Made by a program: the position numbers and the translations under genes. Of a stretch of 64,000 nt of DNA, positions 1-64,000 are shown in pieces (the stretch's first letter is position 1; every line of letters begins with the position of its first letter). The notes under the pieces are model-generated. The model worked only from the letters and a program-made list of their open reading frames with translations. It was not told the origin of the DNA and did no database searches. Location: contig NW_026963340.1 of the NCBI RefSeq assembly GCF_036588685.1, positions 496,001-560,000 of the forward strand, written 5' to 3'. Source of the stretch: Mytilus trossulus (Eukaryota).

Positions 1-1513
1 TACATTTTTAGATTGAAGCGCTTCTGTCAACGCCTACATTCCCAAATGCATTTGCAAAGCGAAACATTCAATTATCAAATGCAACCTTTTAATAACAAGC
101 AATTTATTAGATTATGCTTTGCATATTTTCCCAACATCTTACTGACACATAAATTGTAAAAAAAACTGACAAAATTTGAAGGTAGACTAGACGGATGTTT
201 TTTGTTTGTTTCACGCTAAAAAGGAAATTGGATCAGTGCTTAAAAATACGTATAGCTTTAATATTCCGAAGTAGAATAACTTCCGGGAATATGATTGACA
301 TACGTATAAAGGGATAACAAAATGTTATACTTAGTAGTAATGCTACACAATATAAGAGTACTCTGATAAATCGCCTATCAAATTGAATGTATTTTTTTTA
401 TCAAACGGATACTTCCCTTTCTAATATATAACCATAAGAAATTCGTATTTGGGTCTTCAATATTATGCAATTGTACGTTTCAATATAGCCCTGATGAAAC
501 AAATTAAAAAAAAATTGTTGATCTTAATACTAAAATACTTAAATAGACATATCTTATCAGAAGTTCTTGATTTTTTTTCTTCAATAAATGACAGTCACTT
601 TCTGCTTTGCTCATAATGTCAGAAAGTTCTTGATTATTTCTGGAGCTGTTTTAGATTGTTCCATAAATCTACGTTAATCACTTTGTTGTAGTATGGATAT
701 TAGACAAAAATGTTAGATGCTCAATTTTCAACATTTACAAATACGTCAATGTGCTTTTTATACATTTTTGAACTGAAATACACAAATTAATTTACCGGCA
801 TTTGATATGTTTGATGTCTTATCCTCAGACGAAACAACTATGTAATTTTTATCTTTTTAAGTCAATTACCGCATCATAAAGAAACCAATCAGAGTCTTAA
901 TGTGATAAGTAATTATTTTAAGATGGCATGTATGAAGACCGAATCTAATACACGACATGAGGGTTGTTGCCCACAAGGAAGCTATCAAACCAGAAGTCCA
1001 AATGGTGAAATTGAAATAATCCCTTTGTAAATTTTTACGGAAGCCTTCATGTGTATGTTGACCGTTTTTAATAAAATCCGTTTCACAGATAATTACGGAT
1101 ATGACCATACCAAATCTACTTGAATGTCGTTACTACAATCCCGTCCCCTATTCACGAATATGACCTACCAAATAAGACTTGTTACCGGGTTTGTACTAAC
1201 ATTATCACCACGACGTGTGCCACATGTGGAGCAAGATCTGCTAACCCTTCCGGAGCACCTGAGATCAATCCAAGTTGTTTGTTGGGTTCGTGTTGCTTAG
1301 TCTATATATTGTCTTTTGTGTACTAATATTTGTGTATTTGTCTTTTGCATTTTTTTTAATTTGAATGTCCCTATGTCATCTTTCGTACCTTTCTGGTGCT
1401 CCATGACTGTTATACAAAAGTACATAATTACCATACTATGGATTATGGAATGTATGAATGCCTCAAGTCAAATGTACACTAGTAGAGCATTGTCAAACCA
1501 AGCAGATACAACC

Positions 1514-1900
1514 AATAACTATTGAATATCATATGTCGAACCAATGAATGCGATTGTTTAAGACGAAGTCTCAATAATAACTGTCGATACCTATTGAAAA
1601 TCATTTATTAAATCCAATATAACAGTATGTTAATGATCACTACTCGATCGATAATAACTATTGAATACCATATGTCGAACCAATCAATCAAATTGTTTAA
1701 GACGAAGACTCAATAATAACTGTCAATAATGATTGAACATAATTTATCAAATCCAATATCACAGCTTGTTTATGATCACTACGCGATCGATTAAACTAAT
1801 TAATATCTTTTGTCGAGTTAATCACCTGAACTCGTTCATGACGAAGACTCAATAGGTGACGATTGAACTTTAAATGTCAAATCAATCGAACCAATAAGTT
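1514..1900. repeat. Diverged tandem repeat, period ~139 bp, 2-3 copies
   Basis: aataactattgaata.catatgtcgaaccaat at 1514 and 1653; gacgaag.ctcaata recurs three times. Confidence 0.7.
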
Positions 1901-2494
1901 TATGGTAAATCAATACAATCACTTACTGATTTCACAATTAGTTGTTGCAAGGGTCTTAATGAGTTTCAGTTTCTTCACCCAAGGCATCAAAATATACGTC
2001 CCCATTCTGACCGAACATAGATTCATTCGTGTACATATTGCACAACCGAACGTACGCCCTACCTTGGCGATGGTTTTACTGTCGGTCGGGAGATGACCAA
2101 AGGTGACTTCTTTTTAATTTCCTGAGTCCTTTGGGTGCAGGTAAGTATATTATTGTATTTTATAATCGGAAGATAAAGCAATGTGTTTTGCCTTCTGACT
2201 TGTAATCAAAACCATTCTTTCTAAGAGTTATAAGGCACATATGTTTGCCATTCTTCCTGTATGGAAGTGCATTCATTTTTTATTTATTTAAAGACAACAT
2301 TATTTATGTTACATACGAGAAATAAAGTTTACTGTTTCTACCTAAGTGATCCTGTGACATTACGATAAAAAAAAAAACAGATTCGAGGTCTGACGGTAAG
2401 CATTTTGTTATATGACAACAGTGTGAACTAATTTTATGTTCTCCTTCGCTTTGTTCAGCTAGTTGGAATTAATTTTGATAAATAGATATTGGTT

Positions 2495-2780
2495 ATATAA
2501 AAAAGAAGATGTGGTATGATTGCCAATGAGACAACTATCCACAAAAGACCAAAAATGACACAAACATTAACAACTACAGGTCACCGTACGGCCTTCAACA
2601 ATGAGCAAAGCCCATACTGCATAGTCAGCTTAAGGCCCCGATAAGACAATGTAAAACAATTCAAACGAGAAAACTAACGGCCTTATTTATTTAAAAAAAA
2701 ATGAACAAAAAAACAAATATGTAACACATAAACAAACGACAACCACTTGGGACAGGCACATACATATATAATGTGGCGGG
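2495..2780 (+). mobile_element. Abundant SINE-like interspersed repeat (head aaaaaagaagatgtggtatgattgccaatgagacaact), truncated copy
   Basis: Near-identical copies at ~12940-13290(+), 17215-17565(-), 23490-24033(-) and 62933-63338(-); decayed copies at ~3220-3400 and 9570-10045. Confidence 0.8.
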
Positions 2781-2875
2781 TTACCATGTCATATATTACA
2801 GCATCACTTTATTAAGGTAAATATAATGTGGCGGGTTACCATGTCATATATTACATCATCACTTTATTAAGTTAA
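2766..2875. repeat. 55-bp direct tandem duplication
   Basis: atataatgtggcgggttaccatgtcatatattaca.catcactttattaag.taa occurs twice. Confidence 0.85.
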
Positions 2876-4984
2876 ATAAAAGTCCAAAACAACAGCGCAG
2901 TTTTCATTTACCAAACTTAAAATGATATCACAATCTCGCCTTTTTCATAAAATATTCAAATAGAAACGGATGCTTGAACGTATGCTCAAGTCAGTATTTG
3001 TTTAGTTTAATCAATAAAAAAAATAAAAAAAAAACACTTCACATGCACTTTCTCCTTACCTCAATGCGTTATTTTATTTAACGCTATTTTGTCCTAGGTG
3101 AAAGTTGTCTTTTTGACACTACCTACGTCGTATTTTTATTAACACTTTTTTTTTATATTGTGTCATAGATCAAACTTGATCGTTCAGTGTACTTTGTGTA
3201 CTTGTTTTGTTAGAATATCTTTTTGATTGAGTTAAGCCATTTCAATTTTTGTTTATGTTGTAACGGTTCTCGCTTTTCATATAGATTAGACCGTTGGTTT
3301 TCCTGTCTGAATTGTTTTACACACCGGTATAGCTTGCTATTCGGTTTAAGCAAATACATGGTAGTGCAAGTCGTACTTTGGGCTATCATTGTTTACTTTT
3401 TTTATACACTAGAAGAAGCCCGCGACATTGCAGCACAATTGGGGAATTTTTAAAACAAAACATTTGTACAATGTCTGAGCATGCACGAAAAAGTATAAGA
3501 CATGAATCGATTATGGTGTCCGAATTAACTTTTTTCTAAAAAAATCCGTTTTTTGTGGAAAAAAAGATAAAAAATAAATAAGCTGAAGACGTACAAAACG
3601 CTTCATGTATACGTCATATCACAAATAAAGGCAACAGTAGTATACGGCTGTTCGAAATTCACAGATCGATTGTTTTTCCTGTTTCTGGCACTCGTACCAA
3701 ATCTTTTCATGTATACGACACAAATATGCACATTCATGTATGTTTCATAGATCCGTTGAAGTCTAAAATATTCAACAGTAAAAATATCTATTTTGATTTT
3801 AGGAAGAAAATCCCCAGGGATTAAAGCTTTTAAAGTGTTTTAAAATTATACTGGTTTTTAATTTTCCACGTAATCTTCTTCCACTATGATAACAATATAA
3901 ACAAGGCTCGTTGAAAGATTGGAACGATGCCCGTATTTTAGATTTTAAAGATAAGACAGCAACTTCTTTTCTTGAAAATAAGATTTGCACATTTCAAGTT
4001 CTCATTAATTAAAATATCACTATATTCTATTCACCAGTTGAACACAGACAAAGCAGAAATACACCCATAAAGTAACCAGTTTATTTAAATTGTACGGACG
4101 CCATCACGAGTTAGTTGACTGTTATGGAATATTCGTCTCACAGATGATATCGAATATGTTCCTAATGTTCGTAACTACAATCCCTTCCCCTTTTCACTAA
4201 TATGACTTACAGAATTAAACTATTAACTAGTTTTGTTATAACATGAGCAACACGACGGGTAACACATCCGGAGCAGGATCTGCCTATCATTCGAGAGCAC
4301 TTGATATCAACTCAAGTTTTTGGTTGGGTTCGTGTTGCTTAGTCTTAATTTTTCTATGTTGTATTTTGTGGACTATTGTCTATTTGTTTATGTTCGTCTT
4401 TTGTTGCCATTGCATTGTCAGTTTGCTTTTGATCTATGAGTTTGGATGTCCCGTTGGTATCTCTCACCCCTCTTTTATTAATCGGGGAAATGCATTTATT
4501 AATCTATACTTTGAATCAACAAATCAGATCAATTAAAGAAAACGTAATCACTATTGTTGTGTGCACGTAGATAATGTATATTTGACAATTTTACCGGTTA
4601 AACTTTACTTTTTTGTCATTTTTTGGGATAAATGATTCATAATTGAAATTCTCGAAGAAAAATGCAGATAGTCTTTATATTCTAGAATGAGTTTTAGATA
4701 AATGCAATGAAAGACACGATAATAGATAACATGTATAAAAACCTTGATACAATTTTATATGTAGAAATAATAGTGCGTTATTTATAGATGCCGTATCGGT
4801 CATACAAGAATAACACATTTTCTGAAAATTGAAGTTCAACCTCAATGAATACCTAGGGACTCCAAGTGTTCTTTTAAACATGTTTTATTTGAATGTAGTG
4901 ACTGCTATTCGTAGGACTCATTTCAAATTTAACAATATGTATGATTTATTTGATAGTATTTCAGTTAAAAAAGTCGATTCGTTT

Positions 4985-5907
4985 TTATACGCCCGTCAAA
5001 ATTTTGACGGGACGTATTATGGTATACAAATGTCCGGTGTCCGTCCGTCTGTCCGTCTGTGTGTCCGTCTGTCTGTCCGTCTATCCGTCTGTCTGTCCGT
5101 CTATCCGTCTGTCCGTCTGTCCGGCGTAAATATGTCGCACCGTAACTTGAGAACGACTTATTGAAATTTCATGAAACTTGATATAGTTGTTTCTTATGAT
5201 GGTCAAATGATCTGTATACTTTTTGGTGAAAACAAGATTTAAACTTTTTGAGTTACGGCACTTTATGACTAAAACAGGGGTGTGTTTTTTTCACATGTCG
5301 CACTGTATCTCAAAAACGATTTCTGATTATGACTTACAACTTTAAACACTTCTTAGTTATATTAATCTCAATATCTGTATATTTTTTGGTGATGATTCAA
5401 AATTTCATTTTTGAGTTATTGAGTATTTTGTAAAAAAGGGGGAGGGTTTTTTTACATGTCGCGCCATATCTCAAAAACGATTTATGATTATTGCTTAAAA
5501 CTTTACACATGTTTTTGTTATATCAATCTAAAGATCTGTATACTTTTTGTTGATGATTCAAAATTTCATTTTTGAGTTATTAGTATTTTGTAAATAAGGG
5601 GGAGTTTTTTTTACATGTGCCGTATCTCAAAAATAATTTATGATTATTGCTTTAAACTTTACACACTCCTTTGTTATATTAATCTAAAGATCTGTATACT
5701 TTTTGGTTTTGATTGAAAATTTTATTTTAGTAATATTTAGTAGTTGGTTTTTTTAAAACTGGGGGGGGGGGGGGTCACATGTCCCAACCGTGTTTCAAAA
5801 ACAATATATGGTTATTGCTTAAAACTTTCTCTGAAACTATTTATGATTATTGCATAAGACTTCCACACAAGATGTCGGGCGTATCATGCGCTCATTGCGC
5901 AGCTGTT
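4985..5907 (+). mobile_element. Helentron/DINE-1/pearl-like non-autonomous element (HINE) with a GTCY microsatellite and an internal ~160-bp tandem array
   Basis: Subterminal IR atacgccc...gggcgtat, 5' stem ccgtcaaaattttgacgg, (gtcc/gtct)n at 5035-5120, units starting ~5131, 5292, 5453, 5612 and 5777, 3' hairpin gcgctcattgcgc, T-rich flanks. Confidence 0.8.
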
Positions 5908-8900
5908 TATTTAAGGTTTTGATAAAATTAATTTCAAGAAAAAAACGATTTTTTAGATTATCAACACGTCATTTAGATTTTAAGAATTCACATATGAAAA
6001 ATACCACTGCGACTTTAAACAGTTTTTTAATATTTTTGATTACCTTCTTTGAATGAGAACAGAATCAAAAGTAGATTTTGGAAGGAACAAACTGACATCA
6101 AAAAGTTGGTCAGTGTTAGATGTATAAATAAACGCAGCCATGCTCTGTCGGCATGGATTGTAATGGATGGCTTTTGTAGGGTGAGTGTAAATTTTTCTGA
6201 ACGAAGGAACAATTTCTTTTACTCATTAAGCATGTGTACAATACACCCTGATATTCTAGTGAAACCAACTTCCATCCATCGGCACGACATACATGTTGTA
6301 TTAATTGTTAATTTGTTTTTGTTAACCTATATAACCTAGCATAAATAATCTTAAATTTCATCTGAACGGAGAACCCAATGCAGAAACAAATCGATGAAAA
6401 TTGGTCAATTCAAATTAAATATAGCCTGTTGGGATGATGTTTTATTCCACAAAAAAAATCAAAAACCTTCTTTAAAGAAAGGGAAAGATACCAAAGGCAC
6501 ATTCATACTCATTGGTCGAAAATAAATTAAAAATGACATGTCAAAAAGTAAAAGTACCAATATACAAAAAGCAAATAAACAAAACAAAGAAGAAGAAAAC
6601 TGAACAACTTGAACCCTACCAAACACGGGGGTAATATCAAGTTTTCCGGAAAGGAAAGCAGATAAGTAGCTACATAAAAATGCAGTACTTCAATACTGAC
6701 ATGAATTATAAAAAAGCTCGTTTATTCATTTTGAAATAATACAGAAATCAAGGTTTCAATTCCCTCAGGCTACGTTGGCCTTAGTTTGATTTGGCGATTT
6801 CTTAAGGTCCATTTTGGTTTATGGCTCTTCAACGTTTTTGGTCCTTATACATCCTTGACCTTCAAATATTCGGCTTTCAAGGCGAAGTGTACGTAATCAA
6901 CTACTTCACAGATTAAAACAAAAATACATGTGGATTCTGCTTGTAAAAAAGGGGAGGGAAGGTAACCATTTTCGTTTTTCAGAATTAATAGCATGACACA
7001 CCAAAAATATAAAGGTTATATAGGAATAATCATAAAAATCGGATGATTTTTTTACTTGATCAAGATTTTCTAGTTCGTTGGTCCACAGAATTTTTAAAAA
7101 ATAAATTGAAATGTGATTTAAAAATAAACGACGAACATTGGTGCAAAGAAAGTCCTAGGCAATCGTGCTAGTTTTCAAGCTATATTGTCTGGAATTTTCT
7201 TTTTTAGCGTCACCACTCTATAACACTATCATACCGTACGATGTCAACACACATCGCGATTGTGTATAACCCACTTACCTAATTATTGATAATGCTCAAG
7301 CGTTATCGATTGAGACGAAAATGAACTGCCTAAATTTTTAGGATATGTTTGCTGCCAAAAAAAGGCAAATTTGCTAATAAATTTAGTGAAAGTGAAAGAA
7401 GGATACTTTATATACTTCAACTTTTCTAAATTAGTCAGGGTTCCACATCTTTTTTGAAATGTTGGATTGTTCTTATAATATTGATTCAGATATGGAGATT
7501 TCTGCAAAATAAAACATATCGGAGATTTCGATACAACTTCCCGTAGATCCGATCATTCCTCGTGTTATGTCTTGTGTCTGTCACAGTTTAAAGTAGATCA
7601 GGTTTTTTTTGTGTGAGCGTCCGTTCTGGTCATGTTGTAAATAACCCTTTAGGTCCCTTTATAACTTACTTTTCATCAGTGAACCTTTCGATTGCTTACT
7701 TTACTAGATTGTGTCTCGTAGGGAGAGATGTCTCCACTAATACCTCTTCTTCTTATTTCAAATATATTTATTATATACAAAGCACATTTTAAAAAAAACT
7801 AAATGGGCAACATAGCATCTACTATAATCCGGAGGATTTAAATTATCAATGATATTGCACAGAAGTCAGAACGATAAAAACACCTCTTAGGTATATATTG
7901 AAATAAAATTAGCAACAGACGGACTTAATCTATGGACAAAAGTATTAAATATATGTTAGACTATATACCGTCCTCACTTTTTATAACACAATTTCTTAAG
8001 AATACTGAATATTACAATGTACTTACTTTTAGATCAGTTCCCGATAAATAGTTTACACATCGAGTGAAGATAAGTCTGCATCTGTCGGTACATCTATACT
8101 ACCGTGCAGCCTGTAACCCCACAACAGCAACATGCTTAAAATTAATTTTGTTTTGAGAATGGCTTTATACAGGTTTCGAAGGGATCAAATGATTTTATAC
8201 TGGACAATGGTCACTTTATTGGAAATTTCACTGTTTCATGCCGTGAACTTACAGGGCGAAAAAAAAGTTGAATCGTTAAGCCAATAAGGAATTTTTTTTT
8301 ATCTAAACATGCAAATTGAAGATTATGTTATATATTTTACATTTAATACATTTGCTGAACGAAAACATTTATTATAGGAGTCCTAGACAATATATTAGTT
8401 GACAGTTTTCCCACTAATTACACATGTTTAGAAGTGGAAGTAAGCTCGTAGTAGCACACACTGTATTGTAGTGAATATAGTCGATTGGTAAGTTTTTCAA
8501 TGTCATGTTTGCGTTATATTTGGGAAATTACTATGCAAATATATTCTGACATCAGAAAGTCTAGAGTTCCCGATCTGTTGACCTTTCGCCTGGATCGTTC
8601 TGTACGGTTTTATAGTATTCATGATCTTTGTCAGAATCTTTTAGAATATTATTGATTGATTCAGTAAATGTTTTTTTTCTCAACTGCCTCAAACAAAATT
8701 AGATTTTGTCAATCTTGAAATCGAATGCAATGTTCATGATATTCACAAGTCTTACAACACAACTTGTTAGTTTTCATACTTCCGTACTTCGAATTCGATC
8801 CTTGCCTCCTTTGAATAGTGTGTATCTACACCATCATTTAGGTTATTATTTACTGAACATCTTTGATAAACATCATATATATAAATGTCTTTTAATCCCA

Positions 8901-9028
8901 AGCACTGTCCTAACATTTTATAACACAATTTTATAACACAATTTTTCTTTTATTCCAAAGCACAAGGAGTCTTTCTGTGTAGCTTCCACACCTGACTATT
9001 GTATAACCTTGAACTGTTACTTTTATAG

Positions 9029-9093
9029 TCATCCTTGATCAACATTTTGCACCAAAACATCGATTTCATCACTATCATCACTATCGTCATCAC
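9029..9093 (-). CDS. Probable terminal coding exon: acidic tail GDDDSDDSDEIDVLVQNVDQG-stop
   Basis: tttaAG acceptor, phase 1 in frame with exon 5, TGA at 9031-9029, AATAAA on the minus strand near 8950. The link across ~30.5 kb is inferred. Confidence 0.55.
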
Positions 9094-10242
9094 CTTAAAT
9101 ATTAAGATGGAAAATACAATACTCTCTTATAAGTAAAATATTTCTAAAATTTCTAAAAAAAGATTGGTTAATAAAGAATTTTACTTCGAATACTCGGTTA
9201 AATTCAAGAGGAAGTGCAATATAAAAAAATATTAATTTACATGAACAAAGTAAATGATAGCAACTCGATAAATGAGTATTACATTTTTCTAATCAAACCT
9301 CAAATGTATTTGAGATGTCCATCAGAAATGAAAAAAAATAAATATTGGTTAACATATGTTGATTTCTTTTTGCTCGAAAAAGATTGGTAGGTTTACTTTA
9401 TATTTACTGAATCTTATATTTTTTCTTTGTTATATTTTAACGTTTTGTTTTTGAAATAGAGCCAAATTTAAACATGGACATATTCATTTATTCACCCCTT
9501 ATTTTATGGATTTTTCTATTTTGCATTGTGTAATAGAAGAAATGTTTTCGTTCATTGTATGTTCACTTGTATTTATATGTCTTTTGAGTGAGTAAATCCA
9601 TTTCAATTGATATTTTATAGTGTGTCTTTTTATGTTGTGATGTTACACTATTGTTTCGGGTGAGGGTGAAGCCTGCAGGTACCTATTAAAACGTTGAAAC
9701 CCGCTGCATTTGTTTGCAACTGTCCTAATTAGTAATCAAAGGTACCAGGATTATAAGTTAGGAACCTGATGTTAAGTAGTTGTCGTTTGTTGATGTAATG
9801 TTAATGTTTATGTTTATGTAGTTCATAAGTGTTTCTCGCTTCTTGTTTTTTTTTATATAGATTAGACCGTTGGTTTTCCCGTTTGAATGATTTTACACTA
9901 GTCATGATATGGGGCCCTTTATAGCTTACTGTTCGACGTAAGCCAATGCTCTATGTTGAAGACCGTACTTTGACCTATAATGGTTTTTCTTTTACAAATT
10001 GTGACTAGGATGAGAATTCTATCATTGGCACTCATACAACATCTATAGACTGTTTACACTGAAAGAGAATAAAATTGAAAACTAGAATGTTTTCATCTTT
10101 ATCATAGGATATAACCTTATATATATGTTTTACTACACATTAACAAAATCTACAGCATCACTAACTTATACAAAATTAATATTACATTAATGTTAACAAT
10201 TTCATAAAACTAGAGAAGTAAATGAACCTGTGATGAGGTAGT

Positions 10243-10410
10243 TAAATAGTTACTCTGAAGTCCTCATATAAATAGTTACTCTGAAGTCCTTATATAAATA
10301 GTTACTCTGAAGTCCTTATATAAATAGCTACTCTGAACTCCTTATATAAATAGTTACTCTGAAGTCCTTATATGAATAGTTACTCTGAAATCCTCATATA
10401 AATAGTTACT
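10243..10410. repeat. 26-bp minisatellite, ~6.5 copies (taaatagttactctgaagtccttata)
   Basis: Units start at 10243, 10269, 10295, 10321, 10347, 10373 and 10399. Confidence 0.95.
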
Positions 10411-10550
10411 TTGATTTTTAGAATGGACACGTACATGCATGATTGTTCGTGATTTCCTCTTTATAAGTGTTGTAGCAGACACTGTTGGGTTTCATAAGGA
10501 ATTATTATTACCTTATTCCGTATCAGGTAGTTTATGTAATGTAATTTACA

Positions 10551-13500
10551 CATGAACACGATGGCGTTCATGGTTTTATTTGCGGTGAGAACATATTTAT
10601 GTTAATGAATAAAGGTGCTCATGCAATTGATATCAACATCAACATCAAGATCGATGTAGAATATTTTTTTTTGTAGAACCATTCAGTTGTTAAAGTATAA
10701 ATATATTGACAAGCTCACAGCCTTAATCCAATTGGTGGGTTTTTCTTCGGCAGTACCCTTGACTAAATCCTGTAGTATTTTAAAGTTGTTTCTATTTAAA
10801 TGGTACAGTACATGCAGTATTCAAATCAAGACAAATCTTATGTCTGTTTGTATCCGAAAGCTCGTATTGTCAACAGAAAGGGAGGATTAATAGAGGTAAA
10901 TATACCAAATGGACATTCAAATCGCATCAGACAAAGTAAAACTGACAACAAAAGTATAATGTAAGCGTGTTTGAAATATTGCTGAAATGTGAAATGTTAT
11001 GATACATTCTTAAAATAATTGTTTTTTTTCGTTACTGAATATGGATTGATTTTCAATAAGTGCAGTTTAATATTCATAAAACGTCAATAAGTGTCTCTAT
11101 TGGAGGAAGGACCACTATCCCTTACTGAACATCTGATTTAATATCTATCTTGTGGATGGTATGTGTTGCCTGGATGTCTCGTTGGTCTTTTGTTACTACA
11201 ATTATGCCTGTACCTTTAAAGATTGTATTTCAATTCCTCAATTCCCATCAAGAGTTTTAATACTTACAATGCATATTAAGAAAAAAAAACAATGACAAAG
11301 TATAAAAGTGTTTGTTTTACCTAAATGTTTAAAAATAGCTGCTAATGGTGAACGTCTGTCATCTAAAGAGCTGTGATACACTGGATATGCGTAATACATG
11401 GCTGTGACGGCTAAGGTCACAAAAAAAATATATATTACTATTTCCTGCACATAAGAAATTTACAGGATGAAAGTCATATAAAGGAATAGAAAAATGGCAT
11501 AAAATGCATATAAAGTCCATGAAAAAGGCTTAGACGTTGACAATTGATATTACCAAACTTTTTAATAATTCCTGTCCAGGTATTGGAACAGAAAATTGTT
11601 TATTTCGTGTTTAAAACATTTTCCATGATGTGTTATTTGGTAGAATCGATTAAAAAATCACGTTCTTTGTTTATCATCTAAATAGTATTGGCATTGTCGT
11701 CGATATTTGATCTTTGATCGCCTTTTTTAAGACCAAGCATCAATTTTGCTTCGAAAATATATTATTACCTGCAAGGATTTCACGTCAATCAGTAGTTAAC
11801 AACATTAGATGATTTATACTCCCATTTAATATTATCATGATAGTGAAGTCAAATTTACTAAGTTAATAATGTTGAATTGAGCTTATAATGATAAAACGTT
11901 ATGACTGTTGTCTATAATTGTCATCACAGAACTATGTAAAATCAATGTCTAAGTGTCAATCAAATGATCAAAATTCGGTAGCTTATGACAACATTTATTT
12001 TTCAAGAATTTTCAGAAACAGATCTTCATTGAACACGTTTTATACATTTAAGACTTAGATAGAGAGTTGTTTCATTTGCACTCATACCACATCTTCTTAT
12101 TTATATTATGAAAGGATTCTATATTTTGATTGTTTTAAATTGTCTGAATAATCTTTTACCTCTATGTTTGATTGCCTGTTTCTGGTCCAGAATGGTGTCT
12201 ACAATGGCTCCTTGAATACTGGTGTGGATGTTGTCTACGATGGTCATACAAAAGTTTTACTATCATATGCAATTTAACATAACAACAACATACTAAACTT
12301 GTAGCACGTACACAGTTCTGGTTTTCATGGTATCGTAAGTTTGTGAGAAACTGTTCATTGTCAACATAAATTTATGCAATAAAACTTTATATAGCAAGTC
12401 TTTTTAATGCAATACGGTTGTCCTTTTAGGAGGAAACGTGATGTTTTTGAAGAATACTGCTAACCTGATGTTTTATCCCATGATAACACGCAAAATTTTA
12501 AGTAGTGTTACTAATCAGAAAGAAAAATCCTGTGTTTAATATCAATTCGTTTTCCGATCGGTGCTTATAAGGAAAGGGTAGAGACTCCTTGTTTTTAAAC
12601 GTCCAGTAGAAAAGTTGTGAATTAAATTCTAGACAAAAAAACAATTGGAAGTAATCCAAAATAAAGGTTCTATGAGCGGGACATTTGGACTACCATTTGA
12701 AATAAGGGTATTTTGGTAGGGATTGTTGATGTTGAATAATTTTGATAATGGAGTCATTTGGTCATTTGAACAGTAATAGTGCCAGCCTAAATCCGTAGAA
12801 TCTGAGCTATAGGTGCTCGTATAGTGTTCTTATCTATGCAAAATAAGACTACTTGGTTGCTACAAGACTGAAAGTCCTAGTTTCGATAGTAAGAAATTAC
12901 GCAAAATATGCAAGTATTATCGAATTATGATACTTTATATATAAAAAAGAAGATGTGGTATGAATGCCAATAAAACAACTGTGCACAAGAGACCAATATG
13001 ACACATACATTAACAACTATAGGTCACCGTACGGCCTTCAACAATGAGCAAAGCCCATAACGCATAGTCAGCTATAAAAGGCCCCGTTATGACAATGTAA
13101 AACAATTCAAACAAGAAAACTAACGGCCTTATTTATATATAAAAAAATGAACGAAAAACAAATATATAACACATAAACGAACGATAACCACTGAATTACA
13201 GGCCCCTGACTTGGGACAGGTACAAACATAAATAATGTGGCGGGGTTAAACATGTTAGCGGGATCCCAGCCCTCCCCTTAATTCGGACAGTAAGTACATT
13301 TGTTGGTTGCACTTTGTAATAACAGCTGTTTCGGAAACAACGCCTCTTTTGGGGAGAAATTTATATTCATAGATATCTCGAATCAAAACAGTTTGTAGGC
13401 CGAAAACCACCTCCGGATGTGGGAATATGTCGCCTTCGGCTGTTGTCTGCTCTTTGGTTGGGTTGTTGTTTCTTTGACATATTCCCCATTTCCATTATCA

Positions 13501-14628
13501 ATTTTTTTAATCACATTCGTAGTTAAAAAGCATTAAAACCTAATAATTTCAAAATGTTGTGCAATTTTTCATAAAACTTTATTTAAAATCGTTTTTTACC
13601 TAAATTGACATCCTCTGTGTCTGTGTAAATATTCCATGATGTGTCTTGGAAAATCGTATCTAAATAAAAGGCGACAATCTATGATATGTAAAATTAAATG
13701 ATCCATATTATCTCAAAAGCATGCATAAACTTGGTATTACTACAAACAGTCTAAAGTACTGTCAATACAATTGATTAAGTTGTATATTTTAATTTCACTG
13801 AACTACTCGGTAAAAGAAAAACACATTCTCTCTATTTAAAATACCACAAAGGGAAAATCATAATTCATAAAACGAACAGAAATCAAAGTTCACAACTGGA
13901 AAGCGGAAATCATCACTATCTTCGCAAAGTTTTGTCAACTGGTCCTAAATGTAATTTATACTTCAACAAACACTAGAAAAACAATTAACAATATATTTTT
14001 TTGAACATTTGCAGGTTCAATGCATTCAACAAAAATCATTAAAAATGGATTTTACTCTAATCATATTGCTTAATAAATAAATAAGGAGCTAACATTTTCC
14101 TCATTCTAATTGATACTTAAATTACATAAGTATCCCAACTCATACATTATATTGGTGGGTCTTTCCGAATGATCAATTCAATTTGATCAGCCAAAAAGAA
14201 AACGTGACTTCAAGATTACATCTGATGCTATCTACTCTAAGAGCGATGTAAATCAGATGTGTATTCACATTTGACATCTTATCCTCATGCATAAATTAAG
14301 AAATAATGCATGGGGGCTTGAATATATCGCGATTTTACCACAAATATTATACCCTGAGCGATAGCGAGGTGTAAAATATCGGCATAAAGGGACAACCCGT
14401 GGTAAAATCTAGATATATTTAAGCCCCCATGAATTATTTCGATTCTAATAGGACAAATACGGCAATTCTTTTGGATCGAAGGTGGAGGCAAATATTTGCC
14501 GTCCCCATAATTTAACGCACTTTGAGATTGGCGTAAAAAAACGGAGCAAACAGAATTAGTTACATGCTCAAACTGTTTACAATAACGTATTTAGAAGGAT
14601 TTGGATTAATTTTAATGATAATTTACTT
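10551..14628 (+). repeat. Left arm of a large inverted duplication
   Basis: Reverse complement of 15849-19994 along its whole length. Mirrored ORF pairs: 14285(-)/15986(+), 11238(-)/19011(+), 10687(+)/19597(-). Confidence 0.95.
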
Positions 14629-14930
14629 TAATATATGTCTTCTATGTATAAAAAAAATAGGTTTATACCCCATTTTAGCATCGTTTGTTTACGTTTCCTT
14701 GTTGTGATGATTTTCGGTATCAGAAGCGTGTACTTTCCCGTAAAATGCTTAAATTATTACGTCATCATTCAATGACGTCGCGTACTTCATTCATAAAAAA
14801 AAGCATGACGTGGGAGTACGATCGGAACAGCCAATGCAATATATTAATATTTTACCACGGGTGTGTACTCAAAGCGTTTGAAGGACGTCATGTTAGAAAC
14901 ATTCGACCTCTCGTCTCTTAACAATAGTAT
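14296..14930. mobile_element. Non-autonomous element with a terminal long hairpin (possibly Crypton-like); complete here, truncated in the right arm
   Basis: aaataat.catgggggctt...ttttaccac / gtggtaaaa...aagcccccatgaattattt hairpin around cctgagcgatagcgagg. Same architecture as 46098-46228. Confidence 0.55.
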
Positions 14931-15080
14931 TCATAATTATAAACTTAAGTCTGTGTTTAAAATGGTTCAAATTACTTTCATCAACAGCATAGCAAACGCT
15001 TATATACATATCTTGTTTTAAGCAGGATCAAATCATGCTTTAAATAAAACAATCTGTTTCGACCAAACAAGTTCATTTAA

Positions 15081-15821
15081 GGATGTATTCTTCTGACTTT
15101 TCAGTCTCGTTCAGTCTCGTGGAAATCTCGTTCCTAAATTATTTCCAAAACATGTGATATAAGTGGAAAATATCAATGGATTTTAAAAATATTATTATCA
15201 AACATAACTCTGTGAATATTGTGTATTACAATGAATAGTTTTTGAGTAATCCAGTTTTCAAATTTTACGACCAATCGAGTCAGTATTTTTAGCCAAAATT
15301 TTGAGAAAATGGGTGAGGGATACAATAAATGATTTTACAAGAGTCATGTACATCCCATATCATTTGGTCTTTTCATTTTCTCAGATATGTATTTTTTCAA
15401 TCATTTATAACAAAAAAGTTGAAATAATATGCATTTTGTTCTTAAAACTGAGAAAAATCACAAAAATACAAAATTGACAGCATGGTAAATTTTACACAAA
15501 AAAGCGTCAAAATATGATAAAACTTTCTTATATGTACAACTTCAGATTGGTCCACTTCATCTTTATAGAAAGTATGAATAAAAGTTTAATTGCTGAACTG
15601 TGATTTTTTTCACGATAATAGCCCAAAAATAGGTAAAAATCGATGTAAATGAGAAAGTCATCAAAATTGGGCATTTTCAAAGGGCCGTAGCAAAAAAGGA
15701 AGTGCACCACCATATGATTTTTTCTTCACCAATTATTTATGTTTCAGTCTTATAAACCCAAAATTCAGGTCAGAAAAAAGTTTAATTCTGGAAATGTTTG
15801 GCTCTTCAGAGGTGTACATCC
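15081..15821. mobile_element. Kolobok-like MITE with TTAA target-site duplication
   Basis: TTAA|GGATGTAttcttctga ... tcagaggtgTACATCC|TTAA. TIR 13/16; GG..CC termini fit Kolobok rather than piggyBac. Confidence 0.75.
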
Positions 15822-15848
15822 TTAATACATATAAAATATATTACATAT

Positions 15849-18800
15849 AAGTAAATTATCATTAAAATTCATCCAAATCCATCTAAATACGTTATTGTAA
15901 ACAGTTTGAGCATGTAACTAATTCTGTTTGCTCCGTTCTTTTACGCCAATCTCAAAGTGCGTTAATTTATGGGGACGGCAAATATTTGCCTCCACCTTCG
16001 ATCCAAAAGAATTGCCGTATTTGTCCTATTAGAATCGAAATAATTCATGGGGGCTTAAATATATCTAGATTTTACCACGGGTTGTCCCTTTATGCCGATA
16101 TTTTACACCTCGCTAACGCTCAGGGTAAAATATTTGTCATAAAGGGCCAACCCGTGGTAAAATCACGATATATTCAAGCCCCCATGAATTATTTCTTAAT
16201 TTATGCATGAGGATAAGATGTCAAATGTAAATACACATCTGATTTACATCGCTCTTAGAGTAGATAGCATCAGATGTAATCTTGAAGTCATGTTTTTTTT
16301 TTTGGCTGATCAAATTGAATTGATCATTTGGAAAGATCCACCAATATAATGTATGAGTTTGGATACTTATGTAATTTAAGTATCAATTAGAATGAGGAAA
16401 ATGTTAGCTCCTTATTTATTTATTAAGCAATATAATTAGAGTAAAATCCATTTTTAATGATTTTTGTTGAATGCATTGAACCTGCAAATGTTCAAAAAAG
16501 ATATTGTTAATTGTTGTTCTAGTGTTTGTTAAATATAAATTACACTGAGGACCAGTTGACAAAACTTTGCGAAGAAAGAGATGATTTCCGCTTTCCAGTT
16601 GTGAACTTTGATTTCTGTTCGTTTTATGAATTATGATTTTCCCTTTGTGGTATTTTAAATAGAGAGAATGTGTTTTTCTTTTACCGAGTAGTGCATTGAA
16701 ATTAAAATATACAACTTAATCAATTGCATTGACAGTACTTTAGACTGTTTGTAGTAATACAAAGTTTATGTATGCTTTTGAGATAACATGGATCATTTAA
16801 TTTTACATATCATAGATTGTCGCCTTTTATTTAGATACGTGTTTCCAAGACATATGGAATATTAACACAGACACAGAGGATGTCAATTTAGGTAAAAAAA
16901 AAATTTAAATAAAGTTTTAGGAAAAAATTGCACAACATTTTGAAATTATTAGGTTTTAATGCTTTTTAACTTTTTTAACTTCGAATGTGATTAAAAAAAT
17001 TGATAATGGAAATGGGGAATATGTCAAAGAAACAACAACCCAACCAAAGAGCAGACAACAGCCGAAGGCGACATATTCCCACATCCGGAGGTGGTCCTCA
17101 GCCTACAAACTGGTTTGCTTCGAGATATCTATGAATATAAATTTCTCCCCAAAAGAGGCGTTGTTTCCGAAACAGCTGTAATTACAAAGTGCAACCAACA
17201 AATGTACTTACTGTCCGAATTTAGGGGGAGGGTTGGGATCCCGCTAACATGTTTCACCCCGCCACATTATTTATGTATGTACATGTCCCAAGTCAGGGGC
17301 CTGTGATTCAGTGGTTGTCGTTTGTTTATGTGTTACATATTTGTTTTTCGTTCATTTTTGTATATATAAATAAGGCCGTTAGTTTTCTTGTTTGAATTGT
17401 TTTACATTGTCATATCGGGGCCTTTTGAAGCTGACTATGCGTTATGGGCTTTGTTCATTGTTGAAGGCCGTACGGTGACCTATAGTTGTTAATGTATGTG
17501 TCATTTTGGTCTCTTGTGCACAGTTTTCTTATTGGCAATCATACCACATCTTCTTTTTTATATATAAAGTACCATATTTCGATAATACTTGCATATTTTG
17601 CGTAATTTCTTACTATCGAAACTAGGACTTTCAGCCTTGTAGCAACCAAGTAGTCTTATTTTGCATAGATAAGAACACTATACGAGCACCTATTGCTCAG
17701 ATGCTACGGATTTAGGCTGGCACTATTACTGTTCAAATGACCAAATGACTCCATTATCAAAATTATTCAACATCAACAATCCCTACCAAAAAACCCTTAT
17801 TTCAAATGGTAGTCCAAATGTCCCGCTCATAGAACCTTTATTTTGCATTACTTGCCAATTTTTTTTTTTGTCTAGAATTTACTTCACAACTTTTCTACTG
17901 GACGTTTAAAAACAAGGAGTAATCTATCAATTAATCGTGATCTCTACCCTTTCCTTATAAGCACCGATCGGAAAACGAATTGATATTAAACACAGGATTT
18001 TTCTTTCTGATTAGTAACACTTAGTCTACTTAAAATTTTGCGTGTTATCATGAGATAAAACGTCAGGTTAGCAGTATTCTTCAAAAACATCACGTTTCCT
18101 CCTAAAAGGACAACCGTGTTGCATTAAAAAGAATTGCTATATAAAGTTTTATTGCATAAATTTATGTTGACAATGAACAGTTTCTCACAAACTTACGATA
18201 CCATGAAAACCAGAACTGTGTACGTGTTACAAGTTTAGTATGTTGTTGTTATGTTAAATTGCATATGATAGTAAAACTTTTGTATGACCATCGTAGACAA
18301 AATCCACACCAGTATTCAAGGAGCCATTGTAGACACCATTCTGGACCAGAAACAGGCAATCAAAAATAGAGGTAAAAGATTATTCAGACAATTTAAAACA
18401 ATCAAAATATATAATCCTTTCATAATATAAATAAGAAGATGTGGATTGAGTGCAAATGAAACAACTCTCTATCTAAGTCACAAATGTATAAAACGTGTTC
18501 AATGAAGATCTGTTTCTGAAAATTCTTGAAAAATAAATGTGTCATAAGTTACCGAATTTTGATCATTTGATTGACACTTAGACATTGATTTTACATAGTT
18601 CTGTTATGACAATTATAGACAACAGTCATAACGTTTTATCATTATAAGCTCAATTCAAACATTATTAACTTAGTAAATTTGACTTCACTATCATGGTAAT
18701 ATTAAATGGAAGTATAAATCAGCTAATGTTGTTAACTACTGATTGACGTGACATCATTGCAGGTAATAATATGTTTTCGAAGCAAAATTGATGCTTGGTC

Positions 18801-19994
18801 TTAAAAAACGCGATGAAAGATCAAATATTGACGACAATGCCAATACTATTTAGATGATCAACAAAGAACTTGATTTTTTAATCGATTCTACCAAATAACA
18901 CATCATGGAAAATGTTTTAAACACGAAATAAACAATTATCTGTTCCAATACCTTGACAGGAATTATTAAAAAGTTTGGTAATATCAATTGTCAACGTCTA
19001 AGCTTTTTTCATGGACTTTATATGCATTTTATGCCATTTTTCTATTCCTTTATATGACTTTCATCCTGTATATTTCTTATGTGCAGGAAATAGTAATATA
19101 TTTTTTTTTGTGACCTTAGCCGTCATAGCCATGCATAACGTATATCCAGGGTATCACAGCTCTTTAGATGACAGAAGTTCACCATTAGCAGCTATTTTTA
19201 AACATTTAGGTAAAAAAACACTTTTATACTTTGTCATTGTTTTTTTCTTAATATGTATTATAAGTATTAAAACTCTTGATGGGAGTTGAGGAATTGAAAT
19301 ACAATCTTTAAAGGTACAGGCATAATTGTAGTAACAAAAGACCAAAGAGACATTCAGGCAACACATATCATCCACAAGGTAGATATTAAAATATTAAATC
19401 AGATGTTCAGTAAGGGATAGTGGTCCTTCTTCCAATAGTGACACTTATTGACGTTTTATGAATATTTAACTGCACTTATTGAAAATCAATCCATATTCAG
19501 TATCGAAAAAAAAGCAATTATTTTAAGAATGTATCATAACATTTCACATTTCAGCAAGATTTCAAACACGCTTACATCATACTTTTGTTGTCAGTTTTAC
19601 TTTGTCTGATGCGATTCGAATGTCCATTTGGTATATTTACCTCTATTAATCCTCCCTTTCTGTTGACAATACGAGATTTCGGATACAAACAGACATAAGG
19701 TTTGTCTTGATTTGAATACTGCATGTAGTGTGAGTCCTAACCATTTAAATAGAAACAACTTTAAAATACTACATGATTTAGTCAAGGGTAATGCCGAAGA
19801 AAAACCCTTTATCACCAATTAGGTTTAGGCTGTGAGCTTGTCAATATATTTATACTTTAACAACTGAATGGTTCTACAAAAAAAATTATTCTACATCGAT
19901 CTTGATGTTGCTAATCAATTCCATGAGCACCTTTATTCATTAACATAAATCTGTTCTCACCGCAAATAAAACCATGAACGCCATTGTGTTCATG
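15849..19994 (-). repeat. Right arm of the large inverted duplication
   Basis: Begins aagtaaattatcattaaa and ends gtgttcatg. Scattered substitutions and short indels relative to the left arm. Confidence 0.95.
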
Positions 19995-20465
19995 AGTTTC
20001 TGGTCGGTATAGCATTAGTCAGGGGAACAAATGATTTTACACTTGCTCAAATACCACAAATTTAGATATTTCTACGTCGTTTTCTGTTTTAGTTGACAAA
20101 TTCGGGATATAATTGGCAATCTTATAAATGTCTACATAAATGTATTTTTTTTTTCGGATACAACTGTTTTTCACAAATACTATAACAAACTTTGATAACG
20201 TGTCTTGTAAAGTTTACAAAAAGGACTTTTTGTACCTTTTCGCATGGACTGCCTCATATTTATAAGTCTAAACATTTGCACAGCGGTACTTCTTTTAGAT
20301 GGTATTATACGAATATGTTGTTATTAAATCGTTTTGACAAATGTTTCGCCTTCTTCACTTTTACACCTTTTTATAGACATTTATATATATATATATATGA
20401 ACGTCTAAAAAGTGTACATAATAACACCAATAACACACAAAAAAAAAACTATAAATGTAATTAGT

Positions 20466-20504
20466 TATAAATATTTCGGATAACAGATATCCTTCATCAG
20501 TATA
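20466..20504 (-). ncRNA. Minimal Penelope-type hammerhead ribozyme with canonical core
   Basis: Minus strand: uaua CUGAUGA a GGAUA ucugu UAUCC GAAA UA UU uaua. Perfect stem II; palindromic AAUAUU replaces stem III; next to (TA)n. Confidence 0.7.
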
Positions 20505-20584
20505 TATGATTGTGATGTTGAATGAATCAATTATCAGTCTACTTAGATTAAGCTGTTACAATCTTGAAGTTTTTATATATATAT

Positions 20585-20750
20585 ACAACTCGTCTAAACA
20601 TCAACCCAACAATGTTAGATCTGTAAATTTGCTTTCGCAAATTTTTGGTTCTTCCCTCGCCGGGATTCGAACCCATGCTACTGTGATATCGTGACACCAA
20701 ATCGCCTGCACTGCAGCCGTCCCGCTAGACCACACGACTCAGACGTACTT
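20585..20750 (-). mobile_element. tRNA-derived repeat inserted in (TA)n
   Basis: Reverse complement of 35150-35302; B box ggttcgaatccc on the minus strand. Confidence 0.75.
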
Positions 20751-20769
20751 ATATATATATATACATTAT

Positions 20770-21065
20770 TATTAACTCCGCCGCATACATTATTATTTTT
20801 GCGCCTGTCCCAAGTCAGGGGCCTCTGGCCTTTGTTAGTCTTGTATTATTTTAATTTTAGTTTCTTGTGTACAATTTGGAAATTAGTATGACGTTAATTA
20901 TCACTGAACTAGTACATATTTGTTTAGGGGCCAGGTGAAGGGCGCCTTCGGGTGCGGGAATTGCTCGCTACATTGAAGACCTGATGGTGACCTTCTGTTG
21001 TTATTTTTTCTATGGAGGGGTTGTTGTCTCTTTGACACATTCCCCATTTCCATTCTCAATTTTAC
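20770..21065 (-). mobile_element. Second SINE-like interspersed repeat family
   Basis: Matches 37690-37980; fragments at 13405-13505 and 36860-37100. Ends cattccccatttccattctcaatttt. Confidence 0.7.
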
Positions 21066-21163
21066 ATATTAGAAAATAATTTAAAGATAATAACAGTTTC
21101 AATGCATCACTTTTTTTACTAATACTTTCACTGCTTTCGCTGATCTTCAGGTAATGTAAATAT

Positions 21164-21662
21164 TGTTATGATATTGTAATTATTGTATTCATTTATGTTG
21201 GCCTAATTTGTGTTGTATGGCCTGTTAGTTGTTTACAAAATAGTCTTATAACTGTGCAGTTTAGAAATCACTGAAACAATCACAGATACTTATGGAATGA
21301 TTGGAACTTTCTATTTGACTAACATAATGATTCCAGAATGATCCTAATAAAAGGTGCGTTATATAAACTTCTACATTTTACTAGAAACTTCCGTTGTAAC
21401 TTTCTAGGACGTTCCATTCCAGAGTGTTCTAGAATTTTCCGTGACAACTATATATATATATAGACACTGAAGTTAAACTCTCAGACTTAGACTGAGACAT
21501 CGAAAGACATTAGTATTCACAGCATTTGGATTGACACTTTATTTCTACAAACAACATCTTACTGGATTGTGACCTTAGAACGTAATATTCTAATTTGATT
21601 CCTAGAAGATTTCTGGATACAGATAAAGATAAAAGATTGGACTCATATTTTGACAGTTAAGT
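21164..21662 (+). mobile_element. 5' LTR of Gypsy element A, 3'-truncated
   Basis: Starts TGTTATGATATTG after ATAT. Aligns with 32705-33186 and lacks the last ~120 bp. Confidence 0.9.
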
Positions 21663-22056
21663 AGCAGTCTGGTGGCTAAGAATCATACAAAATGATGAAA
21701 TAGTGATACACACTGTATCACAGAAATCCACAATACTTTTTGTGTTGAAAGATATTGTGAAGTAAGTGCTAAATTTGTTATATTAAACCAGTGAACACAG
21801 TATATTTTTCTTGGTGCTTTATTGAATATTGGACAAATATGAACTTTCCCCACTTATTGCAGTATAAGAATTTAACTATTTTCTCCTAAGACCGGATGTT
21901 TTAAGGAAAATGTTTATATGCAACCTAAAGAGAATAATTTTCTTTGAAAAATATCAAAAACTAAAATATGTAGCCTAGTCCAGATTTTGAGTAAATTTGA
22001 TTTCTTTTTTATTCAAAATGGTCTAAGGGAGATAACTCCTTTTAAGAAAAATTACA

Positions 22057-23209
22057 ATGAAACGAAGGAATTATTTCTTAAATAATCACATGAGTGATAT
22101 TGTAAACACTGAAAACATATCTAAAGGTGTTGGACAACCAGTTCCTAATGAAGCTAACCAGACAAACCAGAATACAGAAAAACAACAACAAAACACAGAT
22201 AATATTTATTCATTTAATAAAGATAAAATGTATAATATAAATCAAAACTATGCTGTAATGGATAGACCTCAAATTCCAAGATTGACCAATTCCCATAACC
22301 ATTCACCCAAGTCTAGTAATGTAACCATGAAGCCACATTTGTAAGAGGGAGATGAAGATTTAAATGAATATTTAGCTCAATTTGAAATTTTAGCTGAAAT
22401 AAACGGTTGGAATTATGCAACCAAATCATTTTATTTGGCTGGTAGTTTAAAAGGGGGAGCAAGAGCTCTTTTAAATGAACTGGATAAAGAATATAGGAAA
22501 GACTTTAATAGCTAAGTAAAAGTTTTGGACAATATATATGGTTTAGCTGAGAAATCAGAACTTTTTAGTAGAAAACTCCAGACCCGTATGAGAGGTAAAG
22601 AAGAAAGTTTACATGAGTTGGCTCAGTCAATTAAGAAATTGACTAGACAAGCTTTTCCAAGTGCCCCATGCAAAATAACTGTTAGCACTAGAACATTTTA
22701 TAGATGCTTTACCAGATGCTGATCTGAGACTAAGACTTAGGGAATCTAACCCTAAATATATACATGAAGCAGAAACACTAGCTGTTAGGCTAGAGACGTT
22801 AAAGTTAGCAGAGAGACAAAACGGGAGGATGGTTAGACAGGAAGATCCAGTTCAGACTAAGCCTATATTTAATACAGAGTTAAATGATGACAAGGGGGAA
22901 GATTTAAAATCATTAAAAAATGAATTGAGTGATTTTAAAAGAGAACTGGTCTCTATCATGTCTATGTCAAGAAATATAAATGGTATGTCCCAAAACCAAA
23001 ATAGGAATAGCCAAGAGGGAGGTAACAAACAGAGGAACTATCAAAATGGTCCGAGAGGGTATAATAACCAGAATAAGAGCAACAGAAATTTTAACCAGAG
23101 AAGTAATAATTTTGGTCAGAATCAGAATAATTATTTTCAACAGGGAAACCAGTTGAGGTCGGACTCAAGAGTCGGAGCCAGGCCGGGACAGAATGGCCCA
23201 AGTCGATAA
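22057..23209 (+). pseudogene. gag: Decayed gag of Gypsy element B
   Basis: EGDEDLNEYLAQFEILAEINGWNYATKSFYLAGSLKGGAR, ESLHELAQSIKKL, N/Q-rich tail; stops and frameshifts. Confidence 0.8.
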
Positions 23210-26200
23210 AGATTAATGAATCTTTGGCAAATAATGACGGACTTTTTGTCAGAGCTAAAATTAATGATAAATGTTTAGTGTTTCTTGTGGATACTGGAGC
23301 CAATGTTTTTTTTTAACACTCTAATTGATTCTTTATTGCACATATTGCTGTTTAACAATTAAACTTGGTGTACAACATTTCATCAAGTTTCCCTGTTAGC
23401 TTACCAATAAATACCCAGGGATAACATTCAGTAAAATTAACTAATAAAATTAACTAATTAACTAATTAACTAATTAAATTCATTGGTTTTTTTATTAGTT
23501 GTTAATGGCTTTGAACTAGCTGTCAGATAACTGCGAGTACTCTCAGATCTGTTCATTGTGTCTTTTTGTGTCGGGATGTATAAGTACCTGGCCACGTTCA
23601 CTTTTTTTTGTCTATCTGATGAGTTAAGCCTTTTTCAACTGGTTTATATAGTTCGTTCTTATGTTGTACTGTTATACCACTGTCCCAGGTTAGGGGGAGG
23701 GTAGGGATCCCGCTAACATGTTAAACCCCGCCACATTATTTTTGTATGTGCCTTTCCCTAGTCAGGAGCCTGTAATTCAGTAGTTGTCGATTGTTTATGT
23801 GTTACATATTTGTTTTTCGTTAATTTTTTTTACATAAACAAAGCCGTTAGTTTTCTCGCTTGAATTGTTTAACATTGTCATATCGGGGCCTTTTATAGCT
23901 GACTATATGCGGTATTGGCTTTGCTCATTGTTGAAGGCCATACGGGGACCTATAATTGGTAATGTTTGTGTCATTTTGGTCTTTTATGGATAGTTGTCTC
24001 ATTGGCAATCATACCACATCTTCTTTTTTATATGATAAATTACATTGGTTTAATTCACACATTAAACTATTATTATAGTTGTTACAAATAGTCTTTGCTA
24101 CATCACAAAACATATTTTTAGATATATTCATAAAAAATATCTACACAATAATTGTTTTACGGAATTTGAACATTCATAGGAAAGACTTTTTGGTTTCTTT
24201 TATTATCTAATCAAAAACTGGAGCAAATGTTACTATTCTAAGTAAGAAATTAATTGATGAAATATATCCCTCATTACTTCCAAAAATGAATTCTGTAAAT
24301 ATTAATTTAATTACTGCTACTGGTGATTCAACACCATTTATAGGACAAATTGAATTTGAAATTTGTCTTTGAAATTATATTTATCACCACAATATGTTAG
24401 TTGCTGATATTTCCAATGAAGGTATCATTGGAATGGATTTTCTTGTGACTCATGACTGTGGTGTCTTGTTATGTCAAAATAAGTTGAAGATTAAAGGGGA
24501 GATAATTCAATGTTATCATTATGCAAGCAGTGCTAAATCTTGTTATAGAGTTGCTAAACAAGAGACAGTAGATGTGCCTCTAACTCAGAAATGATTGTTT
24601 CTAGGGAGTCAGATGAACCTATTTTTAGAGGTTTAGCTGGGTTGATAGAACCTAATGAGAAGTTTATGGAGAAAAATGGCTTATTGGTGGCAAATCAATT
24701 GTACATCCAGAGATGTATTATAATCCTTTTTTGGATAATGAATTTAAATAAAGAGCCCTGCACTTTATATAAAGGTACAATTATTGCTACTTGCAATAAA
24801 GAAGTTGAAGAAGATATTCAAACTTCTGAGTTTGTTAATAGTGTGGATGTTGGCCCAGCTATAGTAAATAAGGGGAGACAATTACCTGATTATTTACATG
24901 AGGTATTTGAGTCTTGTCAAGCTAATCTTGATAAAGATCAAAGTGAAAAATTTAGAGACCTTTTGAAATAATATAGTGACATATTCTCAAAGTCCTCTGA
25001 GGACATTGGTTTAACTGATTTAGTTGAACATACCATAAATACTGGAAATAACCCTCCAGTACGTCAGCGACCCAGACGAATACCCCTAGCTATAATGAAG
25101 GATGCTGAAGCTGAGATTCAGAAAATGGTTAAACAAGATATTATAGAACCTTCTACAAGTCACAGGAACTCCAATATTGTTTTCGTTAAGAAGTCAGATG
25201 GTAGTTGGCGATTCTGTATTAATTTTCGCGCCGTAAATTTATTGGTTTTACGTCCATCCTACCCCTTGTCACGTATATATACATGTAGATGACATAATTG
25301 ATTCCTTGTCAGGCTTCGAGTTCTTCTCAACCGTCGATTTAAAGTCGGGATATTATCAGATTCCAGTAGCCAAGGAGGATAGACCAAAATCAGCCTTTTC
25401 CTTTCCAGGGGGTGGTCTATGGTAGTTCAAGAGAATGCCAATGGGTCTATGTAATAGTGCCCCTGTTTTTGAGCAATTAATGGAAACAGTTTATCAGGTT
25501 TTACCTTGAATTGTTTTCAAAAAATCATTTGAGGAACATATGAAGAACTTGAAAGAAGTTTTTCAAAGATTAAAAGCAGCTAATTTAAAGCTGAATCCCA
25601 AGAAATGTAACTTTCTTAAGAAAGAAGTTAAATTTTTAGGTCACATTGTCAGCGAAAGTGGAGTAGCTTCTGACCCTAATAAAATTCAGTCAGTTAAGGA
25701 CTGGCCAGTGCCCAAGAGTATGAAAGATGTGAGAAGTTTTCTAGGATTAACATTCTATTATAGAAAATGTATTTAAAAATATGCTGATAAAGCAAAACTT
25801 TTATATAAGGTTACTGAGAAAATCCAAAAGTTTATATGGACAGAAGAATGTCAACAATCTTTTGATGAATTAAAGACTACTTTAATTAGTGCACCTTTTT
25901 TAGCCTACCCTACGAGGGAGAATTTATTATTTTGGATACTGACGCGAGTAATCTTGGTATGGGAGCAGTGCTATCCCAACTCCAGGATGGAGTTGAAAAA
26001 GTAATTTGTTACTTTAGTTAAACTTTCAGTAGATCTGAGAGAAAATATTGTGTTACCAGAAGAGAAATACTAGCTGTAGTAGCCTCTATTAAACATTTTC
26101 ACTATTATTTATATGATAAATACTTCAAGATTAGAAGTGACCATGGTGCATTAAGTTGGTTGTTTAATTTTAAGAATCCAGAAGGTCAGTTTACTCGTTG

Positions 26201-27990
26201 GTTCGAGGTTCTGGCATCGTATGGTTTAAAAATTGAGCACAGAGCGTGAAGGTCCAATAATAATGCGCCGCCCTACGAAGACGTCCTTGCTATAATAAAG
26301 AATGTCCTCACTGTGCTAGAGCAGAAATGATATATGAATTGGTTCCAACTCATAAAAACGTTTTAACGGTTGAAAAATGTAATGATTATGTCACTACTCG
26401 TGAATCTTGCAGAAATGTTCAAGTTGTTAGTGTCAAACAATCAGTTACAAAAACTAGTATTAGCTGTAAAAATTAAGATTGGCCAAACATGATAAGTGAC
26501 GGAACTTGCCAATAAGTAAAAAGTCATGTAATTCATAATGAAGTTAGAAGTAAGAGCCAGATATAAACCCTCATTTACTCCCTGTTCAGTCTAAGATAGT
26601 AAGAGTTGGTACCAGATCTAAGGATTATGGTTGCAGTCAAAATGAGAAGGACGACCCAGTAAAAGAGAAAATATTAAAAATATTTCAGAATCTCAATTAT
26701 CTGATGATGTAATCAGTTTAATTATCCAGTGGAAAATAGATGAAGTTAAACCCATATGGGCAGTAGCATCTCATATGAGTCCTGAAAATAAATGTTATTG
26801 TTCAAGATTAAATTCATTAATTCTTGTCAATGGAATTTTATATAGAAAGTCGGAAAGCTATAACGGAAAACATTATGATCTACATATTGTTCTTCCAGTT
26901 AATTTTAAAAGGTTCGTGTTGAACCAAGTACATAACACAGTGACCGGTGGTCATCTTAGGTGTAAGAAAAATTCTATCAAAAAATTAAACAGGGATATTT
27001 TTGGTATAAAAGGAGACAGGATGTTAAATTTTGGTGTACCAAATGTGATATTTGTGTGTCTAAGAAAGCACCTTGTAAAAACCTAAGGCCCCGATGAAGC
27101 AGTATCTTGTTTGTGCTCCTTGGGAAAGAATGGCTATTTACATTCTAGACCCTTTACCTATAAGTGTGAATAATAATCGCTATCTAATGGTAGTTCAGGA
27201 TTATTTTTCAAAATGGACGGAAGCTATATCAATTCCAGACACTGAAGCAGTGACAGTGGCTAAGAAATTTGTGGAAAGAATAGTAACCATGTTTAGGGTT
27301 CCTCTTTCAATCCACTCAGACCAAGGGTCTAATTTTGAATCTAATGTATTTAAAGAGATGTGTATCATTTTGGTATCCATAAAACCTGAACAACACCATT
27401 CCGACCAAAATCGGATGGTATGGTTGAAAAGTTAAATTCAACCATTGAGACAATGTTATCTGCTTTTGTAAGCAAACAAGAGAGGACTTGGGACGAATAT
27501 ATTTATTTATTAATGTTGGCCTATCGGTCATCAGAACATGAGAGTTTTGGGTACATCTCCATGTTCCATGTTATTTGGAAGAGAAATTAATCTTCCTGTA
27601 GAATTAATTCTGGGTAGACCAGAGACTGAAAAGTCACACTTATATTTAAAAACTATTTATGCATATGAATTATCCCAAAAATTAGAGGTAATTCATAAAT
27701 TTGCACGAAATAAATTAAAACTCAAGCGACACGATGAAAAGAAATTATGATGTTGGAACTAAGATGCAAACCTTTAATGTAGGAGATCCAGTGTGGTTGC
27801 ACAATCCTCGTCGTGTAAAAGGATTGTGTCCATAGTTGCAAAATAATTGGGAAGGCCCATATATTGTTGTAAATAAACTTAATGCTGTTATATATAGAAT
27901 ACAGACACGACCATAGATGACACCTAAGGTGGTGCACCAAGACAGGTTGGAGCCATATCTAGGAGAAGATGTTCCTGTTTGGTTTAAATA
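23200..27990 (+). pseudogene. pol: Decayed pol of Gypsy element B (PR-RT-RH-IN)
   Basis: Protease FLVDTGAN and IIGMDFL; RT WRFCINFR, VDLKSGYYQI, MPMGLCN (YxDD segment appears deleted near 25510); RNase H LDTDASN, YCVTRRE, SDHGAL; integrase HNTVTGGHL, DYFSKWTEA, IHSDQGSNFES. Confidence 0.92.
23308..24217 (-). mobile_element. Poly(A)-tailed non-LTR retrotransposon 3' fragment with ~15-bp TSD, itself interrupted by a SINE-like element (23490-24033)
   Basis: TSD actggagc(c/a)aatgtt on both sides; T-run plus tttatt at the left end; inner duplication taaatt(a)cattggttt at 23475 and 24036. Confidence 0.75.
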
Positions 27991-28282
27991 AAACACATGG
28001 AGGTTGCGGTACAGAAGATGTTGAACAGTCAACCTAGAACATTTGTTTGAAGAAATGAACATTGTGTTATATATTTATATGTGTGTTACCTAAATAATTG
28101 TATGTGAATACATGAGTTTTCGGTTAAATGTATATTGTAAGACAGTTGTTGTCCTATGAGTTATTGAATTTTGTTTTCAAGTTTTGAGCCAACCATGAAA
28201 TCAATTATTAGTGAATTAATTTAATAAATGTATATATAGTTTCTGTGCATTTTAGGACAAACGCCGAGTGGTTAGGGTGCTG

Positions 28283-29290
28283 TGTTACGATTTAGTGATC
28301 GTATTATTGAATTAATGGAACTCGTGTTTTCCATAGTTTACAGTCATGACAGTAGTAAACTGTTTTTGTTTACGTTTTCGCAACGCTATTCTTAAGATGG
28401 AATGTAACATCGTACAGATATTTCCGATTGATTGGCATGTGTTTTTATGATACTTGATGTGGTAATGTGTTTACCTAATAGGCTTATTTATTTTCTCATT
28501 GTAATTACTTGTGTTTTAGCCATAGTTCACCTAAATCCCCGCAGTGCCATAGTTTATTTACAAGAGAAGCCATATTTATTTGTGTATTGGCGGTCTGTGA
28601 CACGAGATTGCCTGTGAACATAACAAACGTTTTGATTGGTCGATCCATTGACCGTAAAATTATAAATAGAAGGTTGACGAAACGAACTTGAGAACTATTC
28701 TCAGATTTATTCTCACCGCCTGCAAGAGCAGTCGGAATTTAGCTGTCTTGATGTCCTTATAATTTAATGTGAAGTTTTTAATTGTTTTAAGAAAACTAAA
28801 CCTTCTTACACATGGCAATTTTCTGTTTTGAAGAAGAAGACGACCTTCGACCTACTGAAAAGTCCCGTCAGCTGTCGTTCCACTTAGTCAACTTTCTATA
28901 AATACAATATGAGAGAGGTTTTCTGGAAATCTACTTTCACTTTAGCAGAGAGAGAAACCGTTTAGACGATTACGGCATATTGTATATAAATATAAATGTA
29001 TATTTTTATGATCAATTGTAAATATTTAATTATATATATATGTTATGCATCAGGTGTCAGTTTCACAAAAAAACTTACGACTAAGATTGATCGTAAGTTA
29101 TACTGAATTGTTCATGACATACGATCAACTTTAGTCGTAAGTTTTTTTGTGAAATCAACAGCAACTTTATACCTGACTTAGTTATTATTTCAACCTGATA
29201 CCAACTCAGAGGATCCATGCAAATTATGTTCGATCGAGCCTCCTTATTCAATTTAACTTACCACTCGAGTTAAGGGGCGAAATCGTAACA
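28283..29290 (+). mobile_element. 3' LTR of Gypsy element B
   Basis: TGTTACGATTT...AAATCGTAACA perfect 11-bp terminal IR, downstream of B integrase, followed by ATAT. Confidence 0.8.
29061..29154. mobile_element. Small fold-back MITE inside LTR B
   Basis: tttcacaaaaaaacttacgactaa..ttgatcgta / tacgatcaa..ttagtcgtaagtttttttgtgaaa. Confidence 0.7.
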
Positions 29291-32200
29291 ATATAAACCC
29301 TTTATGTCTGATGGGTTTGTTTCTATTGTTGATGATACCAATCTTCCGCCTAAGATGTTACGGGACACTGGAGCTTCTCAGTCTTTATTGTAAGAAGGTG
29401 TGTTGTCTTTGTCCGAGAGAGACTTCTGTTGGTGCCTCCGTTTTGTAACAAGGTGTAGAGTAAGGTTGTACAGATGTTCCTCTACATCGTATATATCTGA
29501 AGTCAGATTTGATAACTGGACCAGTTGTTGTGGGTGTTCATCCTAGTCTCCCTGTTGAGGGTGTTACATTATTGCTAGGAAATGATCTAGCAAGGAACAA
29601 AGTGGTTGCTGAACCAATTGTTACCAGTGAATCGGTGGTGGATGTTAAATCACCTGAAGATGATGCTGAATTATATCCACCTTGTGTTGTTACTAGGGTG
29701 ATGGCTAGAAAACAACAAGATGAAAATTTGTAAAAAAAAAAGTTTGATTACATGGACCTTTCTGACACTTTCCTAGCTGACATTGAAGGTCCTTGTAGCT
29801 TAGAAAAGGCCATTAATAGACCACCTAGTGTCAACAAGAATGTTAATATGCCATGGCAAGACGTAAACAGCCATTCATTAGATTGAAATTATCTATTCAA
29901 AGAACAGCATAAAGACCCTAAGGTTCTTCAGCTTAGCCAGAGGGCTCAACCACAGGAGGAAGCAGACAAAGTGACCGAATGCTATTACCATCAGGACGGC
30001 ATTTTAATGAGAAAGTGGATGCCTCCTGATGCTACCCCAGAGGAGGAATGGAGAATGGTATACCAAGAAGTGGTGTCTAAAGTTCATAGGCAAGCAATTA
30101 TTGGTCTTGCCCATGACACCCCCTTGGCTGGACACTTAGGTATAAGAAAGACTGGCCTTAAGATATTGCAGCATTTCTACTGGCCCAGACTTCGAAATGA
30201 TGTCGCAAAATACTGAAAATCATGCCATATATGCCAGGTTGTTGGAAAGCCTAACCAGAAAATACCACCAGCACCAATTCTGGCTATTCCGACCTTTGAC
30301 GAACCTTTCAGCGGAGTTCTAATTGACTTCGTTGGACCTTTACCAAAGACCAAGACTGGAAATGCGTATTTATTGACAATCATGTGTACATCTACTCGCT
30401 TTCCTGCGGCTAGTCTGCTCAAAAATATCAAGACACCTACTATCGTCAGAGCTGCGATCAAATTGTACACGTTAGTAGGACTTCCGAAGTCCATACAATC
30501 CGACCAGGGATCAAACTTCATGTCAGGTTTATTTCAGCAAGTCGTGTACCAGTAAGGGATTGCTCAGTACAGATCAAGTGCTTACCATCCAGAATCTCAA
30601 GGTGCCTTAGAACGTTTTAGTCAAACATTGTAGAACATGATTAAAACTTTTTGTCTACAATTTGACAGATACTGGGATGATGGAGTTCGCTTTCTAATTT
30701 TTGCGGTCCAAGAGGCTGTTCAAGAATCCCTTGGATTTAGTCCCTTTGAGTTGGTCACATTGTAAGGGGATCGTTAACATTGATTAAGGAAAAATGGCTT
30801 ACTGAACATACTGACTTGAATCTTTTATACTATGTATCTAGATTTAAAGAAAAATTGTATACTGCTTGTCAAATTGCTATGAAAAACTTAACAAATGTAC
30901 AGAACAAGATGAAAATATGGTATGATAAAGATACCAGGAACAGGGTTTTTTTGCCAGGTGATAAGGTGCTTGTTTTTTTACCAGTCTTTGGACATCCTTT
31001 ACAGGTTGAATATTGTGGTCCTTATACAATAAAGAGCAAAATAATGATTTAAATTATATTGTAAAAACTCCAGGTCGGCGCAAACAAAATAGAGTGTGTC
31101 ACATTAATATGTTAAAACCATATTTTGAGCGTACTAATGAATGTGAGAGTAAACCAGTTGCCACTTTAGGCATGGTTAAATTTGAGAACAATCATGACAA
31201 ACCAGAAGTAATTAAAATACCTTTTAGTTGTAAAACTATGGACGATATCTTTAGATTGAAAAATTCGGAAATTTTGTCAAATTTAGATTCAAAACTTGCA
31301 CATCTGTCTTTTGATCGTAGAGAAGATATAAAAGCTTTGGTATTTACTTTTAAAAATCTTTTTCTAGATGTGCCAAACAAAACCACTGTTGTTTGTCATG
31401 ATGTTGATATAGGAGATGCTTCTCCAATTAAGCAATATCCTTACCAGCTGAAGCCACCCAAACTTGAAGTTATGAGAAAATAAATTAAATATATGCTTGA
31501 CGATGATATTATTGAGCCGAGTAACAGTGAATGGAGCTCTCCTTGTCTCCTTGTGCCAAAATCTGATTCTATCCGATTCCAAGGATAGATGATTGTATTG
31601 AGAACATTGGTTTAGCAAAATTTAAGAGCAAATTTGGTTTGTTGAAAAATTATTGGCAAGTTCCATTGGTACAAAGAGCTAGTGAAATATCAGCTTTTGT
31701 TACACCAGATGGCTTAATCTAATATACTGTAATGCTGTTTGGCATGAAAAGCGCACCAGCTACGTTTCAAAGAATGATCAATAATGTTATAAAAGATTTA
31801 GACTGTTGTTATGCTTATTTTTATAATCTTATTGCATGTAGTGATAGCTGGGAACATCATTTGACACATTTCGATGATACTTTTGATAGATTGTCACAAT
31901 CAAATTTGACTGTTAATCGTGGTAAAATTGAATTTTGTCAGGCCACTGTTGATTATTTAGGACATACAGTTGGTTAAGGTCAAGTGAAACCTATTATGAC
32001 TAAAGTTGAAGCCATTTTCAAATTTCCTTCTCCTACAAATTGAAAACAACTTATGAAATATTTAGGCATGATTGGATTTTACAGAAAGTTTTGTTCAAAT
32101 TTTGCTGCTGTGGTTCAACCATTGACTCATCTTTTACGAAAAGATTATAAATTTATATGGAGTGAAAATTGTCAAAACGCTTTTAAAGATAGCAAATCAC

Positions 32201-32620
32201 TTTTAATTAATAGTCCAGTTCTGATTACTCCAGACTTTGAAAAACGATTTAAACTTGCCGTTGGTGCAAGCGATGTAGGAATTGGGCCGTTTATATCAAG
32301 AGACAGATCATAGTGTTGAGAAACCTATATAAGGTTTTTCTACGAAAATTAGATGAACATCAGAAAAATTATTCAACTATTGAAAAAGAGTGTTTTGCAA
32401 TGTTGTCTGCACTTCGACATTTTGATGTATATTTGAATACCACTGTATATCCTATTCTTGTTAGTACTGATCATAATCCTCTCACCTTCATACATTAAAT
32501 GCAAAACAAGAATCAGAGGTTGACTAGGTGGAGTTTATTGTTACAGGAATATGATGTTATAGTAAAACATATTAAGGGTAAATATAATGTAATAGCAGAT
32601 AATTTATCTAGAGCTTATTA
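29291..32620 (+). pseudogene. pol: Decayed pol of Gypsy element A with Gmr1-like order PR-IN-RT-RH
   Basis: LRDTGASQSLL and LLLGNDLA (protease); HDTPLAGHLG..FYWP..CHICQ, IDFVGPLP, IQSDQGSNF (integrase); then MLFGMKSAPATFQR with decayed YxDD (AYFYNL); FKLAVGASD, YSTIEKEC, TDHNPL (RNase H). Confidence 0.92.
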
Positions 32621-32704
32621 AAACATTTTGTATATACTATGTATTTTTGTTCATATTATTCATAAGAAGTTTTTGTTACACTAAAACTTCTTTTAAGGGG
32701 GAGG

Positions 32705-33306
32705 TGTTATGATATTGTAATTATTGTATTTAGTTATGTTGGCCTAATTTGTGTTGTATGGCCTGATAGTTGTTTACAAAATAATCGTATAACTATGCAG
32801 TTTAAAAATCACTGGAACAATCACAGATACTTATGGAATGATTGGAACTTTCTATTTGACGTACATAATGATCCTAATAAAAGGTGCGTTATATAAACTT
32901 CTACATTTTACTAGAAACTTCCGTTGTAACTTTCTAGTACGTTCCATTCGAGAGTGTTCTAGAATTTTCCGTGACAACTATATATATTTACAGACACTCT
33001 CAGACTTAGACTTAGACATTGATAGACTTGAGTATTCACAGCATTTGGATTGACAATTTAATTCTACAAACAACATCTTACTGGATTGTGACCTTAGTAG
33101 TGAACGTAATATTCTGATTGGATTCCTAGAAAATTTACGGATACAGATAAAGATAAAAGATTAGACTTATATTTTGACAGTTAAGTTGACAGTTATATTT
33201 GTGTAATACTTCTTGTAAACTTTTGTATAATAAATATTGTTAAATTTTATTATCGATTTGTGTCTTTTGTTGGATACTATTTTAAAGGCAAATTCTGGCC
33301 GTAACA
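32705..33306 (+). mobile_element. Complete 3' LTR of Gypsy element A
   Basis: Polypurine tract aagggggagg directly upstream; TGTTAT...GTAACA; AATAAA near 33228. Confidence 0.92.
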
Positions 33307-33307
33307 A

Positions 33308-34049
33308 TCTATAATACTAAAATAACGAGATCCAATTTGTCAGCCGTCATCACGTAAAAACGACGAATCAAAGAATTCAACTTTATATATAACTATTATA
33401 GTACAAAGGTGTAGATAAAAAATTATACAACCCAGGTCCTTTTGTTTTCCACGTAATTAATATTGCCAATAATTAAGAAGTTTCGGGTCGAGTCCGAAAC
33501 CGAAACCAATCGTATATTCACATTTTATCTATCACCTTATATGTACGTTCTGCATCTGACAGGCGCACCACCAAACGGTTTATTCAGGTTTAATATGACA
33601 TATACACGGGTCATAATAACAGGATTGACACTACTAAATTTTCAAATTGTTACCTTTTGTAGTATTTTAATTAGTGAGACTTTATAAGATAACAATATTA
33701 ATACTAAAAATCTGGACTAAAAATAAGTCGTATGCGTGTGTATGTATAGTTTTCAATTTGTTAGCGGGTATGACTTAAAACAGCGAATCAAAGAATCTAA
33801 CTTTATTTATAACTAATATAGGACAATGCTGTTGATTAAAAAATACTCCACTCCAGGACCTTTTTTTTCCAAATAATTAATATTACCAATAATTGATGAG
33901 TTTCAGGTCGACGGGTTCTAACAGAAAGATTTGAAAGCAGAGAAAACTGTGTATCTTATAATCGGCATGACTTATACTAAAATAAGGCTTGCGCAAAGTT
34001 ATATCCTTTAATTCAGTCACGGACCAGCGATATCACGGGTGTGTTCTAG
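33308..34049 (+). mobile_element. Non-autonomous Helitron
   Basis: A|TCTATAATAC...imperfect hairpin accagcgatatcacgggt...CTAG|T. Inserted between A and T with no TSD; internal duplicated block gaatcaaagaat..aacttta. Confidence 0.85.
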
Positions 34050-34479
34050 TATAACATAGATATGGGTATAAAAATTAGCATCTCATGTTGTCGTTTACCA
34101 TCTTTGCCGCAAATTCATTGTTTTCTACTTGGTATAAAATGAATATAGAGATCTATTCTATTACACCTTGTGATCAATTTATTTGGCAATCGTCAATGAC
34201 AGTCAACAGGGTTTAAGAAAATTAGTCATTCGACCTGTTAGTTAAATGCGTTTTGTTAAAAGATATTGTTTTCACTCTTTTTATCCTATGGAAAATGTTG
34301 TTTGTGCTGTATTAAGACCCCTCTACAATGAAATTTGTTACATGCTCACGTATGAAAATCGCAGTTTTTATCCAGCGCAATCATAGGTTTGAACGTTGTT
34401 ATAAATTTAGACTTGCATAAATATATACATATATATATATATATACAAAAAAAGTTTCTTTTCAAGCGGTGTACAGAAT

Positions 34480-34567
34480 TATATATTAAAAATTAAATAC
34501 ACAAAAAGAGTTTTAAAAGCAATGCTGCTTTTAAAACTCTTTTTGTGTATTTAATTTTTAATATATA
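34480..34567. repeat. Perfect 42-bp-arm hairpin between (TA)n runs
   Basis: tatatattaaaaattaaatacacaaaaagagttttaaaagca-atgc-tgcttttaaaactctttttgtgtatttaatttttaatatata. Confidence 0.9.
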
Positions 34568-34582
34568 TATATATATAGATAG

Positions 34583-34866
34583 ATAGATTGCCTAACAATG
34601 TAATTTTAACACACTATTTAGTATGTAAATATAAGAATGTTTAAAATATTTACAAAATGATGAAAATAAACGCAATATTTCGCTAGACCAACTAGCTTTA
34701 TCAAGCGTGCATCTATCCAGGTGAAATCGGATGTAGATGATAAGAAACTTTTGCAGCTCAATGTATATGTTGAACTTAGCTGCCTTCATCATTTTGTAAA
34801 TATTTTAAACATTCTTATATTTACATACTAAATAGTGTGTTAAAATTACATTGTTAGGCAATCTAT
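34583..34866. repeat. Perfect 82-bp inverted repeat with a 120-bp spacer; probable inverted Penelope pseudo-LTR fragment
   Basis: Arms 34583-34664 and 34785-34866; the spacer contains a minimal hammerhead. Confidence 0.85.
34670..34708 (-). ncRNA. Minimal Penelope-type hammerhead ribozyme, U3-A8 variant
   Basis: acgc UUGAUAA a GCUAG uuggu CUAGC GAAA UA UU gcgu. Stems I and II pair; the C3-G8 pair is replaced by U3-A8. Confidence 0.65.
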
Positions 34867-34964
34867 AATTTTATTTGTGTAATTGAATTAATCTCTGTAC
34901 TGATTAATCCACACTCCCATAGATTTGTATGTCATGTGCTGCTATTTATAGGCACTTATATATA

Positions 34965-35302
34965 TATATTTTCTGTGACTGTATCTTACATTAATTTGTA
35001 GGATCCTTTACTATAGATAATTTAGCTGATCTGTAACAATAACATCTTCATGCCTTATATATCATGTACTGTAGTACGCCGCTAGATTAAAACTGACGTG
35101 GAAAGGTAACATATGGCCACCGAAAGCTCTTTTTTGAGAGCCCAGGTGGTCGTGTGGTCTAGCGGGACGGCTGCAGTGCAGGCGATTTGGTGTCACGATA
35201 TCACAGTAGCATGGGTTCGAATCCCGGCGAGGGAAGAACCAAAAATTTGCGAAAGCAAATTTACAGATCTAACATTGTTGGGTTGATGTTTAGACGAGTT
35301 GT
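34965..35302 (+). mobile_element. (TA)n-flanked repeat containing a tRNA-derived Pol III unit (35140-35236)
   Basis: A box tggtcgtgtggtctag, B box ggttcgaatccc. Other copies at 20585-20750(-), 36138-36355(-) and 42520-42690 (partial). Confidence 0.75.
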
Positions 35303-37149
35303 ATATATATATATATATATAGTCAATGCGTTTTGTTAAAATTTACTTTTTCACTTTCTTGGTCTTTTGGAAAATGTTGTTTGTGCTGTATTTAGACCCT
35401 TCTACAACGAAATTTGTTTTACATGTACACCTTTAAAAATTTCGGTTTTTATCCAACGCAATCATAGGTTTGAATGTAGTTTTCAATTAAGACTTGTTTA
35501 TATTTTTTTCGTTTGGGTTTGTATGATATTTTCCCTCCGGTTTATATGATCCGTTCATCCTATATTGACTCTTGAAATTCAAGAGTCTATCTAAAAATAA
35601 GGATACATTTTATATGGCCTTCCAAATACCGTTTCGATCTCTAACATCACTGGAGAGACATTTATTGTCGAAATCCGGGTCTGGTGTACTAAAAAAGATA
35701 TTGACACCTTATGTTTGTTGCATAACATCGAGGCCACAAGTTAATTGTTTTCTGTTTAGTATTAAATTTATAGTAAGATCCATTTTGTTACATCTTGTGA
35801 TCAATTTTCTTTGGCAATCGCCAATGGCAGTCAGCAGGGTCAAAGAACATCAGTTCTTCAACCTGTTAGTCAGCGCAATCATAGGTTTGAACGTTGTTAT
35901 AAATTTAGACTTGCATATATACATATATATATATATATAAAGTCAATGCGTTTTGTTTAAATTTTACTTTTTCACTTTTTGGGGCTTTTGGAAAATATTG
36001 TTTGTGCTGTATAAAGACCCTTCTACAACGAAATTTGTTTTACATGCACACGTATACAAATTGCGGTTTTATCCAACGAAATCATAGGTTTGAACGTAGT
36101 TTTCAATTTAGACTTGTTCATATATATGTATGTATATACCACTCCTCTAAACATCAACCTAAGAATGTTAGATCTGTAAATTTGTTTTCACAATTTTTTG
36201 TTCTTCCCTCGCCCAGATTCGAACACATGCTACTGAGATATCGTGACACCCAATCGACTGCACTGCAGCCGTCCCTTTAAACCACACAACAACCTTGGCT
36301 TCTTATAAAAATGAAGCTTTCGATGGCCGGGTGTTACCTTTCCACGTCAGTTCTAATACTGATAAATAAAAAGTCCTTTGTACAGAAATTAAAGTTTAAA
36401 ATACAGAAACAATGTTTGATTTATGACACCACAATATAATTTTTTAAGATAATATTTTCCTTGCTTATCTCATTTCAACATCCAAAACTGGACCACTTTG
36501 GAACAATTACTTTTTAAATTCGAGCTCTTGATGTAAAGTTATAATCGTATTGACAAAACTGCACTTTAAATTCCCTGAAAACAATATCAGATCTACATTT
36601 CATGCTAATTCCGTGAACTAGTATAATTTTATGTTCCCAAATTAAAAAAAAAGTATATATCTGAAGGGAAACTTGGATATCAATAGAGCTTGCTAAACAA
36701 AATTAGCAACAAATTAAGAGAAATCTACAATAACACCGTCTGTGTTTCACTATGACTTAATGCAACTCAAATGATGTAAGAGAGGCTAAATTGAATGATA
36801 AAATACAAAACAAGAGGGTGTTGTTTTTTTCTACATTGTCTAGACCCTCAAAGGAAGGGTTGAGTTTTCACTCAACATGTTTACTCCACCACATTATTGC
36901 ACCTATTCCCAGTCAGCCTTTGTTTGTCTTTTTTTTTTATAATTTTGGTTCATTTGTATGTATAAGAGTTAAGGATGGTGTCAATTTCGCTGAAATAGTG
37001 TACAAAATAATTAAGGGGTCAGCTGAAGCCCAGTTCATTGTGTCAGATTTACTCGCTATGTTTTTTCTTTGACCCATTTCCTATTTCAGTTCTCTATTTA
37101 ACGTTTTAAAAATCAAACAAGAAATTACCAAGATTTTACAATTTTTATT

Positions 37150-37445
37150 TTGTTTGGCCTTCTGTTAGGGGCATTATGTTTTTTTAGTCTGTGCGTCCGT
37201 TCGTCTGTCTGTCCCGCTTCAGATTAAAGTTTTTGGTTAAAGTTAATGGTCAAAGTAGTTTTTGATGATGATGAAGTTTAAGTCTAATCAACTTGAATGA
37301 AACTAAGTAAACATGTTTCCTTTGGTATGATCTTTCAAGTTTTGATGCAAAATGAGAGTTTTGATCTCAATTTTATGGTCCAATGAACACAACAAAAATG
37401 ATAGTACTGGAAGGGCATCTATGTACTATGGACACATTCTTGTTT
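37150..37445 (+). mobile_element. Decayed short HINE/pearl-like element
   Basis: gggcattatg, gtccgttcgtctgtctgtcc microsatellite, 3' gggcatc..tgt....ggacacattcttgtt. Confidence 0.55.
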
Positions 37446-38581
37446 TGTAATTAGTTCGTACAACTAAATGTTTCACACAACAAATAGATTATTAGTGATA
37501 CCGATAACAACAGGAATACATATGTATATAAACATAAGATAATATAGTCGGTCTACAAAGATCCTATGTAACACATGTGGAACAGGATCTGCTTTACCTT
37601 CCTGATCAACAGAGATCACCCCTAGTTTTTGGTGGGGTTCGTGTTGCTTATTCTTTAGTTTTCTAAGTTGTGTCGTGTGTACTAGTTTTTTATTAACCCC
37701 GCCGCATTTTTGCGCCTGTCCCAAGTCAAGAGCCTCTGGTCTTTGTTAGTCTTGTATTATTTTAATTTTAGTTTCTTGTGTACAATTTGGAAATTAACAT
37801 GGCGTTCATTATCAATTAACTAGCATATATTTGTTTAGGGGACAGCTGAAGGACGCCTCCGGGTGGTGGAATTTCTCGTTATATTGAAGACCTGCTGGTG
37901 ACCTTCTGCTGTTGTTTTTTTGCTATGGTCGGGTTGTTGTCTCTTTGATACATTCCCCACTTCCATTCTCAATTTTATTGTTGGCTGTTTGTATTTTTCA
38001 CTTTAAGCCATGACGTTGTCCCTCTGGTATCTTTCGTCCCTCTTTTACAATTTTTAACAAAAATTAACTAAGTTATTTATTTCCATTTTTCACAATTTTT
38101 CTCTTAACATCGCATTTTAACCAAGAATAACAATTTTAAAAAGTACGTAGGACTTCTTAAGATAAACATTGTTTTTTATTTTCTATTTAGATCCCAATTG
38201 CAAAGTTTTAACAATCAATAATCGAGATTTTTTCCCCCAGTTTATCTAGTTTCTCTCTCTTAGTCTGGCGTACTAAATTATAATCCTGGTACCTTTGATA
38301 ACTATTTACACCACTGGGTTGATGCCACTGCTGGTGGACGTTTCGTCCCCGAGTGTATCACCAGCCCAGTATTCAGCACTTTGGTGTTGACATGAATATC
38401 AATTATGTGGTCTTTTTAATAAATTTCCTGTATACAAAGCTTTGAATTAATCGAAAAACTAAGGATTTTCTTATTCCAGGAATAGATTACCCTAGCTGTA
38501 TTTGGCACAACTTTTTGGAATTTTGGATCCTCAATGCTCTTCAACTTTTAACTTGTTTACCCTTTAACTATTTTGATATGA

Positions 38582-38625
38582 GCGTCACTGATGAGACTTA
38601 TGTAGACGAAACGCGCGTCTGGCGT
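38582..38625 (+). ncRNA. Type I hammerhead ribozyme (predicted cleavage after GUC at 38619)
   Basis: gcguca CUGAUGA gac uuaugua gac GAAA cgcgcg UC uggcgu. Confidence 0.85.
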
Positions 38626-38935
38626 ACTAAATTATAATCCTGGTACCTTTGATAATTATTTACACCACTGGGTCGGTGCCACTGCTGGTGGACGTTTCGT
38701 CCCCGAGGGTATCACCAGCCCAGTAGTCAGCACTTCGGTGTTGACATAAATATCAATTATGTGGTCTTTTTAATAAATCTCCTGTATACAAAGCTTTGAA
38801 TTAATCGAAAAATTAAGGATTTTCTTATCCCAGGAATAGATTACCCTAGCCGTATTTGGCACAACTTTTTGGAATTTTGGATCCTCAATGCTCTTCAACT
38901 TTTTACTTGTTTGGCTTTATAACTATTCTATATGG

Positions 38936-38979
38936 GCGTCACTGATGAGACTTATGTAGACGAAACGCGCGTCTGGCGT
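38936..38979 (+). ncRNA. Type I hammerhead ribozyme (predicted cleavage after GUC at 38973)
   Basis: Identical to 38582-38625. Confidence 0.85.
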
Positions 38980-39622
38980 ACTAAATTATAATCCTTGTAC
39001 CTTTGATAACTATTAACACATGTATTCAACCAAAATTACCCAGATATGAATATTGATAATTAAAGGATTTCATAAAATATCATACAATAGTCGTTTTTCT
39101 ATATAGATCAAACTTTTAAAAAAAATATTAACATTAACAACGGAGGTTTTCTACGTTTCCAGTTTTCAGTGTTTTTTTTCTCACTAAAAATCACTCACCT
39201 CACCTCAAAATTACTTCAATATGAATAATAATAGTTAGAGGACGTCATAATAAATACACTGTTAAGATAAGGATTCCTGTCTACAACAAGCTTTAGGTCT
39301 AAAAAATATAACCGTAAATAACGCTTTTTTCTTCTACTCCAGTTGAGTGGTTTTAAAGATCAATTGACTAGGTTATTTTTCATAGATTTTGAATGGAAAA
39401 TAAGTGTCTATGTTAAATGTATAAACGACTAGAGGAAATTATTTCCAGCCAACTTTTCAATGGCTTATATCTCGAAAAAAAAACATCAATTGTTTTCATT
39501 TTTTTTTTTCGTTTCTTTATTTAAATACTATTGATTTATGACAGTATTTTTCAAAGCTTGTTATTTAAAAGCAGAGTAGCAAACAGCCTTAAAAGCAATT
39601 TATAATGGCATTTTCAGCTTAC

Positions 39623-39685
39623 CTTTTGTCCTTTTCTTATCCATGGCAATCTCTTCGACTTTTTTCTTTTCTCTTTTTTTATTAG
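39623..39685 (-). CDS. Coding exon 5: basic cytoplasmic juxtamembrane segment (ANKKREKKKVEEIAMDKKRTK)
   Basis: ctgtAG acceptor, 63-nt phase 1-1 exon, AAG|GTAAGC donor. Lys-rich, fits the positive-inside rule. Confidence 0.72.
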
Positions 39686-42145
39686 CTACAGTGTTAGTTT
39701 AAAAATAATATAAAGAGATGAAATGAAATGTATTCATAGTAAGTAATTGAAGCAACAACAAACATTAAGACAATAAGTTCTTAAAATGCAGACACAATTG
39801 AATACTACGAATCAATAACATAGGAATATATCTTTAGGTTATATCCCTTGACCGAGTCAACAATCTCGTCAGCGGTTGCCTTTGTATCTTTTTTTTTTTC
39901 ATTATTAGGATTGAAATGTTAAATGCATGTTTTCTAATTTATATCGCTGTGTCTAGACATGAGATGATTTAACGCTCTAGGAAAAGAGGGACGAAAGATA
40001 CCAAAGGGACAGTCAAACTCGTAAATCTAAAACAAACTGACAACGCCATGGCTAAAAATGAACAAGACAAACTAGGAAGTTAAAAATACACATGTAGATT
40101 GTTGTCAATATATTGTTTCAAGATCTTACTTATAACTAGTCTAAAAATGTGAGAATATATTAAACAAACATTTTCAAAGAGTTGACAATTGTGATGGTAA
40201 TTGTTTTTATATTGTGTGTAGAAAAGAAGTTAAACTGTTGGAGAATTTCGGAATAATGATAGACTAATAAACACGGTCATTTTGATTTTAACAAGCCACT
40301 TTTTGTTTAAAACTTCGACGAAAGACAAGTAACCCAAACAAAACGTGTCATTAAAACAATCTTTTTTGATAAATGGCAACAGTACAATTATTTGAAGAGA
40401 AAAATATTCAAGCTGGAAAATAAAGGGAAAGATACCAAATGGAATCCCAAAGTTTAAAATGTAATGCCACCACCAAATAACAATACAAAAATCGAAATTT
40501 CATAAGACAAAAAAAAAGTTCCGACACACAACATAAAAACTTAAGATTGGGCACCGATTGTTATCTAACGTGTTTGTAAATGGCAAACAGATCCTGAGAC
40601 ACGTATTGCTGCTGATGGTAATTAAAAATCTGTGGTAAGTGTTATTCGATGATGTCACTTTCCCGGTTAAGACACTGGATGGTTAGTTACGACACTTGAA
40701 ATATATCATGGGTCTGTGGCATTATTTTCTGCAGGTTGGATGACATAGATGATTTCAACATAGTTCCTATACATTGAATTAATTTACATGAGTATACAGC
40801 TTCATATATGGCAATATGCTATATGGTTGGTTTCAATGAAATTTTGTTTGATGAAAGTAATTTGTACACTTTATGATGTGATTTACAGACTTAGTTTAGT
40901 TCTTGTTAAAGGAGGAAACAACTTGTCTCTTATTCATGTTTAAAAAGTATTTAAGTTTTATTAGAGTCTTTAAAAAAAAAGAAGTGTCACGAGTAAGTCT
41001 TTTTTCTGTCTGTTTAAAAAATAAATTGGTTTATTCATCAACCATGTAAAGAGTAAAATAACAAAATTACTTAGAAATTAACTTAAAGGAAAAATTTAAA
41101 ATGGAAAGTCTATTATCAAATAAAAAGTAAAAAGCCCAAACACATCAAACGAATGCAATCAATTGTCGCATTCGTGACCTGGTACAAACATTAAACTTTG
41201 TATAATATGGTGGCATAAACCTCGTTTTAAAGCTAGGTTGACCTCTCACTTGTACGACAGTCGCACAGAATAATCACACTCACTTCTCTTTCTAGAGCCT
41301 TATATATCTGTACATATAATCTTTACATTTAGCTTTGAAAAGAACTTAATTTGAAATCAAGATTAATTAACGGTAGAAGACATTCTGTTTGCTGGATTTA
41401 AATATATCGTCGTATAAATTAAAAGAAATAAAATACCCGTGGAAGTCTAAATTTCTCCGACCTTAATCCTGGACACCTCTATTACAGAACCTACCAATTG
41501 TTCTTATTGTGAATTTGTTCTCGTCCTCAATATGCATTAAATATTTGCAACTGGACAGGAAGTAGCCAGCAATCATTCAATCACTTGCACATTTGGAAAC
41601 TGTGAAACTAGTTATACTGAATTGTTAAAGTTTGATTTTTCAAATTAAATTGATTACAGCATTACTGAAGACATAAATTGTCAGAATACGCATTCAAATG
41701 AAATTGGTAGTGAAAATACTATCTAGAATAAAATTACATAAATAAGCTTGGCAGATAATTATTATGTAAAAAGAATTGCTTTTGAAAAATATTGGCAATG
41801 GAAAAGTACAAACGGCAACAAAGTGCATACCCTAACTTCAAGTGTCATGTCTTTTCTAAACTTTGTTTCTAATTTGTTCATTTCATAGCATTTGAATGTT
41901 GGTTTCAAGTCCAGCAATATATATTATCCAGATGCCTTATCTAAAATGTTTGTTTGTAGGATACGTCGAATTTATATAGTGTTGCGCCTTCGATCGAGAT
42001 AGATTGTTAGGACGCTTTCAACCAATTGTTTCGTTTTGGGCTTCGCTTTTATATTTATTACGCGCAACAACAAATATTTGCTAATGGTAAAAAATTATGT
42101 TGAGAGACACAATACTGTATAACACAAAACGATATATGTACGTAC

Positions 42146-42241
42146 CATGGTTTCTAAAAACCCGGCAGGTAATAACAATCACTATTACAGAAATGACTAG
42201 CAGAATTCCACACATAACAGGGATCCATATGAATATATCGG
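42146..42241 (-). CDS. Coding exon 4: transmembrane helix (ADIFIWIPVMCGILLVISVIVIVITCRVFRNH)
   Basis: tttatttAG acceptor, 96-nt phase 1-1 exon, G|GTACGT donor. About 23 hydrophobic residues followed by C-R-x-x-R. Confidence 0.8.
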
Positions 42242-44229
42242 CTAAATAAACAATGTAAATAACTAAAATACATTTTCATTATTACTTGAATCTTTTATAC
42301 AATCAAACTAATGTCTCGTTATATGTTATATCGCATACAATGAAATGAATTCAATAAATGAGTTCTTTTGAAACATCGTATCAATTTCATAGAATAATTA
42401 TATTTGGCAGAAAATACTGGGGTTCAAAACATGAAATGCTAAAGAAATATAGACTGCGAGTAAAAATCCGAAAGTGATATTTGACATCTAGTTAACATAT
42501 ATGTATAAATATTATTAGTAAGTACGTCTGAGTCAGTGACAACTCTTCAACAGATTAATCCGTCGAATCACCAGCAATGATGGTGATACATGGCTGTGTA
42601 CATAATGTATAGACAACTCGTCTAAACATCAACCCAACAATGTTAGATCTGTAAACTTGCGATCTAACATTGTTGGATTGATGTTTGTTGTATAAATACT
42701 ATTAGTTACACAGTGTGTTAGTGACCTAACAGACCTTTTCAACATCTGTCGACACCGACTAATAACACCTACAGTTTACAAGTAAAATGGAGGGGTAGTC
42801 TCAAAGTAAAATTAAAAACCCATCATAATTATCATAACGTATGTATATTCGATTTGGCTGTTATATACTGTATTGACTAAATAGTTACAGAAGATATACC
42901 AAACACAAATTAAATAAATATATTCCTCTATCATATAAAATTCTTATTAAATGTTTTAACACGACATTTCAAGTTTAATTGAGTAAAAAAACTATGCAAT
43001 CACTCCGCATTTTGATCATCTTTCTTTTCCATTGATAATAATTCGAGTCTGCCAAAGATTGTTCCGCATTACAATAACGATATAGAAAAATATGTATAAC
43101 AAGGCAGTTAAAGAATAACTAATCTGTTCATACGGGATTCTGTGTCGGGGGGAGGAGGCTCACGTTTTCTTTAAAAAAAAACCAACACACACAATTCTAA
43201 TCGCCAATTTGATAAAGAAGAAAAATTCTGGTCCGGCAGGTAACACATTTTTTTTCTACATGCAGATTTTTCTTTTCGAACGCATGATTCTTTTTAAATC
43301 TTATCTCTGACAATACAAAGGGAGTTTTTGTTTTATCCAATTAGACTAGTAAATTTCTGTCGCATGTTTTGTGCGCCTGAAACAAGTCTTGAATATGTCG
43401 GTAGTTTGTACGCCTTTTGCACAGTAGAAATTTAGGTTAATGATGTGATATTTTGACATTATGCTCAACGTATAAAAAGATAAAATGTGATTTAAAGCCT
43501 ATCATTTTCTACATACTAAATCAAAAACAACTACCTGTCATTTAGAATCTTTTTGAAAGTTGAACTATTGACAATAAAATAAATTTCAAGCAATAAAATC
43601 AGTATAGAGATCAATACTACTATTTTCATTTTCTTTTGAGACGACCCCGTACATCTTACCTGTCATAGTCGTTCTCCACTATATGTGTAGACAATTGTTG
43701 AAAATGTCTTTTACGATATACTGTATACAGGTCCAGTAAATTTCATATATAATTTACTAACCCCATATAGAATGAACTGACCCCATATAGAAGTTACTGA
43801 CCCCGTATATATCGTATTAGATCAATAGAACACTAAGGAAGGAATTATCTGACCGGTTATCTTTATTTGTTAAATCTATACTACACTTGACTCATTTGCA
43901 ATCATACCACATCATCTTATTTTTATATAAAAGTGCTCAAGAGTTTAATAACCTCTCCCATTGGTCTGCACGATAAAAACTAATGTTAACAATGACAATT
44001 TAATATCAACAACCTTGAAATAACAATAGTTAGCCGAACTTTCAACACACTTAAAAATTCAAATAGTGCCAAAGTCGTAATTCTACTACTTACCGTATAT
44101 TGAAATAAGCCCTGTCTCCCTACTAACTCATATGAAATAAACACGGTCTCCACGACGCTTTTAACAAATCATTTTGCTAGAAAATTAAGGGAGGTAAGCA
44201 TGGTAAGATAAACTATCTTATTAACTTAC

Positions 44230-44316
44230 CACTAGAACTGTTGTTTCCATTTTGGTCGCTGTTGTCTTCTTTATCTTGATTAAACACTTTGACATCATAT
44301 TCAAAAAAGTCCCATG
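44230..44316 (-). CDS. Coding exon 3: polar stalk (AWDFFEYDVKVFNQDKEDNSDQNGNNSSS)
   Basis: gcttacAG acceptor, 87-nt open phase 1-1 exon, G|GTAAGT donor. Confidence 0.75.
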
Positions 44317-45139
44317 CTGTAAGCATATATTAAAATGATATTTAATAAAAATCGTATTAAATTTTTAAATAAGATATTAAAAACCGCTTGTATCAAACCA
44401 AACATTGATAAACTTTTCTAAATTTCTATCACTAAACTTATTTCTTAATAACAGTGATGACGGTGTTTCGGTTAAATAATTATAACTATAACCCCCCCCC
44501 CCCCCCCCCAAAAAAAAAAAAAAAAAAATAATAATATTACAGTATCCAGGTACCATTCGGCAAATAGGACAAACTGACACATCTGTTCTTATTCTGTACA
44601 ATTAAAAAATTGATATACATGCACCCTGCCATGCGAATTCCCACTGAATCAAAATGTCACAATTTGGATTTGAACACGATCGGTAATAATACAGATAAGA
44701 TCACTATACTGGTATTTAATATCTAAGACCACAAAAACATGTCGCTAGTGAGTTCAAACACCGCGGCATCGCATTGGGCAACATATATTTCTGATATAAC
44801 TGTTGTGTAAATTTTAGTCATGCTGACTCATTTTACCCTGTCGTAGCCGTTTTGACGTAAAGAGCACATCCCCGTTAATGAAATTCAAAACGAGAGAACA
44901 AAAAAAACGACCATACACAAGTATTTGTACCTGGGTTTTTTTCTTCTCCATTTTGTTTAGAAAAGCTATGTTAAATGAGGTTATGTACATTTAGTCGATC
45001 TTCAAACTGAGCACAGATAATAGTTGTGTAAAGTGCAGCTACAGACTTCTCAAAGGTTTTGATATTCCAGAAAATTGTAAAAAGTGTAAATGAGGATTTT
45101 TGAGTAGATCTTTAGGTAATCTCCTCTTAGATACAAAGA

Positions 45140-45520
45140 TAAAAAGTTTGTACGTCAGACATGCGTTTCGTTAACGAAAATACCATCAGTGCCTCTCGAA
45201 TTAAAAACGTTTAAAAGGAATAGTAAGGTACATAGATAAAGAGCATTGATGACCGCACATTACGAAGGGGGTTTGAAATACTATAAGTTTCTGTTAATAT
45301 CAACTGATTTCTTGGCTGGTTATACTATCGGATGGACATCTCCATCATCAGTACTAGTGGCATCAATCCAGTGGTTGTTAATGAATTCATCATACAAACC
45401 AGGAGTCACATTTTGTACGCAAGACGGGCGTGTTTCTTCTACAAAAGAATATCAGTGACGCTCGAATAATTAAAGGTTAAAAAGGTCTAGAATGTACGAA
45501 GTCGAAAAGCATTGAGGTAA
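45140..45520 (-). mobile_element. Decayed retrozyme relic with two broken hammerheads
   Basis: Minus strand: CUGAUGG..GAAAcgcaugUCugacgu (~45151-45195) and gcgucaCUGAUAU..GAAAcacgcccgUCuugcgu (~45416-45461). Confidence 0.6.
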
Positions 45521-46097
45521 AATAAAATGCTCTTCGGATGCATAAAACCTATCAGGTGTTGCTTTTATTTGCAAGTAAAAGATTTGTAATTTGCATCGTT
45601 TTCCTGTTAAATCTGGGGGTCTTTTTACAATTTCACAGTATAATAAGATATATTACGGATTACAAATGTGTCGAGGTTTGTGATTGTATAACAACACGAA
45701 GATGTCAGTATATATTCGGGAAACTGACGGGGTATATACGACGTTTATATCACCAATTGGAACCTCAAAAACGTTATCATAACACTGGTTACTATGTGAC
45801 GTAGTCAAAAGCTATAGGGACTGTCAGAGGCTCACAGAGGGAAAATAATGACGTGCGTCAGTCAATTATACATTTTTATACAAAATCACGCAATTTACAC
45901 TTTTAATACTTAAATTTAATGCTGAAAGTGTTATTATAAATTATTTCATACACGATAAAATTATGTTCACAGCAAATTAGAAAATCCTTCACGTAAGCCG
46001 AACATATCAGGTTGGGTTTTTCAACATATATGTGTTGTCAACAATACTTGCTCTGGAAAATAACATTAAGTCAGGGGTAATCCGTAATATATGTGTA

Positions 46098-46228
46098 ATT
46101 CAGGTCTCAGACAGGGTATATACTGTGACATTCCCGGCTTAGGTCTTATATCCCCTTCGCCTTCGGCTCAGGGGATATAAACTCTAAGCCGGGAATGTCA
46201 CAGTATATACCCTGTCTGAGACCTGAAT
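46098..46228. mobile_element. Long terminal hairpin of a non-autonomous element (45-bp perfect arms)
   Basis: attcaggtctc...cccggcttag / ctaagccggg...gagacctgaat; inner ttatatcccct/aggggatataa; loop tcgccttcggctc. Confidence 0.8.
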
Positions 46229-46322
46229 AACATATAATATATATATCCATATATCAAAAATATATATAAATACCTGTACCACTAAAGATAAAGATAAATT
46301 GTGAGCATGAAAAAAACATTAC

Positions 46323-46718
46323 CTTTTCCATTAAACTTGAGAGAAATAACTGCTTTCGTTATGCTACCAGTCTCATTGTTACAAAATCTCATTTGGCATC
46401 CTAGTATTACATGTAGCTCATTATATTGAAATTCATGTTCAAATTTATAGATGTAAACATTATCACTGGGAAAACATTGGCAGTTGTCTGTAGTGCATTC
46501 CTCAATTTTGCTGTTATAACATTTGTTGTTATTGAAAGAAATGTGTTCAATAGTTTGTCCATTGAAAATGAATTCAGCACCGTTTCCAAAACTTTGTCTT
46601 GAAGACGAACAATTTACTTCAATAATTCCAAATTCACTATTATTCAGTCGGTTTGCATTCTGCAACATTGACCTTAGAAAAACGTTTGCATTCAGCATGA
46701 TTGATCTTGGAAAAAAGT
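46323..46718 (-). CDS. Coding exon 2: Cys-rich, possibly Ig-like extracellular domain (DFFPRSIMLNANVF...VNCSS...CYNSKIEECTTDNCQC...GCQMRFCN...KFNGK)
   Basis: Acceptor tctttcttacAG, 396-nt open phase 1-1 exon, donor AAAG|GTAATG. Seven Cys and N-glycosylation sequons. Overlaps ORF 46282..46698. Confidence 0.85.
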
Positions 46719-48208
46719 CTGTAAGAAAGAGAAAATGAAAATTTCAACATTAACCAAATGCATTGGAAACGCATCACAACAACCAATTCAAAATTCAATC
46801 GTCCAGGTAATTTTGGAGACTGTAAGATGGATATCAATTGACCAGTGTATAATCTATAATAAAAATTACCCTCCCTGAAAATACGGAAAACTTGACCTCA
46901 GCAATGTTTGTCCTTTTTAAGAAAGGATTCCTATAATTATTGATTTACAAGAAAACGTTTGGTAAAATCTTTTATTCCAAAAATTTGAAACTTAAACTAA
47001 ATCACCACCTAATTATAATAGTTTCCTTTGATAAAAACAATAAATGGGTAAGGTATAAGATTTTTGTGAAAATAATGTTTAATGTGAGTTTCTTCATCCA
47101 GTACCAACTTCAATCTATTTTTCACTGGCAATAATTCTCACTAAAAAGTGCCAATTATAATTATATATATTTAGCTAGATCCTTTAAGATCGAGAAAGAA
47201 AAATACCAACAAAATCGATTGGTATGCAGCAGGTACAGCATCACTGTTGGTGTTGCTCTGTGCGTCTTCCTCTTGCAAATAAAGTATTTTTAAAGCCTAC
47301 TTCAAACGGACCTAATTCCAATAATAACATTAAATGCGAATAAATTGAGAAGACTGCACACATTACAGTATAAGTACAAATTGTAAGTGGACCTTATCCC
47401 ATTAGTTGTAAAAAAAAAAAGCAAAAATTTAAAAACAGAAAATTAATGTTTCTTTCCTCATCAAATATGAAAGTTTGAGCAGCTTTAATATGTCATCCTT
47501 GGTGAATCAGCAGAAATTGTAATCTTAAGATCAAAGGTTAAGGTCATTGATCAAATTTTGAAATTTGATTGTTATCGAATCAAGTCATCAACTGCTAAGT
47601 TATCGGAATCATTAAAAATTATTTGTTCGAAATGATGTTACGTCAATACAGATTATGGTTGAAAAGTGTTTTCACTTATAAGTTAAATTCAGGAAATAAA
47701 TATACGTCATCAAGGACCAGACATCTGGGGAGGGCTTTCTGTATATCACTAAGTCCTATGCTCTTTTTATTGGAAGATAATGTTTGTAATAAGTTTTTTT
47801 TAACAGATCATGATAAAAACTAAGCTTTCACAAATATGGAAATCAAATACAGGGTGCTCTTAGTTTTTTACCACAGGATTTAAAAGTAGTCAGGTCAGTA
47901 GAAATCTAGTACAAACTATAGTGCTTGTAAACAAAGCCATGCGAATTGCCCTCAAATTCCACATGACCTAATGTTTGGTTTACTGTAAAAGATGGCTATG
48001 CAATCACTGTTTGTCGATAAACAGGATTAATGTGGAGTGTTTGCCATTAACAGATTTTTGACTTTACAAGAAATAAAAACACCGATTTAGTAAAATAAAA
48101 CATAATTGTTTTTAGCATTATTATATAAAACTGCTTAAAAGGCATTTCAAAAGTCATTTTAGGGTATTTCTAAGGTATATTTTGTATACTAGGCAAAATC
48201 TAACTTAA

Positions 48209-48801
48209 GGTGGTATGGGAGTCTAAAATAAAAATGATAGAATTTGTTCATACTTTGTCAAGGTGTAGTATCTATTGATACATGTTCAAAAATGTAATAA
48301 AAATGATAGGTCACCGTGCATTTTCTCAAGCTAAAGGTTGTGACAAAATGACAAATTTTGTATGGATTGTACAGGAAAAGCCACCATTTTGTGAATAGAT
48401 ACTAAACAAAATGATAGAATTGTATAATAAATTAGGAAAAGATAGCTTTCAGACAATGCTTTTAGAATATTAAAAGAAAAGATAAGGTCACCGTACGTTT
48501 TTTCCGGCTAAAAGACAAAAGAGGAAAATTTCATGTAGAGTCCTTCAGAAAATGCACTGTTTTAGAGTTACCTCCCCTTAATATGCCAATTTAAAAATAT
48601 TAAAAAAAAACAACCAAAAATATTCTACACTTGTAAAAATTTAATATTTCCAAGTTATATTCTTATAAATTGGTTCTTTTAAATGAAATTTCACATTAAA
48701 TATTGTGTTCCTGCATGAAATTTTGCTAATTTGATAGAAAATATGGACCTTAGATTCTCTGTTTTTTACAATCCAAGATGGCGAAAGACACCCATACCAC
48801 C
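48209..48801. mobile_element. Kolobok-like MITE, TTAA TSD
   Basis: TTAA|GGTGGTATGGGAGTCT ... AGACACCCATACCACC|TTAA, TIR 15/16. Confidence 0.85.
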
Positions 48802-48976
48802 TTAAAGCACATCAACCATTTGGTTCTAAGATTTACTTACAATACTGGTCAAAGCAAAAACAGAAAACAAGGCATATCCATTGAGCATATTATTTTACCT
48901 TTTTCTTTTAATAACAGTCAATGTGCAGTTTAATATACAAACTACACATTTACCACAGTATGGGCTATTGATAAAG

Positions 48977-49530
48977 GAGTAAGTTTGGTAAGAGCTATAT
49001 TTGGCCCCGATTATAAAGTTCAATGTTACAAGACAAAAAAATGTTTTAAGTTGACCTAAAGACATGTGAGAAAGCTAAATTGAACTATCATTGTCAAAGT
49101 TTAATTCTAACACGTCGATTTTTATATTCCAAAAGGGTCAAGTTAAGAGATTTTGCTGAAATTTGACAAAATCGACTTGATTTCAACCCAGTTTAGGACC
49201 AGGAAACATAGAGTGCAGGCGTCGACAAACTAAATATTTACATAAATTTCTTAACACGCTTTCTTTCTAAAGATCTTTGTTGTCGACGTATGCGTTCGAT
49301 GATTCCTGTCCAGTAATCTATGGAAATCTACCTGTTTTCATTGATTTTTTCGTGGAAAATCAATATGAGTACAACTTGTGACGTCATAATAAAATACAGG
49401 AACGGATTATCAACTAAATGGCTTATTTCCTATCAAGTCACTGTATTATCTATAATTTATTGAGATATTAGTCAATAAATCCTAATTTGAAATTTACGCT
49501 AAAAAAGGGGGGCCTTGCCGAAACTGCCTC
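48977..49530. mobile_element. Decayed MITE with GAG...CTC termini (possibly Sola-like)
   Basis: gagtaagtttggtaag versus cttgccgaaactgcctc, imperfect TIR. Confidence 0.35.
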
Positions 49531-51599
49531 TTTTCCTTTTCCTGTACAAATCAGGCATTTATGAATCTTGTACCGAAACAAGAGCTTGAAAAGTTGCTAA
49601 ATTACGTATTTGATACAAATAATAGGAAATGATTTCGAATAGTGGTTAATTCAGTTAATTAATATACGTCATCAATGACCATTTTGGGAGAGCTTTCTGT
49701 ATAATACCGAATTGATGTGCTCTTCTGCATGGTAGAACCTTTTTGTGATAAATATTTTTTAAATAGCTGGATCAATACTAGGATTAAATTATTTATTAAT
49801 TGAATGTATTTTGAAACACCAACACTTAAAGAAACAGGCCATAATGATTAATTTCAGGTAATTTAAATTTGAGCTTTAGTTTTTATCATGTTATTATACA
49901 CCAAATGTATCTATTGATGAATTTTACTCTCATTTACAGTATAAGTAATAAGATAGACAAATGTATCATATGTCCCGGGTAATACATGTGACGCCGGCTC
50001 TGTTACATTTCAACAGCACCAGAGATCACTCCTATTGATAAGTGAGGGTCGTGTTGCTCAGTTTTTTGTTTTTCATGTTTTATTTATTATGTATAATTGT
50101 TTGTCTGTTGTTTTTAGCCCAGGGATTGTCGTTTATTTTCGACTTTTAAGTTTGAATGTTCCTTTGGTATCTTCCGCTTCTCCATTTTCAAGGTTTTAGC
50201 TGAATTCCTACCATTTGAAATTAATTGCCTTACAGTATTATTAATGCCTGCACTTTAAGATTAATGCATTAATTTCACATACTATCGACACAAAAACAGA
50301 TAGTAAATCGCTATGGATACTGGCGTAAACTTTCGTTTTATTTTGTTGTCTTTTTTTAGAAGAAGAGCACACTACGTTCACGGAAATTTGCAAATGATGA
50401 TGCAGTTAATTTGTTGTACTTTTTCTTTTGATAGAAAATATATTGAGATTTAATCACACTACATTCTTTTTTTATATGAAGATTTTTGAATTAGTTCAAA
50501 AACATTAAAACACCAATTTGGTTTATCAGGTGAATACCACAAAATTTTCTTCAGGATTATCTGCAATGTGAATTTATCCATTTTGGTGATGTAATAGTGC
50601 GGTGAACCGATTTCCGTATTTTATGTAACAATAGCGTGAACAGATTTTCGTATTATAATTTCCTAATGTGTTTTTAATAAAAGAATTATTACAACATAAG
50701 TTTAAAACGTTACAATATAGCTTTTTTAGTATTCAGCCCATATTGCTTTTGAAAAAGTGATAGAATTTTGCACAACCATAGTGTACAAAAAACAATTCAG
50801 TGACCTATATATATGTTATTATATTTTCTAAAAGAGCTTTATTTACTTTTAACAAGTTTTTAAAAATCTAAAAAGGTTTGCTCAAACTCCCATTTACCAT
50901 TCAATTACATTCTTTATAGTATTATGGATCATAATTCAAATGATGAAATGTTATATATGGATTTAATTCCGATTTCTATTCGGAAAAGGGGAAACGGACA
51001 AGCAAAACAGTATATGGCTGTGTCGAAAACTAGGAATAACTCACAGACACGTTAATATGTCCACCTAAGTAATCAATTATAGGTTGCACTTTGTAAATAC
51101 AGCTGTTTCACAAGCCAGGCCTCTTTTGGGGAGATATATAATATTCATAGATATGTTAATTTGTTAACGTACTGGTTCCCAGATATGATCGATGTATTTC
51201 ATCTCATATAGACATAATTTGGGAATGTTACCAGTATAGAAAAACATGATAGCTCCTACAATCTAGGGTTAAGGAGGTCCTAAAGTAGAGGTGGGGTGGT
51301 ATTTATAAGTTTTAACTCTTAGAAGTTCAGGCCATATCAATGTTAAATATATAACGCACAGACCCATATTTTGACCTTTGAATTAAAAAGTAGAATTAGT
51401 GCATATCACCTTTCCGTTCTGGGATATAATTTTTCACGAAACTTCATAGTAAAGTGGCACAGATAAAGCCGCAAATGGAGTTCCTATTGGAAATTGCATT
51501 GTCTATATTTACAGAATTGCGACCTATATCATTGGCAGTCTTTCTGTATTAAAATCGATATACCTCACGGAATAATGTGAACTCATATCCAGAACTAGT

Positions 51600-51835
51600 A
51601 GACTCTGTGGCTGAGTGGTCTTAGAAGATCATTTACTCCGATCACTAGCCTGTCAATACCGAGTTGCTGTTGTGTTCGTTCAGACCTTTGTTGACTACGA
51701 ATGCCAAAATTTCTTACCAAAAATCGGTGGTTTCTGTCGGGACAACAAGCCTTTCTCCTCAAATAAAAATCTGATATTCCAAATATTCCAAATATACTCA
51801 AAAGAAATGAAAACGGCTTTAAATTACCATCATTC
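51600..51835 (+). mobile_element. Old tRNA-derived SINE (V/Meta-like central domain)
   Basis: A box gtggctgagtggt; ggtggtttct..cggg......tttctcc...aataaaa.ctga central motif. Confidence 0.45.
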
Positions 51836-52025
51836 TGAAGATGAACCCATCAACATTTTGGTTTTCTGATTTGAAAAAGGATAAATGAATTTAACACTTG
51901 ATCCTTAGTTTACATGATTTACACCAGAGACTATATGTAAGGGTGTGTGATAACAAATTATATCACTGTCTTTGACATCATATGGACAACTTGATCGTTG
52001 TCAATAATTTTAACGAATCCGAGTA

Positions 52026-52434
52026 CACAGCTTCTTTTGCATAGGTACTATGTCTGTACCAAAAATCGGTTGTACTGGAAATCTACTTCTTATATTCAGT
52101 ACTATTTTGTTACTCTAAAATTCTTGTAATATTTAGGTACTTGATTTGTACTTGAAAATTTAAGAACTTCATATTTTTGGTTACAACGTTACATTTTCAG
52201 CATTTTGATAGTATGTCTATTTCAAATCTCTTAAAATTATGATTTTCAAACATGGAATTTTGTGATCGCTTTTGGTATTTTTTCTGTACCAAAATTTAAA
52301 GTACAAATCAAGTACTGTAAAATACAGGTACGTAAATAGTACAATAATTTTAAAGTAAAGAAATAGTACTTAATATCAAAAGTAAATTTTCAGTACTACA
52401 GTACAAAAATAGTACCTATGCATAATTGGCTGTG
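52026..52434. mobile_element. MITE with CAC...GTG termini and TA TSD (EnSpm/CACTA-like)
   Basis: TA|CACAGC..tgcataggtacta ... tagtacctatgca..GCTGTG|TA; internal inverted gtac-rich subrepeats. Confidence 0.7.
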
Positions 52435-52695
52435 TATATCTAATAGCTATTCATATTTTCAGAGAAATTATTTCACTTCTGTTTTTTTTTTCACTTTCAT
52501 GAATATAAATTTGATAGAATGAGAGTATTCTGTATCTTTTCAACTGTTTTATTTTCTACGTGTGGATCGTAGAGATCAACTCGTTATTTTGTATAATTAT
52601 ATGGATACATTTGAGATCATTGACCTTATAGAAATAAGGATATGTTGTATGTTGATTGTTCGCAGTGTATTCTCTGAGGATTTTTAATAATATAC

Positions 52696-52774
52696 CTTTT
52701 TGAAATGATGTTTCAACCGTGCATATCATCAAAGCGTAAACTGTGAGTGGAATAACAATATGATGAATCACCAT
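52696..52774 (-). CDS. Coding exon 1 of an unannotated type I membrane protein: signal peptide MVIHHIVIPLTVYALMICTVETSFQK
   Basis: Acceptor ttttcAG before 52785, ATG at 52774, hydrophobic N-terminus, donor AAAG|GTATAT at 52696. 79 nt, phase 1, in frame with the next exon. Confidence 0.75.
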
Positions 52775-53619
52775 GACTGTGAGCCCTGAAAAATGATAAA
52801 CAAAAGACTTAATGTTACATAATTTACTTTCCTTTCAATAATGAATTGTTTGATGATTCTAATTATAGAAGATGATATATGTTTGCTAAATTCCATACTA
52901 ATTTTTATTGAATGGATAAACACACACAGAAAAGAGACATGAATACCATTTATATTTGAATATTCAAACAGATGTTAAAACAATAAAATTGGAAAAAGAA
53001 AGTTACAATCCTTAATTTTTCAAAACTTAATTTTAATATTAGTTCTTAAGATCGTTCTAATATTGTAACTTTACATCCTTGTCAAATGAAAGGTGTAAAT
53101 CGAAAGCTCACAGACATGTGTAATCCAACTACAGTCTCAATATGTTGCCTCCATTCCAATAACGTTCAGTTCGATTCTTATTGTAAAACAAGTCAGAGCT
53201 TTCCATAATCATTTTTTTCTATTCATTCCTAAAGTTTACTGAGGAAGGGGGCGTTTAAAACGTTTAACCACTTAACTCTTAAAATAAACCTGTGTCACAC
53301 CAGAATTGATATGTTGTGGTTTTATTTTGTACAAAACATGTAGTCAATATATAATGTTTTTAAGTTTGAAGGTATTTACCTCAATAGAGTGGAACGTTTC
53401 CTATTGAATTGTTTCATTTGTGCTAATCATTATCAAAATATACGTTTTATATTTGCAGGTCATTGGAGGCCGATTAGCAATTTAAATGTGTCTAATTAAT
53501 CTTTAATGTTTTTCTATGACGAATAGTTGTCTCATTGAATTGATATCCTATCTCATAATATCTGTATACTTGAGTTTAATGATCAAAATCTAAATAAAAA
53601 AAATAATGATTTTACTTAC

Positions 53620-53740
53620 CATCTGGATTATAAAACTGTTTATCTTATCCTTAATGTTCACATTTGTCGTAAAATAATGTCAATTACTAACCAGGAAAGA
53701 GTGTAAAAATAAGCATACGTCCATACACATTTCATGTACA
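53620..53740 (-). other. Candidate 5' UTR exon of the membrane-protein gene
   Basis: Strong donor GATG|GTAAGT at 53620. An in-frame stop lies upstream, so it is non-coding. The 5' boundary is uncertain. Confidence 0.35.
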
Positions 53741-56165
53741 ATATTTCAACAAAAGAAAATACAAATACAGACCGATCGATTTTTTGAAAATCAGGTCATA
53801 TATTATTCATGTTTACTCATGCGCTTTTATGTTTAAACTCGATCTGATCAGCTGTGTAAAATACCAGTTATATTTTACTGGCGTTATCTGTACACATATT
53901 TAAAGGTTGAGCGGTAAGTCTAATATGTATTTCTTTTTACAAACTACCACTCATTATATTAAATAAAAGTCAAACCGGTTAAACTTCGCATTCATTTAGT
54001 AGATAATATATATATCATGTCCGCTGAAACATTTGTGTGTTACTGTGACATGCTTTCATTTCGAATAAATATTCAGACACCGCTTGCAGTTCTTATATTT
54101 GCAAATCATCGTAACCAAATATATACATATTTAACTTCTTATTTGAAATGTTATGATATGGATATGGTACATGTGCATATACGACATATAGACTAAAATT
54201 GGAAAAGGAAAGATAATATCACCCATGTCATATCTATTACACCTGAAAATGATGATTAAATTTTTCTTATTAAGATTTTAAGAAATATTTCATATTAGTA
54301 AATTCGTATTTAATTTCATTCAGCACTGCACGTACAATAAGTAAAACACATTCGATTCAAAAGTTGGGTGGTTCTAATAAGTTAAATTTGAATACACAGG
54401 GTGAAATTACCTGCATTTTCTGGCGGCAAATATAAACATTGTTTCTGAAGGAATTAAACACACTTTACTTAACCTCTGTATTGATTGTGAAATTGCTTTC
54501 TATTACATTTAATATTAATTAAAGCAAGTATAGCAATGAGAGGACATTGATATTTAAACGTTTTGCTTTTAATTCCAAGACAAATGCATGTGTTTGCAGT
54601 CCTCATTCATTTACTTATTCTTCTATTTTGTTGTCAAAATTGCTTAACTGTCAACCTTTGATAGCTCACCCGGCGATATTTCAGCTGTTTATAGTCATTT
54701 GGCGTCGGTCGTCGTCGGCAACGTTGTGAACTTGAGACCAACTCTCCTGTAAAAGAAACAGAAAAAAATCAAGCAAATTTGGCATTGGTTATCCCAAGAG
54801 TATCTGAAAAACTGAGCGTTTTTCAATGGATAATAAACCAACATTGCAACTGTGACTAAAATTAGAACATAGGATACATTTCGTTAGTAACATAGTTTCT
54901 TGGAAACTGTATTTTACTCATTGTTTATTATTTTAAGTTACAAAAGCACTCATTTAAGATGCCAGGTTTCAAGCCCAATGCATATGTTTTGCTGGAATCG
55001 AACAGTGAGAAGTTCAAATCAAATACCAAGGTGAACAGCATAAAAACCGAAAGAAATTTGTGCAAAAAACAAAGTACGTCCCTTTATTTGAACTTTGGTT
55101 GATATGTGTTTCATTGGCAATAATACCTCAAATCCTTATTCTTTTATTGTTTGTTGATTAACCTTAAGTTTGAAGAACAATTCCTGAATTTTGTATTTAC
55201 TTAAAAATGAATATATAACTGATTAAACGTCCACCGGTATTGACATCAACAAAGTAATGGTATAATCTTAACAAAGATACAAGGCCTATTATAAAGGCAA
55301 CAGTAGTGTACTGGTGTTCACATCAATGGACAAAAATCAAAATCGGGGTAACAAACTAAAACTGAGGGAAACGCATTAAATGTAAGAGGAGAACAACGAC
55401 ACAAAACTACAATGTAACACACACAGAAACGGACTAAGCATTAGACAAAATCCGCTGATACAATGTAATAAAAAAAATAACATCAAAACCAAATACTATA
55501 ATTGGAAACGCTTAACGAGCATTTTGTCTACTCAAGACTGATCAGTAGAGCTCCAACCAATAAAGAGGAATTTCAAAGTTAAATCTGTCCGAAATCATTA
55601 TTCTGTTTATTGAGAAACAACGTGCAAATACGTCACAATATGTAAACAAGAAATATTATCACAACCATGTACTTATGTTAAAACATCGATTGAAATAACG
55701 CAGTTTGCTTGTCAGTTTCAAAATGATTAACTTTTTAAAACACTAGTTTATATTGATAGGGAATCAAGAAAGAGATCAAAAGAGCAAAATAATACATATA
55801 GGCTAATGTGCCATGAGCCATTGAAATTTTGACGGGAAGTATTCTCTCTTGAATTTTTATAGCTTTATCATTGACAACTTAAAGTTCTCAAAAACTATTA
55901 AAAAATAATAAAAATTTTACAAGACTTTTACAGATGGCTTATCATTATACATGTTAAAGAGTTTTAAAAAGAAAAATAGGGGTCAATGGGCAATTTTTTT
56001 TTAAGGCATTCAAATGGATAAAACTAGAGGATTCCGAAAATTTGACAAAAAATCCCCAAACATGATAGGCGAACTTCCTTAAATGTGACAATCACATAGC
56101 AAGCCTTTCCAGTCAGAAAAGCAAGAATCGATGTACTAAAAGTTTCTCCAGATATGAAAATTTGT

Positions 56166-56532
56166 GTAGAAAATAAAATTAACGGTACCAATTTTCTTGC
56201 ACCAGATGCGCATTTCGACAATACATGTCGATTCAGTGATGCTCGTGGCCAAAATATTTGAAATCCAAAGCTTATATAAAAGATGAAGAGCTATTATCCA
56301 AAAGGTCTAAAAAGATTAGCCAAATCCGTGAAAGGAATCAAAGCTTTGCATGAGGGAGATACATTCCTTAATTTATAATAATTTCTATCATTTTGTAACA
56401 GCAAATTTTGATAACACAAAAAAGCCATATTTTCATACCAGTACCGAAGTTCTGGCTACTGGGCTGGTGATACCCTCGGGGACTAATAGTCCACCAGCAG
56501 AGGCATCGACCCAGTGGTAGTAATAAAATTAA
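56166..56532 (-). mobile_element. Retrozyme of a second subfamily (~350-bp unit) with mutated hammerhead core
   Basis: gcauca CUGAAUC gacauguauuguc GAAA ugcgca UC uggugc (56199-56242). Shares the GC-rich domain with the 38263-39014 array; terminal redundancy aataaaattaa. Confidence 0.75.
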
Positions 56533-56569
56533 GATTTGTGCGCTTGTCTAATGTAATTGGTTTCTTTGA

Positions 56570-57118
56570 GGGGGCTCGCGGGTCTAGATATTTGTTTTTT
56601 TATTTAATATAAGATTTCGCTATTTTTTTCTATAAATGAACTTTAACTTATACCTGATAGAAAAATAAAATAAAAAAAGAGGGGTCACCGATCAGTTACG
56701 CCCACAATCTGCCTTTGAAAGAAGCATACTTTTTTCTGTTCAACTAATAGGAGAGAGATAGGTAATATCAAAATAAAAAAAGGACCTAATTACAGAAATC
56801 GCTAAAATTTTACGATTGTTTAGTTTATGTATAGCTGATTTGAAAACAAAAATAAAAAATATAGGTCACCGATGAGTAGAAAAAGATATTTAATTTCTTA
56901 TGCCAAAAAATAGCATTTTCGCACCGAAGGGAGATAATTTGGAGCTTTTTAAATGAGATACACATTTTAAAAGTCATCTTGGGCCAAACCGAATCGATTT
57001 TTTTTGGTTAATTTTTGTATCATATCATAAAGAAATAACATATAGTATAATAAATATTTTTTTTATGAAAAAACAAATATTAAAATTTTTGCTGAAATGT
57101 TTGTACCTGCGAGCCTCC
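56570..57118. mobile_element. Kolobok-like MITE with decayed TTAA flanks
   Basis: ttga|gggggctcgcgggt ... acctgcgagcctcc|taaa; ggtcaccg motifs. Confidence 0.65.
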
Positions 57119-57523
57119 TAAAGTATTTCCTGGAACGTTTTTACACCAAACTCGTTGAATAATAGTACTGATGGTTTTATAAGGTTTGGAGAACATGTTT
57201 TTTTTCTAGCTGTAATTGGCCTTGAACTAGCTTTCAGTTACTGGGAAAACTAAGAAATCAGCATTCTGTGTCTTTTGCCTTTACATTAACTGTTTTTGTG
57301 TTTCATGCCAATTGCAAGAGTCAAATCATCTTAAGTTCTTATTGTATGCTGTAACACCAATAGCATTGGTAGGAAGGGATATGGTAGAGCGCTCACAACT
57401 GTGTTAAATCCCCTTATTAAATATGTGCCTGTCCGATGGCGGGAGCCTACAATTCTAAGGTTGTAATAATATGTTATTTGTCATATTTAATTTTCGTGTA
57501 TAGATTTTACGATAGTTGATTAA

Positions 57524-58535
57524 GGTAGATCGGTGGTATACCGTCATCTAGAATTGTACAATCGAAGTACAAAGTTGGTCTACTCATTTGCCCAAATCTG
57601 ACAATTTCTTAAAACATATCATAAAATCTATATTATCACAATTTATTTCAAAATTCTATCACATATTTTTTTTTGCACCCAAATGTGTTTTTTTAAGAAC
57701 AATCTAATCAAATTTAGGCAATTTTCAATGACTCATAGCTTGGAAAATAGCACGGTGACCTATATTTTTAACATGAGGAAGGCGCTACCTTAAATGCCAG
57801 ATTGATACTAAAACAACGTCCTATATACTGATTGGTTGTTGGTTGCTTAACGTTCACTGGCAAATATTTCATGTATGTTCAGGACGAATGTTCTAGGCTT
57901 CATCAACATATAGTTTTTGTCTAAAATAAAATAATAAGTGCAGATGGAAAATGTTTAGGGAACGATCATTGAACGTCAAAAGGTAGGAGGGGGTATGGAA
58001 TTTTTCTTTTTGATAAAAAAAATCTTCAATTCCCAAATTGATGAGAAAATAATCTGTAAAGGCAGAGAACAAAAAAATATTTGAATCCAGATCTTTGCCA
58101 AAATTATTTTAACTTTCAGATAGGCAAAAATAAATTAAACTTTCATATCTCTAAAAATATTTAAAACTTCCCGAACCGCACAGGTAAGTGTACACAGTAG
58201 TTTTGTAGGTGAAAATACGGCTGTATTTACCAATTTATTTTGATGGAGCTTAATACTAGTGTTTAATTTTGACTAAATAATTTAAAATGATATCACTGAA
58301 AGGTTTCGGTGAAAAACATCTGACTCTAACAAAAAACCATTCGTATCACTGATCATCTTCAGTTTGTGGGTTCTACATCAATTTTATTTATTAATTCAGA
58401 ATCAGTTTTATGTCATTTCTTGCATAAATTTTATTTTTGTAATCTTACTTTAAGTTTTTATAAGACAGCAAAATAACTTCGTTTTGGCAAAGATAAGAAA
58501 ATTCCATTTCAAAAAATATATACTGATGATCTACC
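57524..58535. mobile_element. Kolobok-like element, TTAA TSD, possibly composite
   Basis: TTAA|GGTAGATC....GTATA ... TATAC....GATCTACC|TTAA; an alternative end ctacc|ttaa lies at 57789. Confidence 0.55.
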
Positions 58536-59271
58536 TTAAATCCGCTTTGTTTGGATTTTTCATCAAATTGGTCTGGGGACACAGTTATCGTCCTTTGAAT
58601 TTCGCTGTCTTCAAATAGAGTCCCTAGTGTAAAAAGTGTATAACGAATAACTTGCAATTTTTTTAATTCCAGCTTCCAAATTTTTATTTTTTTTTTATAT
58701 TTCATGAACAAAATAGTAAGCAGGGGAATAAATTAACATGTACAAAATTGGGACATACATTTTAAGTTAAAATAGTGATTTGGTTCAGTTTGAAAGGTCA
58801 CAAATTAAGTCTTAGTTCGATGACATTTTTTAACATACAGTTAGCCATGCCACCTTGCAGTTTCAATATGGCGGCTTTTTCAAAAATGGCTTCCCTAAAT
58901 TATCAAAATCAGCTTATTTCTCTTATATGAGGTCAGCTTGTAGGCAAAATTTAGAATGGCAGTAGTGCAGGTCGTTTGAAAAAAAAAGGGTTTGGACCAC
59001 CTAGCAATTTCATGATGTAGGTTTTTTCAAGCATAAAATTATCAATATTTTGAGTTAGAGCCGATACACTTTTCTATACTTTTGATATAATTTGTCCCAA
59101 AAGTAGTACATACACTACACTGTAAAAATCTTTTTTTGATATATCTCAGTTGCGATGTTTTTAATTTGCATTTTTGTCTTAAAGAAATGCACTAGGAAAT
59201 ATCACTATAATATGACCGTAGAAGGATTGTGGAATTATTGTTATGTCCTTTTTGGTCAAATAGGTTTCAAA

Positions 59272-60400
59272 AGGAGAACGAAAGATACCAAAGGAACAAT
59301 CAAACTCATAAATCGAAAATAAACTGACAACGCCATGGCTAAAAATTAAAAAGACAAACAGACAAACAATAGTACACATGACACAACATAGACAACCAAA
59401 GAATAAGCAACACGAACCCCACCAAAAACTATGGGATATTTCAGGTGTTCCGGAAGGGTAAGCAGATCCTGCTTCATATTTGGCACCCGTCGTGTTGCTT
59501 GTGTAATAACAAATCCAGTAAATAGTCAAATTCAGTAGGTCACATTTATGAAAGAGAAGGGGATTATAGTTACGATGTAAGTAACATATCCGATTTCATT
59601 TGTGAAACGGTTATGCAATAACGGTCAACCAACTCGTGATGACGTCCGTAAAATTTACGAAGGTATGATTTCAACTTCACCATTTGGAACTCTTGGTTTA
59701 ATAGCTTCTTTGTTGCAGCAACTCTCTATTCAGAAAATCAAGATATGAAATGCAAGTACGGGAATATCGTATTAACTGGGAGATATATACCTCGTATGCA
59801 GGTGCTGCTGAAATGTTGCTACTTAGGAATGGAAAGTTCACAAATGGAAAACTGACATCATCTCTTTTATCGTAAAGTTTTGCTTTCAATCGACCCTCAG
59901 TGTCAATTTCTATATGTAAGTCAATTTATGAGGCCGAATAAAATGTATCCGTAGTATCCTATATCTCGTTTTCGATGGGATAGATGCGTTCTACGTTTTG
60001 AATTATTTAGTGAAAGAACATCATCTATATAGCGCGAAGTAGAGTTACAGGATATCGCTAACTTCTTATCTGTCTTCCTGAGAAGTTCCTGTATGAAGTC
60101 AACCTCGTTATAATAAAAAAAATTAAGTTTGCAAGTAGATGGCATAATTTGTTCCCATTGGAATGCCGACAGTCTGTTAAAAACACGTCCTCCGAACGTA
60201 ACAAATATGTTGTTTATCAAGAAATAAAGCTTCTTGATAATTTTAGTTTCAGAGAATTTTTTGTTTGAATCAGAGGGATCCTTTACAAAGTAAGATTTAT
60301 CCCTCCCTAAGACAAGATACTGGTATCTACGTGGACTTTCTTTTTTATGAAACAAAGCAATACCAACTCTTTCAACTTGTCTTTCAGTTTGGTTTGGATA
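59272..60400 (-). pseudogene. 5'-truncated Penelope-like retroelement: RT C-terminal part plus 3' region
   Basis: GIPMGTN (frameshifted), RYIDDVLSLNN, KLYDKRDDVSFPFVNFPFLSSNISAAPAYEVYISQLIRYSRTC. The 3' region recurs at ~1120-1395, 4090-4480, 37570-37690 and 49990-50180. Confidence 0.75.
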
Positions 60401-61596
60401 ATTGTCAAAACTTATTCGTTTATCAAGCAGTTAATATAGGGAGTTTCACATGTTTCTATTTTTATACATCCTTAGCTTTCAAAAATTCGGCTTCTCGCGT
60501 TCCTAGTGAAGGTACAGTCAGTCAAGAGCGTCTAGCGCATGTAATTTAGATAGTGTTGTTTTTCAGTTTATGATGTAGATTTAAAACTTACTCAGTTGTC
60601 GTCTTAGTTTTTAATGTTCTTTGGTAAGTTTATGTGTGATGAAATCTCCTTATTCATTTTTGTAACAGTTCATGGTGACCTCTATATATCTGTAAGCAAT
60701 ATGTTTTGTTGGAAAGCTATCTTGTTATTCGTTTACTCATGATCATTGACTCATTGTGTCGATATGTAATTATGCTTATAATACAATGAAAATTCTTTAT
60801 TCAATGAAAAATTGAAACAACATTAGATATAGATTCAATGAACTCCACGTGAATGATGATTGATAAAATATTTAGTTACCTAGGACTAAGAACGTTAAAG
60901 GCAATTGTATTAGATATTTAGAGACATTTCATTTTGATTAATCTATTCATCTAGTAATTGTTCCACGAGATATAAAGGATCAATTTACTTTGAGTTTGTT
61001 TAAATGTCCTTCCGGTATCTTTCGTCCTCTTTTACTAGACAGCTTTATAATTTCTTTGTAGAAACCTAACTTATGCAGAGTGGAAAAAATATCATGTTTG
61101 ACATGCGCCGTTCATATTTACGTTCCGATATCTTATTTTAGGCTACGTTCTTAAAACGCTATTGATGACATTGTAGATTCAACTGTTAAGAATCTATTGT
61201 TTTCGTTTCTTATCGGGCATTTTGAATCAATAACATTTTATTTTTGCTTACAAAGGTACTCTGTAGTCAATCAGTATTCTTTGTAAACATTTAATGAAAA
61301 AAGAGCCTGCAATATGGAAGTAAATTTTTTTTTTATATGTTGTAGACATAGAATGAATGGAAATAAAGGATATGCTAGACATGCACTATACAGTACACTG
61401 AGTTTCCTAGTAATTACACATATAAATATGGTGATTATGCAAACAACAGGTAGGTTGGTATGTTATTCTTCTACGCAATACTGTAATATCATATAAACGA
61501 TATTCATGACAATCTACAATTTCAGGATAATCTTTTTACATTAAGAAATAAATTTTTAATGTATCAATCTATAAATCAAAATGTATTATGTAAATA

Positions 61597-62378
61597 ACTA
61601 GAGGCTCTCAAGAGCCTGCGTCGCTCACCTTGGTCTATGTGCATATTTAACAATGGACACAGATAAATTTATGACAAAATTGTGTTCTGGTGATGGTGAT
61701 GTGTTTGTTGATCTTACTTTACTGAAAATTCTTGTTGCTACAATTATCTCTTTCTATAATGAACTTGGCCCAGTAGTTACAGTGGAAAAATATTTTGTAA
61801 AAATTTACGAAAAATTGTTGAAAATTGTCTATAAAGGTCAATAACTCCTTTAGAGGTCAATTGACCTTTTTGATCATGATGAATTATTTGTAGACCTTAC
61901 TTTACGGAACCTTATTGCTGTTCACAGTTTACCTCTATCTATAATAATATTGAAGATAATAACAAAAAATGGCAAAATTTCCTTAAAATTACCAATTTAG
62001 GGACAGTAACCCAACAACGGGTTCTCCGATTTATCTACAAATGTCAGAGCAGATAGATCTTGACCTGATAAACATTTTTACCTCGTGTCAGATTTGCTCT
62101 TTATGCTTTGGTTACAGCGATATAAGACAAAATCTTCATTTTATCCCTATGTTCTATTTTTAGCCATGGCGGCAATCTTGATTGTTTGGCTTGGTCACCG
62201 GACACAGCTTTTAAACAAGATATCCCAATGATAATTGTGGCAAAGTTTGGTTTAATTTGGCCATGTAGTTTCAGACGAGGATATTTTTGTAAAAGTTTAC
62301 GACGACGGACGACGACGGACGCCGGATGCAAAGTGATGAGAAAAGCTCACTTGGACCTTCGGGCCATGCGAGCTAAAA
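61597..62378 (-). mobile_element. HINE/pearl-like Helentron derivative
   Basis: aactagaggctctcaagagcctg hairpin, gctcac subterminal repeats, gacgacg microsatellite, gagctaaaaa end. Confidence 0.75.
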
Positions 62379-62932
62379 ATATGATACTAAAAAGAATAAA
62401 GAATAAAGAATAAAAGTTGCGATAAAATTGTAATTAAAATGTTTAATTCTTTTTGCTGCAGCGCCTTTTATAACCGTTGATTGAAATCAGGGTCATTAGT
62501 ATCGCAGTCGTTTGAAAATGTACACAAAATAGATCATAGGAACAAAATGATCGCAAAATAAAACCTAACTAGCGGCCTTTTAATTCTGTTAGATGTTTTG
62601 GTGTCATTGGTAATTGCTGGTCTTATATAGAACTATTACAAAAGATCTTAAGATGGGTTTTGTAATACAATTTTTACCTTATAACAAGATAGCAATTTTA
62701 AAACACTTGCTAATGGAGAAACATATCATTTAAAAGGGTATATGTGTACATGTCAATGCATAAGATTTCACTCTTTTATCGAATCCGACATTCTTTACTC
62801 TGTTTACTGTTTTTCATTAGTGTAAAGTTAATTTGAAAAGAATGTATGCATTTATATTCAACTTCTTTATTTTATCTAACCTGAGTGTCTGTTTGTCAAT
62901 TTTGCAAACAATCAGCTAACGAACATATCTCA

Positions 62933-63338
62933 CCTTTTTCAACTGATTTTTATAGTTTGTTCTTACGTTGTACTTTAATACCACTGTCCCAGGTTAGGGG
63001 AGGGTTGGGATCCCGCTTACATGTTTAACCCCGCCATACTATTTATGTATGTGGCTGTCCCACGTCAGGATCCTGTAATTCAGTGGTTGTCGTTTGTTTA
63101 TGTGTTACATATTTGTTTTTCGTTCATTTTTTTACATTAAATAAGACCGTTAGTTTAGTCGTTTGAATTGTTTTACATTGTTTTATCGGGGCCTTTTTAT
63201 AGCTGACTATGCGGTATGGTTTTTGATCATTGTTGAAGTCTGTACGGTGACCTATATTTGTTTTAATGTTTGTGTCATTTTGGTCTTTTTTGGATAGTTG
63301 TCTCATTGGCAATCATATCACATCTTCTTTTTTATATA
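62933..63338 (-). mobile_element. Copy of the abundant SINE-like repeat
   Basis: Collinear with 23630-24033. Confidence 0.85.
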
Positions 63339-64000
63339 ATCCACCAAATTTATAATACTTGATTTACAAATCTTTACAAAATGAGATCAATACTTTTTAT
63401 ATCTTATGTATTTGAAGCACTTTTCAATGTTTAACATCATTAGGGCCACTCAAAGCCCAAAGTGAAGGATTGATTTGACCTAAAGATTTTTAATGTTATC
63501 CATTCAAAACTATGTTCTGTGGTATTTTTTTCTGACAAGCGCTATGCTTTAACCAACTGACTCATTAGAATCCGGATATTGTTTTTTTCTCTTTTTTTGA
63601 TTTTATACCATGTTTTGTTTTAATCAAGGGTTTTGCGTTAATTTTTATTGTGACTCTTACTTATGGTTTCAAAATGCAGATACATTGGTGTACACCGATT
63701 TTTTTAACAACAATTGAAAAAATTAAATACAAAATAACAAACATATTAAAGGAATTGACAGCATATATTCTACGTAATATGAAGTAAACCACTGATAAAG
63801 AAGTAATAAAGCTGACTTTTGAAACGGCAAAAACTGCATCAATCCTATGACCAGATGTGACGTCAAACAGGTCATGCTTCATTTATTCTTAGTTTTTGTT
63901 AATTCGTTTGCATTAAAATTATTTCAATGTTTTACAGTTAATGATAACACAATGTGTTGCCGTTTCGCAAATGCAAAGTGAAAACAATACTATTGTTCTA

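Follow-up and report, generated by a model that had tools for sequence, protein, structure and literature searches.

A structured RNA motif shared by mussel retrozymes and Naiad Penelope-like elements as a likely recruitment site and internal start for reverse transcription

A 64,000-nt stretch of the Mytilus trossulus genome (contig NW_026963340.1, positions 496,001 to 560,000; hereafter the window) carries hammerhead retrozymes with a second structured RNA motif of 62 nt, which three autonomous families of Naiad Penelope-like elements in the same genome also have in their 5' leaders. We consider it likely that this motif is a cis-acting site which recruits the Naiad reverse transcriptase (RT)/endonuclease, a predicted binding partner, and fixes an internal start of reverse transcription on circular RNA. 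RT recruitment was one of four functions suggested when the motif was originally predicted from the window sequence, and it is now strongly favored because the 3' ends of retrozyme insertions map six bases before the motif and autonomous Naiads carry the motif at that same place. Among the autonomous families, Naiad-2 is the most likely helper.

The sequence and position of the motif in the original prediction proved correct, and a further tandem copy lies in the same array (Table 1). The diverged minus-strand copy is real and keeps the motif together with the reported change of gacG..Cguc to gacU..Aguc, and the decayed version expected near 45312-45378 is likewise present. The motif is more than chance, since the 1.30-Gb assembly matches a 19-base core pattern exactly at 13,661 places and the reversed control at 0.

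Table 1. Features of the window; positions count from its first nucleotide
Feature	Position	Strand	Remarks
Retrozyme array, subfamily A	38263..39019	+	2.1 units of 354 nt; stops where the third motif would start
Motif, first unit of the array	38311..38372	+	82.1 bits; one P2 pair broken
Type I hammerhead	38582..38625	+	RF00163, 24.9 bits (below gathering 34); predicted cut after 38619
Motif, subfamily A, second unit of the array	38665..38726	+	Covariance model 92.3 bits (copy in training set)
P1 of this copy	38667-38673/38718-38724	+
P2 of this copy	38675-38680/38708-38713	+
Near-invariant core of this copy	38682-38689 (CUGCUGGU), 38703-38707 (CCGAG)	+
P3 of this copy	38690-38694/38698-38702	+
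Retrozyme-only hairpin 3' of motif	38726..38748	+	By eye; A/B differences paired
Second type I hammerhead	38936..38979	+	Stem II change identical to that of the 38582..38625 copy
3' junction TTA, inferred RT start	39013..39015	+	Possible 3-nt duplication with TTA 38260-38262; a single 3-mer may be chance
Subfamily B retrozyme (L031)	56172..56532	-	1.03 units (361 nt); ends 5 nt short of next motif position
Motif, subfamily B	56457..56518	-	96.3 bits (copy in training set)
Decayed subfamily C-like retrozyme	45151..45517	-	Holds decayed motif
Decayed motif	about 45305-45381	-	68% identity; covariance model 11.9 bits, E 0.98
3' end of Naiad-2 copy	38017..38047	+	Ends just before motif position in full-length tandems
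Decayed 5'-truncated Naiad-2 copy	59269..60392	-	88% identity

DNA searches of the genome gathered 150 loci, which fall into three retrozyme subfamilies with units of 354 (A), 350 (B), and 362 nt (C). The motif is the best-conserved stretch of the unit, above the hammerhead: in an alignment of 122 of 177 units, which were cut at a 16-nt anchor inside the motif in a way that favors that part, A and B are identical in 59/63 columns of the motif, 34/47 of the hammerhead and 157/263 of the rest (Fisher p 3.5e-8). The corresponding figures for motif and rest are 55/63 and 151/263 between B and C, and 57/63 and 208/263 between A and C, where p is only 0.047. Together with the covarying helices P1 to P3 described below, this top conservation supports the idea of a selected RNA element other than the hammerhead.

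Each tandem unit has a type I hammerhead, as in non-LTR retrozymes (units of about 170-400 nt), and the window copies have stem II or core mutations. The predicted cut lies 45 nt 5' of the motif in the second unit of the array, where stem II reads GACU, as against GUCU in most copies, and one pair is broken; the hammerhead of the subfamily B copy (56199-56242) has CUGAAUC for CUGAAGA in its core. The covariation originally noted in hammerhead stems I and III is confirmed and extends to stem II (GUCU/AGAC versus GACA/UGUC). An ATG stands 21-22 nt 3' of the retrozyme motif, after the retrozyme-only hairpin; in the window, it is ATG in the first unit and the remnant ATA in the second. The frames that follow such an ATG are 2-23 aa long and unrelated, and the arrays hold only chance frames. 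The retrozymes described from mussels are similar in having a type I hammerhead and expressed, frameless tandem units (350-390 nt, as compared with 350-362 nt here; Cervera and de la Pena 2020, PMC7229834). They self-cleave and accumulate mostly as circular RNA, and a cloned repeat is reported to cut at the hammerhead (PMC7229834). The available text of that study and of a review by de la Pena (PMC7761336) describes no second motif, insertion end, or named helper. In the portion of RNA-seq run X24 that was read (6%), the retrozyme unit is deeply covered, and first mates on the minus strand exceed those on the plus strand about 3-6 fold, which corresponds to sense (hammerhead-strand) RNA provided that the library follows the common stranded design; 553 reads run past the end of the unit back into its beginning, and either circles or tandem transcripts would fit. 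Long subfamily A arrays of 15 to about 50 units stand at G000:C1:113122-118102, 138081-143424, and 269562-287974, near one end of the largest contig, and at another locus two copies of a weaker hammerhead-like motif (L033:1298-1350 and 1983-2030, plus strand) flank a subfamily B retrozyme.

A consensus of 13 natural copies (RNAalifold, with which single-sequence folding agrees) forms a long irregular hairpin that runs from P1 (7 bp) over a 1x4 loop to P2 (6 bp), the near-invariant core and P3, with the core CUGCUGGU facing CCGAG and predicted to be partly paired. Over P1, P2, and P3, 98.3% of cells are paired and 7 of 18 pairs are compensatory, which none of 500 shuffles reached, a count that is no probability, as the 13 sequences are related. 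The fold differs from the one first proposed, the inside of which was partly wrong. Its small hairpin does show the compensatory change of gacG..Cguc to gacU..Aguc, with GGAGA/UUUCC as the form in a third subfamily. For the inner helix gcuggug/caccagc, 0/7 pairs change on both sides and the paired fraction of cells is 85.7%, and the ccc-ga-ggg hairpin has 0/3 compensatory pairs and would need a 2-nt loop (in this region the alignment of the Naiad-1 row is off by 3 columns); neither is retained, nor is the unpaired bulge, the GAUGCC of which forms one strand of the covarying P2 (GAUGCC/GGUAUC). Variation among the retrozymes is almost confined to the small hairpin (GGACG/CGUCC, GGACU/AGUCC, GGAGA/UUUCC), and thus retrozymes alone are unable to settle the fold. 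The strongest support for the predicted P1/P2/P3 hairpin comes from published Naiad consensuses (File S5 of PMC8557442, the part viewed by eye), where the oyster has P1 ACCGAAC/GUUCGGU with P2 GUAUC/GAUAC, the acorn worm has P2 GAUAUG/CAUAUC, and Modiolus has P1 ACUACG/CGUAGU; the partner strand of the earlier fold varies freely among the motifs viewed there. Folding z-scores of the motif range from -2.6 to -4.9, and the antisense strand folds about equally, so folding energy does not discriminate between the strands. Metagenome retrozymes with different hammerheads (L253, L295, and L298) keep the motif at similar spacing.

The insertion ends were mapped in hammerhead sense, using ends inside loci and fragments of at least 60 nt, with duplicates removed by flank. 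Of 178 distinct retrozyme 3' ends, 134 fall from -12 to +5 of the motif start, mostly at -6 to -3, where 8.5 would be expected; for loci found by queries lacking the motif, the same range takes 57 of 70. The remaining 44 of the 178 lie outside it, and two are at the hammerhead cut. The 5' ends are unclustered, with 7/178 near the motif start. Family-specific letters fade after -5/-4 in subfamilies A, B, and C alike. Among arrays with both ends (from loci centered on matches), 82/129 exceed one unit and 29/129 exceed two. A target-duplication signal is present (4.33 versus 3.95 +/- 0.08; 0/2000 shuffles), and 56 of 128 junction pairs share a word of at least 5 nt, compared with 30.7 in shuffled pairs. 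Such ends are those of target-primed reverse transcription with one fixed start and 5' truncation at random points. Lying 32-46 nt within the hammerhead-defined monomer, the start is internal. In Naiad-2, the element gives way to flanking DNA at -5/-4 in 31 distinct 3' flanks, a break matched by 475 reads of run X24 that diverge at the same place, and 27 of 64 matches among relatives of the Naiad-1 terminal repeat end at -15 to +5 of P1, with the mode at -7. Retrozymes, Naiad-1, and Naiad-2 are thus alike in leaving five to six bases before P1, despite differing upstream sequence. One 5'-truncated Naiad-2 copy (L059:1540-2810, minus strand) has inserted into a subfamily B motif, within the loop of P3, and shows a duplication of TTA.

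A GIY-YIG search and its follow-up yielded two autonomous families with Naiad diagnostics, Naiad-1 and Naiad-2, with proteins 55.5% identical. Their loci L181 and L201 hold a single frame with an N-terminal Zn finger, GIY-YIG, CxC, GxKF/Y, and DKA motifs and a C-terminal RT, the domain order and motifs known from Naiads (Craig et al. 2021, PMC8557442). The elements form partial tandems with periods of 3370 (Naiad-2) and 4277, in keeping with the 3.4-4.4 kb body of Naiads, and are heavily 5'-truncated. Naiad-2 has the motif directly after its terminal repeat (E 1.7e-17), ending 17 nt before the ATG of a frame of about 995-1000 aa, and 49-50 of 55 anchored positions are identical to the retrozyme motif. 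In Naiad-1 the motif is a compensated version, its outer helix altered and a hairpin inserted, a third family has a version of its own, and the 5' end of Naiad-1 matches published Mytilus consensuses (PMC8557442). Nothing detectable is shared between the retrozymes and these Naiads outside the stretch from motif to start codon, genome searches found no Naiad homologous to the remainder of the retrozyme unit, and no canonical hammerhead was found in L181 (core search) or in L201 500-1100 (Rfam). With the covariance model, both retrozymes and intact 5' junctions of Naiads, training copies among them, score as bearing the motif; 14 loci with frames of Penelope-like elements (PLEs) with a C-terminal endonuclease (Pfam GIY-YIG search), some of them 5'-truncated, show no motif at the elements. 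Naiad-2 is very abundant, with 18,704 first-look candidates, many of them identical, and coverage of its leader and frame start in run X24 is only 1-20.

Among published Naiads, 30 of the 54 5' ends in File S5 of PMC8557442 were viewed by eye, and 13 of these have a clear motif, 11 of them found by core search. The 13 come from three oysters, an ark clam, a pearl oyster, four mussels, three acorn-worm elements, and a toadfish. Three Acropora Naiads have a variant with an identical core, the motif is doubtful in three more (ctenophore, razor clam, crab), and it was not recognizable by eye in the other 11 of the 30. The available text of that study notes missing hammerheads and SECIS elements in Naiads, and there we found no mention of a 5' motif or a link to retrozymes. 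Further afield, viral contigs held no Naiad relative, and none of 5 pattern matches there passed the pairing and composition filter; a pattern scan of metagenomes gave at least 120 loci, most of them chance matches, with 6 AT-rich loci bearing the motif among the matches listed.

Other conserved structures were seen in the Naiads. The Naiad-1 terminal repeat (L181:6650-6760 and L159:770-890, both plus strand) has a twister-like motif, probably permuted, that scores 18.5 bits (E 0.22) and 20.1 bits (E 0.031) with RF03160 (twister-P1), far below the threshold of 67.2; a fragment related to the repeat lies in the window at 41046-41265 (minus strand), and similar letters close the published Modiolus and razor-clam Naiads in the part of the published set viewed. 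As a lead from sequence likeness, this motif might stand in for the missing hammerhead and supply the circle. The 3' UTR of Naiad-2 and Naiad-3 contains a conserved multi-helix element (L202:3255-3355, plus strand) about 150-240 nt 5' of the motif; it has no Rfam match, copies lie in the window near 1200-1300 (plus) and 59400-59500 (minus), and relatives occur at the 3' ends of oyster Naiads among the published sequences viewed. A second hairpin in the first Naiad codons (L202:3590-3625, plus strand) consists of a short stem of the CUGG/CCAG type that encloses a conserved GUCGC, and in many cases a TATA-like stretch follows it; it seems, by eye, to covary in the published Naiads viewed and is absent from retrozymes.

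We propose that the hammerheads would cut out the retrozyme monomer and a host ligase would close the circle, on which the Naiad protein would bind the motif. Its GIY-YIG domain would nick AT-rich DNA (TT/TTA), and the nicked DNA would prime on the U-rich bases directly 5' of the motif, about six bases from the first helix. The RT would then travel round the circle away from the motif, which would be copied last in each round, until it falls off at random. The usual Naiad insertion has a single motif, 5' of the frame, and hence copying of the frame would need circular or multimeric RNA; we infer such circles for Naiads as well. The motif stands 6-21 nt before the Naiad start codon and may also serve translation there. 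It is possible, though doubtful, that the motif is a portable 62-nt RT origin, by which the Naiad protein could copy and insert any circle that bears it, that Naiads circularize themselves through other ribozymes (twister-like in Naiad-1), and that the helix anchors the template in a manner analogous to telomerase RNA. A 548-nt hammerhead repeat without the motif stops elsewhere, in (TA)n, and is probably served by a different helper. This tandem family (window 34099-34413 and 35320-36123, plus strand; L188, L192, L194, and L195) has a ribozyme resembling that of subfamily B, with 8/12 3' ends at one phase, AT-rich or (TA)n, and is often found near PLEs with a C-terminal endonuclease.

Cleavage would fix 3' ends just as recruitment would, and the motif could act as a novel self-cleaving ribozyme, or as a signal for a nuclease, with the cut falling about six bases to its 5' side and RT starting from the new 3' end and jumping between linear monomers. 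The near-invariant unpaired core between covarying helices would suit such a role, as would the lack of canonical hammerheads in Naiads (PMC8557442). However, the spacing of hammerhead and motif is as constant as that of control intervals (39/46 modal in B) with no jumping scars, a single cut per Naiad transcript is unable to make its 3' end, no Rfam ribozyme matches, and the mostly circular retrozyme RNA and the hammerhead cleavage of the cloned mussel repeat (PMC7229834) also speak against it. Run X24, a fragmented library and hence a weak witness, has no pile-up of read ends at the motif or the hammerhead. We regard this explanation, and with it the unknown ribozyme of the original prediction, as unlikely; the ligation signal suggested there is also disfavored. 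Quite improbable, too, is a translation-initiation element of uncapped Naiad RNA that retrozymes would have inherited from their parent. The short distances to an ATG in Naiad-2 and in retrozymes, given above, would be explained by it, but the motif is the best-conserved part of retrozymes with tiny, unrelated frames, and the insertion ends would be left unexplained, so that translation might at most be a second role.

As for an internal DNA promoter, GGGTCGATGCC in the retrozymes resembles the Pol III B-box consensus. A Pol II promoter at the boundary of repeat and body is the other form this explanation could take, and in Penelope and Chlamys an internal promoter is located there (PMC8557442). 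Yet the B-box-like letters change together with the bases opposite them and have disappeared from oyster Naiads, the G-U pairs and double changes indicate RNA, five runs of 4-5 T per unit would stop Pol III, and a promoter doesn't fix 3' ends; the promoter reading is therefore very unlikely. We think it equally improbable that the motif owes its high identity among retrozymes to a recent module swap with Naiad-2 and not to selection in retrozymes. The near identity of the two motifs and the retrozyme and Naiad-2 pieces lying side by side in several loci would fit a swap, but the P3 pairs differ and are still intact in A, B, and C, the three metagenome retrozymes with other hammerheads keep the fold, and all share one end. 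Least probable of all is a DNA site recognized by the endonuclease, so that copies would home beside existing ones. The endonucleases of PLEs can cut at the junction of their own repeats in vitro (PMC11167929) and one Naiad-2 copy lies in a retrozyme P3 loop, but the latter is a single event at a TTA, and arrays end in unrelated flanks with no motif downstream.

The motif was also compared with known RNA classes. Scanning the window, the motif, and the Naiad-2 leader against Rfam 15 gave no matching family for it, the best overlap being RF04247 in antisense (17.1 bits versus gathering 41, E 0.71). HDV-like ribozymes are marked by a nested double pseudoknot, P1.1, and a catalytic C in J4/2. The covarying helices here are nested, and the single pseudoknot candidate, which joins P2 with the inner helix of the earlier fold, is possible in retrozymes, but that helix lacks covariation. 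By-eye fits to an HDV-like, a twister and a hammerhead fold failed, antisense CUGGUGA..GAAA being present in subfamily A only. SECIS elements have an AUGA/GA core and an apical AA; by eye, such a core is absent on both strands, and the motif sits in a 5' leader, not a 3' UTR. A Pol III type 2 promoter would have conserved A and B boxes and no internal T runs, but the box-like letters are not kept in Naiads.

Helper-recognition signals and internal initiation are already known kinds of signal. SINE tails shared with partner LINEs show how a non-autonomous element keeps the RT-recognition RNA of its helper. That signal, however, lies 5' of the start at the RNA's 3' end, whereas the motif lies 3' of the start, derives from the 5' leader of the helper, and implies a circular or multimeric template. 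Hepadnaviral epsilon is a structured RT-binding element beside the template. Telomerase RNA likewise has one by its template, with a pseudoknot downstream of the template, and the RTs of PLEs are sister to TERT (PMC4993307). The likeness to both is an analogy only, as the motif has no conserved pseudoknot, no short reiterated template, and no sequence or Rfam similarity to them. A further parallel is Poseidon, a PLE of Anolis, whose RT begins copying at an internal site of its RNA, for which it requires RNA lying 3' of that site, and has a preference for ATT targets (Frangieh et al. 2024, PMC11167929). An internal start downstream of the hammerhead and an AT-rich target are what we propose here, and the 3' ends of the insertions mapped above do have a fixed place within the RNA, on the downstream side of the ribozyme. 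The motif is placed where a Poseidon-like binding site would be and is kept above all else in retrozymes, which leads us to RT recruitment.

A 2020 review considered that animal retrozymes have no conserved motif revealing an autonomous element that mobilizes them (PMC7761336). A recent preprint regards animal retrozymes as non-autonomous derivatives of PLEs (Li, Clavereau and Pollet 2026, 10.64898/2026.07.22.740005); it is centered on vertebrates and on terminal-repeat similarity, and the part available presents no RNA motif, end mapping, or Naiad partner. In the openly available literature searched, neither the motif nor a link between Naiads and retrozymes is described, although Figures S4-S6 in the supplement of PMC7229834 (mussel sequences and folds) might mark the motif region. 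What appears to be new is the RNA family, its position 3' of the start, and the fact that a hammerhead circle and a hammerhead-less Naiad have it in common. The motif would name a candidate helper, of which many copies are intact, and predict the start site to the base, and it points to hammerhead-less Naiads, whereas the shared hammerhead had suggested other PLEs. As a compact RNA family kept in the published Naiads viewed, from bivalves to acorn worms and a fish, it would also allow direct tests of how a TERT-related RT recognizes its template, for which a single protein and an RNA of 70 nt would do.

Other mobile-element remains in the window include broken frames like those of a Gypsy-type retrotransposon, with gag/pol-like pieces (about 22600-31500, plus strand; by eye). 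Near-perfect inverted repeats at 29056-29159, 42622-42688, and 46113-46213 have weak microRNA-precursor scores and are probably transposon ends.
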